The notes under the pieces are model-generated. The model saw nothing but the letters and a program-made list of their open reading frames with translations, was not told where the DNA came from and did not search any database. A program made the translations under genes and the position numbers. A stretch of 64,000 bases of DNA from Myxococcales bacterium (GTDB taxonomy: Bacteria; Myxococcota_A; UBA9042; JABWCM01; BTVJ01): positions 49,326 through 113,325 of the forward strand of contig BTVJ01000018.1 in NCBI GenBank assembly GCA_045863395.1. The letters are read 5' to 3'. Positions 1 through 64,000 of the stretch are shown here, in pieces. Every line of letters starts with the position of its first letter. Position 1 is the stretch's first letter.

Positions 1-470
1 CAGTAGAGAGCCGGCACGCTCTTCTTGTCGACGACCTTGAGTGCCTTGTCGAAGGGCTCGCTGGCACACACCCGCTTCCTGAACTCGGCGTTCTTGCCAC
101 GCAGGGCCACCTCGGCCCAGTAGGTGCCCTTCTCGAAGGCGGCGAGCATGTCGGCCTTCTTCTCCTCGTCGAACCGCAGGTGCCCGTCCCCGAGGAAGTA
201 CCAGGCCCGCGACAGGCGCACCATCAGGTCCGTGTTGGACGGGTCGATCTGGACGGCGCGGTCCCAGGCCTCGATGGCCTTCCGCAGCTCCGCCGGGTCG
301 CTGCGCTTCGCCCAGTGGGCCTCGCCCTCCTTCTCCGCCGCGCCGGCGTCCCCTTGGAGCGTCCCCTTCGAGTAGAGGTCGTCGGCGCAGAGCCCCGACT
401 GGCGCGACGCGCCGCACGCGGTGAGGGTCGCGAGGACGGCGATGGTGGCCGCCGTCATGATGCTACGCAT
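1..470 (-). CDS. TPR lipoprotein, probably TRAP transporter TatT-component-like (runs off window edge)
   Basis: Missing from the ORF track and translated by hand from ATG 470 (SD GGAG): MRSIMTAATIAVLATLTACGASRQ...AELRKAIEAWDRAVQIDPSNTDLMVRLSRAWYFLGDGH...VPALYW. Lipobox LTAC, TPR-like helices. Confidence 0.65.
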   Translation of the reverse strand, partial: MRSIMTAATIAVLATLTACGASRQSGLCADDLYSKGTLQGDAGAAEKEGEAHWAKRSDPAELRKAIEAWDRAVQIDPSNTDLMVRLSRAWYFLGDGHLRFDEEKKADMLAAFEKGTYWAEVALRGKNAEFRKRVCASEPFDKALKVVDKKSVPALY

Positions 471-540
471 GGTCTTCTCCTTCCTCGGGCTGGCGACGAA
501 GCTCGTGCCGTCTGTCTATGCGGGTGTCCGTCGGCGAACC

Positions 541-570
541 GTTATACCCGGCGCCGCTGGAACCGGTCAA
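541..570 (-). promoter_or_regulatory. sigma70-type promoter for the TPR lipoprotein gene
   Basis: Minus strand TTGACC-N18-TATAAC. Confidence 0.5.
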
Positions 571-600
571 CCTGAAACCGGAATGCGCCCCAGCGCGACC

Positions 601-1164
601 CTACCAAGCGAGCCGGGATGCGATGGCCGTGACCGTATACAGGATGGCGAGCCAAATGAAGTACACGGCCCCCACGAAGGGCCAGCGCTTCTCCTCGGGG
701 ACGCCGTAGAACGTGGGCGCGGCCACGTACACGAGCCATGCACCGTAGCCGACGCCGGCGAACATCAGGTACTCGCCGAAGGTCAGCCGCAGGATCATGA
801 GCAGCGCGCTCAGCGCAGCGACCGCCGCGATGGGGAAGCTCGCCCAGGCGAAGAGGCGTACCCCGTTGTCCCCAGCCGCCCGCGCCCCGAAGTACGGCAC
901 GAGCAGGTCGACCACCCGGGCCATGGCGAAGACGGCGCCGATGACGGCGCCGATCTGCAGCACTGCGAACACCAGGAAGTACCCGAGGAGCCCATAGGTG
1001 AGGCCCGCGATGACGATGAGCGCCATGGCCACGCTCAACGCGAGGGCCAGCTCGATGATCGCCTGCTGCTTGTCCTCGGGGGCCGTGTAGAGCCGGTCCC
1101 AGGTCACGGGTGTGGGCTTGGTCAAGATCTCGATGGCCCTCGCCAGCACGGCCTGGTAGCTCAC
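601..1164 (-). CDS. Yip1-family multi-pass membrane protein
   Basis: 187 aa, about 5 hydrophobic helices, N-terminal 'ILTKP..TW' pattern typical of bacterial Yip1 proteins. GTG start with SD AAGGGAG. Confidence 0.7.
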   Translation of the reverse strand: MSYQAVLARAIEILTKPTPVTWDRLYTAPEDKQQAIIELALALSVAMALIVIAGLTYGLLGYFLVFAVLQIGAVIGAVFAMARVVDLLVPYFGARAAGDNGVRLFAWASFPIAAVAALSALLMILRLTFGEYLMFAGVGYGAWLVYVAAPTFYGVPEEKRWPFVGAVYFIWLAILYTVTAIASRLAW

Positions 1165-1192
1165 GACGCACTCCCTTGCCGGGTGCCCCCGA

Positions 1193-2680
1193 CTACTTCA
1201 GCAAGAAGACCATCTCCGAGTTTCCAATGCGGATCTCGTCGCCGTCCTTCAGGAACTGCTTGGTGATCTTGCGACCGTTGACCAGCACCCCGTTGGTCGA
1301 GCCGAGGTCCGCGAGCTCGTAGCGCAGATCCTCGATCTTGATGCCCGCGTGGCGCCTCGACACAGACGAGTCGTCGATGACGATGGAGTTGCCCTCCATG
1401 GACCCGATGGTCGTGACGGCCTCGGTCAGGTAGTACTCCATGCCCGCGCAGGGCCCCTTCGTGACCTGCAGCCGGCCACGGCTCGGCCCCTGCGGACCCG
1501 ACTCGATGACGACGACCTCGGGCTCGGGGGGGGGCCGCTCCGCGCGGCGGCGCAGGTAACCGGCGATCAGCTTGTAGATGAGGATCAGCAGGATGAGGCC
1601 GCCGAGCCCAATCCCGATCCACATGAGCAGCGTCTTCCACGCGAAGGGCTTCTCAGCCAGGTGCACGTCGCGGTCGGCCACGGTGGTCAGCTCCGCGCCC
1701 GCGACCTTCGCCTTCATCTGGAACTTGACGCGCCGCCCACCGTCCAGGTCCTCCGGCTTGAGGGTGACCACGTACTGGCGCTTGATCTGCTCGGCGAGCT
1801 CCTCCCACGTCCGCTCGATGTCCGACCGGCTGGACTCGTCCGAGAGCAGCAGCGAGAAGCCGTTGGTCTTGTTGGAGAGGTCGCGCAGCGCGGGCAGGCC
1901 CTTCGTGGCGATGGTCGCATACCCGAGGCTGTAGACACGGATCCCCGACTCGGACGCCGTCTTGGCGATGTCGTCCACGAGCTTGCTGATCCGCTGCGGG
2001 TCCTTCTCCAGCTTGGAGTCGAGCCCGTCGGACATGATGACGATGACCTTCCGCCGCGTGGTGTCCAGGCGCCCGAACTCGTCCCGGATGCCCGCCCCGA
2101 GCTCACGCAGGAGCCGCTCGTAGAGGTTCAGATCCACCGACTTGTTCGGGTCTGGCTCCAGCCCCTCGTCGTCGTAGGTCTTGAGCTCGATACGCTCGAT
2201 GTCGTCGCCGGTCTTGGGGCCGCCCTCCTGGAAGGAGAGCTTCCGCTGGAAGTCCTTCTCGTCGTAGACCCACAGGGCCACGCGGTCGGTGGGGCGCAAG
2301 CGCTGCGCGAGCTTCTGCGCGCCGGCGATCCCGACCTTCAGGGGGGGCGCCTGGAGGGTGTCAGCGTTGATGCGGTAATCGAAGTTCGCGCCGATGATTA
2401 CCGCGACCGCCACGGACTCGGGCGTCTCGAAGTAGGGCTCGACCTTGATCGACCCCGTGATGGCCTTGTCGTCGATCAGGATGGTCAGCGCATCGGGCGC
2501 CAGGTCGGGCACCACCCGGCCATCGTCGTCGAGCAGGTCGACGAAGAAGCGGATCTCATTGCGCTCCACGAACCGCGTCGCGTCGATGTCGTCGATGCGG
2601 AAGGACTTTGCAGCCGCGGGCACGGCAAGCGCGACCAGGGTCGCTCCGACGAGCATCAGGAGGGTGCGTGCTCTGATCAT
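1193..2680 (-). CDS. Signal peptide - VWA-like domain - TM helix - cytoplasmic FHA domain protein
   Basis: Signal peptide (…VPAAA). VWA-like 'RKVIVIMSDG', 'GIRVYSLGY', 'LSNKTNG'. TM WIGIGLGGLILLILIY. C-terminal FHA (IGS…VSRRHA…DLGSTNG). Confidence 0.85.
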   Translation of the reverse strand: MIRARTLLMLVGATLVALAVPAAAKSFRIDDIDATRFVERNEIRFFVDLLDDDGRVVPDLAPDALTILIDDKAITGSIKVEPYFETPESVAVAVIIGANFDYRINADTLQAPPLKVGIAGAQKLAQRLRPTDRVALWVYDEKDFQRKLSFQEGGPKTGDDIERIELKTYDDEGLEPDPNKSVDLNLYERLLRELGAGIRDEFGRLDTTRRKVIVIMSDGLDSKLEKDPQRISKLVDDIAKTASESGIRVYSLGYATIATKGLPALRDLSNKTNGFSLLLSDESSRSDIERTWEELAEQIKRQYVVTLKPEDLDGGRRVKFQMKAKVAGAELTTVADRDVHLAEKPFAWKTLLMWIGIGLGGLILLILIYKLIAGYLRRRAERPPPEPEVVVIESGPQGPSRGRLQVTKGPCAGMEYYLTEAVTTIGSMEGNSIVIDDSSVSRRHAGIKIEDLRYELADLGSTNGVLVNGRKITKQFLKDGDEIRIGNSEMVFLLK

Positions 2681-2711
2681 GGCCTCTCGGGTGGGTGTGG
2701 GCGGTGGAGGG

Positions 2712-3434
2712 TCAATACAGCGACTTGAACTTCAGCTCCGTCCTGCCGAGCCGGATCTTGTCGTTGTCGATCAGCTCCTCCTTGGAGATGCGACGATCAT
2801 TCAGATAGGTGCCGTTGGTCGAGTCCAGGTCGATGAGCGTGAACCGCCCGTTCTCGTGCCGGATGGCCGCGTGCTTCGACGACAGGTAGGCGTCGGTCAG
2901 CACGATGTCGCAGTCCGCCGCCGTGCCGATGACGTTGCGCCCCGTGACCAGGCGGAAGTCGTGGCCACGGTGCGCGCCGCCCAGCGCAACGATCCAGCCC
3001 ACGCAGTCCTGTGCCCGGTCATCCATGATCTCCGAGACGTTGACCATCTGGGTCTTGTCGCTCTCGGAGAACTGCTCCACCGCCGCCTGCTGTGCGCGCT
3101 GCTGCTGCGGGGCCTGCTTCTGGCTACTCTTCTTCTTTCCGAAGAACCCCATGCCCTTCTCACCGCCCTGCTTGGTGTCCTGAGCAGCCCCGCCCTTCTT
3201 CTCCCCCTGAGCCGCCTGTCCCGCCTTCTCGCCGGCCTTCTGTCCGCCGCCCTTCTGGCCCTTGATCTTGGCCTGCAGCGCCTGCCCCGGCTTGTCCACC
3301 GCGGCGTTGAACTTGGAGGCCGCCTTGCTCTTCGCCTGGGCCTGGGCCGAATAGATCTTCCCTTTGACCCTCGCCTGTGCGCTGGATGTGCGCGACCGGA
3401 CAAGTCCCTTGAAGAAGTCGATGATCACCTGCAT
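2712..3434 (-). CDS. FHA-domain protein with Lys/Ala/Gln/Gly-rich N-terminus
   Basis: C-terminal FHA (IGT…LSSKHA…DLDSTNGTYLN). Start set at ATG 3434 (MQVIIDFFK). Confidence 0.85.
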   Translation of the reverse strand: MQVIIDFFKGLVRSRTSSAQARVKGKIYSAQAQAKSKAASKFNAAVDKPGQALQAKIKGQKGGGQKAGEKAGQAAQGEKKGGAAQDTKQGGEKGMGFFGKKKSSQKQAPQQQRAQQAAVEQFSESDKTQMVNVSEIMDDRAQDCVGWIVALGGAHRGHDFRLVTGRNVIGTAADCDIVLTDAYLSSKHAAIRHENGRFTLIDLDSTNGTYLNDRRISKEELIDNDKIRLGRTELKFKSLY

Positions 3435-3541
3435 GTGCGAGCTGCCCAGCGTCGAGGTATCAGCGATCAGGCGAGTGACGTCAAGATCGTCGCACAGGCC
3501 CCCCCCGCGGTCAAGGACACTCGCCCCCGGGGCAAGCCGTG

Positions 3542-5083
3542 CTACGCAGGCTGGTACGCCCACACGTGGAACATGTTGATGTCACGCGCCGCGCTCCGGT
3601 ACGTGAAGCGGATCTGGACCTGGTCCTCCTCGATCATGTCACCGGGGATGATGTACGGCCAGTTGCGCCACCGGTACTTGCGATCCTTACCCGTCACGGC
3701 CCACGGCTCCGCCTTCTTGCCGTTGACCAGCGCGTCGGCCTGCCAGTCGCCGTGCGTGTAGTCGATGCGGAACACGAGGATGAGCTGCCGCCCGAGCTTC
3801 ACGTTCTTGATGGTGAACTGGCAGGTGCCGCCCTCGAAGGCCACGCCCTCGTCCTTGACCGCGGTGCCCTCCTCGGTGTCCGGGTACTTGAACTGCTGGC
3901 GCGAGCGGTATTGGTCGGTGAAGTCCCTGATCTCGAAGGCGTGGGCGCCCTCGCTCTGCGCGTTGAGCACGTCGATCTCGTCGCACATGAGGAAGGTGGA
4001 CCCGTCGAGCTTCAGCTCCTTCTCGAAGGGCGCGCTGCGGATCTTGATCTTGTCCCAGGCGACCTCCGCCTGGGCCGCCTCCAGCCGGGGGGCCTCCTTG
4101 GCGCGCAGCTTGTGCTCGAACAGGCCCTGCAGGGCCTCGCACGCCTTGGTCTGGAACCCGATGATGTGGTTCACCAGATCCATGCCCGTCTTGTCCTCCT
4201 GGTAGATGTTCCGGAGGTAGCGGATCTGGTTGCCGTAGTTGGCGAACTCCCGGGTGGAGGCGTGCTGCGGGTGCTGCGTCTCCAGCTCGCGGATCATCTC
4301 CTCTTCCAGGTCGATGAGCCGCAGGTTCATCCGCGGCAGGTTCCGCAGGTCGATCTGGTTGCACATCAGCAGCATCTCGACGGTCAGGTAGGCGTAGAGC
4401 ACGTCGCCCGCCCGGCGGATGTCCAGGTCGTGGTACAGGTACGAGTAGGTGGTCACGGCGAGCTTCGCGAGCTGCTGGATCCGGAAGATGGTGTACGGAT
4501 CGAGGAAGGTCCCCACGACTCCGGCGATGGGCACGAAGCGCAGATCCAGCTCGTTCTCGCGCGGATCGTGCGGGTTCTTGGCGTCCGAGAGCTTCTTGAC
4601 GTCCGACGTCAATGCCACGCGGGCAAGCTCGATCTCGCGGTTGAGATCGGGCTCCACGGCCGTCCACTCGATGCGGGACTTCTCGCTGATCCGCTTGTGG
4701 CCCTTGAACTCCGGGTTCTCCTTGTAGGCCACGTAGTCCGTGGGCTCCTCCAGGTAGCGGAGCACCAGGTACACGGTCTGCGGGAGCTTGAAGTCCGTGG
4801 GGTTCAGGACCTTGATCTCCGGCTCCGGGCGCCAGATGTCGCTGCCGGTGCCGTCGATGGCATAGCCGGGCTGGATCTCCACCGCCAGCTCGTTGCGCCC
4901 ACGCGCCGACACGCGCAGCCCGCCCGTCGCGGTCAGCACCACGCCCGGGCCATGGAACATGCGGTTGTGCAGCCGGTGCTTGTCGACGTGGTAGCGCTCC
5001 GCGTCGTTCCAGTCGTGCTCCGTGGTCATGAAGCCACGGAAGAAGTTGATCCTCTTGAACACCGCGCCGCCGTTGTCGGCCAT
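3542..5083 (-). CDS. CIS baseplate-associated / tail-fibre-like protein with C-terminal beta-sandwich
   Basis: N-terminus KRINFFRG…YH…RLHNR…HGPGVV…GLRV…IQPGYAIDGTG, the pattern of eCIS baseplate/fibre-attachment proteins. Directly downstream of the baseplate genes. SD AGGAG. Confidence 0.7.
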   Translation of the reverse strand: MADNGGAVFKRINFFRGFMTTEHDWNDAERYHVDKHRLHNRMFHGPGVVLTATGGLRVSARGRNELAVEIQPGYAIDGTGSDIWRPEPEIKVLNPTDFKLPQTVYLVLRYLEEPTDYVAYKENPEFKGHKRISEKSRIEWTAVEPDLNREIELARVALTSDVKKLSDAKNPHDPRENELDLRFVPIAGVVGTFLDPYTIFRIQQLAKLAVTTYSYLYHDLDIRRAGDVLYAYLTVEMLLMCNQIDLRNLPRMNLRLIDLEEEMIRELETQHPQHASTREFANYGNQIRYLRNIYQEDKTGMDLVNHIIGFQTKACEALQGLFEHKLRAKEAPRLEAAQAEVAWDKIKIRSAPFEKELKLDGSTFLMCDEIDVLNAQSEGAHAFEIRDFTDQYRSRQQFKYPDTEEGTAVKDEGVAFEGGTCQFTIKNVKLGRQLILVFRIDYTHGDWQADALVNGKKAEPWAVTGKDRKYRWRNWPYIIPGDMIEEDQVQIRFTYRSAARDINMFHVWAYQPA

Positions 5084-5113
5084 GCGTCTCCTCCTGGAGG
5101 GGATACCCCGGGT

Positions 5114-6010
5114 CTATGGCTCCGCGGGCTCCTCGGGCGCCTCGTCCATGACGAGGCCGCTCCCGATGGCCGAACCCACGCCGATCTGCATGATGCCCAG
5201 GACCCCCGACTCGCGCCGCTTCTCGGCGAAATCGAGCCAGTAGATGGTGTGGGCGGGCTTCTCGTTCTGGATGATCTGATGGATCTTCATCAGGGCGTCC
5301 TCCGTGATCTCATCCGCCGCGAAGGGCAGCCGCACGATGAAGCAGTGCGACCGGTTCATGGGCGGCAGGATCACCGCGTCGACCCCCACGACGGAGGACA
5401 CCCCCACCTGGAAGCCCCTGTGGGGCCAGCGGTTCTCTTCCACCTCAGGGGCGAGGCCCGTGAAGATCTCGAGGAAGATGCGCAGCGCCCGCGCGGTGCC
5501 GCGGATGTTGTAGAGCTCTGCCGCCCGCCGGATCAGCCGCCGCTTGCGGTCCACCGGCCAGTCCGGGTCCAGCGTCAGCGCCAGCCAGGACGCGAGCCAC
5601 GGCAGGAAGTCCTCACGGGTCTCCAGGGGCCGGAAGAGCCGATCCATGGAGTCGATGTTCCCCTGCAGCGAGTCGTGCAGGTGGTGGAAGATCCACAGGT
5701 AGCGGCGCAGGAAGTCGCTGTCGACGCCCGTCCCGCTCATCTGGTACACGCTCGGCAGGTGCCGCACCAGGCTCTGCTTGATCACGTGGAGCTTGACCAC
5801 GGCGCTGGAGTCCACCATGTGGCCCCGCGGCGGATCCTGGGACACCACCGAGTCCTCCGCTCCGTAGCTCTCGGTGAAGTGCACCTGTCCCGGCGGAAAC
5901 CCGGCGCTCCGCAGAACGATCTGCGCGTCGTCCACGTGCAATCCGACCAGGTCGGGCAGGACGCGCTTGCGGCTGGGGAGCCGCGACGGGGTGGGTGTCT
6001 TGGTCGCCAC
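5114..6010 (-). CDS. PASTA domain fused to phage tail protein I / gp7-like baseplate wedge domain
   Basis: N-terminal VLPDLVG…AQIVLRSAGF…VVSQDPPRG…VKLHV (PASTA). C-terminal FLRRYL…FLPWLASWL…RRLIRRAAELYNIRGT (tail-I/TIGR02242-type). Confidence 0.85.
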   Translation of the reverse strand: MATKTPTPSRLPSRKRVLPDLVGLHVDDAQIVLRSAGFPPGQVHFTESYGAEDSVVSQDPPRGHMVDSSAVVKLHVIKQSLVRHLPSVYQMSGTGVDSDFLRRYLWIFHHLHDSLQGNIDSMDRLFRPLETREDFLPWLASWLALTLDPDWPVDRKRRLIRRAAELYNIRGTARALRIFLEIFTGLAPEVEENRWPHRGFQVGVSSVVGVDAVILPPMNRSHCFIVRLPFAADEITEDALMKIHQIIQNEKPAHTIYWLDFAEKRRESGVLGIMQIGVGSAIGSGLVMDEAPEEPAEP

Positions 6011-6013
6011 GGG

Positions 6014-9000
6014 CTACACGATCCTCTCGTGGGCCTTCTCGACGACCTCGACGCCCACGAGGTGAGGGAGCTCATCGGGAGCGAGCCGGAGCTGCTCCAC
6101 CTCGGTGCGCCTCTCGGAGTCGATGATCCGGACCAGATCCACGAAGTCGACGCCGTCGACGTTCTCGATGACGTGGTAGAGGTCCACCTTGAACACGGCG
6201 CGCCCGAAGGGCCAGCCCTTGCCGTCGCGTCCACCGGCCAGCGGGTTCAGGAAGCGCCACAGGTTGGCCTGGATGTCGCGCTTGATGCGGTCGCTGGACC
6301 CGGAGGACCGCCGCACGATGCGCACCTCCACGGACATCTCCACGTAGCGCGGCTTCACCACGTTGACGATGGTGGTCAGGAGCTTCCGCTCATTGAGGTA
6401 GGTGCGCACCCGGCGCAACAGCTCCGTCGACGGGATGGGCTTCTCCAGCAGGTTGGCCGTGCCATCCTGGAGGCGCGGCAGCTTCGGAACGACGATGACG
6501 GTCACCTGCCCCTCCCGGTCGGTGGAGGGGAGCGCCTTCACGCGCGCTACGCTGTTCGACGCCTCCCGGCTCAGCCACTCGAAGTCCTCCGCCGTCACGG
6601 CGCGGTTCCTGGACTTGAGCATGTGGGGACCACGCAGCTTGGCGTCCTCGACCGACTCCAGGTCGCAGCCGCCGCTCGCTGGGAACGGGTTGGTCACCGC
6701 GTCGAGATAGGAGAAGCTCTGCTTCATGACGGTGATCGTGTCGGCGGCAACGTTCCCCTCCACGCCGCCGCCCACCTGCCACGCGCTCGCGATGATGTTC
6801 TTCTCGCCCTTGGGTGGGACCATGCCGCGGGTGCCGTCGCCGAACCGGATCTCGCTGGTCACCGTGTCCTTGACGTAGTGCCTGCTGCGGGGGCCGCTGT
6901 CGTAGAGGTTGTCCACCTGATGCCACGTGATCAGGTACTCGGTCGTGAACTCAGGATCCTGTCGGAACGCGTCCTCCCCCTCCTCCGCTACGATGATGTC
7001 GATCTCGTCCCGCGAGGGGCGCTCGCGCTCCCGGATGACCACCCGCTGCCCGTCGAGCACCGGCGTCCGCGGGAAGGTGAACTTCTGGTTGGGCGTCCCC
7101 TGACTCGAGCCGAGGAGGCTGTCACGGAACGTCGAGATGTTCAGCGAGTAGCCGCAGTTGAGCAGAATCCGCTCCACGCGCGGCGGCACGTCGTAGCCGC
7201 CCATCTCCAGCCGCGCCCGCAGCCAGTAGAGGTTCTCGCCGAAGCGCTTGCTGGTGCGCAGGTCCTTGGGGCCCACGAACTGCACGAAGCCCGACTGCGT
7301 GAAGTTGTTCGTCCAGTCGTGCGGCAAGAGAGGGCTCCACGCCTTGCCCGACCAGTACTCCCAGACGACGCGCTGCTCGGCCGTCTCCCCCTCCAGCTCC
7401 GCGATCGCCCGAGGCTGCCGCCGCTGCCAGGCGCCGGACCGGCCAGGGAGGTTGCCGCCCGACGACTCGTCCACCGTGTGGAAGTAGATCTGGCACGTCG
7501 CGTTCGGGAATGGCTCGTTGAAGCCGAGGAAGATGGTCGGGCTCTCCTCGGCCACCGGCTGGAAGGCCTGGAAGGCGCGCCCCCCGCTCGCCGCCGTGGC
7601 CGTGTGGTCCGTGTACACGAAGTCGTTGAAGGACATGCAGTGCTTGAAGGGGCGGGGCTCCTCCGAGAAGCGGAACGCGATGGCCTTGAAGGTCGGGGGC
7701 CGCAGCGGCCGCTCGTCGCGCCACACCCACCGATCCTCGACGTTCTCGTAGGCGCCCGGCACGCCGTAGTCGCCCTGCTCCACGCGCACCCGCAGCCACA
7801 GCCCGGTCTCGTCGTTGACCCGTGTCGCCTCCAGGTTCTTGGGGCGCTGGAACGTGAGCACACCGGACTTGGTGAAGGCGTTGGTCCCGTCCTGGAAGCC
7901 ATACCAGCCTGGCTCGTCTGCCGGTACCCCGAAGGGAGTCGTCCGCCCGAGGAGGGTCCACTTCTTGCCGTTCCAGAACTCCCACCGCAGCTTCAGGTCC
8001 TGTGAAGCCACCGGGGCCTCGGCGACGCTCGGATCGCTGAGCTGCACCTCGATCTCGATGGTCGCGCCGTCCTGCGACAGGATGCTCTCGCACGCCACAT
8101 AGAACATGGCGTCGACTCGCGGCTCTCGGTCGAACGGCAGGAAGTTGCGGTCCATGTCTCGCGGCAGGAACAGGTCGCCGTCCACGTTGGCGATGGCGCG
8201 GTCCGGCGGCACCCCCTCGCCGCTGATCTCGAGGCGGCCGAAGACCGTCTCGATCATGGTCTCCTCGGCGGAGCGGGGCACCTCGATGAGGCGCCCGCGA
8301 ATCCAGTACTCCTCCGTATCGTTGACCATGGTCTTGGCCATGGTGGGCGGCCCCATGAACGCGACCATGTTCGGGTCGACGTCCTTCGGGTGCAGGTAGA
8401 GCTCCCGCCACCGCTCGCCGTTCCAGTACTCCCACTCCAGCAGGCGCGTCAGCTCCCGGTCGCTCCGGTGAGGGCAGTGGAACTGCACCGTGAGCACCGC
8501 GGCCTCGTTGAAGTTCTCGAAGCGCGGGTCCCCCAGGTAGATGTAACGATCGATGGCGCGGGTGCCCACGAACGGGTTGAAGCCGCCGCGCCCGCCGCGA
8601 GCCTCTTCGGTGACGTTGGTGATCAGGGTCTTGCCCGACTCCGGGTCGTGCTCCTGGACGACCACGCGCTGCATGACCGTGTTGACCACGGTCACGTCCT
8701 CCTCGGTCTCGAAGGCGATCGCGCGGCTCCCCGCCCCAGCCTTCGTGGAGAACGCGGACCCTCGCGGGATGGTCAACGAGTCGGTCTTGTCGCTGAGCGT
8801 GAAGGTCAGCAAGGCCCGCGCCGGCTGGGGCGGCTGGAGCGTCACCCCCATCAGATCCAGGAAGGCGAGGTAGTTCTTGTCCGGGACCCGGTTGAGCCGG
8901 TAGAGCGCCATCTCCATCATCCAGGCGAACAGCTCGATGAGCGTGATGCCCGGATCGCTGGCGTTGAAGTTGGTCCACTCCGGGCAGTACTGCGGGATCA

Positions 9001-9064
9001 GCCGGATCGCCTCGTCGACGATGTCCTCGAACTTCCGGTCGTCCAGGTTCGGCGTCGGGATCAT
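6014..9064 (-). CDS. Putative baseplate assembly protein (gp6/baseplate-J-like, eCIS Afp11/TIGR02243-type), 1016 aa
   Basis: PNLDDRKF…WTNFNASDPGITLIELFAW…YRLNRVP; IRFGDG..G.VP; GGG..GNV; RAVTAEDFE; GWPFGR. Confidence 0.93.
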   Translation of the reverse strand: MIPTPNLDDRKFEDIVDEAIRLIPQYCPEWTNFNASDPGITLIELFAWMMEMALYRLNRVPDKNYLAFLDLMGVTLQPPQPARALLTFTLSDKTDSLTIPRGSAFSTKAGAGSRAIAFETEEDVTVVNTVMQRVVVQEHDPESGKTLITNVTEEARGGRGGFNPFVGTRAIDRYIYLGDPRFENFNEAAVLTVQFHCPHRSDRELTRLLEWEYWNGERWRELYLHPKDVDPNMVAFMGPPTMAKTMVNDTEEYWIRGRLIEVPRSAEETMIETVFGRLEISGEGVPPDRAIANVDGDLFLPRDMDRNFLPFDREPRVDAMFYVACESILSQDGATIEIEVQLSDPSVAEAPVASQDLKLRWEFWNGKKWTLLGRTTPFGVPADEPGWYGFQDGTNAFTKSGVLTFQRPKNLEATRVNDETGLWLRVRVEQGDYGVPGAYENVEDRWVWRDERPLRPPTFKAIAFRFSEEPRPFKHCMSFNDFVYTDHTATAASGGRAFQAFQPVAEESPTIFLGFNEPFPNATCQIYFHTVDESSGGNLPGRSGAWQRRQPRAIAELEGETAEQRVVWEYWSGKAWSPLLPHDWTNNFTQSGFVQFVGPKDLRTSKRFGENLYWLRARLEMGGYDVPPRVERILLNCGYSLNISTFRDSLLGSSQGTPNQKFTFPRTPVLDGQRVVIRERERPSRDEIDIIVAEEGEDAFRQDPEFTTEYLITWHQVDNLYDSGPRSRHYVKDTVTSEIRFGDGTRGMVPPKGEKNIIASAWQVGGGVEGNVAADTITVMKQSFSYLDAVTNPFPASGGCDLESVEDAKLRGPHMLKSRNRAVTAEDFEWLSREASNSVARVKALPSTDREGQVTVIVVPKLPRLQDGTANLLEKPIPSTELLRRVRTYLNERKLLTTIVNVVKPRYVEMSVEVRIVRRSSGSSDRIKRDIQANLWRFLNPLAGGRDGKGWPFGRAVFKVDLYHVIENVDGVDFVDLVRIIDSERRTEVEQLRLAPDELPHLVGVEVVEKAHERIV

Positions 9065-9468
9065 AGATCTTGCTCTCTGCGCAGGTAGAACGGGTAGACG
9101 AGGTTGCGAATGGCGTTGGTGCGGATCACCCGGTAGGAGACGTCGACCAGCATCACGTTCTCGTTGGCTGAGTCCGGGTAGGCCGACACCTTCAGATCAT
9201 CGATGCGCGGCTCCCACTTCACCAGCGCCTCGCGCACGTGGTAGGACACCAGCGAAGCCGTGGACGCGTTGTTGGGGTGGAACACGTACTCATGGATGCG
9301 GCAGCCGAAGTCGGGCCGCATGACGCGCTCCCCCGGCGCCGTGCCGAGGATGAGCAGGATCGCCTGCTCGATGGTCTCCTCGCCCTCCTTCTGGGCGATG
9401 TTCCCCGTCGCGTTGACGGTGAGTGGGTACGCCCATCCGACTCCGAGGAACGACTTCTTCCTGGCCAC
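9061..9468 (-). CDS. GPW/gp25-family baseplate protein
   Basis: FLGVGWAYP…IL.T.PGERVMRPDFGC…WEPRI…NLVYPFYL. GTG start at 9468; ATGA overlap with the next gene. Confidence 0.95.
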   Translation of the reverse strand: MARKKSFLGVGWAYPLTVNATGNIAQKEGEETIEQAILLILGTAPGERVMRPDFGCRIHEYVFHPNNASTASLVSYHVREALVKWEPRIDDLKVSAYPDSANENVMLVDVSYRVIRTNAIRNLVYPFYLRREQDL

Positions 9469-9539
9469 GTGCTGCCCCTTTCCAGTCGCCCTGCCCCGCC
9501 CCACCAGCAGCCGCGCAACCCCGCGCGGCTACGGTCACC

Positions 9540-9728
9540 TCACGCGAGGCGCCCGTCGAAGTATCGGCCGCAATTCGGGCACTCCAGCCGGATGTGCACC
9601 TCGTCGGCCTCGACCTCCAGCGTCCCCTTCTTGCAGTACGGGCACTTGTGGCCCTCCGTGCGCCCGTTGTAGACCTCGTCGACGATGTCCTGCAGGAGAT
9701 CGAGATCTTCGTAGGATAGCTCGCCCAT
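9540..9728 (-). CDS. Small (62 aa) zinc-ribbon protein
   Basis: MGELSYEDLDLLQDIVDE…CPYC…CPNC. Strong SD GAGGAG upstream of ATG 9728. Confidence 0.7.
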   Translation of the reverse strand: MGELSYEDLDLLQDIVDEVYNGRTEGHKCPYCKKGTLEVEADEVHIRLECPNCGRYFDGRLA

Positions 9729-9842
9729 CCGTCCTCTCCTCATCCACTGCCGGCAGAGACCGGGTTCGCGCAAGGGCTGCGGATCGCGCCTCACCGCCGG
9801 GCCACCACCCGCAAGAGAGACGACGCTCATCGAGGCCAGCCG

Positions 9843-9870
9843 ATAATAGCGATCCCCCCCGGCATGTCAA
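9843..9870 (-). promoter_or_regulatory. Near-consensus sigma70 promoter for the Zn-ribbon/baseplate operon
   Basis: Minus strand TTGACA-N16-TATTAT. Confidence 0.6.
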
Positions 9871-9963
9871 GCGGCAACGCCAGGAGCAATAGCTTGATTT
9901 CTCAAGAGATCCGCGACTGTGGAGGGCGACGACGGCGCCGAGGTCAGCGCAGGAGGAGGAGGA

Positions 9964-11715
9964 TCAGTTGCTGACGCTGGGCTTGTAGATGGGCGCCTCG
10001 TAGCTGACGTTGACCTTCTGCTTGGGCTCCAGGACCTCGTTGAAGAAGATCGCCTGGCCCGCGCCGCAGTCGTCCGCCGGACGGATGACGTAGTCCTTGT
10101 CCTCGCCCTCCTCCAGCGCCTTGAAGGTGCCGTCCGCGAAGGTCTTGGTGACCGTGATGCCCGTGCCGAGCTTCACGGGCTCGTCCACACAGATGCGCAC
10201 CACACGACGGAGGATGGTGTCGGCGATCTTGTCGAGGGCCTCGCCGAAGCCGGCCGGGCTGCAGATGTTGGTGGCGACGCCGTTCTTTCCGAAGGCCTTG
10301 ACGACCTGCAGATACCGCCCGCCCCAGTCGGACTGGCCCACTGCGCTCTCGCAGATGTAGGTGTTCTTGGCCAGCGGCCCCGGCCCGCCCTTTGACTTGA
10401 GGTAGGCGCGGATGCGCTCCTCCTCGCACTCCGCCGCGTCCTGACCTGCCTTGGTCGGGCACTTGAGGGCGCCGGTGGGGTCGCTGCCGGGAGCGGGCTT
10501 GCCGTCACCCGTGCCGACGACGCCGCCGACGATGGCGGCGACCAGGACGCGCGACGGGTCCGAGTTGACGCTGCGGAGCCCGTTGATGAACGTGCTCACG
10601 GGCTCCAGCGGCCCCTTGCCCGACGAGTCCTTCCAGGTCTTGGGCACGTACTCGCTGTCCGCGATGTCCCCCCCGATGGGGTCTTTGCCGTCCGTGTCGC
10701 CGAGCAGGCCGCACACCTGCCAGGCCTCGGCGACGAGGGTGCCGTTCTTCAGGAACTTCTTGGGCATCTGGGGGGAGACGCTGCAGTCCTCCTCGTCGGA
10801 CACGAAGATGATCACCTGGTAGGCGTCTTGCCGCAGGAAGCTCTTGGCCTGGTTGGCGTTGGGGCCGTTGACGTCCAGCGCAAGGAGCGCCGTGCGGAGG
10901 CCCATCTCGAGCTGCGGGTTCTTGTCCTGGAGGGCTCCGACCACCGCCATGCAACGGAACAGGTCTGCGACCGTCTGCCCCTCGGCGGCGGCGACCTCCG
11001 CGTCCACCCACGCCGGGAGCTTCGCCGGGCACCCATCGACGGCGGGCGGGTTGATGCAGCCTCGCAGGCTCATGTCGCCGCCGGGTGCGATGCACTGGTA
11101 GCGGCACGTGTCTCCGCCGCTCACCAGCTCCCCACAGCACTGGGCGCTCGTCGAGGCAGGCGTCGTGTTGTCGGTGCAGGACTTTCGGCAGTTGGAGTTG
11201 AGCGATCCGTTGGTGTTGGTCAGATACTGCGCCCCCTGGCTCGGCGGCTCGCACACCCACCCGGACGGCGTCGGGACCTTGCCCTTGAGCGCCTTCTCGC
11301 AGTCGCCGTCCGTCAGGCACTTCTCCACGCGCCGCTCCAGACAGTTCGGCGGGAAGGGCTTGGGCAGCTCGTGGTGGAACTTGCCCATCTCCTTCTCGGA
11401 CAGGCCGTCGGTGGTCACCACGGCCAGGCGAACGTCCACATTGACGAAGCCGGTGATCTTGCCAATGAACTCGTTGATGTTCGCCGCGAGCGCGTTCTGC
11501 TCCTGGCACATGGACACCGAGTTGTCGATGACCCAGAGGATGTCCAGCTTCACGGCGTCCGTGTTGCTGCGCTCGTCTGTGACCTGCGCCGAGAAGGAGT
11601 CGAGCACTCCCGCCACCGGCACGTCATTGCAGGCGGCGCCGAGGCCGGCTGCCAGGATCAAGGAGGGGGACAGCCACGCGAGCCTCTGTGACAAGCGCTT
11701 CCGACTGGTGATCAT
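9964..11715 (-). CDS. Cys-rich VWA-domain lipoprotein (myxobacterial CglB-like family)
   Basis: Lipobox GAAC. MIDAS DILWVIDNSVSM, LEMGL, FLRQDA…IIFVSDEEDCS, many Cys. Confidence 0.75.
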   Translation of the reverse strand: MITSRKRLSQRLAWLSPSLILAAGLGAACNDVPVAGVLDSFSAQVTDERSNTDAVKLDILWVIDNSVSMCQEQNALAANINEFIGKITGFVNVDVRLAVVTTDGLSEKEMGKFHHELPKPFPPNCLERRVEKCLTDGDCEKALKGKVPTPSGWVCEPPSQGAQYLTNTNGSLNSNCRKSCTDNTTPASTSAQCCGELVSGGDTCRYQCIAPGGDMSLRGCINPPAVDGCPAKLPAWVDAEVAAAEGQTVADLFRCMAVVGALQDKNPQLEMGLRTALLALDVNGPNANQAKSFLRQDAYQVIIFVSDEEDCSVSPQMPKKFLKNGTLVAEAWQVCGLLGDTDGKDPIGGDIADSEYVPKTWKDSSGKGPLEPVSTFINGLRSVNSDPSRVLVAAIVGGVVGTGDGKPAPGSDPTGALKCPTKAGQDAAECEEERIRAYLKSKGGPGPLAKNTYICESAVGQSDWGGRYLQVVKAFGKNGVATNICSPAGFGEALDKIADTILRRVVRICVDEPVKLGTGITVTKTFADGTFKALEEGEDKDYVIRPADDCGAGQAIFFNEVLEPKQKVNVSYEAPIYKPSVSN

Positions 11716-11866
11716 GTCAACGTCTCCGTGTGTCGCTGCTCCCGAGCGACGCGACTGCGTTGGTGGCGTGGTGCGGTTCCGGGCGCCGCCCGATTTGGGA
11801 AGTATAGAGCCGCCCCCCGGTGGCTACAAGTCCGATGCCAGGTCGCACGTAACGGCGGTGAGGCGG

Positions 11867-13081
11867 TCAGCAGGGGCCCGGGGTGTACTGCATGATGCCG
11901 AAGCACTCGGCCGCGCAGGGGTTGGGGTAGGTCAGCCCGTCGACTCCGCAGACCGGGTCCTGCTGGTTCATGTCACACTTGCAGACGCACACGTCGTCAT
12001 AGAGCACGGCGACGCCGACCGCCGCCGAGAAGCACTGGTTCGGGTAGGTCTTGAAATCGGTCCCACACACGGGCGCCAGGTCCTTCTCGCACTCGGGGCA
12101 GGTGGCGTTCGAGAACACCATCGCCCCCTCGCAGGTGGCGAAGCAGTCGTTGCGGTAGCTCTTCACGTTGTTGTCCATGCCCCAGCCGCACACCGGCGCG
12201 CACGACGTGCTGCAGGCGGCGCACGCCGGGTTGCCCGCGAAGTCGCTCGGGCAGTTGCCGGCGCAGGCGAGCGTGGCCTCCGAGCACTTGGTGTTCTGGA
12301 CGTGGCAGGAGTTGGGGTAGGTCTTGCCGTCGGTGCCGCAGACCGGCCAGTCCTGCTTCCCGCAGTTGCAGGCCGACTTGCAGGGGCCGCAGTTCTTGAA
12401 CGTCAGCGCCTCGACGCCCTCGTTGGCGCAAGAGAAGTCGCACCAGTCGGTGTACGTCTGGTCCGCCTTGTCGCAGTACTGGGCGTCTGGACCGCAGTCC
12501 AGGTTGGGGGGCGGTGCCTCGCACACACACGCGGCGCAGTCCTGGAGCAGGCACTTTCCGTCGAGCAGGTCCTGGAGGGAGATGCCCCCGCACTGGGCGA
12601 AGCAGTCGTTGGCGTAGTCCACGCCATCACAGCAGAGCGGGAAGTAGCCCTTGTCGATGCACTTGTTCTTCTCTTCGCAGGGGAGGTCCTCCACGTCGCC
12701 GGCGTCTTCCGTGTCCGCGGGCTCCGTGGCGTCTCCGTCGTCCTCGCTCCCCGTGTCCTCGGTGTCCGTCACGGAGCCGGCGTCGCTGCCGGTGTCGGTG
12801 ACCTGCACGTCGGGTGTGACCGCCGTGTCGCCCCCTGCGTCGGAGGCGGTGTCGCCGGAGGTGGAGCCGTCGGGGATCGCCGAGTCCGGCTGGTCCCCCG
12901 TGTCGGCGGTGCTCGTATCGCCCACCCCGCCAGCATCTGCCGTGTCCTCATCATTTGTGACATCGACGTTCCCGGACGGGGTGCCGGTCGTGTCATCCGA
13001 CGGGCAGGCCGAGAGCGCGATGAAGGCGGCGACGCCCGTGAAGAGGCCCAGGCGGTTGAGCAGGGCGCGGGTCGATGTCAT
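11867..13081 (-). CDS. Lipoprotein with acidic stalk and six Kazal-type repeats
   Basis: Lipobox LSAC, D/T/G/A linker, repeats such as [42 protein letters not shown]. Confidence 0.85.
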
Positions 13082-13153
13082 GCGGGTCCTCATGCAGGTC
13101 CTCATCAAGGGCTGGTCCTGGTGTTGCCAGGTCGGGAGCTGTCAGCTTCGGGG

Positions 13154-13183
13154 AGTCTAGCACCGCCTCCGAGCGACGATCAA
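13154..13183 (-). promoter_or_regulatory. sigma70-type promoter for the Kazal lipoprotein
   Basis: Minus strand TTGATC-N18-TAGACT with extended -10 TG. Confidence 0.4.
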
Positions 13184-13278
13184 CCTCTGCGTCCCCTGAC
13201 GGGGTCAGTTGACCGCGTTCACCGGGGCGACCAGAATGCCGTGCCAGTGAAACAGCAGAGATCACGGGAGTGGCGCCC

Positions 13279-15324
13279 ATGACACCGAGCACCGCAAGAC
13301 GACTCGCTGGGGAGCGGTCGCCCCACCTGCGCCAGCACGCCGGAGACCCCGTCGACTGGTGGCCCTGGTGCCCTGACGCCTTCGCACGCGCGCGGGAGGC
13401 CGACCTGCCCGTCCTCCTGTCCGTCGGGTACGCGGCCAGCCAGCTCTGCCAGGCCATGGGGGCGGAGAGCTTCGCTGACCCAGGGATCGCGTCCGAGGTC
13501 GACGGGCGGTTCATCTGCGTGAAGGTGGACCGGGAGGAGCGCCCGGACGTGGACCAGCTCTACCAGACCGCCGCCCAGCTCGCCATCGGCAGGGGGGGCT
13601 GGCCCCTGACGGTGTTCCTGCTTCCCGACGGGCGCCCCTTTCACGTGGCGACGTGGCTGCCCCGCGAGTCCCGGCCGGGGCAGCCCTCGCTGAAGGACGT
13701 GCTCCGCGTGGTGCACGAGGCCTGGGCTGCTCGGCGGCCGGACCTGGAGGCCCAGGCCGCCACGTGGCTGGACTCCCTGCGGCGGCTGGAGCCCGCGCGC
13801 CCGGCCGCGCCGACGGTGGAGCTGGTAGACGACGCCTGCGACGCCCTGGCGGCCCGCTTCGACGGGGTAGACGGCGGCTTTGGCCGCGCGCCCAAGTTTC
13901 CATCGACCCCGGCCCTGGCCCTCATCGGGCGCCAGGCGCGCCGCACGGGGGAGCCGCGGTGGCGCGACATGGTCCACACGAGCCTCGAGCGGATGGCGGA
14001 GGGAGGCATTCGCGACCACCTGGACGGCGGATTTCACCGCTATGCGGCGGATAGTCGCTGGTTGTCACCGCATTTCGAGAAGATGCTCCCGGACAGCGCG
14101 CTCCTCGCAGTGGCCTACCTCGATGGTTGGCACCTGACTGGAGACGAGGGGTTCCTGGAGGTCGCGCGGGAGACCCTCGGGTTCATGGAGCGGCGCCTGC
14201 TGCGGGGGGATCTCTTCGCGGGCTCCATCGACGCCGACGCGCCCCCCGGCGGCTACTACCGCTGGACCCGGACCCAGGTGGAGGACACCCTGGGACCCGA
14301 GCATGCCCGCGCCTTCTGTTTCGCCTACGGGGTGCCCGAGCGGACCGATGAGGCCGTCGCCCTGCACCTCCCGCGGCCCTTCTCCGTGAGCGCACACCGG
14401 CTCGGGCGGTCCCTGGAGGATCTGGAGGCCCTGCTGGCGAGCTGCCGCCTGGCGCTCCTGAAGCGGCGCTCCGAGCGCCCGGCGCCGGCGACCAGGGCCA
14501 ACGTGGTGGTCGCATGGAACGCGCTCGCGATCCGCGCCTTCGCCCGCGGGTGGCGAGCGACCGGCGACCGGGCGCTGCTGCTTCGAGCCACGGAGACCGC
14601 AGGCGCGCTCCTTCGGGGGGCCCTCGACGCCAGCGGACTCCTCTGCCGGGTGATTGTCGATGGAGCCCCGTTTCAGCCCGCATTCCTCGATGACCACTCG
14701 TTCTTGGCGGATGCACTGCTCGATCTGCATGAGGCAGACCCCAGCGGCCCATGGGTCTCGCGGGCTCGTTGGCTCGCTGACGAGCTCCTCTCGCGGTTCC
14801 TCGATGAGTCGGGGAGCAAGCTCTCGCTCTGCTCCGAGGCCCACGGGCCCCTGGCGCACCGCCCCGGCGCAACCTGGGACCAGTCGGAGCCCAGCCCCGC
14901 GGCCATTGCCGTGCGTGTGCTCCTGCGGCTCCACCAGCTCGAGGGGGACCAGCGCGCCTGGGACGCCGCCGAGCAGGTGCTCGTCGGCCAGGGCGAGGCG
15001 ATGCGGGCCAACCCCGCAGCGCACGCCACGCTCATCGCGGTCGCGGACCGCTTCATCCAGCCGCCGGTGACGGTGGTCGTCGTGGGGAGCCCCGAGGACG
15101 CCCGCGCCGAGGAGCTGCGAGCGGCGGCGGCTCGGGCTGGCGACCCGGGAGCAGCGATTGTCTGTGTCCCCGACGACGATCCGCGCTTGGCGCCGGGCTC
15201 AGGTCATCCACTCTTCGCGGGGCGCGGCGGCACCTCCGGAGCAGCCGCCTGGGTGCGAGTCGGCCACGCGTGGGAGGGGCCAGTGGCGACGCCACAGGAG
15301 CTCGTGGCGACCCTCCGCCGATGA
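13279..15324 (+). CDS. Thioredoxin-domain protein YyaL/SSP411 (DUF255 + six-hairpin glycosidase-like)
   Basis: SPHLRQHA.DPVDW, KVDREERPDVD, GGWPLTVFL, GGFGRAPKFP, PHFEKML. Confidence 0.9.
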   Translation: MTPSTARRLAGERSPHLRQHAGDPVDWWPWCPDAFARAREADLPVLLSVGYAASQLCQAMGAESFADPGIASEVDGRFICVKVDREERPDVDQLYQTAAQLAIGRGGWPLTVFLLPDGRPFHVATWLPRESRPGQPSLKDVLRVVHEAWAARRPDLEAQAATWLDSLRRLEPARPAAPTVELVDDACDALAARFDGVDGGFGRAPKFPSTPALALIGRQARRTGEPRWRDMVHTSLERMAEGGIRDHLDGGFHRYAADSRWLSPHFEKMLPDSALLAVAYLDGWHLTGDEGFLEVARETLGFMERRLLRGDLFAGSIDADAPPGGYYRWTRTQVEDTLGPEHARAFCFAYGVPERTDEAVALHLPRPFSVSAHRLGRSLEDLEALLASCRLALLKRRSERPAPATRANVVVAWNALAIRAFARGWRATGDRALLLRATETAGALLRGALDASGLLCRVIVDGAPFQPAFLDDHSFLADALLDLHEADPSGPWVSRARWLADELLSRFLDESGSKLSLCSEAHGPLAHRPGATWDQSEPSPAAIAVRVLLRLHQLEGDQRAWDAAEQVLVGQGEAMRANPAAHATLIAVADRFIQPPVTVVVVGSPEDARAEELRAAAARAGDPGAAIVCVPDDDPRLAPGSGHPLFAGRGGTSGAAAWVRVGHAWEGPVATPQELVATLRR

Positions 15325-15325
15325 G

Positions 15326-16852
15326 CTACTGCGCCACGTGCGCCGTGGTCGTGATCAAGGCCGGTACCCCCTGCCACACGGTGCGCAGCTCCACGTAGCC
15401 GGCCCAGTGCTTCACGATGGCCTGGACGGCCCCCTTGTAGCGCGGCCGCCCCTGCGGGTCCGTCCCGTTGGGGGTCAGGTCCACCGAGGCCCAGGTCGCG
15501 TCGCGCAGGTCCGCGTCGTCGAGGGTGGCGCCGTCGGTGTACCATGCCTTGACGGAGGACACGGTGGGCGCCGCGCCTCCCTCGGCCTCGAGGAGGGCCT
15601 CCACCGTGTGGTTGAAGGCCCCAGAGGAGGTCCAGGCCGCCGTCAGGCGCAGATGTGGGCGCCCCGCGAGCACGGAGGCGACGAAGCCCTGGTACGCCTC
15701 CAGGTGCTTCCCTGTGGCCACGCCCAGCCCATAGCCGTCGACCAGGGCGGTGCGCGCGTCCAGGGTGGGGGCGTACAGGGCCGTGGCGCCGAGCGGAGAC
15801 ACCGGATCGTTGGTCCCCCGCGCGATGAGCACCGCGCGCCCGGCCAGAGACGGCGCCAAGGTCGCCGGGTCGTCCATGGAGCGCCACCAGACCCCGAGGG
15901 GACCAGCGAGCGTCTCCGCCCAGCGGTCGGCCTCCTGCTGCTCCGCCGCCTTGGCGCTCACGGCGCGGACCAGCGCCCAGAAGGCGGGCAGGTCCCCCGC
16001 GTCGGCGCCCGCGACGAAGAGCCCCTTCACCCGGGTATCGGCTGCACCTGCGAGCCAGAGCGCCCTGCCCCGCCGCCCCGCCCCCGCGAGCACGACGCGG
16101 GCAGGCGCAAGCACCGGGATGCCCGCCACCTCCGCCTTCTGCAGCGCCGCGGGCAGCTCGGCCACCGCCGTGATGGCCCGCAGGTACGTGCGGGCCATGG
16201 CGACGGTGAGGCTCCACTTGGGGTTGGCAGACTCGAGGGTGAGCAGCGTCGCGCAGTCGTCCAGGTCTTTCTGCTGGAGCAGGCGGTTGAAGCAGTCGGG
16301 GAACGCATCCGTGAGAGGCGGGGACTCCTTCGGGTTGAAGATGGTGTCGTCCGGCACCTGCCCGAGCACGAGCACGGGCAGGCCGAGTAGCGCCGCCGTG
16401 CCCGCGCCGAAGTCGTCGTCGATGGACACGTCGACGCCGGCGTCCAGATCCGGCGTACCCTGCTGCATGACGACCAGCGCGCTGGCTCCGTCCGGCGCCA
16501 GCACCTGCGGCACGTAGAGGACCGCCGGGTGATCCCACGCGTTCCCGTGCCAGATGTGGCTCCGGAACGCGAACGGGACGAGCCAGACGCCGGCAGGCTC
16601 GTCGAGCAGCTTCACGTTGGCGCCCTTGAGCTGCAGGTTGAGCCCCTCCGCCGTCTGGATGGACTCGGCCGGCAGCAGCTCAGCTACCACGACCGGCGCC
16701 TTCGCGTCGGGCGCCTGGGCCACGTCGGCGACGTCCTCCGCGGTGCCCGCGTCGGCGCCCGGGCCCACCGGGCCAGGGTTCGTGACGGGATCGTCGCCCT
16801 CGCAGCAGGCGAGCGCGATGAGGAGGGCCACGGCAGGTCGCAGGTGGTTCAT
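15326..16852 (-). CDS. PhoPQ-activated pathogenicity-related (PqaA-like) alpha/beta-hydrolase-fold lipoprotein
   Basis: Lipobox LAC. W.G..WDH…YVP, 'VAMARTYLRAITA', 'VVLAGAGRRG…WLAGAAD.RV', DLRDATW. Confidence 0.7.
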   Translation of the reverse strand: MNHLRPAVALLIALACCEGDDPVTNPGPVGPGADAGTAEDVADVAQAPDAKAPVVVAELLPAESIQTAEGLNLQLKGANVKLLDEPAGVWLVPFAFRSHIWHGNAWDHPAVLYVPQVLAPDGASALVVMQQGTPDLDAGVDVSIDDDFGAGTAALLGLPVLVLGQVPDDTIFNPKESPPLTDAFPDCFNRLLQQKDLDDCATLLTLESANPKWSLTVAMARTYLRAITAVAELPAALQKAEVAGIPVLAPARVVLAGAGRRGRALWLAGAADTRVKGLFVAGADAGDLPAFWALVRAVSAKAAEQQEADRWAETLAGPLGVWWRSMDDPATLAPSLAGRAVLIARGTNDPVSPLGATALYAPTLDARTALVDGYGLGVATGKHLEAYQGFVASVLAGRPHLRLTAAWTSSGAFNHTVEALLEAEGGAAPTVSSVKAWYTDGATLDDADLRDATWASVDLTPNGTDPQGRPRYKGAVQAIVKHWAGYVELRTVWQGVPALITTTAHVAQ

Positions 16853-16952
16853 GGCGAGCCATGCTAGCCGGGACCGCGCCCGAGTTCCAGCGGGCCCCGC
16901 GCGATGCCGCCCCGCCATTGGGCGCCCCAATCCGGACCGTCACAGGTCGGAT

Positions 16953-16980
16953 TTGATCCGCGCGCTCCCCGGACTACAAT
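16953..16980 (+). promoter_or_regulatory. sigma70-type promoter
   Basis: TTGATC-N16-TACAAT, 30 nt upstream of ATG 17011. Confidence 0.45.
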
Positions 16981-17010
16981 GGGAGCCCTCCAGGGGGCGG
17001 GAGCGGGACC

Positions 17011-17742
17011 ATGCGCATCGGCATCTTCTCCGACGTCCACAGCAACCACAGCGCTCTGCGGACCGTCATCGACTACTGCCGTGGCGCTGGCGTGGAGCGC
17101 TTCATCTGTCTCGGAGACGTCATCGGCTACGGCGCCGAGCCCAACGAGTGCTGCGAGCTGATCCGCAACGTCGCCAACGTCACGCTCCTCGGCAACCACG
17201 ACGCGGCGTGCATCGGCGTCATGGACACGAGCTACTACTACAAGGAGGCCCGTGACGCCCTGCTCTGGACCCGGGAGCGTCTGACCGCCGAGAACTTCCG
17301 GTGGCTCTACTCGCTTCCCTACTCGTTCCACTACGACAACCTGGCGTTCTACCACTCGGCCCCGATCCAGCCCTCGGGCTTCTACTACGTGGTCACCACG
17401 TCGGACGCGGATCTGCACTCCCGCATGGACGACCGGCTCCAGGAGTTCAACTTCGTCGGCCACTCGCACCTGACCAACATGTACGCGCTCGGCGGCCGCA
17501 AGGTGAAGGACGCGACCGGCGGCGAGTGCCGCGCCCTGGCGGGGCGCAAGTGGATCATCAACGTGGGCAGCGTGGGCCAGCCGCGGGACCGTGACCCGCG
17601 CACCTGCTTCGGCATCTTCGACACCGAGGCCCAGTCCTTCGAGCACGTCCGCCTGGAGTACGACGTGGACGCCACCGCGAGCCGCATCCTGGACGCGGGG
17701 CTTGCACGCAAGTTCGCCCGGCGCCTCTACAGCGGCACCTGA
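17011..17742 (+). CDS. Metallophosphoesterase family protein
   Basis: SDVHSN, LGDVIGYG, GNHD, GHSH, INVGSVGQPRD. Confidence 0.93.
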   Translation: MRIGIFSDVHSNHSALRTVIDYCRGAGVERFICLGDVIGYGAEPNECCELIRNVANVTLLGNHDAACIGVMDTSYYYKEARDALLWTRERLTAENFRWLYSLPYSFHYDNLAFYHSAPIQPSGFYYVVTTSDADLHSRMDDRLQEFNFVGHSHLTNMYALGGRKVKDATGGECRALAGRKWIINVGSVGQPRDRDPRTCFGIFDTEAQSFEHVRLEYDVDATASRILDAGLARKFARRLYSGT

Positions 17743-17750
17743 CGCCCGCA

Positions 17751-17779
17751 TTGACACCCGCGCCGTGATTGGCTAGACG
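17751..17779 (+). promoter_or_regulatory. sigma70-type promoter for mrp
   Basis: TTGACA-N17-TAGACG. Confidence 0.5.
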
Positions 17780-17825
17780 GCAGGCGGGCGACGAGCCGCC
17801 CCACCCAACGCGCCAAGGAGCACCC

Positions 17826-18929
17826 GTGAGCCCGACCAAGCAATCGATCATCGAAGCGCTGCGCACCGTCATCGATCCGGACCTGCGCCGCGACCTCGTG
17901 TCCCTCGGCATGATCCACGACCTCGCCGTCGACGGCGGCCGGGTCAGCGTGCGCGTCGAGCTCACGACCCCGGCCTGCCCGCTCAAGGCGCAGATCCAGG
18001 CGGACGTCGAGCGCGCCCTCCGCGGGGTGCCCGGCGTCACCGAGACGGCGGTGTCCATGTCGGCGCGCACCACGACCAGCCGCGCACCGGAGAAGGCGGA
18101 CCGCCTCCCCGGCGTGAAGAACGTCATCGCCGTGGCGAGCGGCAAGGGCGGGGTCGGCAAGTCGACGGTCGCGGTCAACCTGGCCATCGCGCTGCGGGAG
18201 GCGGGCGCGTCGGTCGGCCTCCTGGACGCGGACATCTACGGCCCGTCGGTGCCCATCATGCTCGGCATGAAGGACCAACGGCCCATGGTGAACGAGCACC
18301 AGCAGATCGTGCCCCCGAACCGGTACGGCATCGACACCATCTCCATGGGCTTCCTGCTCAAGGACACCGACGCGGTGGTCTGGCGGGGCCCCATGCTCGG
18401 CAAGGCGCTCCAGCAGTTCATCGAGGACGTGGAGTGGGGCGAGAAGGACTACCTGGTCGTCGACCTGCCGCCGGGCACGGGGGACGTCCAGCTCTCCCTG
18501 ACCCAGCTCATCCCGGTGAGCGGCACGGTCATCGTCACGACCCCCCAGGACGTCGCCTTCGCCGACGTTCTCCGCGCCATCCGCATGTTCAACATGACCA
18601 ACACCCCCTTGCTCGGGGTGGTCGAGAACATGGCCTTCTTCCGCTGCCCCGACAACGGCAAGGACTACTTCATCTTCGGCGAGGGGCGCACGGCCCAGAG
18701 CTGCGAGCAGTACGGCCTCGAGCTGCTTGCGCGCCTCCCCCTGGATATGGTCGTGGCCCCCAGCGCCGACCGGGGCGTCCCCGCCATCATCGCGGAGCCC
18801 GGCGGCGATCAGGCGACCCGCTACCGCGCCCTGGCGGCCAAGGTGGCCTCCCTCCAGTCCATCCTCAACGCCGAGAAGGCGACCGGACCCAAGTTCGACG
18901 CGTTCTTCGGCGGTCCCGCCAAGGCGTGA
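17826..18929 (+). CDS. apbC: Mrp/NBP35 (ApbC) Fe-S cluster carrier ATPase
   Basis: N-terminal DUF59 (VIDPDL…TTPACP), SGKGGVGKST, DADIYGPS, DLPPGTGD, VENM. SD AAGGAG before GTG 17826. Confidence 0.93.
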   Translation: MSPTKQSIIEALRTVIDPDLRRDLVSLGMIHDLAVDGGRVSVRVELTTPACPLKAQIQADVERALRGVPGVTETAVSMSARTTTSRAPEKADRLPGVKNVIAVASGKGGVGKSTVAVNLAIALREAGASVGLLDADIYGPSVPIMLGMKDQRPMVNEHQQIVPPNRYGIDTISMGFLLKDTDAVVWRGPMLGKALQQFIEDVEWGEKDYLVVDLPPGTGDVQLSLTQLIPVSGTVIVTTPQDVAFADVLRAIRMFNMTNTPLLGVVENMAFFRCPDNGKDYFIFGEGRTAQSCEQYGLELLARLPLDMVVAPSADRGVPAIIAEPGGDQATRYRALAAKVASLQSILNAEKATGPKFDAFFGGPAKA

Positions 18930-18945
18930 CCCCCCGGCGGGGTCA
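18927..18945. terminator. Hairpin between convergent apbC and phoU
   Basis: TGACCCC-CCGGC-GGGGTCA, spanning both stop codons; no U-tract. Confidence 0.35.
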
Positions 18946-19647
18946 GAGCTTGCCCGCGTGGCGAATGTCCGTCCCCTTCACCATGAATACGACCTGCTCC
19001 GCGATGTTGGTGCAGTGGTCGCCGATGCGCTCCAGGAACTTGGCCACCGACTGGATGTGGATGCCCCGCTCGACGGCCGTCGCGTCCTGGGTCATGGTCC
19101 GCAGCAGCGACCGGAAGATCTGGTGGTAGGCCTCATCCACCTCGTCGTCCCGCTCGATGACGACCTGGGCCTTTGCCGCGTCCCGCTCCACGAAGGCGTC
19201 GATGGCGTCGTGGACCATGGACTGGGCCAACGCGGCCGCGCGCCGGATGTCGTCGTAGGGACCGAGGCGCGGCTCCCGCGCCAGATCGACGGCCCGCTCG
19301 CAGATGTTGACCGCCAGGTCGCCGATGCGCTCCAGGTCCGTCACCATCTTGAGGGCCAGCGTGATGAAGCGCAGGTCCGAGCCGAGGGGCTGGCGCTTGG
19401 CCAGGATGAGCAGGCAGAGCTCGTCGGTGTCGATCTCGGCGCGGTTGACCTCCCGATCCACGCGGATGGTGGACCGGGCGAGCGCGGCGTCGCCGTCCTC
19501 CAATGCGCGCACCGCGTCCGAGATCATGCCCTCGACGCGCCCCGCCATCAGCAGGAGCTGGTCGCGCAGGCTCCGCAGCTCCGCCTCGAACTCCCGGTCC
19601 GTGTGCCGCTTCACTCCGCCCCTGTCGCCCGACCCGCTCGTCGCCAT
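18943..19647 (-). CDS. phoU: Phosphate signalling protein PhoU
   Basis: RQPLGSDLR…DLERIGD…LERIGDHCTNIAE. SD AGGAGG. Confidence 0.97.
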   Translation of the reverse strand: MATSGSGDRGGVKRHTDREFEAELRSLRDQLLLMAGRVEGMISDAVRALEDGDAALARSTIRVDREVNRAEIDTDELCLLILAKRQPLGSDLRFITLALKMVTDLERIGDLAVNICERAVDLAREPRLGPYDDIRRAAALAQSMVHDAIDAFVERDAAKAQVVIERDDEVDEAYHQIFRSLLRTMTQDATAVERGIHIQSVAKFLERIGDHCTNIAEQVVFMVKGTDIRHAGKL

Positions 19648-19696
19648 CGTCACCTCCTGCCAGGGCAGGGTAGCCCAGCCCCCCCGCCGTTGCACG

Positions 19697-20464
19697 TCAA
19701 CCGAACTTCCCGGTGATGTACTCCTCGGTCCGCGTGTCCGACGGCGAGGTGAACAGCTTGTCCGTGCGGTCGTGCTCCACCAGCTCCCCCATGAGGAAGA
19801 AGGCCGTGAAGTCCGACACGCGGGCCGCCTGCTGCATGTTGTGGGTCACGATGACGATCGTGTAGTCGTCCTGCAGCGTGTGGATCAAGTCCTCGATGCG
19901 GGCCGTGGCGATGGGATCCAGCGCCGAGCAGGGCTCGTCCATCAGCAGCACCTCCGGGTCCACCGCAAGCGCGCGCGCGATGCACAGGCGCTGCTGCTGG
20001 CCTCCCGAGAGCCCCCCACCCGGCTTGTCCAGGCGGTCGCGCACCTCGTCCCAGAGCGCGGCCTGGCGGAGGGCCCGCTCCGCGATCTCACCCGCGGTGT
20101 CCCGGGACAGGCGCCCCGTGAGCTTCAGGCCGGCGAGCACGTTGTCGCGGATGGACATGCTGGGGAACGGGTTGGGCTTCTGGAACACCATGCCGACGCG
20201 CCGCCGGAGCAGCACCGGGTCGACGTCCGGGCCATAGATCTCCTGCCCGTCCAGCTCCACGCGCCCCGCGACCCGGGCGATGGGCGACAGCTCGTGCATG
20301 CGGTTGATGCAGCGGATGAAGGTGGACTTGCCGCAGCCCGACGGCCCGATGACCGCCGTGACGCGGTTGGCCGGGAGGCTGGCCGTGATCCCCTTGAGCA
20401 CCTGCGCCTGACCGAACCAGGCGTCGAGGCCGGTCACGGCGATCTTCGCGGGGAGCTGCGTCAT
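19697..20464 (-). CDS. pstB: Phosphate ABC transporter ATP-binding protein
   Basis: [46 protein letters not shown]. Confidence 0.97.
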
Positions 20465-20466
20465 GG

Positions 20467-21336
20467 TCACCACTGGATGCGCCGCTGGAGGCGGGCGCGC
20501 AGGAAGATGGCGAAGGAGCTCATCACGAGCAGCGTGACGAGGAGCACCACGATACCCGCCGCGGCGTTGACCTGGAAGGCCTCCTGCGGCCTCGACACCC
20601 AGTTGAAGATCTGGATGGGCAGCACGGTGAACGGCGAGGACAGGGAGTCCGGCAGGAAGGTCACATAGGCCAGCGCGCCGACGACGATCAGGGGCGCAGT
20701 CTCGCCGATGGCGCGGGACAGGGCCAGGATCGCGCCGGTCAGGATGCCTGGCATGGCCATGGGCAGCACGACCTGGCGCACGGTCTCCCAGCGTGTGGCG
20801 CCCAGCCCCAGGGCGGTCTCGCGGAGGATGGGCGGGACGGTGCGCAGGGCCTCCCGGGAGGCGGTGATCACCACCGGCAGCACGAGCAGCGCCATGGTGG
20901 AGCCCCCGGCGAGGATGCTGCGGCCCATGCCGACGGCGCGGACGAAGATCTCCAGCCCGAGCAGCCCATAGATGATGGACGGCACACCAGCGAGGTTGGC
21001 GATGTTGATCTCGATGAGGCGCGCGAGGCGCCCGGTCCCCCCGTACTCCTCCAGGTAGACCGCCGCCGCGACCCCGATGGGAAGTGCGATGAGGGCGGTG
21101 ATCCCGATGAGCGCGAAGCTCCCGACGAAGGCCGGGAGGACGCCGGCCTTGATCGCGTGCCGCGACGGGTAGGAGGTGAGGAAGTCCCAGGAGAGGCGAT
21201 CGAGCCCGGTCACCACGACGTCGCCCACGAGCACGGCGAGGACGACGAGAGGGAGCAGCGCCGCGCCGAGACAGGCGGCGGCGAAGGCGCGCTCGGCGAG
21301 GCGGCCGGCGCGGCGGCTGCGGGGGTCGAGCGACAC
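20467..21336 (-). CDS. pstA: Phosphate ABC transporter permease
   Basis: [27 protein letters not shown]; operon position. Confidence 0.96.
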
Positions 21337-21337
21337 C

Positions 21338-22240
21338 TCAGGCCCCCAGGCTGCGGCCGCGGAGCCGCTGCGCCGCCGCGTTCATGACGAAGGTCAGCAG
21401 GAACAGCACCATGCCGACCACGAAGATCGTCTGCGACTCGATGGTCCCGCTCGGCACGTCCCCCATGCTCACCTGGACGATGTAGGCGGTCATGGTCTCG
21501 ATGGGCACCCGAGGGTCCAGAGTCAGGCGCGGCTGCTGGCCCGCGGCGATGGCGACGATCATCGTCTCGCCGACGGCGCGGGCCACCGCGAGGGTCACGG
21601 CGGCGACGATGCCGGAGCCGGCGGCCGGGACCACCACGCGGAAGATGGTGGGGATGCGGCCGGCGCCCAGGGCGTAGGACGCCTCCCGGAGGCTGCGGGG
21701 GACGGCGTACAGGGCGTCCTCACTCAGAGACGAGATCATGGGGATGATCATGATCCCCATGACGATGCCGGGCGACAGCGCGTTGAAGCCGGCCAGCCCA
21801 GGGACGAACGATTGGAGCAGCGGGGACACGAACACCAGGGCGAAGTAGCCGTAGACGATGGTAGGGATGCCGGCGAGCAGCTCGATGGCCGGCTTGAGCA
21901 CGGTCCGCACCCGCTCGGGCGCGAGCTCGCTCAGGTAGATGGCGGTCAGCAGCCCGAAGGGGAGCGCCACCACGATGGCGATGCCGGCGGTGAGCAGCGT
22001 GCCGGTCACCAGAGGCCACACGCCGAAGCGCTTCTCCGCGAAGAGCGGTGTCCACTCCGTGTCCAGGAACACGTCGGCCAGGGAGACGTGCTGGAAGAAG
22101 GCCACCGTCTCGAAGAGGAGGACACCGATGATGCCGATGGTCGTCAGCAGGGACACGGCGCCGGACGCGAGCAGCGCGCCCTCGATGACGCGCTCTCGCA
22201 GGCCGCTCGCCCGACTCGGTCCGCCCGCACCCTGCTTCAC
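21338..22240 (-). CDS. pstC: Phosphate ABC transporter permease
   Basis: [19 protein letters not shown]; operon position. Confidence 0.96.
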
Positions 22241-22243
22241 TCC

Positions 22244-23248
22244 CTACTCCTTCGCCAGCAGCGCCTCGACGGTCACCCCGACCGTCGAGCCGCGCCCCTC
22301 GAACACCGAGCCCGTCACGCGCTTGTCGAACCGGGCCTGGGCAAGCTCGTAGGCCTTCGGCGGGAGGGCAACGTAGCCCACCTCACCTACGAGGCCCTGC
22401 CCTGTCGCGCCCAGGTAGCTCTTCACGAACGCCTGCACCTCGGGGCGCTCCGCGTCCTTCTTGGACACGTAGATGAAGATCGGGCGAGACAAGGGCTGGT
22501 ACGTGCCGCCCTTGATGGTCTCGGGGCTGGGGGCCACCGGCGCCGTGCCATTCTTGGGGTCGCCGTCGTCGATGGCGACGGTCTTGAGCTTTCCCTTGTT
22601 CTCGGCGACGTAGGCATAGCCGAAGAAGCCCAGAGCCAGCGGGTCGTTGGCGACCCCCTGGACCAGCACGTTGTCGTCCTCGCTGGAGGTGAAGTCCCCG
22701 CGGCTGGAGTGCTCGACGCCCACGATGGCCTGGGTGAAGTAGTCGTAGGTGCCGCTGTCCACGCCCGCTCCGAACAGGTGGATCTCCTTGTCGGGCCAGC
22801 CCTCGCGCACGTCACTCCACTTCTTCACCGCCCCTTGGGCCTCGGGCGCCCAGAGCTTCTTCAGCTCGGCGACCGTCATGGTCCCGGCCCAGTCATTGGT
22901 CGGGTGGATGACCACCGCGAGGCCGTCGTAGGCGACCGGCAGCTCCACGTAGTCGATGCCCGCCTTGGAGCACGCCTCCACCTCGCTCGGCTTGATGGGC
23001 CGCGACGCCCCCGTGATGGCGACCTCGCCGGCGCAGAACTTCTTGAAGCCACCGCCCGTGCCCGAGACACCGATGGTCACCTTGGCCCCGCCGCCCTTCT
23101 GGAACTCCTCGGCGACGGCCTCGGAGATGGGGTAGACGGTGCTGGAACCATCCACGGTGATGATGGAGCCGGAGCCGGACGCGCTCCTCTTGCAGGCTCC
23201 GGGCGCGAGGGCCAGAGCAGATGCCAGCACCAGTGCGACGCTTCTCAT
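22244..23248 (-). CDS. pstS: Phosphate-binding lipoprotein PstS
   Basis: Lipobox [47 protein letters not shown]. Confidence 0.96.
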
Positions 23249-23299
23249 GGGACGGACCTCCTCTCGGGGTGTGAGTCGGCGGAAGCCTGCGCCCACCGT

Positions 23300-23326
23300 G
23301 TTGCGGTCCCATGGCGCCTTCGTGAC
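23300..23326 (-). promoter_or_regulatory. Putative Pho box, pstS-proximal
   Basis: Minus strand GTCAC-N6-GCCAT-N6-GCAAC (11-bp phasing), about 50-80 nt upstream of the pstS ATG. Confidence 0.45.
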
Positions 23327-23427
23327 AAGGAGGGGCGCCGCTCCGTGGGTCCCGGCCGGGTCGTCGTCGGGGTCCTTGGATCGCCAGATCCCGCACGCAC
23401 CGGCGCCGCGGAGTCTCTCTGCGCCCT

Positions 23428-23472
23428 GTGACATCCGCGTGACGCCACGGAAACTTGTGACAGCCGTGTGTC
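23428..23472 (-). promoter_or_regulatory. Putative Pho boxes upstream of pstS
   Basis: Plus-strand GTGAC at 23428 and 23439 and GAAAC at 23450 (11-bp phase); second pair GTGAC 23457 / GTGTC 23468. Confidence 0.65.
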
Positions 23473-23490
23473 GGACACCCGGTCTTGGGC

Positions 23491-25233
23491 TCACGGGCGG
23501 GGGAGGGACACCCAGAAGATGGAGCCACGCTCAGGTCCCGGTCGGACGCCGACCCGCCCCCCCATCGCCTCGACCATGTGCTTGACGATGGACAGGCCGA
23601 GCCCCGTGCCGCCCATGTCGCGTGAGCGCCCGGGGTCCACGCGGTAGAAGCGCTCGAAGATCCGGGCCCTGTGCCGGGGTTCGATGCCGGGCCCGTCGTC
23701 CTCCACCTCGATGAGGATGCGGCCCGGCCCCTCAGAGGCCGCCCGAACGACCGCGTGGCCGCCGGCCGGCGTGTACTTGACCGCGTTGTCCAGCAGGTTG
23801 ATCAGCACCTGCTCCAGGCCGCGGGCGTCAGCGAGGGCCTCCAGCGACGGGTGTACCTCGTTGGCGAGGACGATGTCCTTGCGCGCCGCCGCCTGGCCAA
23901 CCGCCCCGGTCGCGGCGGCCACGACCCTGGCCACGGGCACCGGCGCCAGCTCCAGGGTGACGCGGCCCGCTTCGATGCGCGAGATGTCCAGCAGGTCCGA
24001 CACCAGCAGGGAGAGGCGGTCTGCGTGGCGCAGGATGCCGTCGGCGAACTTGCGTCCGCGGGCAGGGTCCTCCATGGCCCCGTCGAGGAGCGTCTCCGCG
24101 TTGGCGCGGATCACGCTGAGGGGCGTGCGCAGCTCGTGGCTCACGTTGGCGACGAAGTCGCGCCGCACCGTCTCCAGTCGGCGAAGCTCCGTGACGTCGT
24201 GGAGCACGAGGACGACGCCGGCCCTGTCACCGAGCGCGGTCCCGCGGGCGAGGACGCGGCGCTGGCCATCGCCCGGAAGCGTCACCTCCACGGAGGCGGA
24301 GCCGGACTCCAACGACCTCGTGGCCAGCTCCTGGAGCGCCGGGAGGCGGATGAGCTCCAGGAGGCTGCGCCCGACCGGCGAGGATCGCGCACCGAGCAGG
24401 GCCACGGCAGACGGGTTGACGTGCTGGACGTGCAGGTCCGCGTCCAGGGCGATCACGGCCTCGGACATGCCGTCGAGGACCGCCTCCGTCAGGTTGCGCT
24501 CCCGTGCGAGGGCGTCGACCACCTCCTCGAGCTCCCGGCCCAGCGCGTCGATGGGGCGGGCCAGGCCCGCCAGCTCGCCCTCCACATAGGGGACACGCCC
24601 ACCGCGGGCCCTGGCGATGGTGCGCGCGGTCTCCACGAGGGCCCGGACCGTGCGCAGGGTCAGGTGCGACGCGATCCAGCTCATGAAGGTCGCGAGCACC
24701 ACGGCCGCCGCCGCGGCGACGACGAGCGCCCGGCGGAGGCTCGCGACGGCCTCCTCCTCGTCGGCGAGCGGGCGCGCGGCGCGGATGACGCGCCGTCCCT
24801 CCGGGGCATCCCACCCGATGGCCACGTAGAGGAGGTCCCGCCCCACCGTCGCGCTCTCCCGACGGGCGGCGCCTCGGCCCTGCGCCAGGGCCTGGTCCAC
24901 CTCGGGCCGCCCCGCGTGGCTCGGGAGGTGGGGGACCTCCCGGTCATCCACGCTCGAATCCGCGATGACGCGGCCATTGCCGTCCATGATCGTGAGGCGG
25001 GTCGCCGACTCCGCGGTCAGGTCGCGGAGAATCGCCCCCAGTGATGCCGTGTCGATGGGCCGGTGGATCAGGAGGGAGCGCACCCCCACCGCCTGGCGCT
25101 CCAGCTCCGCCTCCAGGCGCCCGTGCACCCAGCCTCGCAGCTCGCCCTCCAGGAGCGCGCCGCCACCGAGCAGGACAACGAGCAGCAGGACCGTCGAGAT
25201 GACGAAGAGCCGCCCGCGGATCCCCAGGCTCAC
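23491..25233 (-). CDS. phoR: Phosphate regulon sensor histidine kinase
   Basis: Two TM helices, [31 protein letters not shown]…GGTGLGL. Confidence 0.93.
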
Positions 25234-25934
25234 GAGTCCTCGGCGTCGGGCCGCGAGCGGAAGCGGTAGCCGACGCCCCGGATCGTCTCGACGTAGGCCC
25301 CCGCCTCTCCGAGCTTCTCACGGAGGCGCTTCACGTGCGTGTCCACGGTCCGGGTCGTGATCTCCGCGTCGATCCCCCACACGTCGGACAGCAGCATGTC
25401 CCGGGTCTGCACCCTGCCCCTCCGAACCATGAACGTCGCCAGGAGCCGGAACTCCAAGGCCGTCAGGACGACCTCGTCCTCGTCCACCCAGACCCGGTGC
25501 GCCGCCTGGTCGAGGCGCAGCCGCCCGAAGGACTGCTCACTGGCCGGCTCGTCCGATGGGTGCGCGCGCCGCAGGATGGCCTTCACGCGCAGCAGCAGCT
25601 CCCGCGTGCTGAACGGCTTGACGACATAGTCGTCGGCCCCCACCTCGAAGCCGACGACGCGGTCGATCTCGTCGCTGCGGGCCGTGAGCATCATCACCGG
25701 GACGTGGCGCGTGCGGTCGGCCATACGGAGCCGCCTGCACACCTCCGTCCCGGAGATGTCGGGGAGCATCAGGTCCAGGATCACCAGGTCCGGCGGAGGC
25801 TCCAGGGCGGCCAGGTCCAGCGCCTGGCGGCCGCTGGTGGCGACGCGCGTCCGGAAGCCCTCGCGCTGGAGGTTGTACTCGAGGATCTCGCAGAGGTCGG
25901 CCTCGTCATCGACGAGCAGGATGAGCTGTGTCAT
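25230..25934 (-). CDS. phoB: OmpR-family response regulator PhoB
   Basis: Receiver domain (LVDDE, DLMLP, KPF) plus winged helix (TRTVDTHVKRLR); overlaps phoR. Confidence 0.93.
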   Translation of the reverse strand: MTQLILLVDDEADLCEILEYNLQREGFRTRVATSGRQALDLAALEPPPDLVILDLMLPDISGTEVCRRLRMADRTRHVPVMMLTARSDEIDRVVGFEVGADDYVVKPFSTRELLLRVKAILRRAHPSDEPASEQSFGRLRLDQAAHRVWVDEDEVVLTALEFRLLATFMVRRGRVQTRDMLLSDVWGIDAEITTRTVDTHVKRLREKLGEAGAYVETIRGVGYRFRSRPDAEDS

Positions 25935-25958
25935 GGCAGTCCCCTGTACGCTCCTCCC

Positions 25959-25985
25959 GTGACGGACCCGTGACGGGAGGGAAAC
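25959..25985 (-). promoter_or_regulatory. Putative Pho box upstream of phoB (autoregulation)
   Basis: Plus-strand GTGAC 25959, GTGAC 25970, GAAAC 25981: the same three-unit pattern as 23428-23454. Confidence 0.65.
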
Positions 25986-25992
25986 CGTTTGC

Positions 25993-26580
25993 TCATCGCG
26001 CGCGGGCCGCCCGGATGAGCTCGCGGAGCGCCTCCTTGTCCCCCGTGAAGTCCATGGCGTCGAGCAGGGTGTGGGCCCGGTCGAGGTCGCTGAGCCGTGG
26101 CACGACGAAGGCGGCAGCGTCGATGCGCTCGGTGGAGAACGTGAACACGTCCAGCAGGCGTCGCGCCTGGGCCGTGGTCACGGTCCGATGGTCGAGGGCA
26201 GCTTCGAGCACCGCCTTGCGGTCCGCTGCGAAGCTCGCCCTGCCGAGCTGGCGCACCAGGTCGCTCACCTCGGCGTCTCCGAGCGGCCGGGGGGCCACGG
26301 TGGGCGCGGGCACCATAGCCGGGACGGGGACCGAAACCTGGGGTTGCTCGGCACGGACCGCGAGCTCCAGCTCGGCGAGCCCAAGCTCCGCCTTCTCGAG
26401 CCGCTTGAGCAGCGAGCGGCGCGCCGTCTCGTCCAGCGGCGTCTCCGCGAGGGCCTGCGCGGACACGACCTGTCGGTGGATCTCGCGGATGCGCTCCAGG
26501 AGGGACACACGCTCCGAGGGCGGGCCGGCGGCGAGCGTGGGAGTCAACGCGACCAACGCGACACACAGCATGGCTCGCAT
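25993..26580 (-). CDS. Secreted DUF4476-like protein
   Basis: Signal peptide, coiled coil, C-terminal 'ASF..DR..VL…T.AQ..RLL..F.F..ERI' pattern. TGATG overlap, SD AGGAGG. Confidence 0.7.
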   Translation of the reverse strand: MRAMLCVALVALTPTLAAGPPSERVSLLERIREIHRQVVSAQALAETPLDETARRSLLKRLEKAELGLAELELAVRAEQPQVSVPVPAMVPAPTVAPRPLGDAEVSDLVRQLGRASFAADRKAVLEAALDHRTVTTAQARRLLDVFTFSTERIDAAAFVVPRLSDLDRAHTLLDAMDFTGDKEALRELIRAARAR

Positions 26581-28277
26581 CACACCTCCTGCTCGACCCC
26601 GAGGCGCGGTGTCTCCTCGGGGCCATCCACGGGCAACCTGGCTACGAAGCGTGCGCCACCGAGGGGCGACGCCTCCACGCGGACCGCGCCGCCGTGATCC
26701 GCCACGATTCGCGTCACGATGGCCAGCCCGAGCCCTGTCCCGTGCTCCTTGCGCGTGTAGTAGGGCTCGAACACACGCTCGCGCTCAGAGGTTGGCACGC
26801 CAGGCCCATCGTCGTCCACCGTCAGCGCAACGTGGGCACCGCCGTCCGGTGCCACGCCCACGACCACGCGCCCTCCCGCAGGCGCGACGGCGTCGACGGC
26901 GTTCTGCACCAGGTTGCCCAGCACCTGCGCGAGCAGCTCCCCGTCGGCTCGCACCGTCGGGCACGGTGCCACCTCCGCCGTCACCTCCACCCGTGGGTCC
27001 ACCCCCGCGTAGAGGCGCGCCACCTGCGCCACGAGGGCACCCAGCTCCAGCTCGTGGGGCACGGGCGCGGGGAGCCGCGCGAACCGCGAGAACTCCGTCA
27101 CGATGCGCTTCATCCGCTCCACCTCCTCCAGAATGGTCGACGTCGACTCGGCGAAGATCTCGTCGAAGTCCGGGTGAGCGCGCGCTCGGGCCTTCTGCAG
27201 CGTCTCGATGCTCGTCTGGATGGGAAACAGAGGGTTCTTGATCTCGTGAGCGATGCGCCGCGCCATGTCCTTCCACGCAGCGATGCGCTCGGCGCGGACC
27301 GCCCGCTCCAGAGTCGACTGCCGCGCCCGGGTCATCGTGTCGAAGGCGCCCACCAGGCGACCGACCTCGTCCCGGGAGCCCACGCGGGGCATGGGGACGT
27401 CCAGGTCGCCCTCGGTCACCCGGCGCGCGGCGTCCGCGAGCGCGACCAGGGGCCTCGTGATTCTGCGGGTCAGCAGGGCGCCGAGGAGCACGGCGAGGGC
27501 GGCGGCGACACCGGCCGCTGCCCCGGTGACGCGCAGCAGGGCCCCCTCACGCTCCTTCAGGGACTGCACCGAGACCTCGACTCGCAGGCGAAAGGGGCCA
27601 CCCATGTCCACGTCGGCGCGCTCCCAGCCCTCCCCCGCCGGCGCACCTTCCCCGACGAGGACAGCCCCGTCGGCGTCGAGCAGCACGACCCGCGCCTCCA
27701 CCCCGGCCACCGCGACGAGGTCCCCGAGGGTCGCCTCGTCGAGGACGCGCCCCCCCAGGAGCACGAGGCGCTCTCCTGCCCGGTGCGCCAACTGCAGGGT
27801 GGGGCGGGGAACCAAGGCGCCGTCCCGCTCGAAGTCGGCCCATCGAAGTAGAGGGCCCACCGACGCCACCGCCTGGGGGTCGTCCTCGGCGAGGCCCAGG
27901 CGGTGGCCCAGCGCCACGACCCGGCCGTCGCTGTCGACGAAGGCCAGGAGATCCAGGCCGGGCGCCCCCATGAGGCGGCGGGCCAGGTGGAGCGCCTCGC
28001 GCTCGGCCGCCGGATCTCGCCGCAGGACGCCGCGGGCAAGGTCCTGGTCCACGGCTCGCAGCGCGGGCTCGGCCGCGAGGCGATCCATGGTCGCGCCCAG
28101 CTCCCTCACCATGGCGTCCAGACGAAGGGCCGCTCCCTCCCGCACCCCGGCAACCCGCGCCTCGAAGTCGCGCTGAAACGCGCTGCGCGCCTCGCGAACG
28201 AGGAGCAGGGCGACCACCGCCGGCCCGAGCAGCGCCACCACCACGAAGGCGAGCGTCAGGCGAGTGCGCACGCTCAC
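26580..28277 (-). CDS. HAMP-domain sensor histidine kinase (NtrY-like)
   Basis: Two TM helices, HAMP, AWKDMARRIAHEIKNPL, NLVQNA, DDDGPG, GTGLGL. Confidence 0.9.
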   Translation of the reverse strand: MSVRTRLTLAFVVVALLGPAVVALLLVREARSAFQRDFEARVAGVREGAALRLDAMVRELGATMDRLAAEPALRAVDQDLARGVLRRDPAAEREALHLARRLMGAPGLDLLAFVDSDGRVVALGHRLGLAEDDPQAVASVGPLLRWADFERDGALVPRPTLQLAHRAGERLVLLGGRVLDEATLGDLVAVAGVEARVVLLDADGAVLVGEGAPAGEGWERADVDMGGPFRLRVEVSVQSLKEREGALLRVTGAAAGVAAALAVLLGALLTRRITRPLVALADAARRVTEGDLDVPMPRVGSRDEVGRLVGAFDTMTRARQSTLERAVRAERIAAWKDMARRIAHEIKNPLFPIQTSIETLQKARARAHPDFDEIFAESTSTILEEVERMKRIVTEFSRFARLPAPVPHELELGALVAQVARLYAGVDPRVEVTAEVAPCPTVRADGELLAQVLGNLVQNAVDAVAPAGGRVVVGVAPDGGAHVALTVDDDGPGVPTSERERVFEPYYTRKEHGTGLGLAIVTRIVADHGGAVRVEASPLGGARFVARLPVDGPEETPRLGVEQEV

Positions 28278-29608
28278 CGGCCGCCCTCCCACCACGCACT
28301 CGCCAGGTCGAGGGCTCCGTGCCCGTCGAAGCGGACGTCTCGAAGGCCGCCCCTCACCCAGACCGAACGCCTCAGGTGCAGCAGCGGCCCGACCGCGCCG
28401 TCCGCGACCAGCGCGCCCAGGGCTCGCCGCGCCGCGCCGTCGTCGTCGTGGGTCACTCTGACGACCAGGTCTCGGGCTGCGGCCTCGTCACCAGCCGCTC
28501 CCAGCGCCTGCAGCGCGACCGCCAGAGGATCGGGCGCGCTCAGGCGCCGGATGCCCAGCCAGAGGGTCACGTCTGCCGCCGTGCCCACCCTCGAACCCGC
28601 GCCGCCCGACCGAATCGCCACGTCGCGGAGCGCCGCCGCGACATCCGCGAGCTCCCCCCCACCGGGGCCGAGCCCGATGACCACCGCCCCAAGGGGTGTG
28701 GGCGCGGGCCCCGAGCCTCCGAGGCCCGGGAGCAGGCCCTCCGCCCCGACCGCCTCTCGCTCCAGGCGGCTCAGGAGCGACGCCACGACCCCTGGGCCCG
28801 TCAGCGCCCCGGGAACGGCGGTCCGCCGCGGGTCCGACGGCCAGAGAGCGACGAGCTCGATGGTGGGCCCGTCCACCCGCCGCACGTCCGGGAGCGACGC
28901 CAGTCGCCCCCCGCCGCGCAGCGACAGGTCCGCCTCGCCATAGAAGAGGCGCTCTGCCGCCTCCGCTGGGTGGTCCGCCCAGCGGACCTCCACCCGGTCC
29001 ACGAAGGGGCGCCCGTCCGGGTGCGCCAGGTGGGGCAGCAGGATCGCGGCCCGGTCGCCCCCGCCCTGCAGCGCAAAGGGGCCCGCCCCGGTGTGGCCAT
29101 CCCCGCCCAAGGGCAGGATCGCAGCCTGCGGGAGCGCCAGCAGGCGCTCCAGGGTCGAGCGGGGGATTGGCGCCTTCAGGCGCAGCACGAACCGCGCGGA
29201 GTCGACCACCTCGACCCTGAGGAGCGACGCGAGGACCCTCGCAGGGGAAGCCGCCGGGGCCGTGGAGAGGCGCCCGAGGGACCAGCGCACGTCCTCGCTG
29301 GTGACGGGGCGTCCGTCGTGAAAGCGCGCCTCGTCCGCCAGCGTGCAGGCGAGGTCGGCCCCGTCTGGCGCCGACGAACGGAGCAATACGGGCCTCGACG
29401 CGCGGCCCTCGAGGGCGTAGAGGGGCTGGTGGACCATGACGGCGAGCTGTACCGCCTCATCCGACTCGGCCCGCATGGGGTCGAAGCCCTCCACAGCGGG
29501 CAGGGTGAAGCGAAGTGTACCGCCCCACCGCGCTCGGCCAGCTCCGATTGCCGTCGTTGTCAGGCACACGAGGGCAACCGCACCGAGAGTGAGAGTGCCT
29601 CCTCTCAT
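28274..29608 (-). CDS. Family-5 ABC substrate-binding-like protein (no cognate permease nearby)
   Basis: GGTLRF…FDP, RFHDGRPVTSEDVRWSL, GAGPF. Shorter than typical SBP5 proteins. Confidence 0.75.
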   Translation of the reverse strand: MRGGTLTLGAVALVCLTTTAIGAGRARWGGTLRFTLPAVEGFDPMRAESDEAVQLAVMVHQPLYALEGRASRPVLLRSSAPDGADLACTLADEARFHDGRPVTSEDVRWSLGRLSTAPAASPARVLASLLRVEVVDSARFVLRLKAPIPRSTLERLLALPQAAILPLGGDGHTGAGPFALQGGGDRAAILLPHLAHPDGRPFVDRVEVRWADHPAEAAERLFYGEADLSLRGGGRLASLPDVRRVDGPTIELVALWPSDPRRTAVPGALTGPGVVASLLSRLEREAVGAEGLLPGLGGSGPAPTPLGAVVIGLGPGGGELADVAAALRDVAIRSGGAGSRVGTAADVTLWLGIRRLSAPDPLAVALQALGAAGDEAAARDLVVRVTHDDDGAARRALGALVADGAVGPLLHLRRSVWVRGGLRDVRFDGHGALDLASAWWEGGR

Positions 29609-31053
29609 GGCCCTCTCGCGCCGGGCCTCGAGCCGCGCACCTCGAGGAGCAGCAGCCGATCAGCGCCCGGACTGGCGGCGACGGCCAGCACCACCTCCAG
29701 CTCCCCGTCGTCGTCGGGGTCACCGGCAGCCGCGGCCCGGATCGGCGGCGTATCGGCGCTCCACAAGGAGCGCACTGCGCCGTCGGCAGCGAGCTGGACC
29801 AGCTCTGCGCGGTCCCCTTCGGGCGGGACCGCCGAGGACGTCACGAGCACCTCGGGGATCCCGTCATCATCCAGGTCAGCGACCAGCGCGGGGAGCCCCC
29901 TGGCCCCCAGCGACCAGCTCCGTCTCTGGACGCTCGAGCCGCCAACCACGTCCAGCGCCCCGCCATCGCTCCTCACCTCCATAACGTCGAGCTCGCCGGA
30001 GGCGGCCTGCTTCACGATGACTCGCTGGCTCCACTCGGCACCAGCGCCCGCCAGGGGCCGCGCGCCAGCGCCCGGCTCCCACAACCAGCGCGGGCCCGCC
30101 AGGCGCGCCTCGCCAAGGGCGAGCTCCCCGAGCAGCACCCCGCCCTCCGGCAAGCTCCCCGACAGGGGCATCCCAACGGTCCGCACACCCGTCACCCGGA
30201 GGTCCCCGTCACCGGTGCGGCGGATGATCGCCACCTCGCCCAGAGACGTGGTCGCAGCGAGGAGATCGCAGCCGCCGTCCTGGCGCTCCACCGATACCAG
30301 CGACCCGACCGGCCAGCGGCTCGGCGCCTCGGCCCCCGGGAGCGCGTCCAGGGAGGGGCGCAGCGCGCTCCCGTCAGGCTGGAGCACCACCAAGGAGCGG
30401 CGCCCCAGCGCGGCGACGTCGTCACGCCCGTCTCCGTCCACGTCGCACACGGCGAGCGCCAGGACCTGCGGGGGCAGGCTGCCCGCCGCCAGGGGAGACA
30501 GCCGGGGCGACAGGCGCGCCGCTCCCCCACCCTGACCGAGGAGCGAGCGCAGCTCCACGTCCAGGCGCGCGCGGGCGAAGGAGGAGGCCACCGTCCCGCC
30601 GCCGATGCCCTGCGCCTTGTCCCAGAAGCTGCGCCGCCCTCGGACGGCGGTCGCCCGCAGCTCCACGTGACCGCGGGTCACCTCGAGCTCCACCAGCAGC
30701 ACCAGGTCGACGCCCTGCACGTCGCCGTGGGCGCTCGCGGCCTCCTGAGTGTGCTCCCCGGGCGCCACGAGAGGGGCGACCAGGGGCGACGCGGCGCCCC
30801 TCGACCGTAGAAGCGCCTCCAGCCGGTCCTGGAGCAGCCCCGACGTCACCTCTACGAGCCGCGCCCCCGAGGAGGGCCAATCAGGGATCCGGGGCACCAC
30901 GGCGTAGCCAATGCTCCGGGGGGCCACCGCAGAGAGCGCCAGGTCGAGTCCGGCGCACAGCCGCACCACCAGCTCCGAGGTTGTGGCGCCCAGCCCCCAG
31001 GCGGGCGTGACCGTACCCAGGACGAGCCCCACGGCGAGCAGAGTCACCCTCAT
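29605..31053 (-). CDS. Secreted FG-GAP/VCBS-repeat protein
   Basis: Signal peptide; CDVDGDGRDD, ADLDDDGIPEV and GDPDDDGELEV repeats. Confidence 0.7.
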   Translation of the reverse strand: MRVTLLAVGLVLGTVTPAWGLGATTSELVVRLCAGLDLALSAVAPRSIGYAVVPRIPDWPSSGARLVEVTSGLLQDRLEALLRSRGAASPLVAPLVAPGEHTQEAASAHGDVQGVDLVLLVELEVTRGHVELRATAVRGRRSFWDKAQGIGGGTVASSFARARLDVELRSLLGQGGGAARLSPRLSPLAAGSLPPQVLALAVCDVDGDGRDDVAALGRRSLVVLQPDGSALRPSLDALPGAEAPSRWPVGSLVSVERQDGGCDLLAATTSLGEVAIIRRTGDGDLRVTGVRTVGMPLSGSLPEGGVLLGELALGEARLAGPRWLWEPGAGARPLAGAGAEWSQRVIVKQAASGELDVMEVRSDGGALDVVGGSSVQRRSWSLGARGLPALVADLDDDGIPEVLVTSSAVPPEGDRAELVQLAADGAVRSLWSADTPPIRAAAAGDPDDDGELEVVLAVAASPGADRLLLLEVRGSRPGARGP

Positions 31054-33215
31054 GGGCCCTCCAGGCGGTGCCCCGCCGCCAAGGATCGGTCTCCAGAGAC
31101 CACCCGGCGGAAGAGGGGCGCTGCGAACCGGCCACCGCTGGCCCCGGGTACGGGGCCGTGGTCGTCACGGCCGATCCACACACCCACGACGAGCCCTGGC
31201 ACGTACCCGACGAACCAGCTGTCGCGCCCGTCGTCGCTGGTCCCCGTCTTCCCCGCAACGTCCATGCCCTCGATGGCCGCGGCCGTCCCAGTCCCGCCCT
31301 GGACGACCGCCCGGAGCATCCGCCCAAGGGACGCAGCGACATCGGAGGGCAGCGCCCGGACCGCGGCTGGGGGTGACGGCCAGACGTTCCGCCCCGCCGG
31401 GTCGATCACGGCCTCCACCAGCCGTGGCTCGAGCCGCAGCCCGCCGGCCGCCACGGTCCCGTAGGCCTGGGTCAGCTCCAGGACCGTGACGTCCGAGGAG
31501 CCCAGCGCCAGCGTCAGATCCACGCCCAGGGGAGAGCGCACTCCCATACGATGGGCAAGCTCCTTCACCGTCGCGACCCCGACTGCACGCAGCAGCGCTA
31601 CGGCGGCCACGTTGCTCGACCGTGCGAAGGCGTCCGTGACGCCGAGGGTCTCACCGGCCTCTCCGCCGCCGGGCCACCAGGTCCCTCCGCGGCCGTCGGA
31701 CCAGCCTCGCCGGGGCAGCTCGATGTTCCCGTCGGGGCGGATGGCGCCCGCGACCAGGCCTGCCGCGTACACGAAGAGCTTGAAGGTGGAGCCGGGCTGC
31801 CGCCGGGCCTGCACGGCCCGGTTGAAGGGGTGCGTCTCGAAGGACTCCCCGCCGACCAGCGCCCGGACGGCACCGGTGCGTGGATCCAGCGCGACGACCG
31901 CCGCCTGGGGCCCCAGCTCCGGCCACACCCGGTCGCCACCCGCAAGCAGTCGCACCGCCAGCTCGTCGCCTGGTCGCAGGGACGACGAGCGCCCCGGCGC
32001 ATAGCGCCGCTCCAGGTCTGCGAGCTCCAGCCGCGCGCGCGACCCGCCCAGATCCAAGTCCGCCGCACCACGCCGCTGGTCCACGGACCGCACGATGGCC
32101 GGCACCACCTGGCCTGGGCGCGCCGGTCGCAGCCGTCGCGCCGCCCGAAGCTCCGCCAGGCGCCCGCTGCCGGCCCCGTGCTGTGGGCGCGACGCCCAGA
32201 CGCCGGTCTCCTGGTCGATCCCGCGCAGCCCCTCGGCCACCGCCGCCTCTACGTCCCCTTGGAGGCGCAGGTCCAGCGTCGTGCGCACCCGGAGCCCTCC
32301 CCGCAGGATGGCCCCAGGGCTCAGATGCGTCAGCAGCTCCCGCCGCACCGCGTCCACGAAGTACCCTCCAGAGCTGGGCAGCGTGGCGCCGGGCGCGGCG
32401 GGCAGCGGCGCAGCCATGGCCAGCCGGGCGACGGCAGGCTCCACGAGCCCGTTGGCGATCATCTGCTCCAGCACGTACCGGCGCCGCCGCCGCGCCGCCT
32501 CCGGCGCGACGAAGGGCGACAGGCGCCCCGGCGACTGAACCACGCCGGCGAGCAGGGCCGCCTCGGCCAGATCGACTCCCTGCACGTCCTTACCGAAGTA
32601 GAAGCGCGCCGCCTCCTGCACCCCCCAGCGGCCGTGCCCGAAGTAGATCTGGTTGAGGTAGAGCGCCAGGATGGCGTCCTTGGTCAGCTCGCGCTCCAGC
32701 TTGATGGCGAGCACGGCCTCCCGCAGCTTGCGCGACAGGGTCTTCTCGGCGCTCAGATAGAAGGTGCGAGCGACCTGCTGCGTGATGGTGGAGCCCCCCT
32801 GGGCCAGTCGCCCCTCCCCCAGGTCTCGAAGCAGCGCGCGGGCGATTCCGAGCGGGTCGAGCCCCCGATGCCGCAGAAAGTCTGCGTCCTCGGCCGCGAT
32901 GACCGCCAGGCGCAGGTGTCTCGGCAGGGCCTCCAGGGGAACGACCGTGCGCCGCTCGACGAAGAGCTCGTCGATGACGGTCCCGTCCGCATCCAGGACA
33001 CGGGTGACCTGCGGCACGGACCGGGCGTACTCGTCGAACGTGAACACCGGGGGCAGGCGGGCATCCACCCACAGCCACGCGCCCCACCCGCCCACGGCCA
33101 GCAGCACCGCCAGCGCGAGCCCCCACGCCAGCACCCGCCGCACCACGCGGGCGAAGGTCCAGGGCTTGACGGCCTGCTGCGCAGACCTGCTTCGCTTGGG
33201 TGCCACGGCGCGCAT
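31050..33215 (-). CDS. mrcA: Class A penicillin-binding protein (PBP1A)
   Basis: Glycosyltransferase motifs AAED..F..H.G, GGSTITQQ, RKLRE; transpeptidase motifs STFK, SSN, KTGT; N-terminal TM. Start uncertain (ATG 33215). Confidence 0.9.
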   Translation of the reverse strand: MRAVAPKRSRSAQQAVKPWTFARVVRRVLAWGLALAVLLAVGGWGAWLWVDARLPPVFTFDEYARSVPQVTRVLDADGTVIDELFVERRTVVPLEALPRHLRLAVIAAEDADFLRHRGLDPLGIARALLRDLGEGRLAQGGSTITQQVARTFYLSAEKTLSRKLREAVLAIKLERELTKDAILALYLNQIYFGHGRWGVQEAARFYFGKDVQGVDLAEAALLAGVVQSPGRLSPFVAPEAARRRRRYVLEQMIANGLVEPAVARLAMAAPLPAAPGATLPSSGGYFVDAVRRELLTHLSPGAILRGGLRVRTTLDLRLQGDVEAAVAEGLRGIDQETGVWASRPQHGAGSGRLAELRAARRLRPARPGQVVPAIVRSVDQRRGAADLDLGGSRARLELADLERRYAPGRSSSLRPGDELAVRLLAGGDRVWPELGPQAAVVALDPRTGAVRALVGGESFETHPFNRAVQARRQPGSTFKLFVYAAGLVAGAIRPDGNIELPRRGWSDGRGGTWWPGGGEAGETLGVTDAFARSSNVAAVALLRAVGVATVKELAHRMGVRSPLGVDLTLALGSSDVTVLELTQAYGTVAAGGLRLEPRLVEAVIDPAGRNVWPSPPAAVRALPSDVAASLGRMLRAVVQGGTGTAAAIEGMDVAGKTGTSDDGRDSWFVGYVPGLVVGVWIGRDDHGPVPGASGGRFAAPLFRRVVSGDRSLAAGHRLEGP

Positions 33216-33312
33216 GATAGCGCGCACGCTGCCATGCGCCAGAAAGGCGCCGCTCGGGCGGAGTGCAATGCGTTGAGAAGCCGGACGGGGACTCGGGAGG
33301 CAGGGGCGAGGT

Positions 33313-33576
33313 CTACTTTCGCCGGACGACGTCCTCGGCGTTCTCCACCTCGACCACGTCGGACTTGTCGCCGTGCGCGTCGGGCAGCTCCTTGTTGCGA
33401 GGGGTGACGTCCACCTCGTCGCCGTCCTTGGAGCTGCGCTTGAAGTTCCGGATGCCCTTCCCCAGGGCGTCGCCGATCTGGGGGAGCTTCCCCGCACCGA
33501 AGACGATGAGCACGATCACGAGGATCAGGATGAGCTCCGGGATGCCCAGGTTACCGATGATGGCGAATCCAGTCAT
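33313..33576 (-). CDS. tatA: Twin-arginine translocase TatA/E
   Basis: [37 protein letters not shown]. Confidence 0.95.
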
Positions 33577-33714
33577 GCTCTCGTGTCTCACCTCGCCGCG
33601 CGCCTCCGGCCGGGGAACTCCCACCCAAGGCGCCGCCAGCACGCGTGGGGACCTACATAGCACCGCGGTTGCGCGCGATCAACCGGCCGCGAAGCCGGAG
33701 CCGCCCGTTGCCAC

Positions 33715-35028
33715 CTACTTCTTGAGGCCGCCGAAGCTTTCGATGGCCTTCCCCGCCTTCTCCGCCCGGTCGATGGTGTCCTCGACCCGCCTCACGCTCC
33801 CCTCGGCCTTGCCCTTCACACGCCCTGGGGTGTTCGCGGTCTGCTCGACCTTGCGCGAGTACTTGTCGGGCTCGCGCAACGCCTCGTCCTGCTTTCGCAG
33901 GGCGTCGTCCGCAGACTTCTCCGGGTCCTTCACCTCGTGCAGCGGCGGCACCTTCACGTTGCCCGCGGCGTCGGTGGTGATCTTGTCGCCCCAGGAGATG
34001 ATGATGTCGAACTCCGTCTCCCAGTCGATGGGGACCAGCATCGTCCAGGGGTGATTGACCAGCGTCTGGAGGATCGCCGCAGTGTTGAAGTCCGTCACCG
34101 TGCTCTTGTGCCAGATGATCGGGTGCTCCCGCTCGTGCTTGTCGACGCCCGAGTCCTCGACCGTGTACTTCGCCTTCTTCAGGTACTTCTCGATGCGCTC
34201 GACCTCATCCTCGCCGTACTCCCCGATCGAGTTGATCAGCTTGATGCGCGCGTAGCCCGTCAGGCGCTTGAACTCCGGATCCCCATGCAGCGAGCGCATG
34301 TCCGGATCGATGCGCGCCTTGTGCAGCCGGCTGTTCGACTCCTCCGTGTTGAGGTCCTGGAGTCGCTGCAGATACTCGATGGCCGTCTTCTCGCGGCTCG
34401 TCATGGCGTACATGCACGCCGCGTTGTAGATGGCTCCCTCGAAGCCCGGATCCGCGTCGATGCCCTTCTCGTACTCCGCGAGCGCCGCGTCGTACTGCCG
34501 CTTCTTGGCCAGTGCGTAGCCCTTGTCGTTGAAGGCCCGCGCCGCCTTCGTCTCCTTGGCGGACGCCGGGCGGGGCACGTACTTCTCACGCCGGGTCGGC
34601 GCCACGGTCCGAGCCTCCTCTCGCCTTGCATCCACCGGCGGCCCCACCTTCTCGACGGCGCCCTCCGTCGGCCTGGCCGATGAGCGCCCCGTGCGCGCCG
34701 CGTCCCGCTCACCGCTCGGGCGCTGGTTGAGGCGGCCGAGCGCCGACTCGGCCATGAAGGCACCCTCGTCGTCTCCGTTCACATAGAGGTAGTTGAACGC
34801 CTGGATGGCAACGTGACGCTCCGCCTCTTTGACCGCTTTGGGATCCCGATAGGCCTCCCACAACGCCGCGCACTGCTTCAGCTCCTCCAGCGGGCTGGCG
34901 TCGAACTTCCCGAAGATCCCCATACAGCGCTGCTCGCTGCGCGCCCAGTCGTCGGCGCTGGCCACGGCGGGCGCACTCAGGACAGCGCCGACGGCGGCGG
35001 CGAACAGCACTCTGTCTCTAGCATTCAC
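33715..35028 (-). CDS. Secreted TPR protein with LytR_C-like C-terminal region
   Basis: Signal peptide, TPR (…YNAACMYA…DPDM..L…DPEF), then RIKLINSIG…IIISWG. SD GAGGAGG before GTG 35028. Confidence 0.75.
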   Translation of the reverse strand: MNARDRVLFAAAVGAVLSAPAVASADDWARSEQRCMGIFGKFDASPLEELKQCAALWEAYRDPKAVKEAERHVAIQAFNYLYVNGDDEGAFMAESALGRLNQRPSGERDAARTGRSSARPTEGAVEKVGPPVDARREEARTVAPTRREKYVPRPASAKETKAARAFNDKGYALAKKRQYDAALAEYEKGIDADPGFEGAIYNAACMYAMTSREKTAIEYLQRLQDLNTEESNSRLHKARIDPDMRSLHGDPEFKRLTGYARIKLINSIGEYGEDEVERIEKYLKKAKYTVEDSGVDKHEREHPIIWHKSTVTDFNTAAILQTLVNHPWTMLVPIDWETEFDIIISWGDKITTDAAGNVKVPPLHEVKDPEKSADDALRKQDEALREPDKYSRKVEQTANTPGRVKGKAEGSVRRVEDTIDRAEKAGKAIESFGGLKK

Positions 35029-35075
35029 GGCGTCCTCCTCCACGGGCCGCGCCGAGCAGGGCGAGGCGCCGCAAG

Positions 35076-35105
35076 ACGATAGCAAACCCCTCCGAAGAGC
35101 GTCAA
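35076..35105 (-). promoter_or_regulatory. sigma70-type promoter
   Basis: Minus strand TTGACG-N18-TATCGT with extended -10. Confidence 0.45.
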
Positions 35106-35387
35106 CGCGCCGGGGCCCACGCGCGCTTCCCCCAGGCGTGCAGCACCATCGCCGGCGCCGCCACATAGTGACGCACGGACCACGCAGAGGTGCTTGCCCG
35201 CACCAAACATTCCTGAAGTGAACGCGAGGTCCCCGTGGCCGAGCCGTTGTGCGAGGGCCTGCCGAGGCACCACGCCGACGGACCGCAAGCCGGGGGGGTG
35301 GAGGGGATGGGAGGGGAGGAAGGCGTCTGGGAGGCGATGCAGGGAGGCGATGCGGGGAGCGGCAGCCGGCGGTGACTCAGCGAGCCA

Positions 35388-37133
35388 TTAGCCGCCAGCG
35401 TTGAACACGAACGGCCACTGCACCACGCACACACCGCCCTCCGGCTTGGCGAACCGCATGCGGCGGATTGCGCGGAGGACGCAGCCCTCGACGTTCTTGT
35501 TGCCCATGGACGAGTCCACCGTCGTCGCGCCGGCCACCTGGCCCTCCAGGTTGATGGTCCAGCGAACGGTGATCTTGCCACCGAGCTTCGGGTGGAGCTG
35601 CAGCTCGCGCTCGTAGCAGGCGCGGATGGCGCCGGCGCGGCGGCGCACCACCGACTGGATGTTGCTCTTCTGGCAAAAGCCCTGTGACGACCCGGAACCC
35701 AGCGAGATGTTGCCCACCTTCTTTGCGGCCTTCTTGCCCAGGTTGGCCGACACGCCCGCGCCGCCGCCCGTGTCGATCTTGCCCAGGCCGTGGATGCGGC
35801 CGTAGCCGCCGGTCCCGCCGCCGCCCGTGCCGGTCCCCTTGAAGCCCATGCCGCCCGAGCCGTGGCCCATGACGAACTCGGACCCGGTGCCGCTCATCGC
35901 GATGGCGATCTTGTTGGAGAACCCGCTGGTGTTCGACGACAGGATGTTGGCGATGGCGCCCTTTCCGCCGAGCTTGTTGGTGGACAGCAGGTCATTGAGG
36001 CCGACCTTCTTCGGGTCGATCTTGTCGACCATCTTGCCGTCCTTCTTGGGCACCTTGCTCTCGATCTTGGGGTCGATGTCAGGGTCGCCGAACTTGCCCT
36101 CCTCACCCTCGGCCTTCTTGCCCGTGGTGTCCTCCTCCTCGCCGAGCTCCAGCTCCTCCTCCTTCTCCTCCTCCTTCTCAGAGACGGAGACCTCGATCTT
36201 CATGTACTTCTTGATGTCGGGGCGCTTCTTGCGGACCGCCTCCTCCTTCCAGACGTACAGGGTGGCGAGGATGAAGGCGATCTGGACGACCGCCGACAGG
36301 AAGGTCGTGGCGAACACGTTCTTGTCGAAGGCCAGCCACGCGCCGCCGACGATGCGCTCCTCCGGCTGGATGAACTGGAAGAACAGGCTGAGCTGCCCGA
36401 AGTTGACGATGCCCCAGTCGCCGAGCTCCACGTCCACGTAGTTGGCGCCGCTCGCCGCACCCGTGTGCTTCTTGACGTAGTCGGCGATGGTCTCGGTGTT
36501 GCCGCGGATGGTGACCTTGCCGTCCAGGTCCGAACGCAGGCCCACCTTGTAGTTGCCCTTGCGGTCGCCCTTGAAGAGCATGAACTTCTTGGGCAGGTGC
36601 TCCGCGGGGAGGATGAAGGTGTTGCGAAGGTCCTCGCCGACGGTGACGTTGGAGGGCTCCGTGAGCACACGCTCCTGGATGATCGTGCCGTTCCAGAGCA
36701 GCGCCACCCGCAGGAAGCGCGAGTCCGACCGCCACGCCGGGTTCGAAGCGAAGACGACGAGGGTGCCGAGGATGACGGCAGCCGCGCCTGCGGCCACCAG
36801 GGTGTAACCGAGGCCGACGATGATCGACTCGCCCTTCGGGAGGGCCAGGATCTCGGCCGAGTCGAAGAAGTAGACCATCAGCGCCAGCAGGGTGAGCACC
36901 CCGCTGATGGTGTTGGACATGGCCAGCCCGCGCTTGCGGAAGAACAGCGATGCGCCGGAGAAGGCCACCACCAGCGCGGAGAAGCCGAGCAGCACGAGCC
37001 CGAGGTTGAACTCGATGCCCGAGACCGCGATCTCGCTCCACTTGAGGATGAACCATGGAGCCTGGTCGCCTCCCAGGACTCCCGCGGCCATGACCAGCGC
37101 TCCCAGGATGCTCAGAATATTGCCTGTCCTCAT
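35388..37133 (-). CDS. AgmX/PglI C-terminal (TonB_C-like) domain protein, GltG-like
   Basis: 'LRVALLWNGTII' cytoplasmic domain, TM, acidic and Gly-rich linker (GEEGKFG…GTGTGGGG), C-terminal IRACYERELQLHPKLGGKI…VQWPFVF. Confidence 0.85.
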   Translation of the reverse strand: MRTGNILSILGALVMAAGVLGGDQAPWFILKWSEIAVSGIEFNLGLVLLGFSALVVAFSGASLFFRKRGLAMSNTISGVLTLLALMVYFFDSAEILALPKGESIIVGLGYTLVAAGAAAVILGTLVVFASNPAWRSDSRFLRVALLWNGTIIQERVLTEPSNVTVGEDLRNTFILPAEHLPKKFMLFKGDRKGNYKVGLRSDLDGKVTIRGNTETIADYVKKHTGAASGANYVDVELGDWGIVNFGQLSLFFQFIQPEERIVGGAWLAFDKNVFATTFLSAVVQIAFILATLYVWKEEAVRKKRPDIKKYMKIEVSVSEKEEEKEEELELGEEEDTTGKKAEGEEGKFGDPDIDPKIESKVPKKDGKMVDKIDPKKVGLNDLLSTNKLGGKGAIANILSSNTSGFSNKIAIAMSGTGSEFVMGHGSGGMGFKGTGTGGGGTGGYGRIHGLGKIDTGGGAGVSANLGKKAAKKVGNISLGSGSSQGFCQKSNIQSVVRRRAGAIRACYERELQLHPKLGGKITVRWTINLEGQVAGATTVDSSMGNKNVEGCVLRAIRRMRFAKPEGGVCVVQWPFVFNAGG

Positions 37134-37346
37134 CTCATACCCTCAGCTGCTTCAGCGCTCCATCCCTCTCGGGGCGACGATCCGAGCGCCCAGACCCGGC
37201 GCGCCCGGCTCGAACTCTCGAGGGGCCGACCAGCTCCCCGCCCTGCGGGGACCCTGCCAACCTTTCCCTCTCAGTGGTCGCAGCTCCGGAGTCGCGATGT
37301 CGGCGTTGGTTACGATGCCCTGTCAGCACCGGCCAGCAAGGCGCAG

Positions 37347-37376
37347 ACTGTACCAACGCGCCAACCGCTCCGTCAA
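37347..37376 (-). promoter_or_regulatory. sigma70-type promoter of the GltG-like gene (implies a ~200-nt leader)
   Basis: Minus strand TTGACG-N18-TACAGT with extended -10 TG. Confidence 0.45.
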
Positions 37377-37570
37377 GCAAGAACTCCGCTGATTTCCTTG
37401 GTCCGCGTGCCCTTGCGACCACCCGCCGGCCTGGACCGCCCCGGTCCCGACCAGCCTGCCATGCCCCGCTGAGACAGTCCCTTTTCACTCAAGTTCCACG
37501 ACCCCGCGTTCGAGGGGCAAATTTTTTTCGAGCCGGATCGTGGACCCTGGACGCACCGAGTGCGACGACC

Positions 37571-38308
37571 TTACTTCACCGCTGCCCCCCCCGCGTCCAG
37601 CGCGCGAAGGGTGCGCTCCAGGTCCTTCCTGGCACCCAGCGACTCATAGAGGCGAACGAGGCGGACGCGGACCCGGCGCGGGAATGCCGAGCCGAGCACG
37701 ACCTCCTCGAGCTGGGCTGCGGCCAGGGCGGCTTCGCCGGTCATCACATAGACGTCGGCGAGGCGCGTCCGCGCGACGAGGTCCCTCGGCGACTCGGCGA
37801 CGAGCCCCTCCAGCACGCTGCGCGCGGTGGCGAGGTCGCCCGCAGTGATGGACACCTCGGCCAGCCGGCGCCGCGCCTCCCGCATCCAGGGCGCCAGCTC
37901 CATCGCTGCGCGGTAGGCGCCGCGGGCCGCGTCCAGGTCGCCGTGATCCTCGTACAGGATCCCGCGCTGGAGTGGGATGAGTGGCCCCCTCGGGAACGCC
38001 GCCTCGGCCTGGCGCAGGTGCTCGAGCAGCGCCTCGAGCGGGGCCCCGACCAGGCGGCCGCACTTCACGGCGTTGACCCTCGCGATCCACCACGTAGGGA
38101 GCACCACGGTCGCGTCCTCGAAGGCCCGGCACGCCTTGGCGACGGCTCCGTTCTCCAGATACGCGTCACCCAGCTCGACCAGCCACTTCGCGCGGACCGT
38201 CGGGTCCCGGGTCGCGGGCTCCCGGGGCAGCTCGCGTGCACCGGCACCGACGGCCCCGAGGAGGACCAGCGCGGCAACGACGACGCGGCGAGCACACTTT
38301 GAAACCAT
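37571..38308 (-). CDS. Secreted TPR protein
   Basis: Signal peptide and several TPR-like helical pairs. Confidence 0.75.
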   Translation of the reverse strand: MVSKCARRVVVAALVLLGAVGAGARELPREPATRDPTVRAKWLVELGDAYLENGAVAKACRAFEDATVVLPTWWIARVNAVKCGRLVGAPLEALLEHLRQAEAAFPRGPLIPLQRGILYEDHGDLDAARGAYRAAMELAPWMREARRRLAEVSITAGDLATARSVLEGLVAESPRDLVARTRLADVYVMTGEAALAAAQLEEVVLGSAFPRRVRVRLVRLYESLGARKDLERTLRALDAGGAAVK

Positions 38309-38385
38309 GATTCCGTCGGGTATATGTGGCTTGGTTCCTGAGCGGGACGAGCACGCTCCTCACACTATATGGCACCAGCGGCATT

Positions 38386-39084
38386 ATGCGGCGACCGTCG
38401 ACCCTGTCAATGCTTCTGCTTGGGCTCGGCGTGGCCTTGGCGCACGGGCCCGCACGCGGCGAGGACGCCCCCTGGCCTGCGCCGGTCGAGCCGGTGTCGC
38501 CCTACTACAACGGCACCTGGCTCTCCATCGTGGCGGGAGGGGGCATCGGCCTGCTCGCCGACGAGGCCCTGGACGGCCGTATCGGCGGGGGAGTCGAGGT
38601 AGGGGGCCGCATGGCCCTGGTGCTCCAGCTCGTCGACCTGGAGCTGATGTACCGCTACGGCCACTACGCTGTAACCTCCGATGCAACCGACGTCACCCTC
38701 CACCGCCACTCGATCATCGCGGACGTGAAGATCCACCCCCTCTTCCTCATCGTGATGGCCGGCAACCACCTGCTCGCGGGGCTCTACGTGCAGACGGGGG
38801 TCAGCGCCGAGCTGGCCGACGCGCGCGCCCCGTCGGCGGGCGTCGACGAGCTGGTCTCGGGCGCGGGGGTCCACGTGGGGTGCGGGTTCGATCTCCCTCT
38901 GACCCCCCCCAACGCAGGGTCCAGCCTCTGGATCGGGCTCAACTACCGGGCGAACTTCACGACCCTCGACCCGCCCTCCCCACTCGACGACCTGGACGAG
39001 CACCTGTTCGCGATCCAGCTCCACTACCGCCACAACAACCTGCAGTACGGGCACGTGCCGCGGCCACCCGACTTCGGGTTCTGA
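38386..39084 (+). CDS. Putative outer-membrane beta-barrel protein
   Basis: Signal peptide, alternating amphipathic strands, C-terminal Phe. Confidence 0.6.
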   Translation: MRRPSTLSMLLLGLGVALAHGPARGEDAPWPAPVEPVSPYYNGTWLSIVAGGGIGLLADEALDGRIGGGVEVGGRMALVLQLVDLELMYRYGHYAVTSDATDVTLHRHSIIADVKIHPLFLIVMAGNHLLAGLYVQTGVSAELADARAPSAGVDELVSGAGVHVGCGFDLPLTPPNAGSSLWIGLNYRANFTTLDPPSPLDDLDEHLFAIQLHYRHNNLQYGHVPRPPDFGF

Positions 39085-39090
39085 CCCCCG

Positions 39091-40137
39091 CTACTCCTTC
39101 CAGATGAACTTCCACGGGTGGCGCTTCAGGTCCTTCACCATCTCCTTGACGTCGTCGTAGAGCTCCCGGTCGCCCATCAGCGCGCCGACCGTGCCCCGCC
39201 CGTCCCGGAGCTGCGCCGAGATGTCCTTGGCGTCGCTCAGGATCCCGTCCACCCGGTCCAGCGTCCCGAGGACCCGCACCTTCCCCTCCTCGCCGATGGA
39301 CTTGAAGGTGCTCGCGGTCTCCTTGAAGGTCCCGGCCGTGTCCTTGAAGGTGTCGAGGGTGCTCTGGACCTTGCCGACGACGGGCTGGATGGCCGAGTTG
39401 ACGGTGACCGAGATCTTGCGGGCGTTCTCGGCCGTGGCCCGCACGTCCTGGAGCGTCGCCCGCACGTCCGAGCCGTCGCCGAGGCCTGCCTGCACCGACG
39501 CGAGCACCTGGTCCACCTTGTCCGTGGTGGCCGTCAGCCGGTCGACGAAGGCGAGCAGCTTCGGGCGGGCCTCGGTGACGAGCACCCCCGCGTCCTTGAC
39601 CGTCGTGTTGACGTTCTGCAGCAGCTCGTGGACGAGGGCCCGGTTGTCCTTGAGCAGCAGGTTGACCTCCGTGAGGGTCGCCTCCACCTGCTGGCCGATC
39701 TTCTCCAGTTGAAACGGCGCCATCCCGACGATGACGAAGCCAGGCTCCACGGACGGGCGCTCCCAGCTCCCCGGGTCGATCTCCACGTACTTCTCGCCCA
39801 GCACGCCCAGCGTCGTGATGTAGGCGCTCGCGTCGTCGTGGACGGCCTCCACCTTGTCCGCCTCGATCTCGAGGCGCACGCGGACCTGGACCCGGCGGCC
39901 GAGCTTCGGGTCCTCGCGGCCGCCCCAGAAGGCGACCTCCTCCACCTTGCCGACCGTGACGCCGCTGATCTTGACCGGAGCGCCGGCCTTCAGGTTGACG
40001 CTGTTCGGGAAGTCCGCGAAGAGGACCGCGCCCTTCTTCGTGGTGAAGTCCCCGAGCAGGAAGACGAACGCCACGAAGAGGGCGAGGCACACGATCACTA
40101 GCGCCCCGACCTTGACCTCGAGTGCACGCTCCTTCAC
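39091..40137 (-). CDS. mlaD: MlaD/MCE family protein with long helical tail
   Basis: N-terminal TM, LKAGAPVKISGVTVGKV, GVLGEKYVEI.PG, helical tail, GTVGALM…DLKRHPW. Confidence 0.92.
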   Translation of the reverse strand: MKERALEVKVGALVIVCLALFVAFVFLLGDFTTKKGAVLFADFPNSVNLKAGAPVKISGVTVGKVEEVAFWGGREDPKLGRRVQVRVRLEIEADKVEAVHDDASAYITTLGVLGEKYVEIDPGSWERPSVEPGFVIVGMAPFQLEKIGQQVEATLTEVNLLLKDNRALVHELLQNVNTTVKDAGVLVTEARPKLLAFVDRLTATTDKVDQVLASVQAGLGDGSDVRATLQDVRATAENARKISVTVNSAIQPVVGKVQSTLDTFKDTAGTFKETASTFKSIGEEGKVRVLGTLDRVDGILSDAKDISAQLRDGRGTVGALMGDRELYDDVKEMVKDLKRHPWKFIWKE

Positions 40138-40881
40138 CTAGAGCTCCATGGGGCCTTCCGCCCTCCCCTCGATGAACTGACGGACGATGGGATCCCGGGT
40201 CTCCCGGAACGCCTGTGGGGGGCCATCCAGAAGAATCCTCCCTTGATAGAGCATCGCGATCCGATCCGCAATGCCGAAGATGCTCCGCAGATCGTGGGAC
40301 ACGACCACCGACGTGACACCCAGATCGTCGGTCAGGGAGCGGATGAGGCGGTCCACATTGGCCGCTGCCAGCGGGTCGAGGCCCGTGGTCGGCTCGTCGA
40401 AGATCACGAACTCCGGGTCCATGGTCAGCGCACGGGCGATGGCCACGCGCTTGCGCAGGCCGTCGCCGATGTCCGCAGGGAAGCGCTCTGCCATGCGGTC
40501 CATCTGCACGTCCCGCAGCCGCGACATGGCGCGCTCCACGGCCTCCCCCCGAGTCAGCTTGTGGTGCTTGCGCAGCGGGAGGACGACGTTGTCGAGCAAG
40601 GACATGGAGTCGAACAGCGTCGAGTGCTGGAAGACCATCGCGCACTTGCGCCGTATCCGGTAGAACTCGCGCTCCTTCAGGTGGGTCACGTCCTCACCGT
40701 CCAGGATCACCCGCCCCGCGTCAGGCCGCAGCAGCCCCACCAGGTGCTTGACCAGCACCGACTTGCCCGCCCCCGAGATGCCGATGATGAACAGGATCGA
40801 GCCCGTGTCGACGCGGAGCGAGACCCCGTCGAGCACGACCTTTGGCCCGAAGCGCTTGTGGATGTCGATGAACTCGATCAC
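40138..40881 (-). CDS. mlaF: MlaF-like ABC ATPase 2 (degenerate signature)
   Basis: GISGAGKS, signature IGDGLRKR, Walker B VIFDEP, SHD. GTGA overlap start at 40881. Confidence 0.9.
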   Translation of the reverse strand: MIEFIDIHKRFGPKVVLDGVSLRVDTGSILFIIGISGAGKSVLVKHLVGLLRPDAGRVILDGEDVTHLKEREFYRIRRKCAMVFQHSTLFDSMSLLDNVVLPLRKHHKLTRGEAVERAMSRLRDVQMDRMAERFPADIGDGLRKRVAIARALTMDPEFVIFDEPTTGLDPLAAANVDRLIRSLTDDLGVTSVVVSHDLRSIFGIADRIAMLYQGRILLDGPPQAFRETRDPIVRQFIEGRAEGPMEL

Positions 40882-41693
40882 TCCGCGAACACCATGTAGC
40901 CGAGGCCGCTCAGGATGAAGTCGAGCACGATCACCGCGAAGGAGCAGTTGACCACGCTGCGGGTGGTCGCCCACCCCACCCCCTCGCTGCCGCCGGTCGC
41001 GTTGAGGCCCGCGTGGCCCGCGATCACCGGGATCGCCGCGCCATAGGCCAGCGCCTTGGACATGCCGACCCACACGTCCTCCCACTCGACGAGCGTCATC
41101 TTGAGGAAGGTGGCGACCGGGATGTCGAACCCGAAGTGCCCCATGAGCATGCCCGTCAGGGTGGCGACGAGCACCGCGTAGATGGTCAGCATGAACACCA
41201 TGACGATGGACGCCACGAAGCGCGGCACGACCAGGTAGTTCACCGGATCGGCGTTCGACATGCGCAGCGCGTCCACCTGCTCGGTGACGACCATGCTGCC
41301 TATCTCGGCGGCGATGGCGCTCCCCGTGCGGGTCGCGACCATCAGCCCGGTGATTGTCGGGCCGAACTCCCGGACCATGGTCTTGATGAAAGCGGGGCCG
41401 ATCATGGTGAAGTCGGGGAGGATGGTCTTCACCTGGAGCGCCACCTGGAAGATGCTGATCATCCCCAGGAACCCGAGCGTGGCAGTGATGAACAGGACGC
41501 TCTTGTTCCCGATGATGAAGAGCTGCTCCGCGATCTGCCCTCGGGTGCGCCGGCCGACGACCAGGTAGCGGAGCGTCAAGAAGAAGATGGACCACAGCTC
41601 GAGGGCGACGCTCACCGGCCGCACGAAGGGGCCACCGACGGCGGCCAGGGCGCGCTCCACGGCGGACGGGCGTGCGGAGTCCACGGGCGCCAC
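40878..41693 (-). CDS. mlaE: MlaE-family ABC permease 2
   Basis: REFGP…R.GSAIAAEIGSMVVTEQVDAL…YLVVPR. Confidence 0.92.
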   Translation of the reverse strand: MAPVDSARPSAVERALAAVGGPFVRPVSVALELWSIFFLTLRYLVVGRRTRGQIAEQLFIIGNKSVLFITATLGFLGMISIFQVALQVKTILPDFTMIGPAFIKTMVREFGPTITGLMVATRTGSAIAAEIGSMVVTEQVDALRMSNADPVNYLVVPRFVASIVMVFMLTIYAVLVATLTGMLMGHFGFDIPVATFLKMTLVEWEDVWVGMSKALAYGAAIPVIAGHAGLNATGGSEGVGWATTRSVVNCSFAVIVLDFILSGLGYMVFAE

Positions 41694-42470
41694 CTAGTGC
41701 CCCAGGTTGCCGAGGAAGGTCACGAGGTAGTCCACGGCGAAGATGCCGATGGCGCTCGCGACGACGCTCGCGTTGACCGCGCGCCCGACCCCCGTGGCGC
41801 CGCCCTTCACGGCGAGGCCGAAGTGGCACGAGACGAGCGAGATTGACAGCCCGAAGAAGAAGGCCTTGATGAGCCCCATCAGGAACTCGTCGAGGAGGTG
41901 GCTCTCGAAGACCCCCCAGAAGAACACGCGCCAGTCCACGCGCAGCAGGAACTGGCTCGTGATGGCGCCCCCGAGCAGCGCGAACAGGTCGCCGAGGCAG
42001 GTCAGCAACACGAGCATGACCATCATCGCAAACACCCGCGGCACGACCAGGTAGCGGATGGGATCGATGGCCAGGGCCCGCAGCGCGTCCACCTGCTCGG
42101 TGACGGTCATGGTGCCGAGCTCGGCGGTGTTGTTGGCGCCGACGCGCCCCGAGAACATCAGGCCGATGAGCACCGGGCCGATCTCGGCGAGGACGGCGAA
42201 GCCGGCGCCCCACCCGAGGAGGCCCGTGGCGCCCGTGCGGCGGACGAACTCGCCGCTCTGGATGACCATGATGGCGCCCGTGAACAGGGCCGTCAGGACG
42301 ACGATGGGGTAGCTCTTGACCCCGACCTTGTAGAGGTTGCGCCAGGTCTCCCGGCCGTCGAACTGGGGCGGGAAGAAGGACGCGATCACGCGGCCGAAGA
42401 TCACCGCCACGCCGCCGGCCTGCTCGGCGATGGTGAGGAACCCCCGGCCGATGGCTGCGACCATCCTCAT
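41694..42470 (-). CDS. mlaE: MlaE-family ABC permease 1
   Basis: EIGP…GRVGA..TAELGTMTVTEQVDAL…YLVVPR…GATGVGRA. Confidence 0.92.
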   Translation of the reverse strand: MRMVAAIGRGFLTIAEQAGGVAVIFGRVIASFFPPQFDGRETWRNLYKVGVKSYPIVVLTALFTGAIMVIQSGEFVRRTGATGLLGWGAGFAVLAEIGPVLIGLMFSGRVGANNTAELGTMTVTEQVDALRALAIDPIRYLVVPRVFAMMVMLVLLTCLGDLFALLGGAITSQFLLRVDWRVFFWGVFESHLLDEFLMGLIKAFFFGLSISLVSCHFGLAVKGGATGVGRAVNASVVASAIGIFAVDYLVTFLGNLGH

Positions 42471-43204
42471 GCGGCGAGGCCGTGGTCGGCGCCGGTGAAG
42501 AAGGTGTTGACGACGTCATCGGGGCTCGCCGAGCCCTCGGTGAAGGTCCCGTCGAAGCGCACGCGGCCCTCGAAGATCAGCAGGTAGCGATCACACACGG
42601 CGCGCATGCGGTCGATGTCGTGGCTGATCACCAGGGTCGTCGAGTCCCCCGGGCGGTGCAGCGCCTTGACCAGCGCGAAGATCTTGGACGACGTCACCGG
42701 GTCCAGGCCGGCCGTCGGGTCGTCGTAGAGCAGGATGGGCGCCTCCGCGATGGTCGCCCGCGCCAGTGACACCCGCTTCTTCATGCCCCCGCTCAGCTCC
42801 CGCGGATAGAGGGCGCCCGCGCGGGGGAGATCGACGTCCCGCAGGCGCGCGGCGACCCGCTCGCGGATCTCTCCCTCGGGCACGCCGTCCTGGGCCAGGG
42901 GGAACGCGACGTTCTCGGCGACCGTCATGAAGTCGAACAGCGCGTAGTTCTGGAAGAGCACGCCGTACTGGCGGCGGACCGCGGCGAGGGCCACCCCGTC
43001 CAGACGGGCAAGGTCCTGACCCTGTACCTCGACGGTGCCCCGATCCGGGCGCACGAGCCCACACAGTATCTTCAGTAGCACGCTCTTCCCGGCGCCGCCC
43101 GGCCCGATGACGCCGAGCAGCTCCCCCCGGCGCAGGTGCAGGTCGACGCCATCGAGGACGTGCACGTCTCCGAAGCGCTTGCAGATGTCACGCGCCAGAA
43201 TCAC
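42467..43204 (-). CDS. mlaF: MlaF-like ABC ATPase 1 (degenerate Walker B)
   Basis: GPGGAGKS, LSGGMKKR, Walker B LLYDDP, SHD. GTGA overlap start at 43204. Confidence 0.9.
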   Translation of the reverse strand: MILARDICKRFGDVHVLDGVDLHLRRGELLGVIGPGGAGKSVLLKILCGLVRPDRGTVEVQGQDLARLDGVALAAVRRQYGVLFQNYALFDFMTVAENVAFPLAQDGVPEGEIRERVAARLRDVDLPRAGALYPRELSGGMKKRVSLARATIAEAPILLYDDPTAGLDPVTSSKIFALVKALHRPGDSTTLVISHDIDRMRAVCDRYLLIFEGRVRFDGTFTEGSASPDDVVNTFFTGADHGLAA

Positions 43205-44316
43205 GGGCCGCCTCCGTAGGTCCACGGGACGGTAGGATCGGTCCATGGCGGCGCCGGGCCAGGATCGACGCCCGTGCGCGCGAGCTCCTTCGCGCGCTGG
43301 ACCCAGCGAGACTCCGGGCGCTCCCGGGCGAGGCGCTCCGCGAGGGCCGCGGCGTCGGCCCCTCGGCCAGCGCGCACGTACAGCTCCGCGAGCTGGAACA
43401 GCGCGTCGTCGTACATCTTGCTGAACGGGTACTCGCGCACGAACACCTCGAAGGCAGAGATGGCGCCCGGCAGGTCGCCCAGCGTGTCCCGCAGGAGCAG
43501 CGCGATGCGGTACTGGCTCCGATGGTAGTACAGGGTCTCGTAGTTGCCGAAGAACAGGGGCTTCTCGCGGGTGCGCACCAACGTCGTCAGGCTGTCGAGC
43601 TCCTCCTCGTAGAGAGCGAGGCGGTGCTGCACGTCGGCGCGGAGCCAGAGCGCGTCGTCCCAGAGCGCCTCTCGTGGGTACACGGTCGTCAGGTCCGTGA
43701 GCAGGGCGAGGGCGGCGCGGTCGTCCGCCTCGGTGCCCCGGGCCAAATGGATGCGGGCGCCCTCGAACAGCAGGTTGTCCGCGAGGGGCGTCCGCCGCAG
43801 CGCGTCGAAGCGCGAGCGGTAGAAGCCGAGGAGCCAGTCGCGCCCCTCCGGAGTACCGCCAAAGTGCTGCTGGAGATACTGGAGCGCTCGAAGCCCGGCG
43901 ATGGTGTCCGGGAAGCGGTCGACGACGCGGGTGATGGCGTCGAGGCCCTCCCCTTGCGTCGCAGGCTGGTCGTAGACGACGCGCGCCGCGCGAAACACGA
44001 GGCGAGCCCGCGCCTCCCGGTCCGCCGTCGCGCGTGAGGCCGCCAGGTAGGCCCGCACGGCGTCCTCGGTGCGCCCGAGGGCCAGCAGCGCGTCTGCCCG
44101 CCCTTGCTCCGTGTCCGTGCGCCCCCGCGCATGGGGTGCGGTCTCGCGCAACGCCCCGTATGCCTCGAGCGCCTCGTGAGCGTCTCCGCGACGGAGGGCT
44201 CGGTCCGCGTCCACGAGCTGAGCCTCCCACGCGACGACGCCAGGGTCCCGGAGGCACCCGAGCATGCCCAGGACGAGGACGACCACCAGCGCGTGGGGCG
44301 CCCACCTGAGCGTCAC
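43201..44316 (-). CDS. TPR lipoprotein (BamD/CpoB-like repeats)
   Basis: Lipobox MLGC; repeated 'YP.S…DDAL' TPR units; overlaps both neighbours. Confidence 0.8.
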   Translation of the reverse strand: MTLRWAPHALVVVLVLGMLGCLRDPGVVAWEAQLVDADRALRRGDAHEALEAYGALRETAPHARGRTDTEQGRADALLALGRTEDAVRAYLAASRATADREARARLVFRAARVVYDQPATQGEGLDAITRVVDRFPDTIAGLRALQYLQQHFGGTPEGRDWLLGFYRSRFDALRRTPLADNLLFEGARIHLARGTEADDRAALALLTDLTTVYPREALWDDALWLRADVQHRLALYEEELDSLTTLVRTREKPLFFGNYETLYYHRSQYRIALLLRDTLGDLPGAISAFEVFVREYPFSKMYDDALFQLAELYVRAGRGADAAALAERLARERPESRWVQRAKELARTGVDPGPAPPWTDPTVPWTYGGGP

Positions 44317-45116
44317 CGTGCGCCCTCGTCGAACAGGACGGCACGGAGCGCCTCGTGAAGGAGGCCGTTGCTCGCCAGGGTCCGCCGCGCCGAGATGTCG
44401 TGAGGGCCCCCGTCGAAGTCGGTCACGGCCCCGCCCGCCTCCGTGATCAGCAAGGTCCCTGCCGCCACGTCCCACGGATGCAGCCCCTGCTCCCAGAACC
44501 CGTCCGCTCGCCCTGCGGCGATGCAGCACAGGTCGTAGGCAGCCGACCCACTGCGGCGCAGCCCGTGGGCGCTCATCAGGGCGCGGCGCACGCGGGCGAG
44601 CAGCTCGTCGATGACCTCCCTCCGGTCGTAGGGGAAGCCGGTGACCAGGAGCGCGTCGGCGATGGCGTCGACCCTGGAGACGCGGATCGGGCGCCCGTTT
44701 CGGAACGCGCCGCCCCCCCGGACCGCGTGGAAGGTCTCCTCGTAGAAGGGGGCGTGGACGCACCCGAACACGATCCGGCCTCGCCGCTCGAGCGCCACGG
44801 ACACGGCGAACACCGGGTAGCCGTGGATGAAGTTGGTGGTCCCGTCCAGCGGGTCGACGATCCAGCGGTAGCCGCTCGTCCCCGGCCGTGGCTCACCGGA
44901 CTCCTCGGCGAACCAGCCATCGTCTGGGAAGGCGCGGGTCACGCACGCGGAGATGTGCGCCTCAGCCTCCCGATCCGCGTCACTGACGAAGTCGATCTCG
45001 CCCTTGCGATCCCACCGCGTGAGCTCCCCGTAGGAGTCCATCAGGATGTCGCCCGCCGTGCGGGCCATGCGCAAGCCGAGCTCGACGCGCTCGACGAATG
45101 CTGGCGTACCTTCCAT
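44313..45116 (-). CDS. suhB: Inositol monophosphatase family protein
   Basis: AEES, WIVDPLDGTTNF, RRSGSAA, WDVAAG. Confidence 0.93.
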   Translation of the reverse strand: MEGTPAFVERVELGLRMARTAGDILMDSYGELTRWDRKGEIDFVSDADREAEAHISACVTRAFPDDGWFAEESGEPRPGTSGYRWIVDPLDGTTNFIHGYPVFAVSVALERRGRIVFGCVHAPFYEETFHAVRGGGAFRNGRPIRVSRVDAIADALLVTGFPYDRREVIDELLARVRRALMSAHGLRRSGSAAYDLCCIAAGRADGFWEQGLHPWDVAAGTLLITEAGGAVTDFDGGPHDISARRTLASNGLLHEALRAVLFDEGAR

Positions 45117-45367
45117 GCAGGAGTCCTCGACAGCGTGTGCACCTGGCGCACAGGACACGGTTGAGCGGTCCGCGACCCGTCCGGGGCGGCGACGCAGACC
45201 GCCGATGGGCGGAGGAGTATAGGCCACGCGCTGTCCGAAGGGAAGGCGCGGAGAACCACCTTGGCTGGCGGCCCGACCATCGGCGTGACGGCGCTGCGGC
45301 CCCGGCCCGGGGCACGTCGGCGCTGGTCTCGCGCGCCCCATACCCGACCGCCGGACGGCCCTCACCC

Positions 45368-45395
45368 TTGACGAGAGAGTCGCCCATGGTACCGT
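45368..45395 (+). promoter_or_regulatory. sigma70-type promoter
   Basis: TTGACG-N16-TACCGT with extended -10. Confidence 0.4.
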
Positions 45396-45447
45396 ACCCG
45401 TCCGCTGTCCCACCCGGCCCCCTCGCGGGATCCCGACGGAGGTCACG

Positions 45448-46416
45448 ATGATGAAACGACAACTGGTGGCGGGGCTCGCGCTCGCCCTGGCCTTCGTCAC
45501 GCCGGCCCTGGCCGAGCCCGTGACCGGCGACTGGATGAGTCGCCCTTCCGAGAGCTTCGGCAACACGGTCACGCACCGGCTCCAGCTCACGACCGACGGG
45601 GCCGCCGTAAAGGGAGACCTGACGGTCACCACGTCCATGCCCGTGCCGCTGTCGAGCTGGGTGGACCGCTTCTGCAACGGAAACGAGGTGCTGGAGCAAA
45701 TCGTCCGCTACCGGGTCACCGGGACCCAGGCGGGCTCCCGCCTCGACCTGCGCTACCAGGGCCCGAAGATCGAGTCCTGTACCTGCGAGTCCAAGTGCAT
45801 CGTCAAGGACCGCTCGGGCAGCATCTCCGCCGCGATCAACGGCGCTCAGTTGGTCTGGGGTGACCGCATCCTCTACGGTGCCATTGCGTCCCAGGACGGA
45901 CAGGCGACGGTCCCCGAGGAGCTGCCCCCGGCTGACCTCCCAGTCACGGGGTCCTGGACCACGGCCCCCACGTCCAGCCTGGACGTCACCACCACGCGGC
46001 TGTTGGACCTGCAGGACCAAGGGGGTGTGATCGCGGGGACCTACGCAGAGCGCACGATGCGCCCGTTCCCCCTGTCGAGCTGGCGCGACCGCTTCTGCGG
46101 TGGCTCCGAGGCCTGGGAGATGGTCGAGCAGTGGGAGGTCAAGGGCACGAGGCGCCTGGACGCCGTGACCATCGAGGCGGGGAAGGGCCGCATCACCGTG
46201 TGCTCTTGTCCGCAGAAGTGTCGGGCGTCGTCTCGCGGAGCAACGCTGTCGCTCAAGGTGACGGCGGATGGGCAGCAGCTCCGGGGCGACACGGGGGTGT
46301 ACGGCCGGGCCGCCGTACCGCCACCGCTCCCGGCACCCACGCTGCTCCCGGACCCGACGGACGCGCCACCCACTCTGGACGCCTACCCCCAGGCGAGCCC
46401 CGCGCCCACCCCGTAG
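45448..46416 (+). CDS. Secreted hypothetical protein with two copies of a Cys-containing beta domain
   Basis: Signal peptide; PVTG.W…PLSSW.DRFC.G…C.C..KC occurs twice; Pro-rich tail. Confidence 0.8.
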   Translation: MMKRQLVAGLALALAFVTPALAEPVTGDWMSRPSESFGNTVTHRLQLTTDGAAVKGDLTVTTSMPVPLSSWVDRFCNGNEVLEQIVRYRVTGTQAGSRLDLRYQGPKIESCTCESKCIVKDRSGSISAAINGAQLVWGDRILYGAIASQDGQATVPEELPPADLPVTGSWTTAPTSSLDVTTTRLLDLQDQGGVIAGTYAERTMRPFPLSSWRDRFCGGSEAWEMVEQWEVKGTRRLDAVTIEAGKGRITVCSCPQKCRASSRGATLSLKVTADGQQLRGDTGVYGRAAVPPPLPAPTLLPDPTDAPPTLDAYPQASPAPTP

Positions 46417-46529
46417 CGGCGGCTCGCTCGACCGCGCTGGAAGATGTGCGCTCCGTCGCCCCTTGCAGCAGACGAAAGTTGACGCCCCAGCCCGCAGCGG
46501 GCAGGTTTGGATTCAGGAGGCGCACAGCC

Positions 46530-48446
46530 ATGAACAGAGTCTTTCGAACCGCGCTCGCCGGAGCGCTGGTCGCCGCGGCCGCGTGCCACTCGACGGTCGC
46601 CCCTGACTCCGCACCGCCTGGCGCACACCCGGAGGGAGGCGCCGAAGCCGCGGGCACCAAGGAATCCGGCAAGCCCGGCAAGCCCGCCGTCGCCACGCCG
46701 GTGATCCCGGCAGAGGTTGCTGCCCAGGAGTCGGGGGCCCCCGCCATCGACGCCTCCGCCGCGCTGGAAGACCCCACCACGGGCAAGCTGCGTCATGCGG
46801 CCCTGCTCAAACGCGTCTATGCAGAGCGCAGCGGAGACGCGTTCCTGGCCTCTGCGGACCAGGTGCTCACCGCCGCAGGTGCGGCCGTGATCGAAGCCAT
46901 CGGCGCTGCCGAGGCCCACGCGCTGGACCCGGCGCGCTACCACGTGGACCAGGTTCGGGCGCTGCGAAAGGAGGTGGCGACCCGGGTCGCCGCCATCGAG
47001 CAGGAGGGGCTGGTCAAGGTGGACCCGGGTGAGCGGGCCGCGCTGACCGCCCTCGGGTCGGCGGAGCGCGACCAGACGGGAACCCTGCCGGAAGGGGGCG
47101 AGCTGCTGCGTCGGGCCCTGGCGCAGGGCGCCGCCGGTCCTCTGCCGCGGACGGTCGCCGCGGTCCAGGCGCGGGCCGCCGCCCTGGAGGACATCGCGAA
47201 CGCAGCGGCACGCCTGGAGGTGCTACTGGCTGACGCCATGGTCACCTGGGCGTCGGACATGCGCCTCGGCTACACCGCCAAGCTCCCCGAGAAGGACGTG
47301 GAGAAGCGCGGAGAGGAGGCCATCGTGAAGGAGCGCCTCGATGCCTTCTTCCGCGAGGCCGCCCAGGACCCGGAGAAGATCCCTTCGACGCTCGCGAAGC
47401 TCCCCCCGGAGATGGTCCAGTACCCGCGCCTCGTCGAGGCGCTCGCTCGGTACCGCGGCTTCTGCGCGAAGGGTCCGTGGCCCGAGGTCGCATACTCTGG
47501 CCGCAAGCCGCTCCCGAAGACGGGCTCCGCCCCTGTCGTTGCGACGCTCCGCGAGCGGCTCCGGGCCGAGGGGTACGACGTGCCCGTGTCCGCCCACGAG
47601 GAGAGCTACGATCCCGCCCTCGACCTGGTCGTCGACGAGTACCGCGCCACCCACCAGATGGAGCTGGGCCTTGGGCTCGACCGCGAGCTGGCCCAGAGCC
47701 TGAGCATCCCGTGCGCGCGGAGGGTCCGCCAGATCGAGCTGACCCTCCAGCGCTGGCGCGAGAGCCGCATCGTCGACGGCACCCAGTACCACGTCTTCGT
47801 CAACCTCCCGGACTTCCACGGCGAGGTGTGGGATCAGGGGCAGCTCCTGCACCGCTTCCGCGTGGTGGTGGGCAACCGTGCGCGCGGCCACAACCCTCTC
47901 GACCCCAAGTCCGGCTACAAGAACGCAACGCCCCGGCTCGCGGCGCGCATCCAATACCTGGAGTTCAACCCCTACTGGAACGTGCCTGACCGCATCCGCA
48001 CGGAGGAGCTGGAGCCCGAGATGGGCAAGGACCCCGACTACCTCCGCAAGCACGGCTACGAGATGATCGAGGAGGGCGGCCGCGAGTGGATCCGCCAGCG
48101 CCCGGGGTCGGGGAACGCGCTGGGCAAGGTCAAGTTCCTCTTCCCGAACCCCTGGAGCGTGTACCTGCACGACACGAACCAGCGAAAGCTCTTCGACCGC
48201 CCGACCCGGGCCTACAGCCACGGGTGCATGCGGGTCCACGAGCCGCTGAAGCTCGCTGAGCTCCTGCTCACCCGTGAGGGCAAGTGGGACCCGGCGCTGG
48301 TGTCCAGCAACGCGTTCACACCGATCAACCTGGACAACCCGATCCCCATCTACGTGGAGTACTACGTGGTTCGCGTCGACGACGACGGGAGGGTCCACTT
48401 CAACCTCGACCTCTATGGGCTCGACGCCAAGCGGCTGGACGGCTGA
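46530..48446 (+). CDS. L,D-transpeptidase (YcbB/LdtD-like) lipoprotein
   Basis: Lipobox AAAC; NPYWNVP, QRPG.GNALG.VKF.FPN, YLHDT, SHGCMR. SD AGGAGG. Confidence 0.92.
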   Translation: MNRVFRTALAGALVAAAACHSTVAPDSAPPGAHPEGGAEAAGTKESGKPGKPAVATPVIPAEVAAQESGAPAIDASAALEDPTTGKLRHAALLKRVYAERSGDAFLASADQVLTAAGAAVIEAIGAAEAHALDPARYHVDQVRALRKEVATRVAAIEQEGLVKVDPGERAALTALGSAERDQTGTLPEGGELLRRALAQGAAGPLPRTVAAVQARAAALEDIANAAARLEVLLADAMVTWASDMRLGYTAKLPEKDVEKRGEEAIVKERLDAFFREAAQDPEKIPSTLAKLPPEMVQYPRLVEALARYRGFCAKGPWPEVAYSGRKPLPKTGSAPVVATLRERLRAEGYDVPVSAHEESYDPALDLVVDEYRATHQMELGLGLDRELAQSLSIPCARRVRQIELTLQRWRESRIVDGTQYHVFVNLPDFHGEVWDQGQLLHRFRVVVGNRARGHNPLDPKSGYKNATPRLAARIQYLEFNPYWNVPDRIRTEELEPEMGKDPDYLRKHGYEMIEEGGREWIRQRPGSGNALGKVKFLFPNPWSVYLHDTNQRKLFDRPTRAYSHGCMRVHEPLKLAELLLTREGKWDPALVSSNAFTPINLDNPIPIYVEYYVVRVDDDGRVHFNLDLYGLDAKRLDG

Positions 48447-48503
48447 GGTCATCGGGGCCGTCGGCCCCGGGCATCCCAGGCCAAGCTACGGGCGGGGCCT
48501 GCC

Positions 48504-48532
48504 TTGACGCTCCTACCCGGCACAAGTAGGCT
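48504..48532 (+). promoter_or_regulatory. sigma70-type promoter
   Basis: TTGACG-N17-TAGGCT. Confidence 0.5.
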
Positions 48533-48580
48533 CCATCGGATTGCCCGAGCCACCCCCGCAACGTACAGGACAGCGACGAC

Positions 48581-51211
48581 ATGAAGACCTGGATCAAGCT
48601 CGTCACGGCCTTCTCTGTGGCCGTCACCGGCGCCTGCAGCCAAGACGAAGACCCCAGCGGGAGCGCTGGCGGAGCGCAGGATGCGGTGACGGCAGATGCT
48701 TCGGGCACGAGCGATGTGCCGCACTCCGGCACCACGGACACGACGCCTGGCGAGGACGGCGACGGCGCCGGCAACGGGGGCGGCGCCCCTGATACATCCA
48801 CGTCGGACGCCGGGCCGAGCGATACGGGCTCCGCCACCACGGACACGGGCGGCCCCGGCGACACGGGCGCCCCAGACTCCGGCCCCGATGTCAGCGAGGA
48901 GCCGGACGTCTCCGAGGGCCCGGACGTCCAGGAGCCGGGCACCGGCTTCGATTCGGCAGAGATGATGCTCCGCATCATCGGCCCGTCCCCCCACGACTGG
49001 GCGCAGAGCGCGACCCCGTACCTGAACCTCAATGGCGTGCTGTTCGGCCACGCGGACTCGATCACCTGGATCCTCGAGGAGAGCGGGGCCACCGGCGAGA
49101 TCACCGTGGGCGCGTTCTGGTATGCCGGCGGCATCCAGCTCCAGGAGGGCACCAACACGATCTCGGTCATCGCCTCGTCCGACACGAGCGTCGCGACGGA
49201 CCAGATCAAGGTCGTCCACAACCCGACCTTCGCCTTCGACGGCCCACCGCGGCTCCTGCCGCCGGCCCTGTTCGTCGGGGAGAGCACCCAGGCCTTCGCC
49301 AACATCCGCCTGTCCACCTACAAGAACTTCGACCCCAACACGGTGCAGCTCCACATGGTCGACGCCAACGGCGAGCTGATGGAGACCAAGGGGCCGATGA
49401 AGGACAACGGCAACACGGCCTCCAACTGCGATGAGGTGGACAAGGACGGGCTGTTCTCTGCGTGCCTCACCCTCAACGTGCCCACGGAGTCTTGCGTTCA
49501 TGTTCGCGCCTCCGTTCAAGCGACGGTCGGGTTCCAGAAGTACGAGGCGTGGTCACCGACGACCAAGGTCTGTGCCGTTCCCCGCATCACGCCCCAGACC
49601 TGCCAGGCCGTGCAGACGACGCAGAAGGACGCCAAGGCCCAGTACCTGACGCTCCTCCAGACCTCGACGCCGGCCCAGGCACAGGCGGCGCTCATCGAGG
49701 ACCTCCTCAAGAGCCCCGACGTCGCCGAGGCCGGCCCCGCCACCGACGGGTACGGCGTCTGGATCCTATACGCCAACGGCCTCCTGGGCGCCCTCGACCT
49801 GAGCCCGGAGGGCCTGCGAGGCGGCGGTTGGACGACGATCGACTCCGCAGCGGTCACGGTCAGCAACGACGTCGGCTCCAAGGAGGCGACGATCCTGGCA
49901 CCCTTCAAGGCGGAGTTCGGGGACCAGGACGAGGCCATGGAGGTCGCGACGGTGCTCAAGGCGGTAGGGTGCCCCTTCTTCGGGGTCAGCGCCTTCCAGA
50001 ACGACCAGGCGTCCCTCTACCGGTTCCGCCACATGAACGACTCCGGCATCGTCGCCATCTCAAGCCATGGCGACACCTACTTCGGCGGCCTCTCCGCAGG
50101 CGCGCGGGCGAAGATCGACTGGGATCACGACGGCAGCCAGGAGGTGATCTGGACGGGAGAGAAGATCGACTGCACGCGCTTCATGCAGGCCGCAAAGTCC
50201 TGCGCAAATGACGGACTGGAGTGCGAGAACGGCGCCGGTGAGTGCCTGATCGGGAAGTCCAAGCAGTGCGTCGACTTCAAGCAGCACGACCTCCGCCGGG
50301 GCCGGGTGATCTTCGGGGACGAGGTCTACGGCATCGTGCCCGACTTCGTGACCCACCACGCCGCGGCAAAGCCGTACAGCAAGGCGGTCGTCTATCTCGG
50401 CGCATGCCGCACCCTGTGGAACGGCGGCTTCGCGGCAGCCTTCTTCGGCGCTGGCGCACAGACCGTCCTGGGCTACACCGACTACGTCACGAGCCAGTTC
50501 GCCCACGACAGAGGCCTCGAGTTCTTCCAGCGCCTGATCACGGACAAGCTGACCGCTGCCGAGGCCTACGGGGAGGGCGCGAGCGATACCGAGGCGGGCG
50601 GCGAGTTCCGGCTGTTCGGCGCGGGGAAGGCGACCGCGCGGGATGGCAGCATCGTCAACCCGTCCTTCGAGGCGGGCAACCTCACCGCGTGGTCCAAGGA
50701 CGGCGACGGCCGCGTCATCTCGCAGCTCGGTCAGACCGTGCCCGTCGACGGCAAGTTCATGGGCCTCGTGTCGTCAGGTCTGGGCTTCACCCAGGAGATC
50801 GGCGTCCTCACGCAGAAGTTCTGCATCGAGGCGGGCAAGTCCACGGCGAGCTTCTACTGGAAGTACTATAGCGAGGAGTTCCTGGAGTTCTGCGGTTCGG
50901 GCTACCAGGACCCCTTCCAGGCCTCACTGGCCAGCGATATCGGCAAGATCACCCTCGTCGACGTCAAGATCAACGACCTGTGTCCGCCGAACCAGTGCGG
51001 CGGCTGCGGCGGCAAGTACGTGGGCCTCGAGCCGTCGGACGTCAGCTTCGACCAGGGGGACGTCTACAACACACAGTGGCAGCTCGCGCAGCTCAACATC
51101 TCCGCGCTCACGGCCATCACCGGCCCCGTCACGATCAAGTTCTTCATCACCGATGCGGGCGACTCAATCTACGACACCGTCGTCCTCATCGACAAGATCG
51201 ACTTCAAGTAG
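48581..51211 (+). CDS. Large lipoprotein (876 aa): Ig-like domains, putative clan-CD (caspase/gingipain-like) domain, C-terminal beta-sandwich
   Basis: Lipobox TGAC, D/G/T stalk, 'LQEGTNTISV' Ig-like strand, 'DNG…D…DGLFS', IVAISSHG…VVYLGAC. Confidence 0.8.
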   Translation: MKTWIKLVTAFSVAVTGACSQDEDPSGSAGGAQDAVTADASGTSDVPHSGTTDTTPGEDGDGAGNGGGAPDTSTSDAGPSDTGSATTDTGGPGDTGAPDSGPDVSEEPDVSEGPDVQEPGTGFDSAEMMLRIIGPSPHDWAQSATPYLNLNGVLFGHADSITWILEESGATGEITVGAFWYAGGIQLQEGTNTISVIASSDTSVATDQIKVVHNPTFAFDGPPRLLPPALFVGESTQAFANIRLSTYKNFDPNTVQLHMVDANGELMETKGPMKDNGNTASNCDEVDKDGLFSACLTLNVPTESCVHVRASVQATVGFQKYEAWSPTTKVCAVPRITPQTCQAVQTTQKDAKAQYLTLLQTSTPAQAQAALIEDLLKSPDVAEAGPATDGYGVWILYANGLLGALDLSPEGLRGGGWTTIDSAAVTVSNDVGSKEATILAPFKAEFGDQDEAMEVATVLKAVGCPFFGVSAFQNDQASLYRFRHMNDSGIVAISSHGDTYFGGLSAGARAKIDWDHDGSQEVIWTGEKIDCTRFMQAAKSCANDGLECENGAGECLIGKSKQCVDFKQHDLRRGRVIFGDEVYGIVPDFVTHHAAAKPYSKAVVYLGACRTLWNGGFAAAFFGAGAQTVLGYTDYVTSQFAHDRGLEFFQRLITDKLTAAEAYGEGASDTEAGGEFRLFGAGKATARDGSIVNPSFEAGNLTAWSKDGDGRVISQLGQTVPVDGKFMGLVSSGLGFTQEIGVLTQKFCIEAGKSTASFYWKYYSEEFLEFCGSGYQDPFQASLASDIGKITLVDVKINDLCPPNQCGGCGGKYVGLEPSDVSFDQGDVYNTQWQLAQLNISALTAITGPVTIKFFITDAGDSIYDTVVLIDKIDFK

Positions 51212-51222
51212 GTCGGCGCGGG

Positions 51223-51246
51223 ACGCCCCGGGACACGCCCCGGGAC
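51223..51246. repeat. 12-bp tandem repeat (possible enhancer-binding-protein site)
   Basis: ACGCCCCGGGAC twice, about 120-145 nt upstream of the predicted sigma54 start. Confidence 0.5.
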
Positions 51247-51269
51247 AGTGGGGTGTGACACGGCGTGCG

Positions 51270-51296
51270 GAGGGAGGGCACCCACGGCCCTCCCTC
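51270..51296 (+). terminator. GC-rich hairpin after the 876-aa lipoprotein gene
   Basis: GAGGGAGGGC-ACCCACG-GCCCTCCCTC, a perfect 10-bp stem; no U-tract. Confidence 0.45.
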
Positions 51297-51340
51297 ATGG
51301 GATCCCAAGGACTTCCCCTCCATCGACGACCCCAGGGCCG

Positions 51341-51357
51341 TTGGCACGAAAGATGCT
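51341..51357 (+). promoter_or_regulatory. sigma54 (-24/-12) promoter
   Basis: TTGGCACGAAAGATGCT: exact GG-N10-GC, matching the TGGCACG…TGC consensus. Confidence 0.75.
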
Positions 51358-51366
51358 GCTGCACTT

Positions 51367-51544
51367 CGGTCGTGGGGCGGCGAGCCCGCTTCGAGTCCAA
51401 GACCAACCCCCTTTGCCCGGTGTCCCGTTCACCTCAAAAAAATGACGGGGCATGCTACATCGGTCGGCGTGACGCCGGGCAAGGGGGGTTCACCCATCAC
51501 ACCAGAGCGTACCGTTTGCAGGCTCTCGCCACGCTCCGTGACCG
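51367..51544 (+). ncRNA. Candidate 6S-like structured RNA (~178 nt)
   Basis: Hand-folded. Closing stem 51367-51389/51518-51544, asymmetric central bubble, 20-bp stem 51405-51424/51471-51490, apical hairpin. G-U pairs form only on the + strand. The 5' end coincides with the sigma54 TSS. Confidence 0.65.
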
Positions 51545-51590
51545 GGCGCTGGCAGGGACCCAGACCTCGCTTTCATGTACCCTTCAGCCC

Positions 51591-52025
51591 ATGGACCCCA
51601 GGCCCCCTATTGCGACGTCCCTGACCGACCTGATCGCGGTCGTGGTGCTGCCGTTGGCGCGACCGGGGGAGGTCGACCTCCTCCCGCTCGTGCACCTGGG
51701 TGTCGCCCGCCACCTGGAGCCATGGCGACCCCTTCGCGGCGCGCGCTGTGCGCCTCCCGAGGTCGCGCGCGGCGGGCGCGTCGTTCGGGCCCGCAAGGCC
51801 GCAGACGGCACCTTCCATCTCGAGCGGCGCTATGACGACGTGATCGAGCTGTTGACCCAGCCCCTGCCGGCGGAGGCGCTCCTGAACGCGCTGTGGGCCC
51901 TGATCGCCCACGGGCTGCGCCGTGCAGGTCCCGACATCCGCGCGCTGCGCGTGCTTGCGCGCCTGGAGGCCCACGAGGACGAGCGGGTTCGAGCCGAAGC
52001 GCGCGCGGCGGCCCTCAAGCTGTAG
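51591..52025 (+). CDS. Hypothetical protein (144 aa)
   Basis: ATG 51591, GC-rich third positions, fills the gap before efp; no recognised motif. Confidence 0.5.
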   Translation: MDPRPPIATSLTDLIAVVVLPLARPGEVDLLPLVHLGVARHLEPWRPLRGARCAPPEVARGGRVVRARKAADGTFHLERRYDDVIELLTQPLPAEALLNALWALIAHGLRRAGPDIRALRVLARLEAHEDERVRAEARAAALKL

Positions 52026-52065
52026 CGGGGGTGGAGGCATGTGCCGTCGTGGGCCACGCCCGAGG

Positions 52066-52632
52066 CTACTTCGCGCGCTCCAGGTACCGCCCGTCTCGCG
52101 TGTCCACACGGATGCGCTCCCCCTGCTCGAGGAACAGCGGGACCTGGACCCGGAGGCCCGTCTCGACCACCGCCTCCTTCGTCACGGCGGTCACCGTGTC
52201 GCCCTTGATGCCGGGGTCGCACTGCGTGATCTCGTAGACCGCGGTGTTCGGGAGCTCCAGGCCCACGGGGCGCTCATTGTAGAAGACCAGCCGCACCTCC
52301 ATGTTCTCCGTGAGGTACAGCGCTTGATCCCCCAACAGGTCGGCGTCCAGCGGCACTTGATCGTAGGTGGCGCTGTCGAGGAAGTAGTAGTGCTCGCCTT
52401 CCACGTACAGGAACTGGCCGTTGCGCATCTCGATGTCGGGCTCACGGAACTTCTCGCCGGACTTGAAAGTGACCGCCTGGAACTGGCCGGTCAGGACGTT
52501 CTTCACCTTGGCCTTCACGAGGGTGGCCCCGCCGCGGGCAGAGGGGCTCTGCGTCGTGGAGTCGAGGACCACCCACGGCTCGCCGTTCCACTCGAAGCGC
52601 TGGCCCTTCTTGAAGTCCGCTGTAGAGATCAT
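52066..52632 (-). CDS. yeiP: Elongation factor P-like protein EfpL/YeiP
   Basis: EF-P fold (KGDTV..VTK.A..ETG..VQVPLF…VDTRDG.Y) with loop SPSARGGA instead of PGKG. Confidence 0.85.
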   Translation of the reverse strand: MISTADFKKGQRFEWNGEPWVVLDSTTQSPSARGGATLVKAKVKNVLTGQFQAVTFKSGEKFREPDIEMRNGQFLYVEGEHYYFLDSATYDQVPLDADLLGDQALYLTENMEVRLVFYNERPVGLELPNTAVYEITQCDPGIKGDTVTAVTKEAVVETGLRVQVPLFLEQGERIRVDTRDGRYLERAK

Positions 52633-52749
52633 GGTGCTCCTCTCCTTTGAAGCTGGGGAGGCGCGAGTCTAGCGCGGGCTCCAGCGGGATTCCAGGGGGG
52701 AGGGGGCGAGACCGTGGGGCCCGGCAGGCACCGAGGGCGGAACGAGGGG

Positions 52750-54858
52750 TCAGCGGCCGCGACGGGACGGAGCCTGGGTCCGCGCGCCCGTGCTCCGCGA
52801 GGGGGCCTGCTGCTTCGGACGGGACTGCTGCGGCGCGCTCGCCGCGGGTCGCGGCGCGCTGTGGGACGGCATGGTCGCAGAGCGCGTGGGCGCTGAGGAG
52901 CGAGCTGGCGCCGCCGCGGGGCGATGCGACGAGGGCGCCGAAGCTGCCGGCGAGGTCGCATGCCGCTGCGGCGTGGGCTGTGAGGCCGCGGCGCGGGGCG
53001 CCGCCCACGGCGTCGAGGAGCGGCTGCTGGTGGACGGCTGCACGGCCGCGCGGGGCGTCGCCGGCGTCGAGGAGCGACCGCTGGTGTGCGGCTGCACGGC
53101 TGCGCGGGGCGCCGGAGCCGTGGCCTTCGCCGCGGGTGCATGGGACCGGGCGCCCGCCGCGGGCTGTGATGCCTCACGGTGCGAGGTCGGCGCCGTGCTG
53201 GTGCCACGCGGGGACGGCGAGCTGGACCGCGGCGCCTGGTTGGCGGTGCTCGGGGCCGCACGCTCCGTCGTCGACCGCCCCCAGTCGCCGGTCCCGCGGG
53301 AGGGCGTCGCCTTGGACGGCTCCCGGGCAGCTCCCTGGTGCGCCGCCGCCGGGGCCTTGTTGCTGGGACCGCCGGCTCGAACCGCAGGAGCGCCGCGATC
53401 CGACTGCCTGGCATCAGCGGCGGGGCGCGTGTCCCGCGTCGGAGAGATCGTCGGCGCGTGTCGCTCGGAGGTGCTCGACCGATGGGGCGCCACTGCGCCG
53501 CGGCTGTCCGCCCTCGACGGGTCGACCGGTGCGCCGCGGTGAGCTACCGCAGTCCCCTTGCCGCGTGCCGGGGACTCCGAAGCGCGTGTGGCCGAGTGGG
53601 CAGCACGCGACGCCTCCGATGCACCGCGCGGAGCTGCGTTCATTGCCGTGCGCGTCGGGGACGCGGCCTCTACGGCTGGCCGTCCACCGGCCGCGTGGGC
53701 GGCGCGCGACGGGTTCGGCGCGGCCTGGGCACGGTCGTAACCTGCGGACGCCGTCGCCGCTGGGCGGTTGGCGCCGGAGGTCCCGTGCGCGGCCTTCGCG
53801 TACTTGGCGCGGTCGGGCGTCGAGTGCCGTACCTTGTCAGTGGCACCCGGGACGTACTTCGCATAGGCCGGCTGCTTCGCCGCCTTCTTCGCGGCGGGAG
53901 GCGCGCCGTGCGCGTAGTGGACTGGTGCGGCCTTGGCGCCAGGCGACGCGTAGTAGGGCTTCTTGTACCCGTAGCCGCCCGCCGGGGCCGAACCCTTCGC
54001 CCAATAGCCCTTCTTGTAGCCTTTGCCCGCGTAGTGCCCGTCCACCCAGTGGTAGCCGTGCTTGTGGGCGGGGCGCCAGTGGCCCGACACCCAGTAGCCG
54101 TTGTGCACGTAGCCGGGCGCCCAGACCATGCCGTGGACGTGGGTCAGCGGGGTCCAACAGCCCCAGTACCACATGCCGTGGGAGTAGTAGCCCGACGTCC
54201 AGGTGAAGCCCACGTAGACCGACGGCCGCCAGAAGCCCATCACCCAGTAGCCATCATAGCCGACGTGTCCGGGGACCCAGGCGTAGCCAGCCTGCGTGGA
54301 CGCGGGGACCCAGTCGCCGAAGTAATAGACGCCGCCCGACCAGTAGGGGTCGACCCAGGTGTACCCCGGGACCGCGACCGGGCGGTAGTAGTCGTCGATC
54401 CAGTAGCGGTCCGCGCCAACGGTTCCGTAGACGACCGTGTAGCCGGACGGCGCGCCTCCGATGGGCTCCCAGTGCCCCCACACCCACACGCCGCCAACAT
54501 AGCGGCCGGGCACCCAGACCCAACCCGAACGCTCCTGCTTGCGCCAGAAGCCCTGCTGGTGGACACCGTCGTCGCCGCGGTGACCGTACTCCCAGACGTA
54601 GCCGGGCTCCGTCTGCTCCAGGGGCTCCCAGTGGGGCTCGACGAAGGCACCGCTCTCATCGTAGTAGGCGTCGACCCAGGCGTAGCCGGGCTCCTCGGCC
54701 TTGCGCCAGAAGCCGTCGACCATCTCACCATCGGGGGTTGCGTATCCGTCGACCCAGACGTACTCGGCGCCCGGGGAGGGCACCGTCTGGGCTCGACCGT
54801 CCGAGCCGGCTGCGAGGAGGGCAGCGGCGAGAAGTGCGCAAGCAAATGTGCGTGTCAT
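52750..54858 (-). CDS. Secreted YXWGXW (WXXGXW)-repeat protein with long low-complexity tail
   Basis: Signal peptide, many GY.WV.G.W units, Ala/Arg/Pro/Ser tail. SD AAGGAG. Confidence 0.85.
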   Translation of the reverse strand: MTRTFACALLAAALLAAGSDGRAQTVPSPGAEYVWVDGYATPDGEMVDGFWRKAEEPGYAWVDAYYDESGAFVEPHWEPLEQTEPGYVWEYGHRGDDGVHQQGFWRKQERSGWVWVPGRYVGGVWVWGHWEPIGGAPSGYTVVYGTVGADRYWIDDYYRPVAVPGYTWVDPYWSGGVYYFGDWVPASTQAGYAWVPGHVGYDGYWVMGFWRPSVYVGFTWTSGYYSHGMWYWGCWTPLTHVHGMVWAPGYVHNGYWVSGHWRPAHKHGYHWVDGHYAGKGYKKGYWAKGSAPAGGYGYKKPYYASPGAKAAPVHYAHGAPPAAKKAAKQPAYAKYVPGATDKVRHSTPDRAKYAKAAHGTSGANRPAATASAGYDRAQAAPNPSRAAHAAGGRPAVEAASPTRTAMNAAPRGASEASRAAHSATRASESPARGKGTAVAHRGAPVDPSRADSRGAVAPHRSSTSERHAPTISPTRDTRPAADARQSDRGAPAVRAGGPSNKAPAAAHQGAAREPSKATPSRGTGDWGRSTTERAAPSTANQAPRSSSPSPRGTSTAPTSHREASQPAAGARSHAPAAKATAPAPRAAVQPHTSGRSSTPATPRAAVQPSTSSRSSTPWAAPRAAASQPTPQRHATSPAASAPSSHRPAAAPARSSAPTRSATMPSHSAPRPAASAPQQSRPKQQAPSRSTGARTQAPSRRGR

Positions 54859-54932
54859 GGTCTTCTCCTTGTCATGCAGCCGGTCGCGAGGCAGGCGGCC
54901 GTTCCGGGCGACTTGACGCCACGACCCCCGTC

Positions 54933-57215
54933 CTATTCACGGCCCCGCTCGCCCCCCCTCCGCAGGCGCAGCGAGTTGGTGACCACCGACACGCTGCTCA
55001 TTGCCATGGCGCCAGCGGCCACCATCGGGCTCATGACGCCCAGGGCCGCCAGCGGGATGGCCAGCACATTGTAGACAAACGCCCAGAAGAGGTTCTGCCG
55101 AATCGTTCGCACCGTGCGTCGCGACAGGCGAATTGCCTGGGCCACCGCGCCGAGGTCCGCGTGAACGAGCGTGACGGCCGCGGCCCCGATGGCGACGTCC
55201 GTGCCGCTCCCCATGGCGATGCCCACGTCCGCTGCCGCCAACGCGGGAGCGTCGTTGACGCCGTCGCCGACCATGGCGACCGGTCCGGCCGAGGCGCGGC
55301 GCAGGCGGAGGATCTCGGCCTCTTTCGCCGCAGGGCCGACACCCGCGAGGACCGTGGAGATGCCGACCAGGCGGCCGATCTCTGTCGCGGTGCGCTCGTT
55401 GTCGCCGGTCAGGAGGACCGACTCCACTCCGAGGGAGCGGAGCCCGGTGATCGCGGCGGCGCTCGACGGGCGCGGGGCGTCGGCCAGGGCGATCAGGGCG
55501 ACCGGGGTGTCCTCGATGCTGGCGCAGACCACCGTGTGGCCGCTGGCCTCGTGGCGGTCGGAGAGCGCGGCGGCGGACGACGCGTCGACACCCATGGAGC
55601 GGAGCAGGGAGAGAGACCCGATGGCGACCTCCTGGCCGCCGACGAAGGCGACGACTCCCTGGCCCGGGAGGGCGCCGAACTGCTCCGGCTCGCGGAGCTC
55701 GGCGCCATGGTCGACCGCCCAGGCCGTGATGGCGCGGGCCAGGGGGTGCTCGCTGTACCGCTCGGCGCTGGCGACGAGGGACAGGGCCTCCCGGTGGGGC
55801 ATGGCGCCCAGGTCGTGCCACTCGACGACGGCGGGGCGGCCCGCCGTGACGGTGCCCGTCTTGTCCAGGACCACCGTGCGGACGGCCGCGAGGCGCTCCA
55901 GGGCAGAGGCGTCGCGAACCAGGATGCCGCGCCGGGCGGCGGTGCCCGCGCCGACGACGACCGCGGTGGGCGTGGCCAGCCCCAGGGCGCAGGGGCAGGC
56001 GACCACCAGGACTGCTACCGCGTGCATCACCGCCTCGGAGCCCGGCGCCCCCGCGACGAGCCAGCCGAGCAGGGTCCCGGCGGCGATGACGATGACGGTC
56101 GGGACGAAGACCGCGGCGACCCGGTCCACGTCGCGCTGGATGGGCGCGCGGGACGCCTGGGCCTGCGCCACGAGGCGGACGATCTGCTCCAGGACCGTGG
56201 CCTCGCCCACGGCCGTGGCCTCGACGACGAGGCGACCGTCCATGGCGACGGTGCCGCCGACGACCGCGTCGCCCGGGGAGCGGGTGACCGGGAGGCTCTC
56301 CCCCGTGAGCATGGACTCGTCGACGTCGGCGCGGCCCTCGCGCACGACGCCATCGGTGGGGATGCGCTCGCCGGGCCGGACCACGAGGAGATCGCCGCGC
56401 AGCACCTCGGCCACGGGGATCTCCACTTCGACCGCGCGCCTCACCCGCGCCAGGGGCGGGCGGAGAACCATCAAGGCACGAAGCGCCGCGCGGGTGCGGC
56501 CCCGGGCCCGTGACTCCAGCCAGCGGCCGAGCAGGATGAGGGTGACGATGACGCCAGCGGTCTCGAAGTACAGGTGATGCGCGCCCATCAGAAGCAGGGC
56601 GATGCTGTAGCCCCAGGCCGCCAGGGTGCCGAGGCTGACCAGGGTGTCCATGTTGGCGCTGGCGTGGAGCAGACGGAGGGCCGCCACGCGGTGGAAGGTC
56701 CAGCCGGCGCCGAAGACGACGGGCGTGGCGAGCGCGAGCTCCAGCCAGGCGCGCCCAGGGAGGTGGACGTCGCCCATGACCAGGAGGAAGAGGGGAGCCG
56801 TGAGCGCCGCCGCGAAGAGCAGGCGCAACCTCGCCGCGCGGGCCTCGTCGGTGTCGTCGGGCAGGTCTGCGCTGGCTCCCCTGATGGGCTCCAGGGTGTA
56901 CCCGATGGCTGCGACGGCGGCCACGACCTCTGCTGGGCCGCCGGAGGCCAGGCGGACTGAAGCCTCCTCCGTCGCGAAGCTCACCGCGACGTCCTCGACG
57001 CCCTCCATGGCCTCGAGGCGGTGCTGGATGCTCGCGGCGCAGGTGGCGCAGTGCATGCCCCGCACGCGAAAGCGGACCGTCTCGGCTGGCGCAGTGGGGA
57101 GGGAGTCGCCCGGAACTTCTGAGCGCAGGCCCCCGACGGCGTTGGTCGGGTCGCGGGCTCCTCCTTCGGGCAGCGGGAGGGGGCCCGTCGCCGGCGCGGC
57201 CGGATCGGGCCCCAT
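54933..57215 (-). CDS. copA: Cu(+)-type P1B-1 heavy-metal ATPase
   Basis: [38 protein letters not shown]. True start at ATG 57215 (TGATG overlap). Confidence 0.93.
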
Positions 57216-58174
57216 CAGAGGGACTCGCCCCCCGTGGAGGCACCCTCTCCGATGGCGAAGCTCTGCCCCGACGCGCTGTCCGTGCACGTGCCGGTGACGG
57301 TCGCGCCCGAGGGATCGATGGTGCACGTGAGGGTCCCGTCCTCCGCGCGCACCTCGATGGTCCCCGACGTGAACGTCAGGTTGCCCTGCTGGTCCTTGGT
57401 GTAGGTCTCGCCCACCGCCAGGACGAGCTCCTGGCCGGGATCGTCGGGGAGCGGCGCGAGCACCTCCAGAGTCTGGGAGGCGGAGCCCGCGTCCGATGCG
57501 GCGCACCACTTGAGCCCCGCGCGCTGGGCGTCGCCGTTGAAGGTGAGATCGTACATCGCGATCATGCAGCCCGACGTCAGGTCGCCGGCGGCGAGGGCCG
57601 CCTGGCTCGCGCCGCACCCGTTCATGGCGAAGAAGTACGTGCCGTTGGCCGTGAAGCCCCCGTCCGTGAGCTGGAGGAACGCGTCGCTGAACACGTACTC
57701 GATGCTCCCCTCGAAGCAGCTCTCGCTCACGGACAGAGCCCAGGCCTGGGACATGGTGCCCGAGCCCTGACAGGGGGTGCCGTTCGCCTCCGCGACCCCG
57801 CAGAAGCAGGCCAGGTCCACCGACCAGGTCGTGTCCTCGCCGAGGCAGGCATCGCCCTGGACGCATCCCGCGAAGGCAGAGCAGGTGCCGTCGTCCGCCT
57901 TGGCGTCGAGCACCAGGGACGATCGAAGGCCACCGAAGGTGCTGCCCCAGGACGTGCTCGCCGTGTTGACGGAGCGGGAGTCGGACGCGCCGCCGAGACC
58001 GGCGCCGATGATGGACGCGCCCGTCTGGTTGTCGAACTTCTTGATGCTGCCCGTGGGGGTGAGGAACCTCGACAGGGCTGTGGCGAACTTGCTCCCACGC
58101 ACTCCGGCGCCACCGCTGGAGCATCCGAGGGGCCCGCACAGGGCAAGGAGAACCAAGCCGATGACCCACTTCAT
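57215..58174 (-). CDS. Cys-rich hypothetical lipoprotein
   Basis: MKWVIGLV…PLGC lipobox; about 12 Cys in the mature part. SD AGGAGG. Confidence 0.75.
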
Positions 58175-58213
58175 GGAACCTCCTGTTGCTTGCGACCCCC
58201 GGGCAACACTGGT

Positions 58214-58230
58214 AACACGATGCGTGCCAG
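58214..58230 (-). promoter_or_regulatory. Possible sigma54 promoter for the lipoprotein-copA operon
   Basis: Minus strand CTGGCACGCATCGTGTT: perfect -24 element, -12 is GT rather than GC. Confidence 0.35.
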
Positions 58231-58259
58231 TTGGACAGCGGCAAGCCCGGAGGCGGCCC

Positions 58260-59207
58260 ATGATGCGTAACAGTCTGTGTCTCCTCGTCCTTGCCGTGGT
58301 GACGTGGCAGGCATCGTGCCGCCGGTCCGACCCGCCGCAGGCAGCACGGGTGCCTGCCGAACCGCCGCCGACCGTCGGCGACGGTCGCGCAGCAGCGAGT
58401 GATGCCGGCGTGGCGGAGGCGGTGGAGGCGCCGCTGCCCCCCGGCGTCGAGGAGGCGCTCCGGGACGTCCGCGACAAGCGGAAGTGCAACAGGGTGATGG
58501 GGTGCCCGCCCGTGGAGGCCCTGCTTCGGGCGGGCGTGGTGTCGGTGGCGCCCATGGTGGAGCTGCTGCGGCAGTCTCGGGGCGATGCGTACTGGAGGCC
58601 CGTGCTCGTGCGCGCGCTGGGCACCATCGGTCACCGCGGCGCCCTGCCCCTGCTGCGGGAGCAGCTCACCGACCCGCTCTGGCTGATCCGCACAGAGGCC
58701 ACCATCGCGCTCGGGCGTATGCGCGACGCCGAGTCCATCGACACGCTGCGCTCTCTGCTGGCGAGGGCGGACGGGGAGGACAAGGTCGCTGAGCGGGCAG
58801 CGCTCGGCTACGCATTGGAGCGCCTCGGCGTGGAGGGAGGGCGCGGGGCGCTCGCGGAGGTGCTGACACCGGAGGCCGTATCGCGCAACAACTGGGGGTA
58901 CACGGCCATTGCCGTGGAGCTGGCGGCGGAGCTGGGCATCAGGGAGACGCTCCCAGGGATCCGAGCCGCGGCGAAGCACCCGGACGTCTTCCTGCGCAAG
59001 GCGGCCTTTGCCGCGCTCGGCGCGCTGCGGGACGAGGAGGCGGCGCGGCTCCTGGTCGACGGCCTGGATGACTCCATCCCCAGCGCGCGGAGCGTCGCCC
59101 GCGGGGCTCTCGAGGCCCTCACGGGGGAGGAGCGCACAGAGGAGGAGTGGCGGAGGTGGTGCACCAACGGGGGCTGTGAGGGACCCGGTCGGGACGCTGC
59201 GCCGTGA
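58260..59207 (+). CDS. HEAT-repeat lipoprotein
   Basis: Lipobox QASC; repeated 'R..A..ALG.I/L' HEAT/PBS units. Confidence 0.8.
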
Positions 59208-59324
59208 GCTCCGCCGCCGAAACCGGAGTGTGTGACTACCTCGCCGAGACCGTGGACCTGTCCCGCGGAGTGCGGTAGGGTCGGGCTCGGCGCGGAGGGC
59301 GCCCGGAACCCAAGGAGGCGAGCC

Positions 59325-60518
59325 ATGAAGGTGTTGATCGCGGACAAGCTGCCGCCGTTCGTCGCAGAGCAGCTCGTGGCCATGGACTGTGAGGTGGAGA
59401 TTCGCGCGGACGCTACCGCCGAGTCCCTCCCGGATCTGGTGGGGGGCGCCCAGGTGCTCGTCGTGCGCAGCACGAAGGTGACCGCTGCGACGCTCGCCGC
59501 CGGGCGGGAGCTCATGCTCGTGATTCGCGCTGGGTCGGGCACGAACACCATCGACGTGACGGAGGCTTCCCGGCGAGGGGTCTTCGTCGCCAACTGCCCG
59601 GGGTGCAACTCGGTCGCCGTGGCGGAGCTGGCCATGGGGCTGATCCTGTCCATCGACCGGAGGATCCCGGACAACGTGGCGGCGCTGCGCGAGCACCGCT
59701 GGCGCAAGAAGGAGTTCGGCAAGGCGGACGGGCTGCTCGGCAGGACGCTCGGGCTCGTCGGGCTCGGGGCCATCGGGCGGGAGCTCCTCGTCCGGGCGCG
59801 CGCCTTCGGGATGCGGGTCCTGGTGTGCGAGCCGAACCCGGCGGCGGCGGCAGGGATCCCCACGCCAGACCTGCGGACGGTCGACGAGATCTGCGCCGAG
59901 GCCGACATCATCTCGCTGCACGTCCCCCTGACGGGAGCGACCCGGGGCATGATCGGGCGCGCCCAGCTCGCCGCCATGAAGCGCGGCGCCATCCTGATCA
60001 ATACGGCGCGCGGAGGGCTCATCGACCGGGGGGCGATGCTGGAGGCCATCACCACCAACGGGCTCCGGGTCGGGCTCGACGTATATGACGACGAGCCCGC
60101 CGACGGCGAGGGCGTCATCGATGACCCCGTGGTGGACAACCCGGGCGTGACGGGGACGCACCACATCGGGGCATCGACACAGCAAGCCCAGGACGCGGTC
60201 GGCGCCGAGGTGGTGAACCTGGTCAGTCGGTTCAAGCTGACGGGCGGGGTGCCGAGCGCCGTCAACCTGGCGCGGGAGACGCCCGCGCGGTGGCAGCTCG
60301 TCGTGCGCCTCGTGGACCGGATCGGCGTGCTGGCAGGCGTGCTCGACGCCCTGCGGCGCGGGGAGGTCAACGTCCAGGAGGTCGAGAACCAGGTGTTTGC
60401 CGGCGCCGAGGCCGCCATCTGCCGCCTGCGCCTCGACACCCGGCCCTCGGACGACGTGCTGGCTGCCATCGACGGGATGGGCGACGACATCATCGGGATG
60501 CAGCTCGTCCCGCTGTGA
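59325..60518 (+). CDS. serA: D-3-phosphoglycerate dehydrogenase-like D-2-hydroxyacid dehydrogenase with ACT domain
   Basis: IRAGSG..TID, GLGAIG, INTARG, DVYDDEP, HIGAST, C-terminal ACT. SD AAGGAGG. Confidence 0.8.
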
Positions 60519-60618
60519 CGTGCCCCGACCGAGGGGAGTGACCTTCCCTTGCCCGAGGGGCTCGATTCTGCTACTGACTTGCGACGCTTCGTGCACCACT
60601 TCACCGGAGAGGCCCCGA

Positions 60619-63018
60619 ATGAAAGCGCGCGCCCGTGTGCTCCTCGCAGCCGTAGGCTTCCTGACGTTCGCCGCCTGCGGCGACGACGGCGACGACTCCA
60701 CACCCGGAGGCGGCGACACGTCTACCGAGGACAGCGCCCAGGTCGACACCGGAGGGACGCCGGACGCCGGCGGAGGGGACACGGCGGTGACGCCCGACGT
60801 GCCCGAGGAGGACACGGGGGCTGGAGTGGACGTGGGCACGGTCGACACGGGATCCGGTGCCGACGGTGACGCGGGGGCGCCCTTGTGCCCCGACGATCAG
60901 GTGGAGTGCGTGGGCGACAACGGCCTGTCTGACCCGAGCCTGTGCCCCAACCTCACGGAGTTCGACTGCGTCGAGGGGTGCTGCGTCCCAGTGTTCAAGT
61001 GCAAGACCGATGCGGAGTGCGCGCCCCTTGCCGGGACGGACCTGTGCGCGGACCCGCGCTTCGACTGCCGCTGCGATGTGCCCTCGGGGGCGTGCGTGCA
61101 GTTCGTGTGCGTCGACGACGGATCCTGCGAGGCGGGTGAGATCTGCTCGAGCGGCGTGTGCAAGGCGGCGCCTGCCGTGGAGGACCTGCTCGCGCGCATC
61201 GAGTCCCGGGGGGGCGTCACCACGGAGGGCGCGGCGATCACCATCATCGGGGAGGCCTACGAGGCGGACGAGCCCACGGTGGTCGTCCGCGGGGTGGAGC
61301 TGGAGTGGGCGTCGTCGGATGCGCTCGTGGCGACCGTGGCGACGGGCGCCGACACCGCCGCGGCCACGGTGACGGGCGGCTCGAAGGCGGGGACGACGCA
61401 GCTCACGGTGCGGGTCAAGGGCGGGACCACCTGGAGCGCCCCCGTGCTGGTCACCAACTACGCGGCGCCGGCGGCGACCCGCGTCATCGGCGTGGATGCC
61501 AACTCGCGGGCGCCCCTGGCGCAAGGCTGGGTGCTGCTGCGCGGCGAGGACGGGTCCGAGGACAGCGGCGCGCTGGTCGACGGCGCCTTCGAGTCCAGCA
61601 CCGTGGCGCCGCCCATGGACGTGCACTTGTTCCCGGCGGCCCACGCCTACCTGTCGGCCTACCACGTGACCGACTCGGATGTGCTGCTGATGACCGCGCC
61701 GACCTTCCGCGCCAACCTGTCCATCGAGGAGGAGGGCGAGATCCTGCCCGAGAAGCAGGACGTCTCCGGGTCGGGCAGCATCGTCACCGGCAAGCCGGAC
61801 TTCTCGCTCTATACGAAGACGGGCGAGATCGGGCTCGGCATCACGAGCCTCGGCATCGGCGACGCCGTGTTCAGCTTCGACCTGCCCCAGATCATCGGAC
61901 CGGACGTGGAGCGGTACTACCACCCGGATGCGCCGTCGCTCTTCGCCTCGGACGGCGCCCAGGAGCTGCCCGGCGGCGTGACCTTCGAGTTCGCGGGCCC
62001 TGTGTTGGAGGAGTTCTGGCTCGCGGGCCTGCCCGGCACGACGACGCTCTGGTCCCTCGCGGGGCGCGTCGCCTCCAACGACCCGGATCTGTTCCCGAAG
62101 ATCAGCGAGATCATCGGGTCCATCGACGACGGCATCAACTTCCAGACCCTGCTGTCGGCGCTGTTCCCGCTGTTCAAGACCTTCTACAGCGGCGTCGACC
62201 GGTTCCTGACCCTGGAGCAGGTGCCCGTCTACCCGCCGCCCGTCGTGGACAGCGTGCTGACCATGCCGCTGGTCAACAAGATCGCGGTCACGCTGCCGGA
62301 GCTGCCGGGGGTCGGCCCTGCGGGGTGGGCTGACCTGGCGCTGGCCATCGGCGGCGCGCTCTCGCCCAACGGGCAGTTCACGCCGCTCGGGATCACGGCC
62401 GGGGCGGATCAGCCCTACAAGGACGCGCCCTCGGACGGCATCGTGGACGGGGACCCCGTCACGGAGGAGGTCAACGAGCCGCTGGACCTGCGCATGGCAC
62501 CCGCCCACTCCGGCCTGCAGGGCGCCCACACGCAGCTCGCCGTGCTGGTGGTGGCGGCCGCGCTGGACGTGGACGGCAAGTCAGAGAAGCCCGAGGCGGG
62601 CAGCGCCTACGTCGTGCGCAGCGCCACCGGCGAGAACGTCGACCTGGACGCCTCGGCCCCGGCGGAGGGCTTCCTGCCCATCTCGCTCGGCACGGTGTTC
62701 GGATCGGATGACCCGATGGATCGGTCGGTCAAGCTGGATCCGGTCGCGGGGGCCGACTTCCACCGGGTGGTGTTCCGCGGAGACTCTGCGACCCAGTGGA
62801 ACGTGTACCTGCCGCCTGGCGTGGACGAGGTGGAGATCCCGGATCCGGCGACCTTCGACCCGCCCCTGGAGGACCCGGCCGCCAAGGGCCGCTTCGTGGT
62901 CAACGCCTTCGAGCTGGAGGGCGGCACGCTGGACGGGCTACTGACCCCCGGCGGCGACACCCTGGACTCCCTCCTGCGCGTCGTCCGGCGTGCGTCCTAC
63001 ATCAGTGTGAAGAAGTAG
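60619..63018 (+). CDS. Large lipoprotein with Cys-rich repeats and Ig-like domain
   Basis: Lipobox FAAC, DTG/DAG stalk, C..D.EC / C..GE.C..GVC repeats, 'WASSD..VATV' Ig-like (Big_2) motif. Confidence 0.8.
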
Positions 63019-63071
63019 ATCCCCTCCTCGGGGTGGGGCGGCTGTGGCGCCAGGCCCCACCTGGAGCTCCC

Positions 63072-64000
63072 ATGAAGAAGCTGTCCATCGTCATCCCGGC
63101 GTACAACGAGCGCCCTACCCTCCTCACCCTGCTGTCCCGTGTCATCGCGGTCGATCTGCGGCCCCTGGGGCTGTCGAAGGAGATCGTGATCGTTGACGAC
63201 GGTTCTTCGGACGGGACCCGCGAGATCATCGCCGCGCTCGGGCAGGACTGGCGAGCCGTGATGCTGCCGGCGCTGCGGAAGCGGGGCATCGACGCCGAGG
63301 CCGCGAAGGGCGTGTCCTTCCAGACCTGCCTGCACCCGCAGAACCGCGGCAAGGCGGCGGCGCTGCGCACCGGCTTCACGGAGGCGACGGGCGACATCGT
63401 GCTCGTGCAGGACGCGGACCTGGAGTACGACCCGCAAGACTACCCGCGGCTGCTGCACCCCATCCTGGAGGGGCGGGCGGACGTGGTGTACGGGAGCCGC
63501 TTCGTCAACACGGAGCGCCGGGTGCTCATGTTCTGGCACACGGTGGGCAACCGCCTGCTGACGCTGCTGGCCAACGCGGTGGCGGACCTGAACCTGACGG
63601 ACATGGAGACCTGCTACAAGGTCTTCCGCGCCGAGGTCATCAAGGGCATGAAGCTCGAGAGCGACCGCTTCGGGTTCGAGCCGGAGGTGACCATCAAGCT
63701 CGCGAAGATGCGATATCGCATCTACGAGGTGCCCATCAGCTACCACGGGCGCGGGTACGAGGCCGGCAAGAAGATCACGTGGAAGGACGGCTTCGAGGCG
63801 CTGTGGTGCATCGGCAAGTACGCGCTGTCGAACGACGTGGTGCAGGAGAAGGTGCTCGAGGAGACCCTCGAGAAGATGAGCGGCATGAGGCGCTTCAACG
63901 AGCACATGTACCGCACGATCAAGCCGTTCCTGGGGCGGAGCATCGTCGAGGCGGGCAGCGGTCACGGCAACATCACCGACTACCTGCTGGGCGGCGGCGC
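63072..64000 (+). CDS. Family-2 glycosyltransferase fused to class I SAM methyltransferase (truncated by window end)
   Basis: Hand-translated: LSIVIPAYNE, VDDGSSDGT, NRGK, QDADLEYDP, GSRF, DMETCYK, then 'IVEAGSGHGN' SAM motif I. Confidence 0.9.
   Translation, partial: MKKLSIVIPAYNERPTLLTLLSRVIAVDLRPLGLSKEIVIVDDGSSDGTREIIAALGQDWRAVMLPALRKRGIDAEAAKGVSFQTCLHPQNRGKAAALRTGFTEATGDIVLVQDADLEYDPQDYPRLLHPILEGRADVVYGSRFVNTERRVLMFWHTVGNRLLTLLANAVADLNLTDMETCYKVFRAEVIKGMKLESDRFGFEPEVTIKLAKMRYRIYEVPISYHGRGYEAGKKITWKDGFEALWCIGKYALSNDVVQEKVLEETLEKMSGMRRFNEHMYRTIKPFLGRSIVEAGSGHGNITDYLLGGG

Follow-up and report, generated by a model that had tools for sequence, protein, structure and literature searches.

A contractile injection system subtype of Myxococcota and spirochaetes with FHA and VWA-TM companions and a possible inner-membrane tether

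The locus and the rest of the injection system

The window analysed here is a stretch of 64,000 nucleotides from a genome of Myxococcales bacterium, near one end of which eight co-oriented genes lie on the minus strand. An earlier note on this DNA had described them as a baseplate-only module of a contractile injection system (CIS) behind a near-consensus sigma70 promoter. All eight open reading frames were verified, each with a coding-type GC3 bias, and together with the family matches this bore out the gene array; the promoter holds as a sequence match. Listed in the direction of reading, the features are as follows.

9843..9870, minus strand: sigma70-type promoter-like site TTGACA-16-TATTAT, with 11 of 12 consensus matches (called by consensus match alone)
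9540..9728, minus strand: 62-aa Zn-ribbon protein; most of the related loci in Myxococcota also encode it directly 5' of gp25
9061..9504, minus strand, start at 9471 or 9504: gp25/Afp9-type sheath initiator (PF04965, E 1e-26)
6014..9064, minus strand: baseplate J / gp6 / Cis11-type wedge protein of 1016 aa (PF04865; TIGR02243 above cut-off)
5114..6010, minus strand: PASTA and Tail_P2_I (gp7/Cis12, TssG-like) wedge protein (PF03793, PF09684, TIGR02242)
3542..5083, minus strand: TssK/IglD-like protein of 513 aa, so named from its predicted structure; its sole family match is a weak, sub-cut-off N-terminal match to CIS13_fam
2712..3434, minus strand: FHA1, 240 aa, with a non-canonical FHA domain (domain match and co-occurrence)
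1193..2680, minus strand: SP-VWA-TM-FHA protein of 495 aa, predicted bitopic (TIGR03436, E 4e-7; model; fold search)
601..1164, minus strand: Yip1-domain membrane protein (PF04893 just above cut-off)

From the Zn-ribbon gene to the Yip1 gene the intergenic distances are, in order, 68, -4, 3, 30, 107, 31 and 28 bp. Over 12 kb there are 2 sites that match this well, and shuffled sequence gives 0.7 +/- 0.8. A separate promoter for the FHA block had been suspected at a TTGACG element in the 107-bp gap, but this weak hexamer is not among the sites listed by the promoter scan and occurs 40 times over 128,000 bases (both strands). Folding of the gap was no better than that of shuffles (z -1.24), and an internal promoter or terminator is thus unsupported there. 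RNA assemblies compared with positions 1-15000 of the window (4 runs from 4 studies) gave assembled contigs throughout, the long ones spanning flanks, opposite-strand genes and gaps alike; they thus demonstrate neither expression nor co-transcription.

Genome-wide family searches placed tube, sheath, spike OB domain, PAAR, VipB, DotU, IcmF and the PF22977 ATPase solely on other contigs, so that none of them lies within the window, as the earlier note had stated. "Baseplate-only" therefore describes the window and not the genome. Besides the window contig (C18), CIS blocks were found on contigs C80, C90 and C97. C80 encodes Pvc16, two sheaths, two tubes, a chaperone, DUF6760, a 1573-aa protein, CIS_tube-LysM and the hub, the last missed by the Phage_GPD genome search and detected by hmmscan; C90 encodes spike, PAAR and DUF2169. 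The search proposed for tube, sheath, spike, PAAR and LysM genes thus recovered all of them on other contigs, and the structural set of an extracellular CIS (eCIS) is complete across C18, C80 and C90: gp19 tubes, gp18-type sheaths, CIS_tube-LysM, hub/spike, PAAR, gp25, gp6/gp7 wedge and Pvc16. In relatives the CIS forms a single contiguous operon, and 24 of 40 of their loci have the hub gene directly 5' of the Zn-ribbon/gp25 genes; judged by these gene orders, the split is a lineage-specific local rearrangement. The proposal of a split-locus CIS was thus supported, and the system is vertically kept. Sheath1 is 84-88% and tube1 82-90% identical between families, each in single copy per genome.

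A Ycf46-type AAA ATPase co-occurs with the system, as does an FHA-coiled-coil protein encoded alongside it. The Afp15-type ATPase domain PF22977 has 16 matches in the genome, none on CIS contigs, and is found within the cluster of some Polyangia. The genome's own type VI secretion system (T6SS) is a separate locus on contig C11, where VipB lies apart from the CIS. Borrowing of TssJLM by this CIS was ruled out, since TssL is present in just 6 of 61 genomes and the baseplate in 46 of 61.

Conservation of the FHA and VWA genes in two phyla

Of the 115 distinct loci with enough sequence, 92 have FHA1 after the 513-aa gene at a distance of no more than 3 kb; in the other 23 the two are not adjacent. 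At class level, the baseplate J protein was matched in 45 of 60 relatives; FHA1 was present in 42 of these 45 and in none of the 15 negative genomes, and the VWA-TM-FHA gene in 42 of 45 and 1 of 15. Across the phylum, 37 of 40 Myxococcota genomes with the subtype carry FHA1, compared with 0 of 111 without it, 29 of which have another gp19-type system (0/29); related genomes are not independent in any of these counts. FHA1 was unmatched in G052 and G098, which have divergent copies. Sheath searches in 10 chosen genomes gave no match in 7, close matches in G052 and G098, and a distant one in G060. The CIS frames of relatives are open, without stops.

In spirochaete-like loci the FHA gene directly follows the 513-aa homologue in 10 of the 11 with enough sequence, some of them near-duplicates. 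A VWA-TM gene comes next, and the pair stands between the Tail_P2_I and sheath genes. In family f8 and a few further cases the baseplate lies elsewhere, yet FHA1 and VWA-FHA persist and remain side by side. The subtype is inherited across several Myxococcota lineages and is also present in spirochaetes, and FHA1 and the VWA-TM protein are shown to be its constant companions. Their linkage to the baseplate, as the earlier note had claimed, goes far beyond chance and holds in two phyla. The same comparison across Myxococcota went against the Yip1 gene, for which a possible docking role had been proposed: it was found in 0 of 60 relatives' genomes and 0 of 115 loci and was rejected as a CIS component. 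Co-oriented as it is, it is probably a lineage-specific neighbour outside the system.

An outer-membrane-protein-like gene lies opposite the VWA-FHA gene in 26 loci, some of them duplicates; in this genome it is on another contig, and it was not counted as part of the system.

Predicted properties of the 513-aa, FHA1 and VWA proteins

The 513-aa gene had been called fibre-like, a label at odds with its AlphaFold model (pLDDT 86), which is compact and consists of a shoulder (residues ~8-190), a helical neck (~191-330) and a head of CBM35/CBM6 fold (~350-513). The top Foldseek matches of the model are TssK. VIA-align gave Z 9.8 with rmsd 11.3 over 238 aligned residues for IglD, and Z 8.5 with rmsd 11.1 over 259 for TssK; at rmsd ~11 such Z values (8.5-9.8) are modest, and the likeness covers residues 7-330. 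The head alone aligned with CBM35 at Z 11.0, rmsd 2.5 and 121 aligned residues. Sequence homology to TssK was not detected in a PDB profile search (0 matches), and hhalign against the genome's putative TssK returned a probability of 0.3%. On the strength of the model, the protein carries a TssK-like shoulder and neck. A Tail_P2_I gene followed by a TssK-like shoulder gene is the arrangement of the eBAP3 class, recognised here by fold. At a threshold of 95% conservation the head has 36 of its 164 columns conserved, the shoulder 43 of 183 and the neck 3 of 140; the head is conserved rather than hypervariable. Its closest homologues outside the system lie in proteins that lack a signal peptide and combine it with Zn-ribbon, FHA, kinase-like or EAD5 domains, while distant ones serve as accessory domains in secreted DUF2961 enzymes and in membrane glycosyltransferases.

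FHA1 has an amphipathic, basic N-terminus and the FHA motifs G-T and S-S-K-H; its Thr128 is invariant, within a K-T-x-x-hydrophobic motif that the spirochaete versions, whose FHA pocket is more degenerate than that of Myxococcota, do not have. The 495-aa protein is predicted to comprise a signal peptide-like N-terminus, a beta-sandwich and VWA, a TM helix at ~348-380 and a cytoplasmic FHA domain (motifs G-S and S-R-R-H), and its gene appears to be a fusion of two that are separate in Polyangia. Its VWA domain, weak by HMM, was confirmed by model and fold search; its metal-binding MIDAS motif (D-x-S-x-S...T...D) is degenerate, as Asp is not among the commonest residues of the first part, although the last Asp is kept in 39 of 40. 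One TM helix precedes the FHA domain in 39 of 40 orthologues, and this predicted topology fits the inner-membrane anchor proposed earlier.

A canonical phosphothreonine-binding FHA domain has Gly-Arg, Ser-x-x-His and Asn (G69, R70, S85, H88 and N107 of Rad53; PMC5549992), a set from which both window domains depart. The phosphate-binding Arg was found in 0 of 97 FHA1 domains (Thr in 90) and in 13 of 53 window-type VWA-FHA domains (Ser in 34), compared with 31 of 31 FHA-coiled-coil proteins and a genome background of 26 of 34. Since neither window FHA domain has this Arg, the earlier view of them as ordinary phosphothreonine readers fails. Within the cluster, neither a conserved kinase or phosphatase (of 167 loci, 14 gave a kinase hit and 2 a PP2C hit) nor a conserved transcription factor was found. 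A dedicated kinase was not established: the candidate adjacent to the C80 block is represented by close relatives next to the cluster in just 2 of 167 loci, together with uvrA.

A candidate tether and competing readings

We tentatively favour a CIS docked to the inner membrane through the TssK-like protein, an FHA adaptor and a VWA-TM anchor, without TssJLM. Equally tentatively, we read the window as holding the baseplate-and-tether block of a complete CIS with a Tail_P2_I/TssK-like (eBAP3-type) baseplate. The tether reading draws on the completeness of the system, FHA1 synteny, the two-phylum profile, the TssK/IglD fold, the conserved head, the single TM helix and the precedent of CisA, whose gene directly follows those of the baseplate and whose bitopic product is required for firing of the Streptomyces CIS (PMC12237407). 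The particle would assemble in the cytoplasm, where a trimer of the 513-aa protein would bind the TssG-like wedge through its shoulder, with the conserved head facing the inner membrane. FHA1 would form the bridge from this protein to the bitopic VWA protein, which it would contact at the cytoplasmic tail; on the periplasmic side, a domain of the same VWA protein would grip an envelope partner. The core FHA contacts would probably be phosphate-independent; in Myxococcota, a canonical FHA domain (e.g. that of the FHA-coiled-coil protein) reading the Thr motif of FHA1 may add a phosphorylation switch. The docked particle would fire in place, either outward on contact or, as Streptomyces does, at the envelope of the producing cell itself; we consider each of the two unlikely, with little to choose between them.

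The carbohydrate-binding fold of the head and the PASTA domain count against a tether, as they fit binding of an outside glycan; so do the TssK-like eBAP3 shoulders known from systems that are regarded as extracellular (PMC12923769), the 23 loci without adjacency, and the lack of a conserved kinase or phosphatase and, in Myxococcota clusters, of a conserved outer-membrane channel or lipoprotein. A rival reading is a released extracellular CIS, which we judge possible but on the unlikely side. The 513-aa protein would then be a short receptor-binding fibre whose head, with PASTA, binds a conserved glycan of the target cell wall, and FHA1, the VWA-TM protein and the AAA/DUF1257/DUF2997 set would serve the producer in assembly, cargo loading, positioning or release. 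Consistent with this, the model matched, along residues 5-513, the receptor-binding protein of a lactococcal phage (Z 9.5, rmsd 22.3), head-like domains occur in secreted glycan-active proteins, Pvc16 cap, DUF4157 and tape-measure-like genes are typical of eCIS, and a seamount study labels highly expressed Myxococcota gp19 clusters, possibly of another subtype, as eCIS (PMC11937823). Yet the head is kept across two phyla of very different ecology, the nearest homologues of the head outside the system look cytoplasmic, the contiguous clusters, as far as they were inspected, show no lysis gene, and the single-copy, highly conserved sheath and tube are unlike those of a mobile weapon.

Improbable, in our view, is that the VWA-TM and FHA proteins only sense envelope or contact signals and thereby control whether a free cytoplasmic CIS, its baseplate unheld, is assembled or expressed. 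The persistence of the pair away from the baseplate would suit such a role, as would the T6SS precedent of TagH (PMC13584744) and the likeness of the Thr motif to the tails of DgcB and OdhI, in which acidic-K-T-x-hydrophobic-hydrophobic stands shortly ahead of the FHA domain (PMC6733907). DgcB keeps the consensus pocket R61, S75 and R76 (PMC6733907); FHA1 has Thr and Ser there, which makes binding of the phospho-Thr in cis unlikely. The loss of Arg throughout FHA1, the spirochaete versions that sit among structural genes with neither Thr motif nor intact pocket, and the lack, within the cluster, of any kinase or transcription factor that is conserved speak against gating. That an orphan or decaying baseplate has the FHA and VWA genes as chance neighbours, as Yip1 exemplifies and as a single genome with 34 FHA domains could produce, is highly improbable given the intact and complete gene set, the open frames in relatives and the synteny in two phyla.

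Among the known systems closest to this one are Tail_P2_I eCIS of the eBAP3 class, which share the TssG-like Tail_P2_I gene followed by a TssK-like shoulder gene, the TIGR02243/TIGR02242 wedge and standard tube, sheath, LysM, hub, gp25 and Pvc16 (PMC12923769). Here, by contrast, the shoulder is followed by a helical neck of TssK type and then by a compact, invariant head, separate genes encode hub and spike, and constant FHA and bitopic VWA companions and a Ycf46-type AAA ATPase with DUF1257/DUF2997 are present; the words "forkhead" and "PASTA" are absent from the main text of the eBAP3 paper (PMC12923769). The Streptomyces cytoplasmic CIS shares the wedge type and a single-pass membrane protein just after the baseplate, proposed as a dock (PMC12237407), and a predicted bitopic protein is encoded downstream of the wedge here too. 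In CisA the cytoplasmic N-terminus is disordered and the outer domain is of a substrate-binding-like kind (PMC12237407), whereas the topology here is reversed, with an outer VWA and a cytoplasmic FHA or Zn-ribbon, a distinction drawn from the published description of CisA; a TssK-like shoulder protein and FHA adaptor are added, and the hosts are diderm. With T6SS subtypes i and ii (TssK, IglD, TagH/Fha) the system shares a TssK-type connector after a TssG-like wedge and an FHA companion, but it has gp18/gp19-type sheath and tube (Phage_sheath_1, gp19), cap and tape-measure-like genes instead of TssB/TssC and Hcp, no linked TssJLM or ClpV, a different head fold and FHA domains without Arg.

No description of a CIS with this FHA/VWA-TM module was found in the literature searched, mostly papers available without subscription, and the membrane and adaptor proteins kept beside the baseplate suggest an undescribed means by which injection syringes are anchored to the envelope of the cell. 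The comparison delimits a conserved CIS subtype that, in both phyla, has an accessory module of its own, and it names candidate membrane anchors other than TssJLM, the thylakoid crown or CisA. More speculatively, and rather doubtfully, this could be a further class of cell-anchored CIS, intermediate between released CIS and T6SS: an eCIS-type tail with a TssK-like connector, an FHA adaptor and a VWA inner-membrane complex replacing TssJLM would fire on contact through the diderm envelope, served by the Ycf46-type AAA ATPase with DUF1257/DUF2997, for which a function would be suggested. A baseplate of TssG/TssK-like type that pairs with another membrane partner bears on the origin of T6SS from free phage-tail particles, and to uncultured myxobacteria the system may serve as a main weapon or in development. 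The candidate class would be widespread among uncultured Myxococcota and would extend to treponemes in culture; Treponema lecithinolyticum carries a homologue of the 513-aa protein, and the question is thus open to bench work.

The window genes and their partners in the genome

The eight co-oriented minus-strand genes of the window lie close together, as claimed in the earlier note (gaps of 68, -4, 3, 30, 107, 31 and 28 bp), behind the promoter-like site proposed there (TTGACA-16-TATTAT). Using Pfam and NCBIfam, gp25, baseplate J (TIGR02243), a PASTA plus Tail_P2_I protein (TIGR02242), two FHA domains and Yip1 were identified in the window; the 513-aa protein had no match in Pfam. Named homologues come from uncultured Myxococcota. 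Four genes are discussed in particular:

3542-5083, minus strand: 513-aa protein, previously termed fibre-like
2712-3434, minus strand: FHA1 (240 aa)
1193-2680, minus strand: SP-VWA-TM-FHA protein (495 aa)
601-1164, minus strand: Yip1

A search of the source assembly (8.8 Mb, 97% complete) revealed tube, sheath, the spike OB-fold half of VgrG, PAAR, LysM and AAA genes, so that the description as a baseplate-only module does not hold at the genome level. The structural blocks are on separate contigs (the window at G000:C18:49326-113325, and C80, C90 and C97), in agreement with the proposed split locus, and the split is real because the blocks end within their contigs.

C80: Pvc16, sheath 1, tube 1, chaperone-like gene, DUF6760, sheath 2, tube 2, a 1573-aa low-complexity protein in tape-measure position, CIS_tube-LysM, GPD hub
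C90: spike OB-fold half of VgrG, PAAR protein, DUF2169, 282-aa protein
G000:C97:17692-21794 (L157): operon of FHA-coiled-coil, AAA ATPase and DUF1257
C54: DUF4157 gene

In relatives, the system is mostly one operon, with the hub directly 5' of the Zn-ribbon/gp25 genes in 24/40 loci and the sheath-tube block in 8 of 9 upstream stretches fetched. Identity in five relatives from four other families is 84-88% for sheath 1 and 82-90% for tube 1.

The 1573-aa protein (L007:8242-12963, on C80) is Ala/Gly/Arg-rich with 120 conserved C-terminal residues and is a candidate tape-measure-related cargo. An orphan PAAR protein (G000:C10:26375-26968, L159), extended at the C-terminus, resembles the C90 PAAR protein at its N-terminus. 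The PF22977 winged-helix domain of Afp15-like ATPases gave 16 matches genome-wide, none of them beside CIS blocks. Upstream of the eight window genes (9964-13108) are a Kazal-repeat gene and a gene for a lipoprotein-like protein of 583 aa; the closest relative (L017) also has both ahead of its baseplate block. Two blocks on contig C11 (G000:C11:89782-98989 and C11:137590-147060; L012, L014, L015, L180, L181) make up a separate T6SS, which has VipB, DotU and an IcmF-like gene; its other genes include a ClpV-like one. DotU was detected in only 5/60 relatives, all five from one other family.

Linkage of FHA and VWA-TM genes to the baseplate

The CIS includes FHA1 and the VWA-TM protein but not Yip1. 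Baseplate J was matched in 45/60 relatives of the same class. FHA1 occurred in 42/45 of these versus 0/15 baseplate J-negative relatives, VWA-TM-FHA in 42/45 versus 1/15, and a close orthologue (at least 58% identity) of the AAA ATPase, presumably Ycf46-type, in 42/45 versus 1/15; no P value is given, since kin are not independent. Of the three FHA1 misses, two are in genomes of 62% and 77% completeness and one is in G052, a relative with a divergent copy. Across the phylum (151 genomes), the gp19 tube was present in 69, the 513-aa family in 40 and FHA1 in 37, all within these 40; one of the three remaining genomes has an FHA1-like match at a contig end. Among 122 distinct loci, 115 extended at least 1.3 kb downstream, and FHA1 lay at most 3 kb away in 92 of the 115 (not so in 23). 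In family f8 and others, where this linkage is missing, FHA1 usually still sits with VWA-FHA at another site. Co-occurrence and synteny thus uphold the suggested linkage of both FHA proteins to the baseplate. Yip1 was rejected as a component, being matched in none of the 60 genomes (window Yip1 as query) and none of the 115 loci.

In loci labelled Kofleriaceae, Haliangiales and Polyangiaceae the gene order continues with FHA1, SP-VWA-TM-FHA, TM-Zn-ribbon-FHA, FHA-coiled-coil and AAA, followed by DUF1257, DUF2997, DUF4157 and a pentapeptide protein. The FHA of the window VWA protein is that of the third of these genes (51% identity, versus 38% to the second), so that the window protein looks like a gene fusion. 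Divergent baseplate blocks with no FHA1 match were seen in L054 (from G052) and L163 (from G098), the latter with a second hub gene and a Ser/Thr kinase downstream.

The synteny extends beyond Myxococcota. With a head-domain profile, full-length 500-aa homologues of the 513-aa protein were found, including WP_021688035.1 (Treponema lecithinolyticum) and one from a Spirochaetales MAG. A metagenome scan yielded 19 loci, one 100% identical to WP_021688035.1; 11 of them had at least 1.3 kb downstream (two pairs being near-duplicates). A Zn-ribbon-FHA gene directly followed the 513-aa homologue in 10/11, and an SP-VWA-TM gene came next in 8 of those 10 (tblastn), both between Tail_P2_I/513-aa and sheath 2, tube, LysM and hub. 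The presence of the pair in a second phylum argues most strongly for an integral module.

AAA, DUF1257 and DUF2997 genes are inside the spirochaete clusters, as in Polyangia, with gene order otherwise reshuffled; this is a lead to the function of DUF1257 and DUF2997. Some spirochaete clusters (within L198-L210) further include a secreted-type protein of 432 aa and a lipoprotein-like gene without a Pfam match (4 loci), and a radical-SAM-like gene; in L199, spike and PAAR form one fused gene, accompanied by a Peptidase_C39-like protein.

Folds and motifs of the 513-aa and FHA proteins

In the 513-aa model (pLDDT 86, pTM 0.47), a helix and beta-sandwich form the N-terminus, followed by a helical bundle and, as the head, a jelly roll. 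TssK ranked first in Foldseek (E 7e-7), at a TM-score kept low (0.23-0.27) by domain hinges. VIA-align gave Z 9.8 for IglD (238 aligned, rmsd 11.3), 9.5 for a lactococcal receptor-binding protein and 8.5 for TssK (259 aligned, rmsd 11.1); the head alone gave Z 11 with CBM35/CBM6 (rmsd 2.5). Sequence comparison detected no signal to TssK. The shoulders of eBAP3 proteins behind Tail_P2_I genes have already been called TssK-like (PMC12923769).

The VWA protein is modelled as a beta-sandwich and VWA domain with a degenerate MIDAS motif, a single TM helix and a C-terminal FHA, its signal peptide and topology being read from hydrophobicity rather than by a dedicated predictor. In 39/40 orthologues, a hydrophobic helix is retained and basic residues follow it. 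FHA domains were classified automatically and aligned by a custom profile, taking Rad53 Arg70 as reference (PMC5549992). Arg occupies this position in 0/97 FHA1, 13/53 window-type VWA-FHA, 0/45 Polyangia-type, 0/35 TM-FHA, 31/31 FHA-coiled-coil and 26/34 FHA domains genome-wide. FHA domains lacking the pThr site serve as scaffolds in type VIIb EssC (PMC11217815).

Ahead of the FHA, a [KR]-T-x-x-hydrophobic motif is found in 88/99 FHA1 and 45/45 Polyangia VWA-FHA proteins, compared with 2/55 and 0/35 control linkers; Thr128 of FHA1 is invariant (40/40). The motif resembles the phosphorylated tail of DgcB (PMC6733907). Spirochaete FHA proteins lack it and have a further eroded pocket, and the cluster neighbourhoods examined contained no conserved kinase or phosphatase. 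On these findings, the phospho-regulation postulated earlier is possible in Myxococcota but is not the core of the system.

Proposed membrane docking and its alternatives

From the observed gene set, linkage, folds and motif pattern we tentatively infer a docking chain. The wedge would bind a TssK-like trimer of the 513-aa protein, the trimer FHA1, and FHA1 the cytoplasmic tail of the VWA-TM protein, so that the particle would dock at the inner membrane without TssJLM, which is absent from the system given TssL in just 6/61 genomes. TssK acts as a connector in the T6SS and provides one analogue; CisA in Streptomyces is another (PMC12237407). Of the envelope-tethered, phospho-regulated CIS first suggested, the integral FHA and VWA-TM proteins stand and Yip1 falls, the tether itself being a proposal that may well fail.

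Head homologues cut both ways on whether the particle is instead released and binds glycans through its head, which we consider plausible but less likely. Outside the system, those that score best have no signal peptide, and their fusion partners are Zn-ribbons, FHA (2 proteins), a kinase-like domain or EAD5, against release; more distant ones, in secreted DUF2961 proteins and membrane glycosyltransferases, favour it (59/149 listed proteins scanned against Pfam, picked for non-standard length or architecture). Head conservation almost equals that of the shoulder. A sensor-only role is improbable, and a relic hardly conceivable.

The CBM35-fold head also occurs as a stand-alone module of an unnamed family, fused to Zn-ribbon, FHA, kinase-like and EAD5 domains:

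L161:6870-8204; L162; proteins P0146, P0153, P0240, P0259: stand-alone head modules

The structural core is of a kind already known. In a seamount study (PMC11937823), gp19 of uncultured Myxococcota was reported as highly expressed and classed as eCIS; its main text does not contain 'FHA', nor do the accessible parts of CIS catalogues (PMC8213781, PMC12210884, PMC12923769, PMC12998442) mention FHA companions. The literature searched held no description of the FHA/VWA-TM/AAA-DUF1257-DUF2997 module, and there is a real chance that the anchoring mode is new.

Myxococcota yielded no conserved outer-membrane component. An outer-membrane-protein-like gene faces the VWA-FHA gene in several families (L019:about 5580-6392 and 25 other loci) and is unlinked in the source genome (G000:C6:39028-39813).

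Follow-up and report, generated by a model that had tools for sequence, protein, structure and literature searches.

A predicted sigma54-associated, closed rod-shaped RNA in a Myxococcales genome

The locus

The window, meaning the whole 64,000-nt stretch of DNA analysed here, lies on contig C18 of a Myxococcales genome of 8.77 Mb with 70.9% G+C and a completeness of 97%. The element under study sits within a 379-nt gap between a gene for an 876-aa protein and a gene for a 144-aa protein, with the convergent efp gene behind the latter. The features of the locus are as follows:

48581..51211, + strand: upstream gene, 876 aa, product probably secreted; no Pfam family
51223..51246, + strand: exact 12-bp head-to-tail repeat, a possible activator site, at about -145 to -122 from the predicted start
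51270..51296, + strand: 10-bp hairpin without a U-tract, upstream of the promoter
51342..51356, + strand: sigma54 -24/-12 motif; predicted +1 at 51368
51367..51544, + strand: predicted closed rod RNA, 178 nt, from fold prediction; no Rfam match, single copy
51367..51389, + strand: 5' strand of the closing stem, partner 51518-51544; 12 firm pairs, then bulged
51390..51404, + strand: 5' strand of the bubble, 15 nt (fold prediction)
51405..51490, + strand: inner arm, an uninterrupted 19-bp helix (51405-51423/51472-51490) with a two-hairpin apex, p 0.77-1.0
51428..51443, + strand: apical loop with a UCACCUC anti-Shine-Dalgarno word and an A7 run; proposed pairing site
51491..51517, + strand: 3' strand of the bubble, 27 nt, C/A-rich, with a weak hairpin at 51505-51517 (fold prediction)
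51578..51583, + strand: TAnnnT box 7 nt before the ATG of the 144-aa gene, likely a leaderless sigma70-type promoter; weak -35 at 51555-51560
51591..52025, + strand: 144-aa gene of a rare family, with a HEAT-like C-terminus as a lead only; no Pfam match
52066..52632, - strand: efp (elongation factor P), convergent; three EF-P Pfam domains

The C-terminal part (303 aa) of the 876-aa protein has matches in 103 of 107 class genomes including the host, at identities of up to 59% and often in several copies; by these matches the protein is a member of a class-wide family without a name. Behind efp, the window encodes a 702-aa protein (52750-54858, - strand) with many short Trp/Gly/Tyr-rich repeats, a long Pro/Ala/Ser-rich tail and no Pfam match.

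Promoter and upstream elements

The initial annotation described a consensus -24/-12 promoter at 51341-51357. The string is present there; its -12 box reads ATGC, one base off TTGC. It is the sole match to TGGCACG-N4-WTGC in the window, where 0.10 would be expected. Genome-wide, the strict sigma54 pattern has 22 sites, compared with 2 for the reversed pattern and 1-3 for patterns with a changed spacer, and most sigma54 matches in the host genome are therefore probably real. The genome carries rpoN and 44 GAFTGA-like activator motifs. The rod begins at -1 or +1 relative to the predicted start.

The 12-bp tandem repeat (51223-51246) proposed as an enhancer-distance element is present. Exact tandem repeats are rare, occurring in 1 of 32 sigma54 upstream regions and in 15 of 1812 controls, and nothing connects this one with an activator. 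The hairpin said to insulate the promoter from upstream is also there (51270-51296), with 10 bp, but it has no U-tract and is not terminator-like; its probable role is to stabilise the 3' end of the upstream gene's transcript or to act as a pause site there. No terminator-like site was seen in 51150-52100, the rod, like the hairpin, having no U-tract. Behind homologues of the upstream gene, none of 19 loci had a sigma54 motif, the full 700 nt being read at 17 of them.

Predicted fold of the rod

The rod folds at -90.7 kcal/mol (z -3.74), with none of 200 shuffles as good, and the + strand (z -4.3) folds better than the - strand (z -2.0). All 13 proposed pairs of the closing stem (51367-51379/51532-51544) are standard; positions 51367-51378 pair with probabilities of 0.9-1.0 and the thirteenth pair is weak (p 0.32). 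The asymmetric bubble likewise has the strands first described, 15 nt (51390-51404) and 27 nt (51491-51517), each able to form a weak hairpin (p ~0.5-0.6). For the inner stem, claimed as 20 bp (51405-51424/51471-51490), all 20 pairs are standard, but the ensemble helix has 19. The apex was drawn as one hairpin with an A7 loop; two hairpins are likelier (p ~0.85), although the claimed fold is merely 0.4 kcal/mol worse. A loop of 11-14 nt contains both the A7 run (51436-51442) and UCACCUC. The five wobble pairs of the two long stems are G-U on the + strand, as had been noted, and the rod as a whole has 10 G-U pairs versus 1 A-C mismatch on that strand.

The closing stem depends on where the transcript ends, with p 0.96 for an end at 51590, 0.02 at 51650 and 0.47 at 51800. 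In these folding models, it is reliable only for transcripts ending by 51590. The inner helix is predicted to persist at p 1.0 in longer transcripts.

Copy number, coding status and homologue searches

The rod is single-copy in the host genome. A multi-copy, MITE-like repeat, raised at the outset as the alternative, is not what lies here: there is one copy, its arms are wobble-rich, and the 14-nt flanks carry no duplicated target. With a real motif class and a rod at the predicted +1, the locus can fairly be read as encoding a structured, non-coding RNA driven by sigma54.

A stop-free frame crosses the rod into the 144-aa gene, and relatives of the 144-aa protein start level with its ATG. A 60-codon frame that opens at an ATG in the apex lacks an SD, and its GC3 is 0.65, compared with 0.86 for the 144-aa gene. 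Judged by these features, the rod is non-coding.

Rfam gave no match in the window, nor around the rod at E values up to 10. BLAST of the rod against 60 relatives returned seven short hits in six genomes, none at a sigma54 site or similarly folded and two of them sucD codons; against 400 genomes of the phylum, it returned eight short hits, five in sucD-like genes, one promoter-only and two otherwise unrelated. The class set comprised 106 genomes, none other from the host's family. A covariance model built from the single sequence, of low sensitivity with 17-24 candidates scored per genome, matched in none of the 106 genomes of the class and none of 149 from the phylum. A GTDB scan for the promoter plus the 5' end led to 100 folded stretches, 80 of them model-scored, and none was homologous. 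Viral contigs held no rod homologue. Loci of the 144-aa family turned up in none of the 106 class genomes, none of the 400 from the phylum and none of the GTDB or JGI scans. The empty homologue searches are weak evidence against function, since the set holds no close genome. In the literature, where subscription journals were scantly covered, no description of such an RNA was found. By these searches the rod is an uncatalogued orphan prediction.

The downstream gene and its promoter

The 144-aa protein has a relative with 62% identity and belongs to a set of seven proteins by profile; together with its GC3, this marks the ORF as a real gene of a rare family on sequence grounds. Before the ATG of 3024 SD-less host genes, a set that rests on crude gene calls, TAnnnT occurs 39, 40 and 45 times at gaps of 6, 7 and 8 nt, 19 times at gap 9 and 1-8 times elsewhere. 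Leaderless genes thus appear common in the host: about 125 SD-less genes carry TAnnnT at a distance of 5-8 nt from the ATG, and many of these also show a TTGAC-like -35. The 144-aa gene, which lacks an SD, carries TAnnnT at gap 7; its -35 is weak, at the 13th percentile among 124 leaderless promoters. The gene seems to have its own leaderless promoter, and the rod may stand alone. The box favours the rod as a separate unit, with tandem promoters still compatible.

RNA-run contigs and strain variation

Twenty RNA runs from 10 studies contain part of the 2.1-kb stretch around the rod, and those holding most of it come from sludge and wastewater. Four of the 20 (X7, X18, X19 and X20), picked for their small shares, were examined, all as contigs and with no DNA run among them. 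Pieces of the rod occur in contigs of X7, X19 and X20, and none in X18. Two contigs extend from the rod into the ORF (51387-51857 in X7 and 51426-51614 in X20). Contigs of this kind are silent on level, strand and ends; since X7 covers most of the stretch, DNA is a possible source. No discrete rod transcript is visible in the contigs of the four runs. A gap in X7 (51364-51386) and the end of a piece in X19 (51390) both lie near the predicted start, but are not evidence for it, as there is no DNA run for comparison.

The contigs bear on one alternative, namely that the 144-aa gene has a second, sigma54-driven mRNA whose long 5' leader is the rod, which would act only in cis as a stabiliser or as an RNase III-cut structure. 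We consider this unlikely, while giving it some weight. The rod and the gene share a strand with no terminator, the X7 and X20 contigs span the rod and the start of the ORF, and all three sister rods described below have a same-strand gene behind them. Against it, the ORF has a leaderless-type box in place of an SD, the rod ends 46 nt short of the ATG, and a contig across both parts, which may be DNA, proves no single transcript.

The X7 contigs come from a related strain, for which 31 of 37 differences were listed. Two of 158 covered rod bases differ, versus 22 differences listed in the block at 51262-51317 upstream, a comparison weakened by the counts coming from different X7 contigs and by the ORF part of the rod's own contig differing at 6 of 267. 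The 12-bp repeat has no change among the differences listed. In the upstream hairpin, the pair 51275/51291, assigned by hand, is changed on both sides with pairing kept. Both rod substitutions (51483 and 51538) fall on G-U pairs; the one at 51483, also present in X19, gives a mismatch, and the partner of 51538 is uncovered. No compensatory change was seen in the rod in the covered strain contigs. The X19 contig has 2 nt missing at 51435, at the A run of the apical loop. These changes are compatible with a tolerant structure.

Sigma54-anchored rods elsewhere in the host genome

Rods were defined by a closing helix of at least 10 bp, a start between positions -2 and +4 relative to the predicted +1, and z <= -3.5, criteria set after the rods were seen; an earlier relaxed score over 285 motif matches had been too noisy. 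Of 32 strict sigma54 sites, 30 have enough downstream sequence, and four of these carry a closed rod. Control positions with a rod numbered 11 of 3000 and 19 of 2500 (0.4-0.8%). Leaving the window rod out, 3 of 29 sites remain (binomial P 1.7e-4 and 1.4e-3 against the two controls), and under a crude non-coding mask, which removes the C1 rod, 3 of 14. The layout is rare in relatives, with 1 of 128 sites (Fisher P 0.02), these sites being drawn from 20 loci of genome G001 and 109 of 240 non-host matches of a filtered pattern. The four rods are unrelated in sequence and each is single-copy. When the four were compared with one another, with two further sigma54 RNAs and with 6S, none of the pairs that included the window rod scored above shuffles (best 15 of 300). 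The C1 rod against 6S reached 1 of 300 in one of 42 tests, and it has no score with 6S models.

The first sister (C71:22772-22951, - strand) spans 180 nt with z -7.2 and a sigma54 motif, between genes for an ArsA-type ATPase and an M16 peptidase; relatives have 29 loci homologous to that of the M16 peptidase, and the rod was missing at all of them, although at two there was little upstream sequence. In the apex of this sister, an SD and an ATG open a short Arg-rich frame. The second (C1:181905-182040, - strand) has a sigma54 motif and spans 136 nt before an M48 peptidase gene, whose likely ATG is preceded by a TAnnnT box at a distance of 8 nt. The third (C5:130260-130414, - strand), also with a sigma54 motif, is a closed structure of 155 nt, inside which lies a near-consensus sigma70 promoter for the next gene. 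None of the three has a bubble comparable to that of the window rod, and no exposed anti-SD word was noticed in them by eye.

Other sigma54 loci in the genome are laid out differently. A site on C38 (motif 59802, - strand) likely drives a stand-alone sRNA, about 135 nt long, that has two anti-SD loops and ends in a terminator-like hairpin; a gene named by eye as cytidine-deaminase-like converges on it. A GACA-N4-TGTC site is common to this locus (at -115) and the C1 rod (at -153), and there are 47 such sites genome-wide. On C54 (motif 44021, - strand), a sigma54-like motif precedes a series of hairpins spanning about 190 nt, which leads into a strong intrinsic terminator; a CHAT-domain gene converges on this locus. 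Very strong palindromes between genes (z -8 to -16) occur on C3 near 95440 and 177237, on C2 near 89134 and on C121 near 4300; those on C2 and C3, which have a flanking word in common, are probably a repeat family.

The absence of any RNA function, in which case the sigma54 promoter would serve the next gene and the hairpin behind it would be a decayed mobile element or a product of chance, appears distinctly unlikely to us. For it speak the empty homologue searches, the absence of the C71 sister from relatives' loci, the far stronger folded intergenic elements of the same genome (z to -16) and the strain changes that do not restore pairs. Against it stand the single copy, the flanks without a visible target duplication, the excess of G-U pairs over A-C mismatches on the + strand, the four rods that start at the predicted +1 and, weakly, the low number of strain differences in the rod relative to the 56-nt upstream block.

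A bolder reading, that the window rod and its three sisters form an undescribed myxobacterial RNA class defined not by sequence but by architecture (a sigma54 start, a closing stem joining the 5' and 3' ends, and no terminator), with the rod as a sigma54-switched RNA polymerase decoy that arose apart from 6S, is speculative and in our judgement very doubtful. If it were true, a signal could be converted by a single enhancer-binding protein into a shift of transcription on a global scale. A layout that recurs four times with unrelated sequences is missed by sequence-based searches and by Rfam, and it offers a simple search rule, a sigma54 motif plus a closing stem at +1. A looser rule (motif plus a short 5' word) yielded a conserved, uncatalogued family in 16 related genomes. 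Few regulatory RNAs have been characterised in myxobacteria, where Hfq is missing and reliance on sigma54 activators is heavy.

Comparison with 6S RNA

The initial annotation suggested a divergent or second 6S RNA. This did not hold up. The host genome has one canonical ssrS/6S locus (C14:69618-69805, 61.5 bits), the sole RF00013 match at E up to 1, and of 61 genomes of the class, 48 have exactly one canonical 6S. Twenty-five class 6S RNAs served to build an HMM and a covariance model. The HMM matches the C14 locus alone in the host genome; the covariance model gives 137 bits for C14, a training sequence, and at most 4.4 bits for fragments of the rod's + strand. RF00013 likewise leaves the rod unscored. 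Four 6S words from the apical arm and the bubble edge occur in 19, 24, 23 and 21 of the 25 class 6S RNAs and none on the + strand of the rod, three being missing on both strands. The longest predicted helix is 6-13 bp in all 25, versus 19 bp uninterrupted in the rod; the bubble lies 23 nt from the rod end versus about 44 nt in the host's canonical 6S; and none of 30 class 6S loci has a sigma54 motif. By sequence and model scores, the rod is not a member of the 6S family.

An RNA polymerase decoy in the manner of 6S or Ms1, in which the bubble would mimic an open promoter and bind the core, sigma70 or sigma54 form, could still be imagined outside that family. A length of 178 nt, closed ends and an asymmetric bubble between two helices suit it; according to PMC8876501, two short arms flanking a bubble can sustain the 6S cycle in vitro, and Ms1 binds RNA polymerase yet falls outside the 6S family, according to PMC9130861. 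However, the rod has no score with any 6S model, its long unbroken helix contrasts with 6S arms, which are broken up by loops and bulges (PMC8876501), its bubble is placed differently, sigma54 motifs are missing at class 6S loci, and the three sisters have no comparable bubble. We regard such a decoy as improbable. Should the rod bind RNA polymerase, the host would have a second decoy, switched by a signal, in addition to its canonical 6S.

A proposed sRNA pairing with ribosome-binding sites

The motif, the fold, the single copy, the non-coding status, the anti-SD word in an open loop and the promoter box of the next gene are computed observations. The reading that we favour, tentatively and at somewhat less than even odds, is that of a processed, Hfq-independent, stand-alone sigma54 sRNA that pairs with ribosome-binding sites through its anti-SD apical loop, in the manner of Pxr. 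Transcription from the promoter, the ends, the processing and every target-pairing step are inferred. An enhancer-binding activator would open the sigma54 promoter, and transcription would run from about 51368 onward without an intrinsic terminator. The 5' end would pair with 51532-51544, and 3' exonucleases would trim the precursor to the closing stem, leaving a stable rod about 178 nt long, from which RNase III may release the apex by cleavage in the 19-bp helix. The exposed apical loop would then pair with Shine-Dalgarno sequences without Hfq and repress translation, as has been reported of Pxr and MXnc1 in Myxococcus xanthus.

ACCUC and the A run in the apical loop are at least 0.8 unpaired. 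Against the SD zones of 5214 genes, the loop pairs with 143 at -11 kcal/mol or better, while 40 shuffles gave 0-47; a first, wider scan showed a small excess, with 52 versus 2-41 for shuffles at -15 kcal/mol and 348 versus 64-441 at -12. The anti-SD word was noticed after the fact and is one of four segments tested, the bubble strands and the second apical hairpin showing no pairing with translation-start regions above shuffles. No specific target stands out among the 5214 start regions. Hfq was not found in any of four genomes, and the host genome has RNase III and two 3'-5' exonuclease domains, which may be those of RNase D or of polymerase I.

The stand-alone sRNA reading is favoured by the real motif class, rpoN and the activator motifs, the rod at +1 and the recurrence of this layout, the + strand fold, the leaderless-type box of the next gene and the matching starts of its homologues, the loop excess, the missing Hfq, the RNases, the C38 sigma54 locus with its anti-SD loops and terminator, and the precedent of Pxr and MXnc1. 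It is weakened by the lack of a homologue and of a discrete transcript, the two contigs that run into the ORF, the post hoc word and its small excess in the first scan, the lack of a specific target, the sisters without that word, the rod criteria set after the fact, the weak -35 of the next gene and the two strain substitutions, which leave G-U pairs unrepaired as far as covered. If expressed, the rod would be a terminator-less, end-paired variant of a sigma54 sRNA.

Sigma54-driven protein sponges such as CrcZ are known, and the large C/A-rich single strands on stable helices would also suit a scaffold or sponge for another RNA-binding protein or a small RNA. This we hold to be very improbable. 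The rod has no GGA and is therefore not CsrB/RsmZ-like, and Hfq and Ro60/TROVE are missing. In 18 tests, its three open segments were paired with 6S and with five further sigma54 RNAs, and no result rose clearly above shuffles (best 2 of 60). Retron, attC, CsrB and CrcZ readings were dropped on anatomy.

Comparison with known systems

Bacterial Y RNAs of the rsr-yrl-rtcB type are sigma54-driven. A Y RNA was rejected for the rod, with no TROVE match in the host genome, which is 97% complete, and no tRNA call on contig C18.

The rod resembles 6S (RF00013) in its length of about 180 nt and, by prediction, in its paired 5' and 3' ends and internal bubble, with no terminator of its own. It is unlike 6S in its 19-bp unbroken helix, branched apex, short closing arm, sigma54 promoter and lack of 6S words. 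Ms1 of Actinobacteria offers a parallel as a 6S-shaped RNA outside the 6S family, but as described in PMC9130861 it is about 220-300 nt long, has extra terminal hairpins and binds core polymerase; the rod has no Rfam match.

An uncatalogued sRNA family, R2, of about 95 nt occurs in 16 of 107 class genomes from six families, with one copy each (for example, G004:C39:27958-28056 and G045:C1:3190755-3190858, both - strand). All 16 have a sigma54 motif. The RNA consists of a closing stem and two hairpins, whose C/A-rich loops are nearly invariant, and a terminator-like hairpin usually follows; the upstream gene is the same in nearly all members. Five R2 loci gave no Rfam match, and eight sequences showed no compensatory change. 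R2 shares with the rod the bacterial class, the sigma54 motif, a closing stem at +1 with GGUCG and C/A-rich single strands, whereas its length, its two short hairpins and its usual terminator-like hairpin set it apart. Membership of the rod in R2, suggested by a likeness seen by eye, was rejected: the rod scores at most 4.7 bits, it does not match the invariant R2 loops, and its outer parts do no better than shuffles (81 and 408 of 500). R2 itself has no match in the host genome. A Myxococcota bin (JAWOLJ010000003.1) has a sigma54 motif followed by a stem-rich RNA of about 140 nt and a terminator-like hairpin; its first bases equal those of the rod because the pattern selected them, and the rod model gives it no score.

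Pxr of Myxococcus xanthus is sigma54-driven (PMC5568312 and PMC5684412) and trimmed by RNase D (PMC10217877). As an RNA, the rod is not Pxr: the best match of an SL1 probe in 51341-51600 has 11 of 26 mismatches, and the genome has no site with six or fewer. Pxr consists of three (or two) stem-loops in a row behind the NtrC-like pxrR/nla19, whereas the rod is one closed structure behind a gene without a Pfam match. According to bioRxiv 2025.09.11.675593, Pxr and MXnc1 bind near SD sites in M. xanthus, MXnc1 being an intergenic myxobacterial sRNA candidate that binds near the SD of several mRNAs. With Pxr, the rod shares a myxobacterial, Hfq-less host, a sigma54 promoter (present in the rod as a motif) and a C-rich loop; the processing shown for Pxr would, by inference, extend to the rod.
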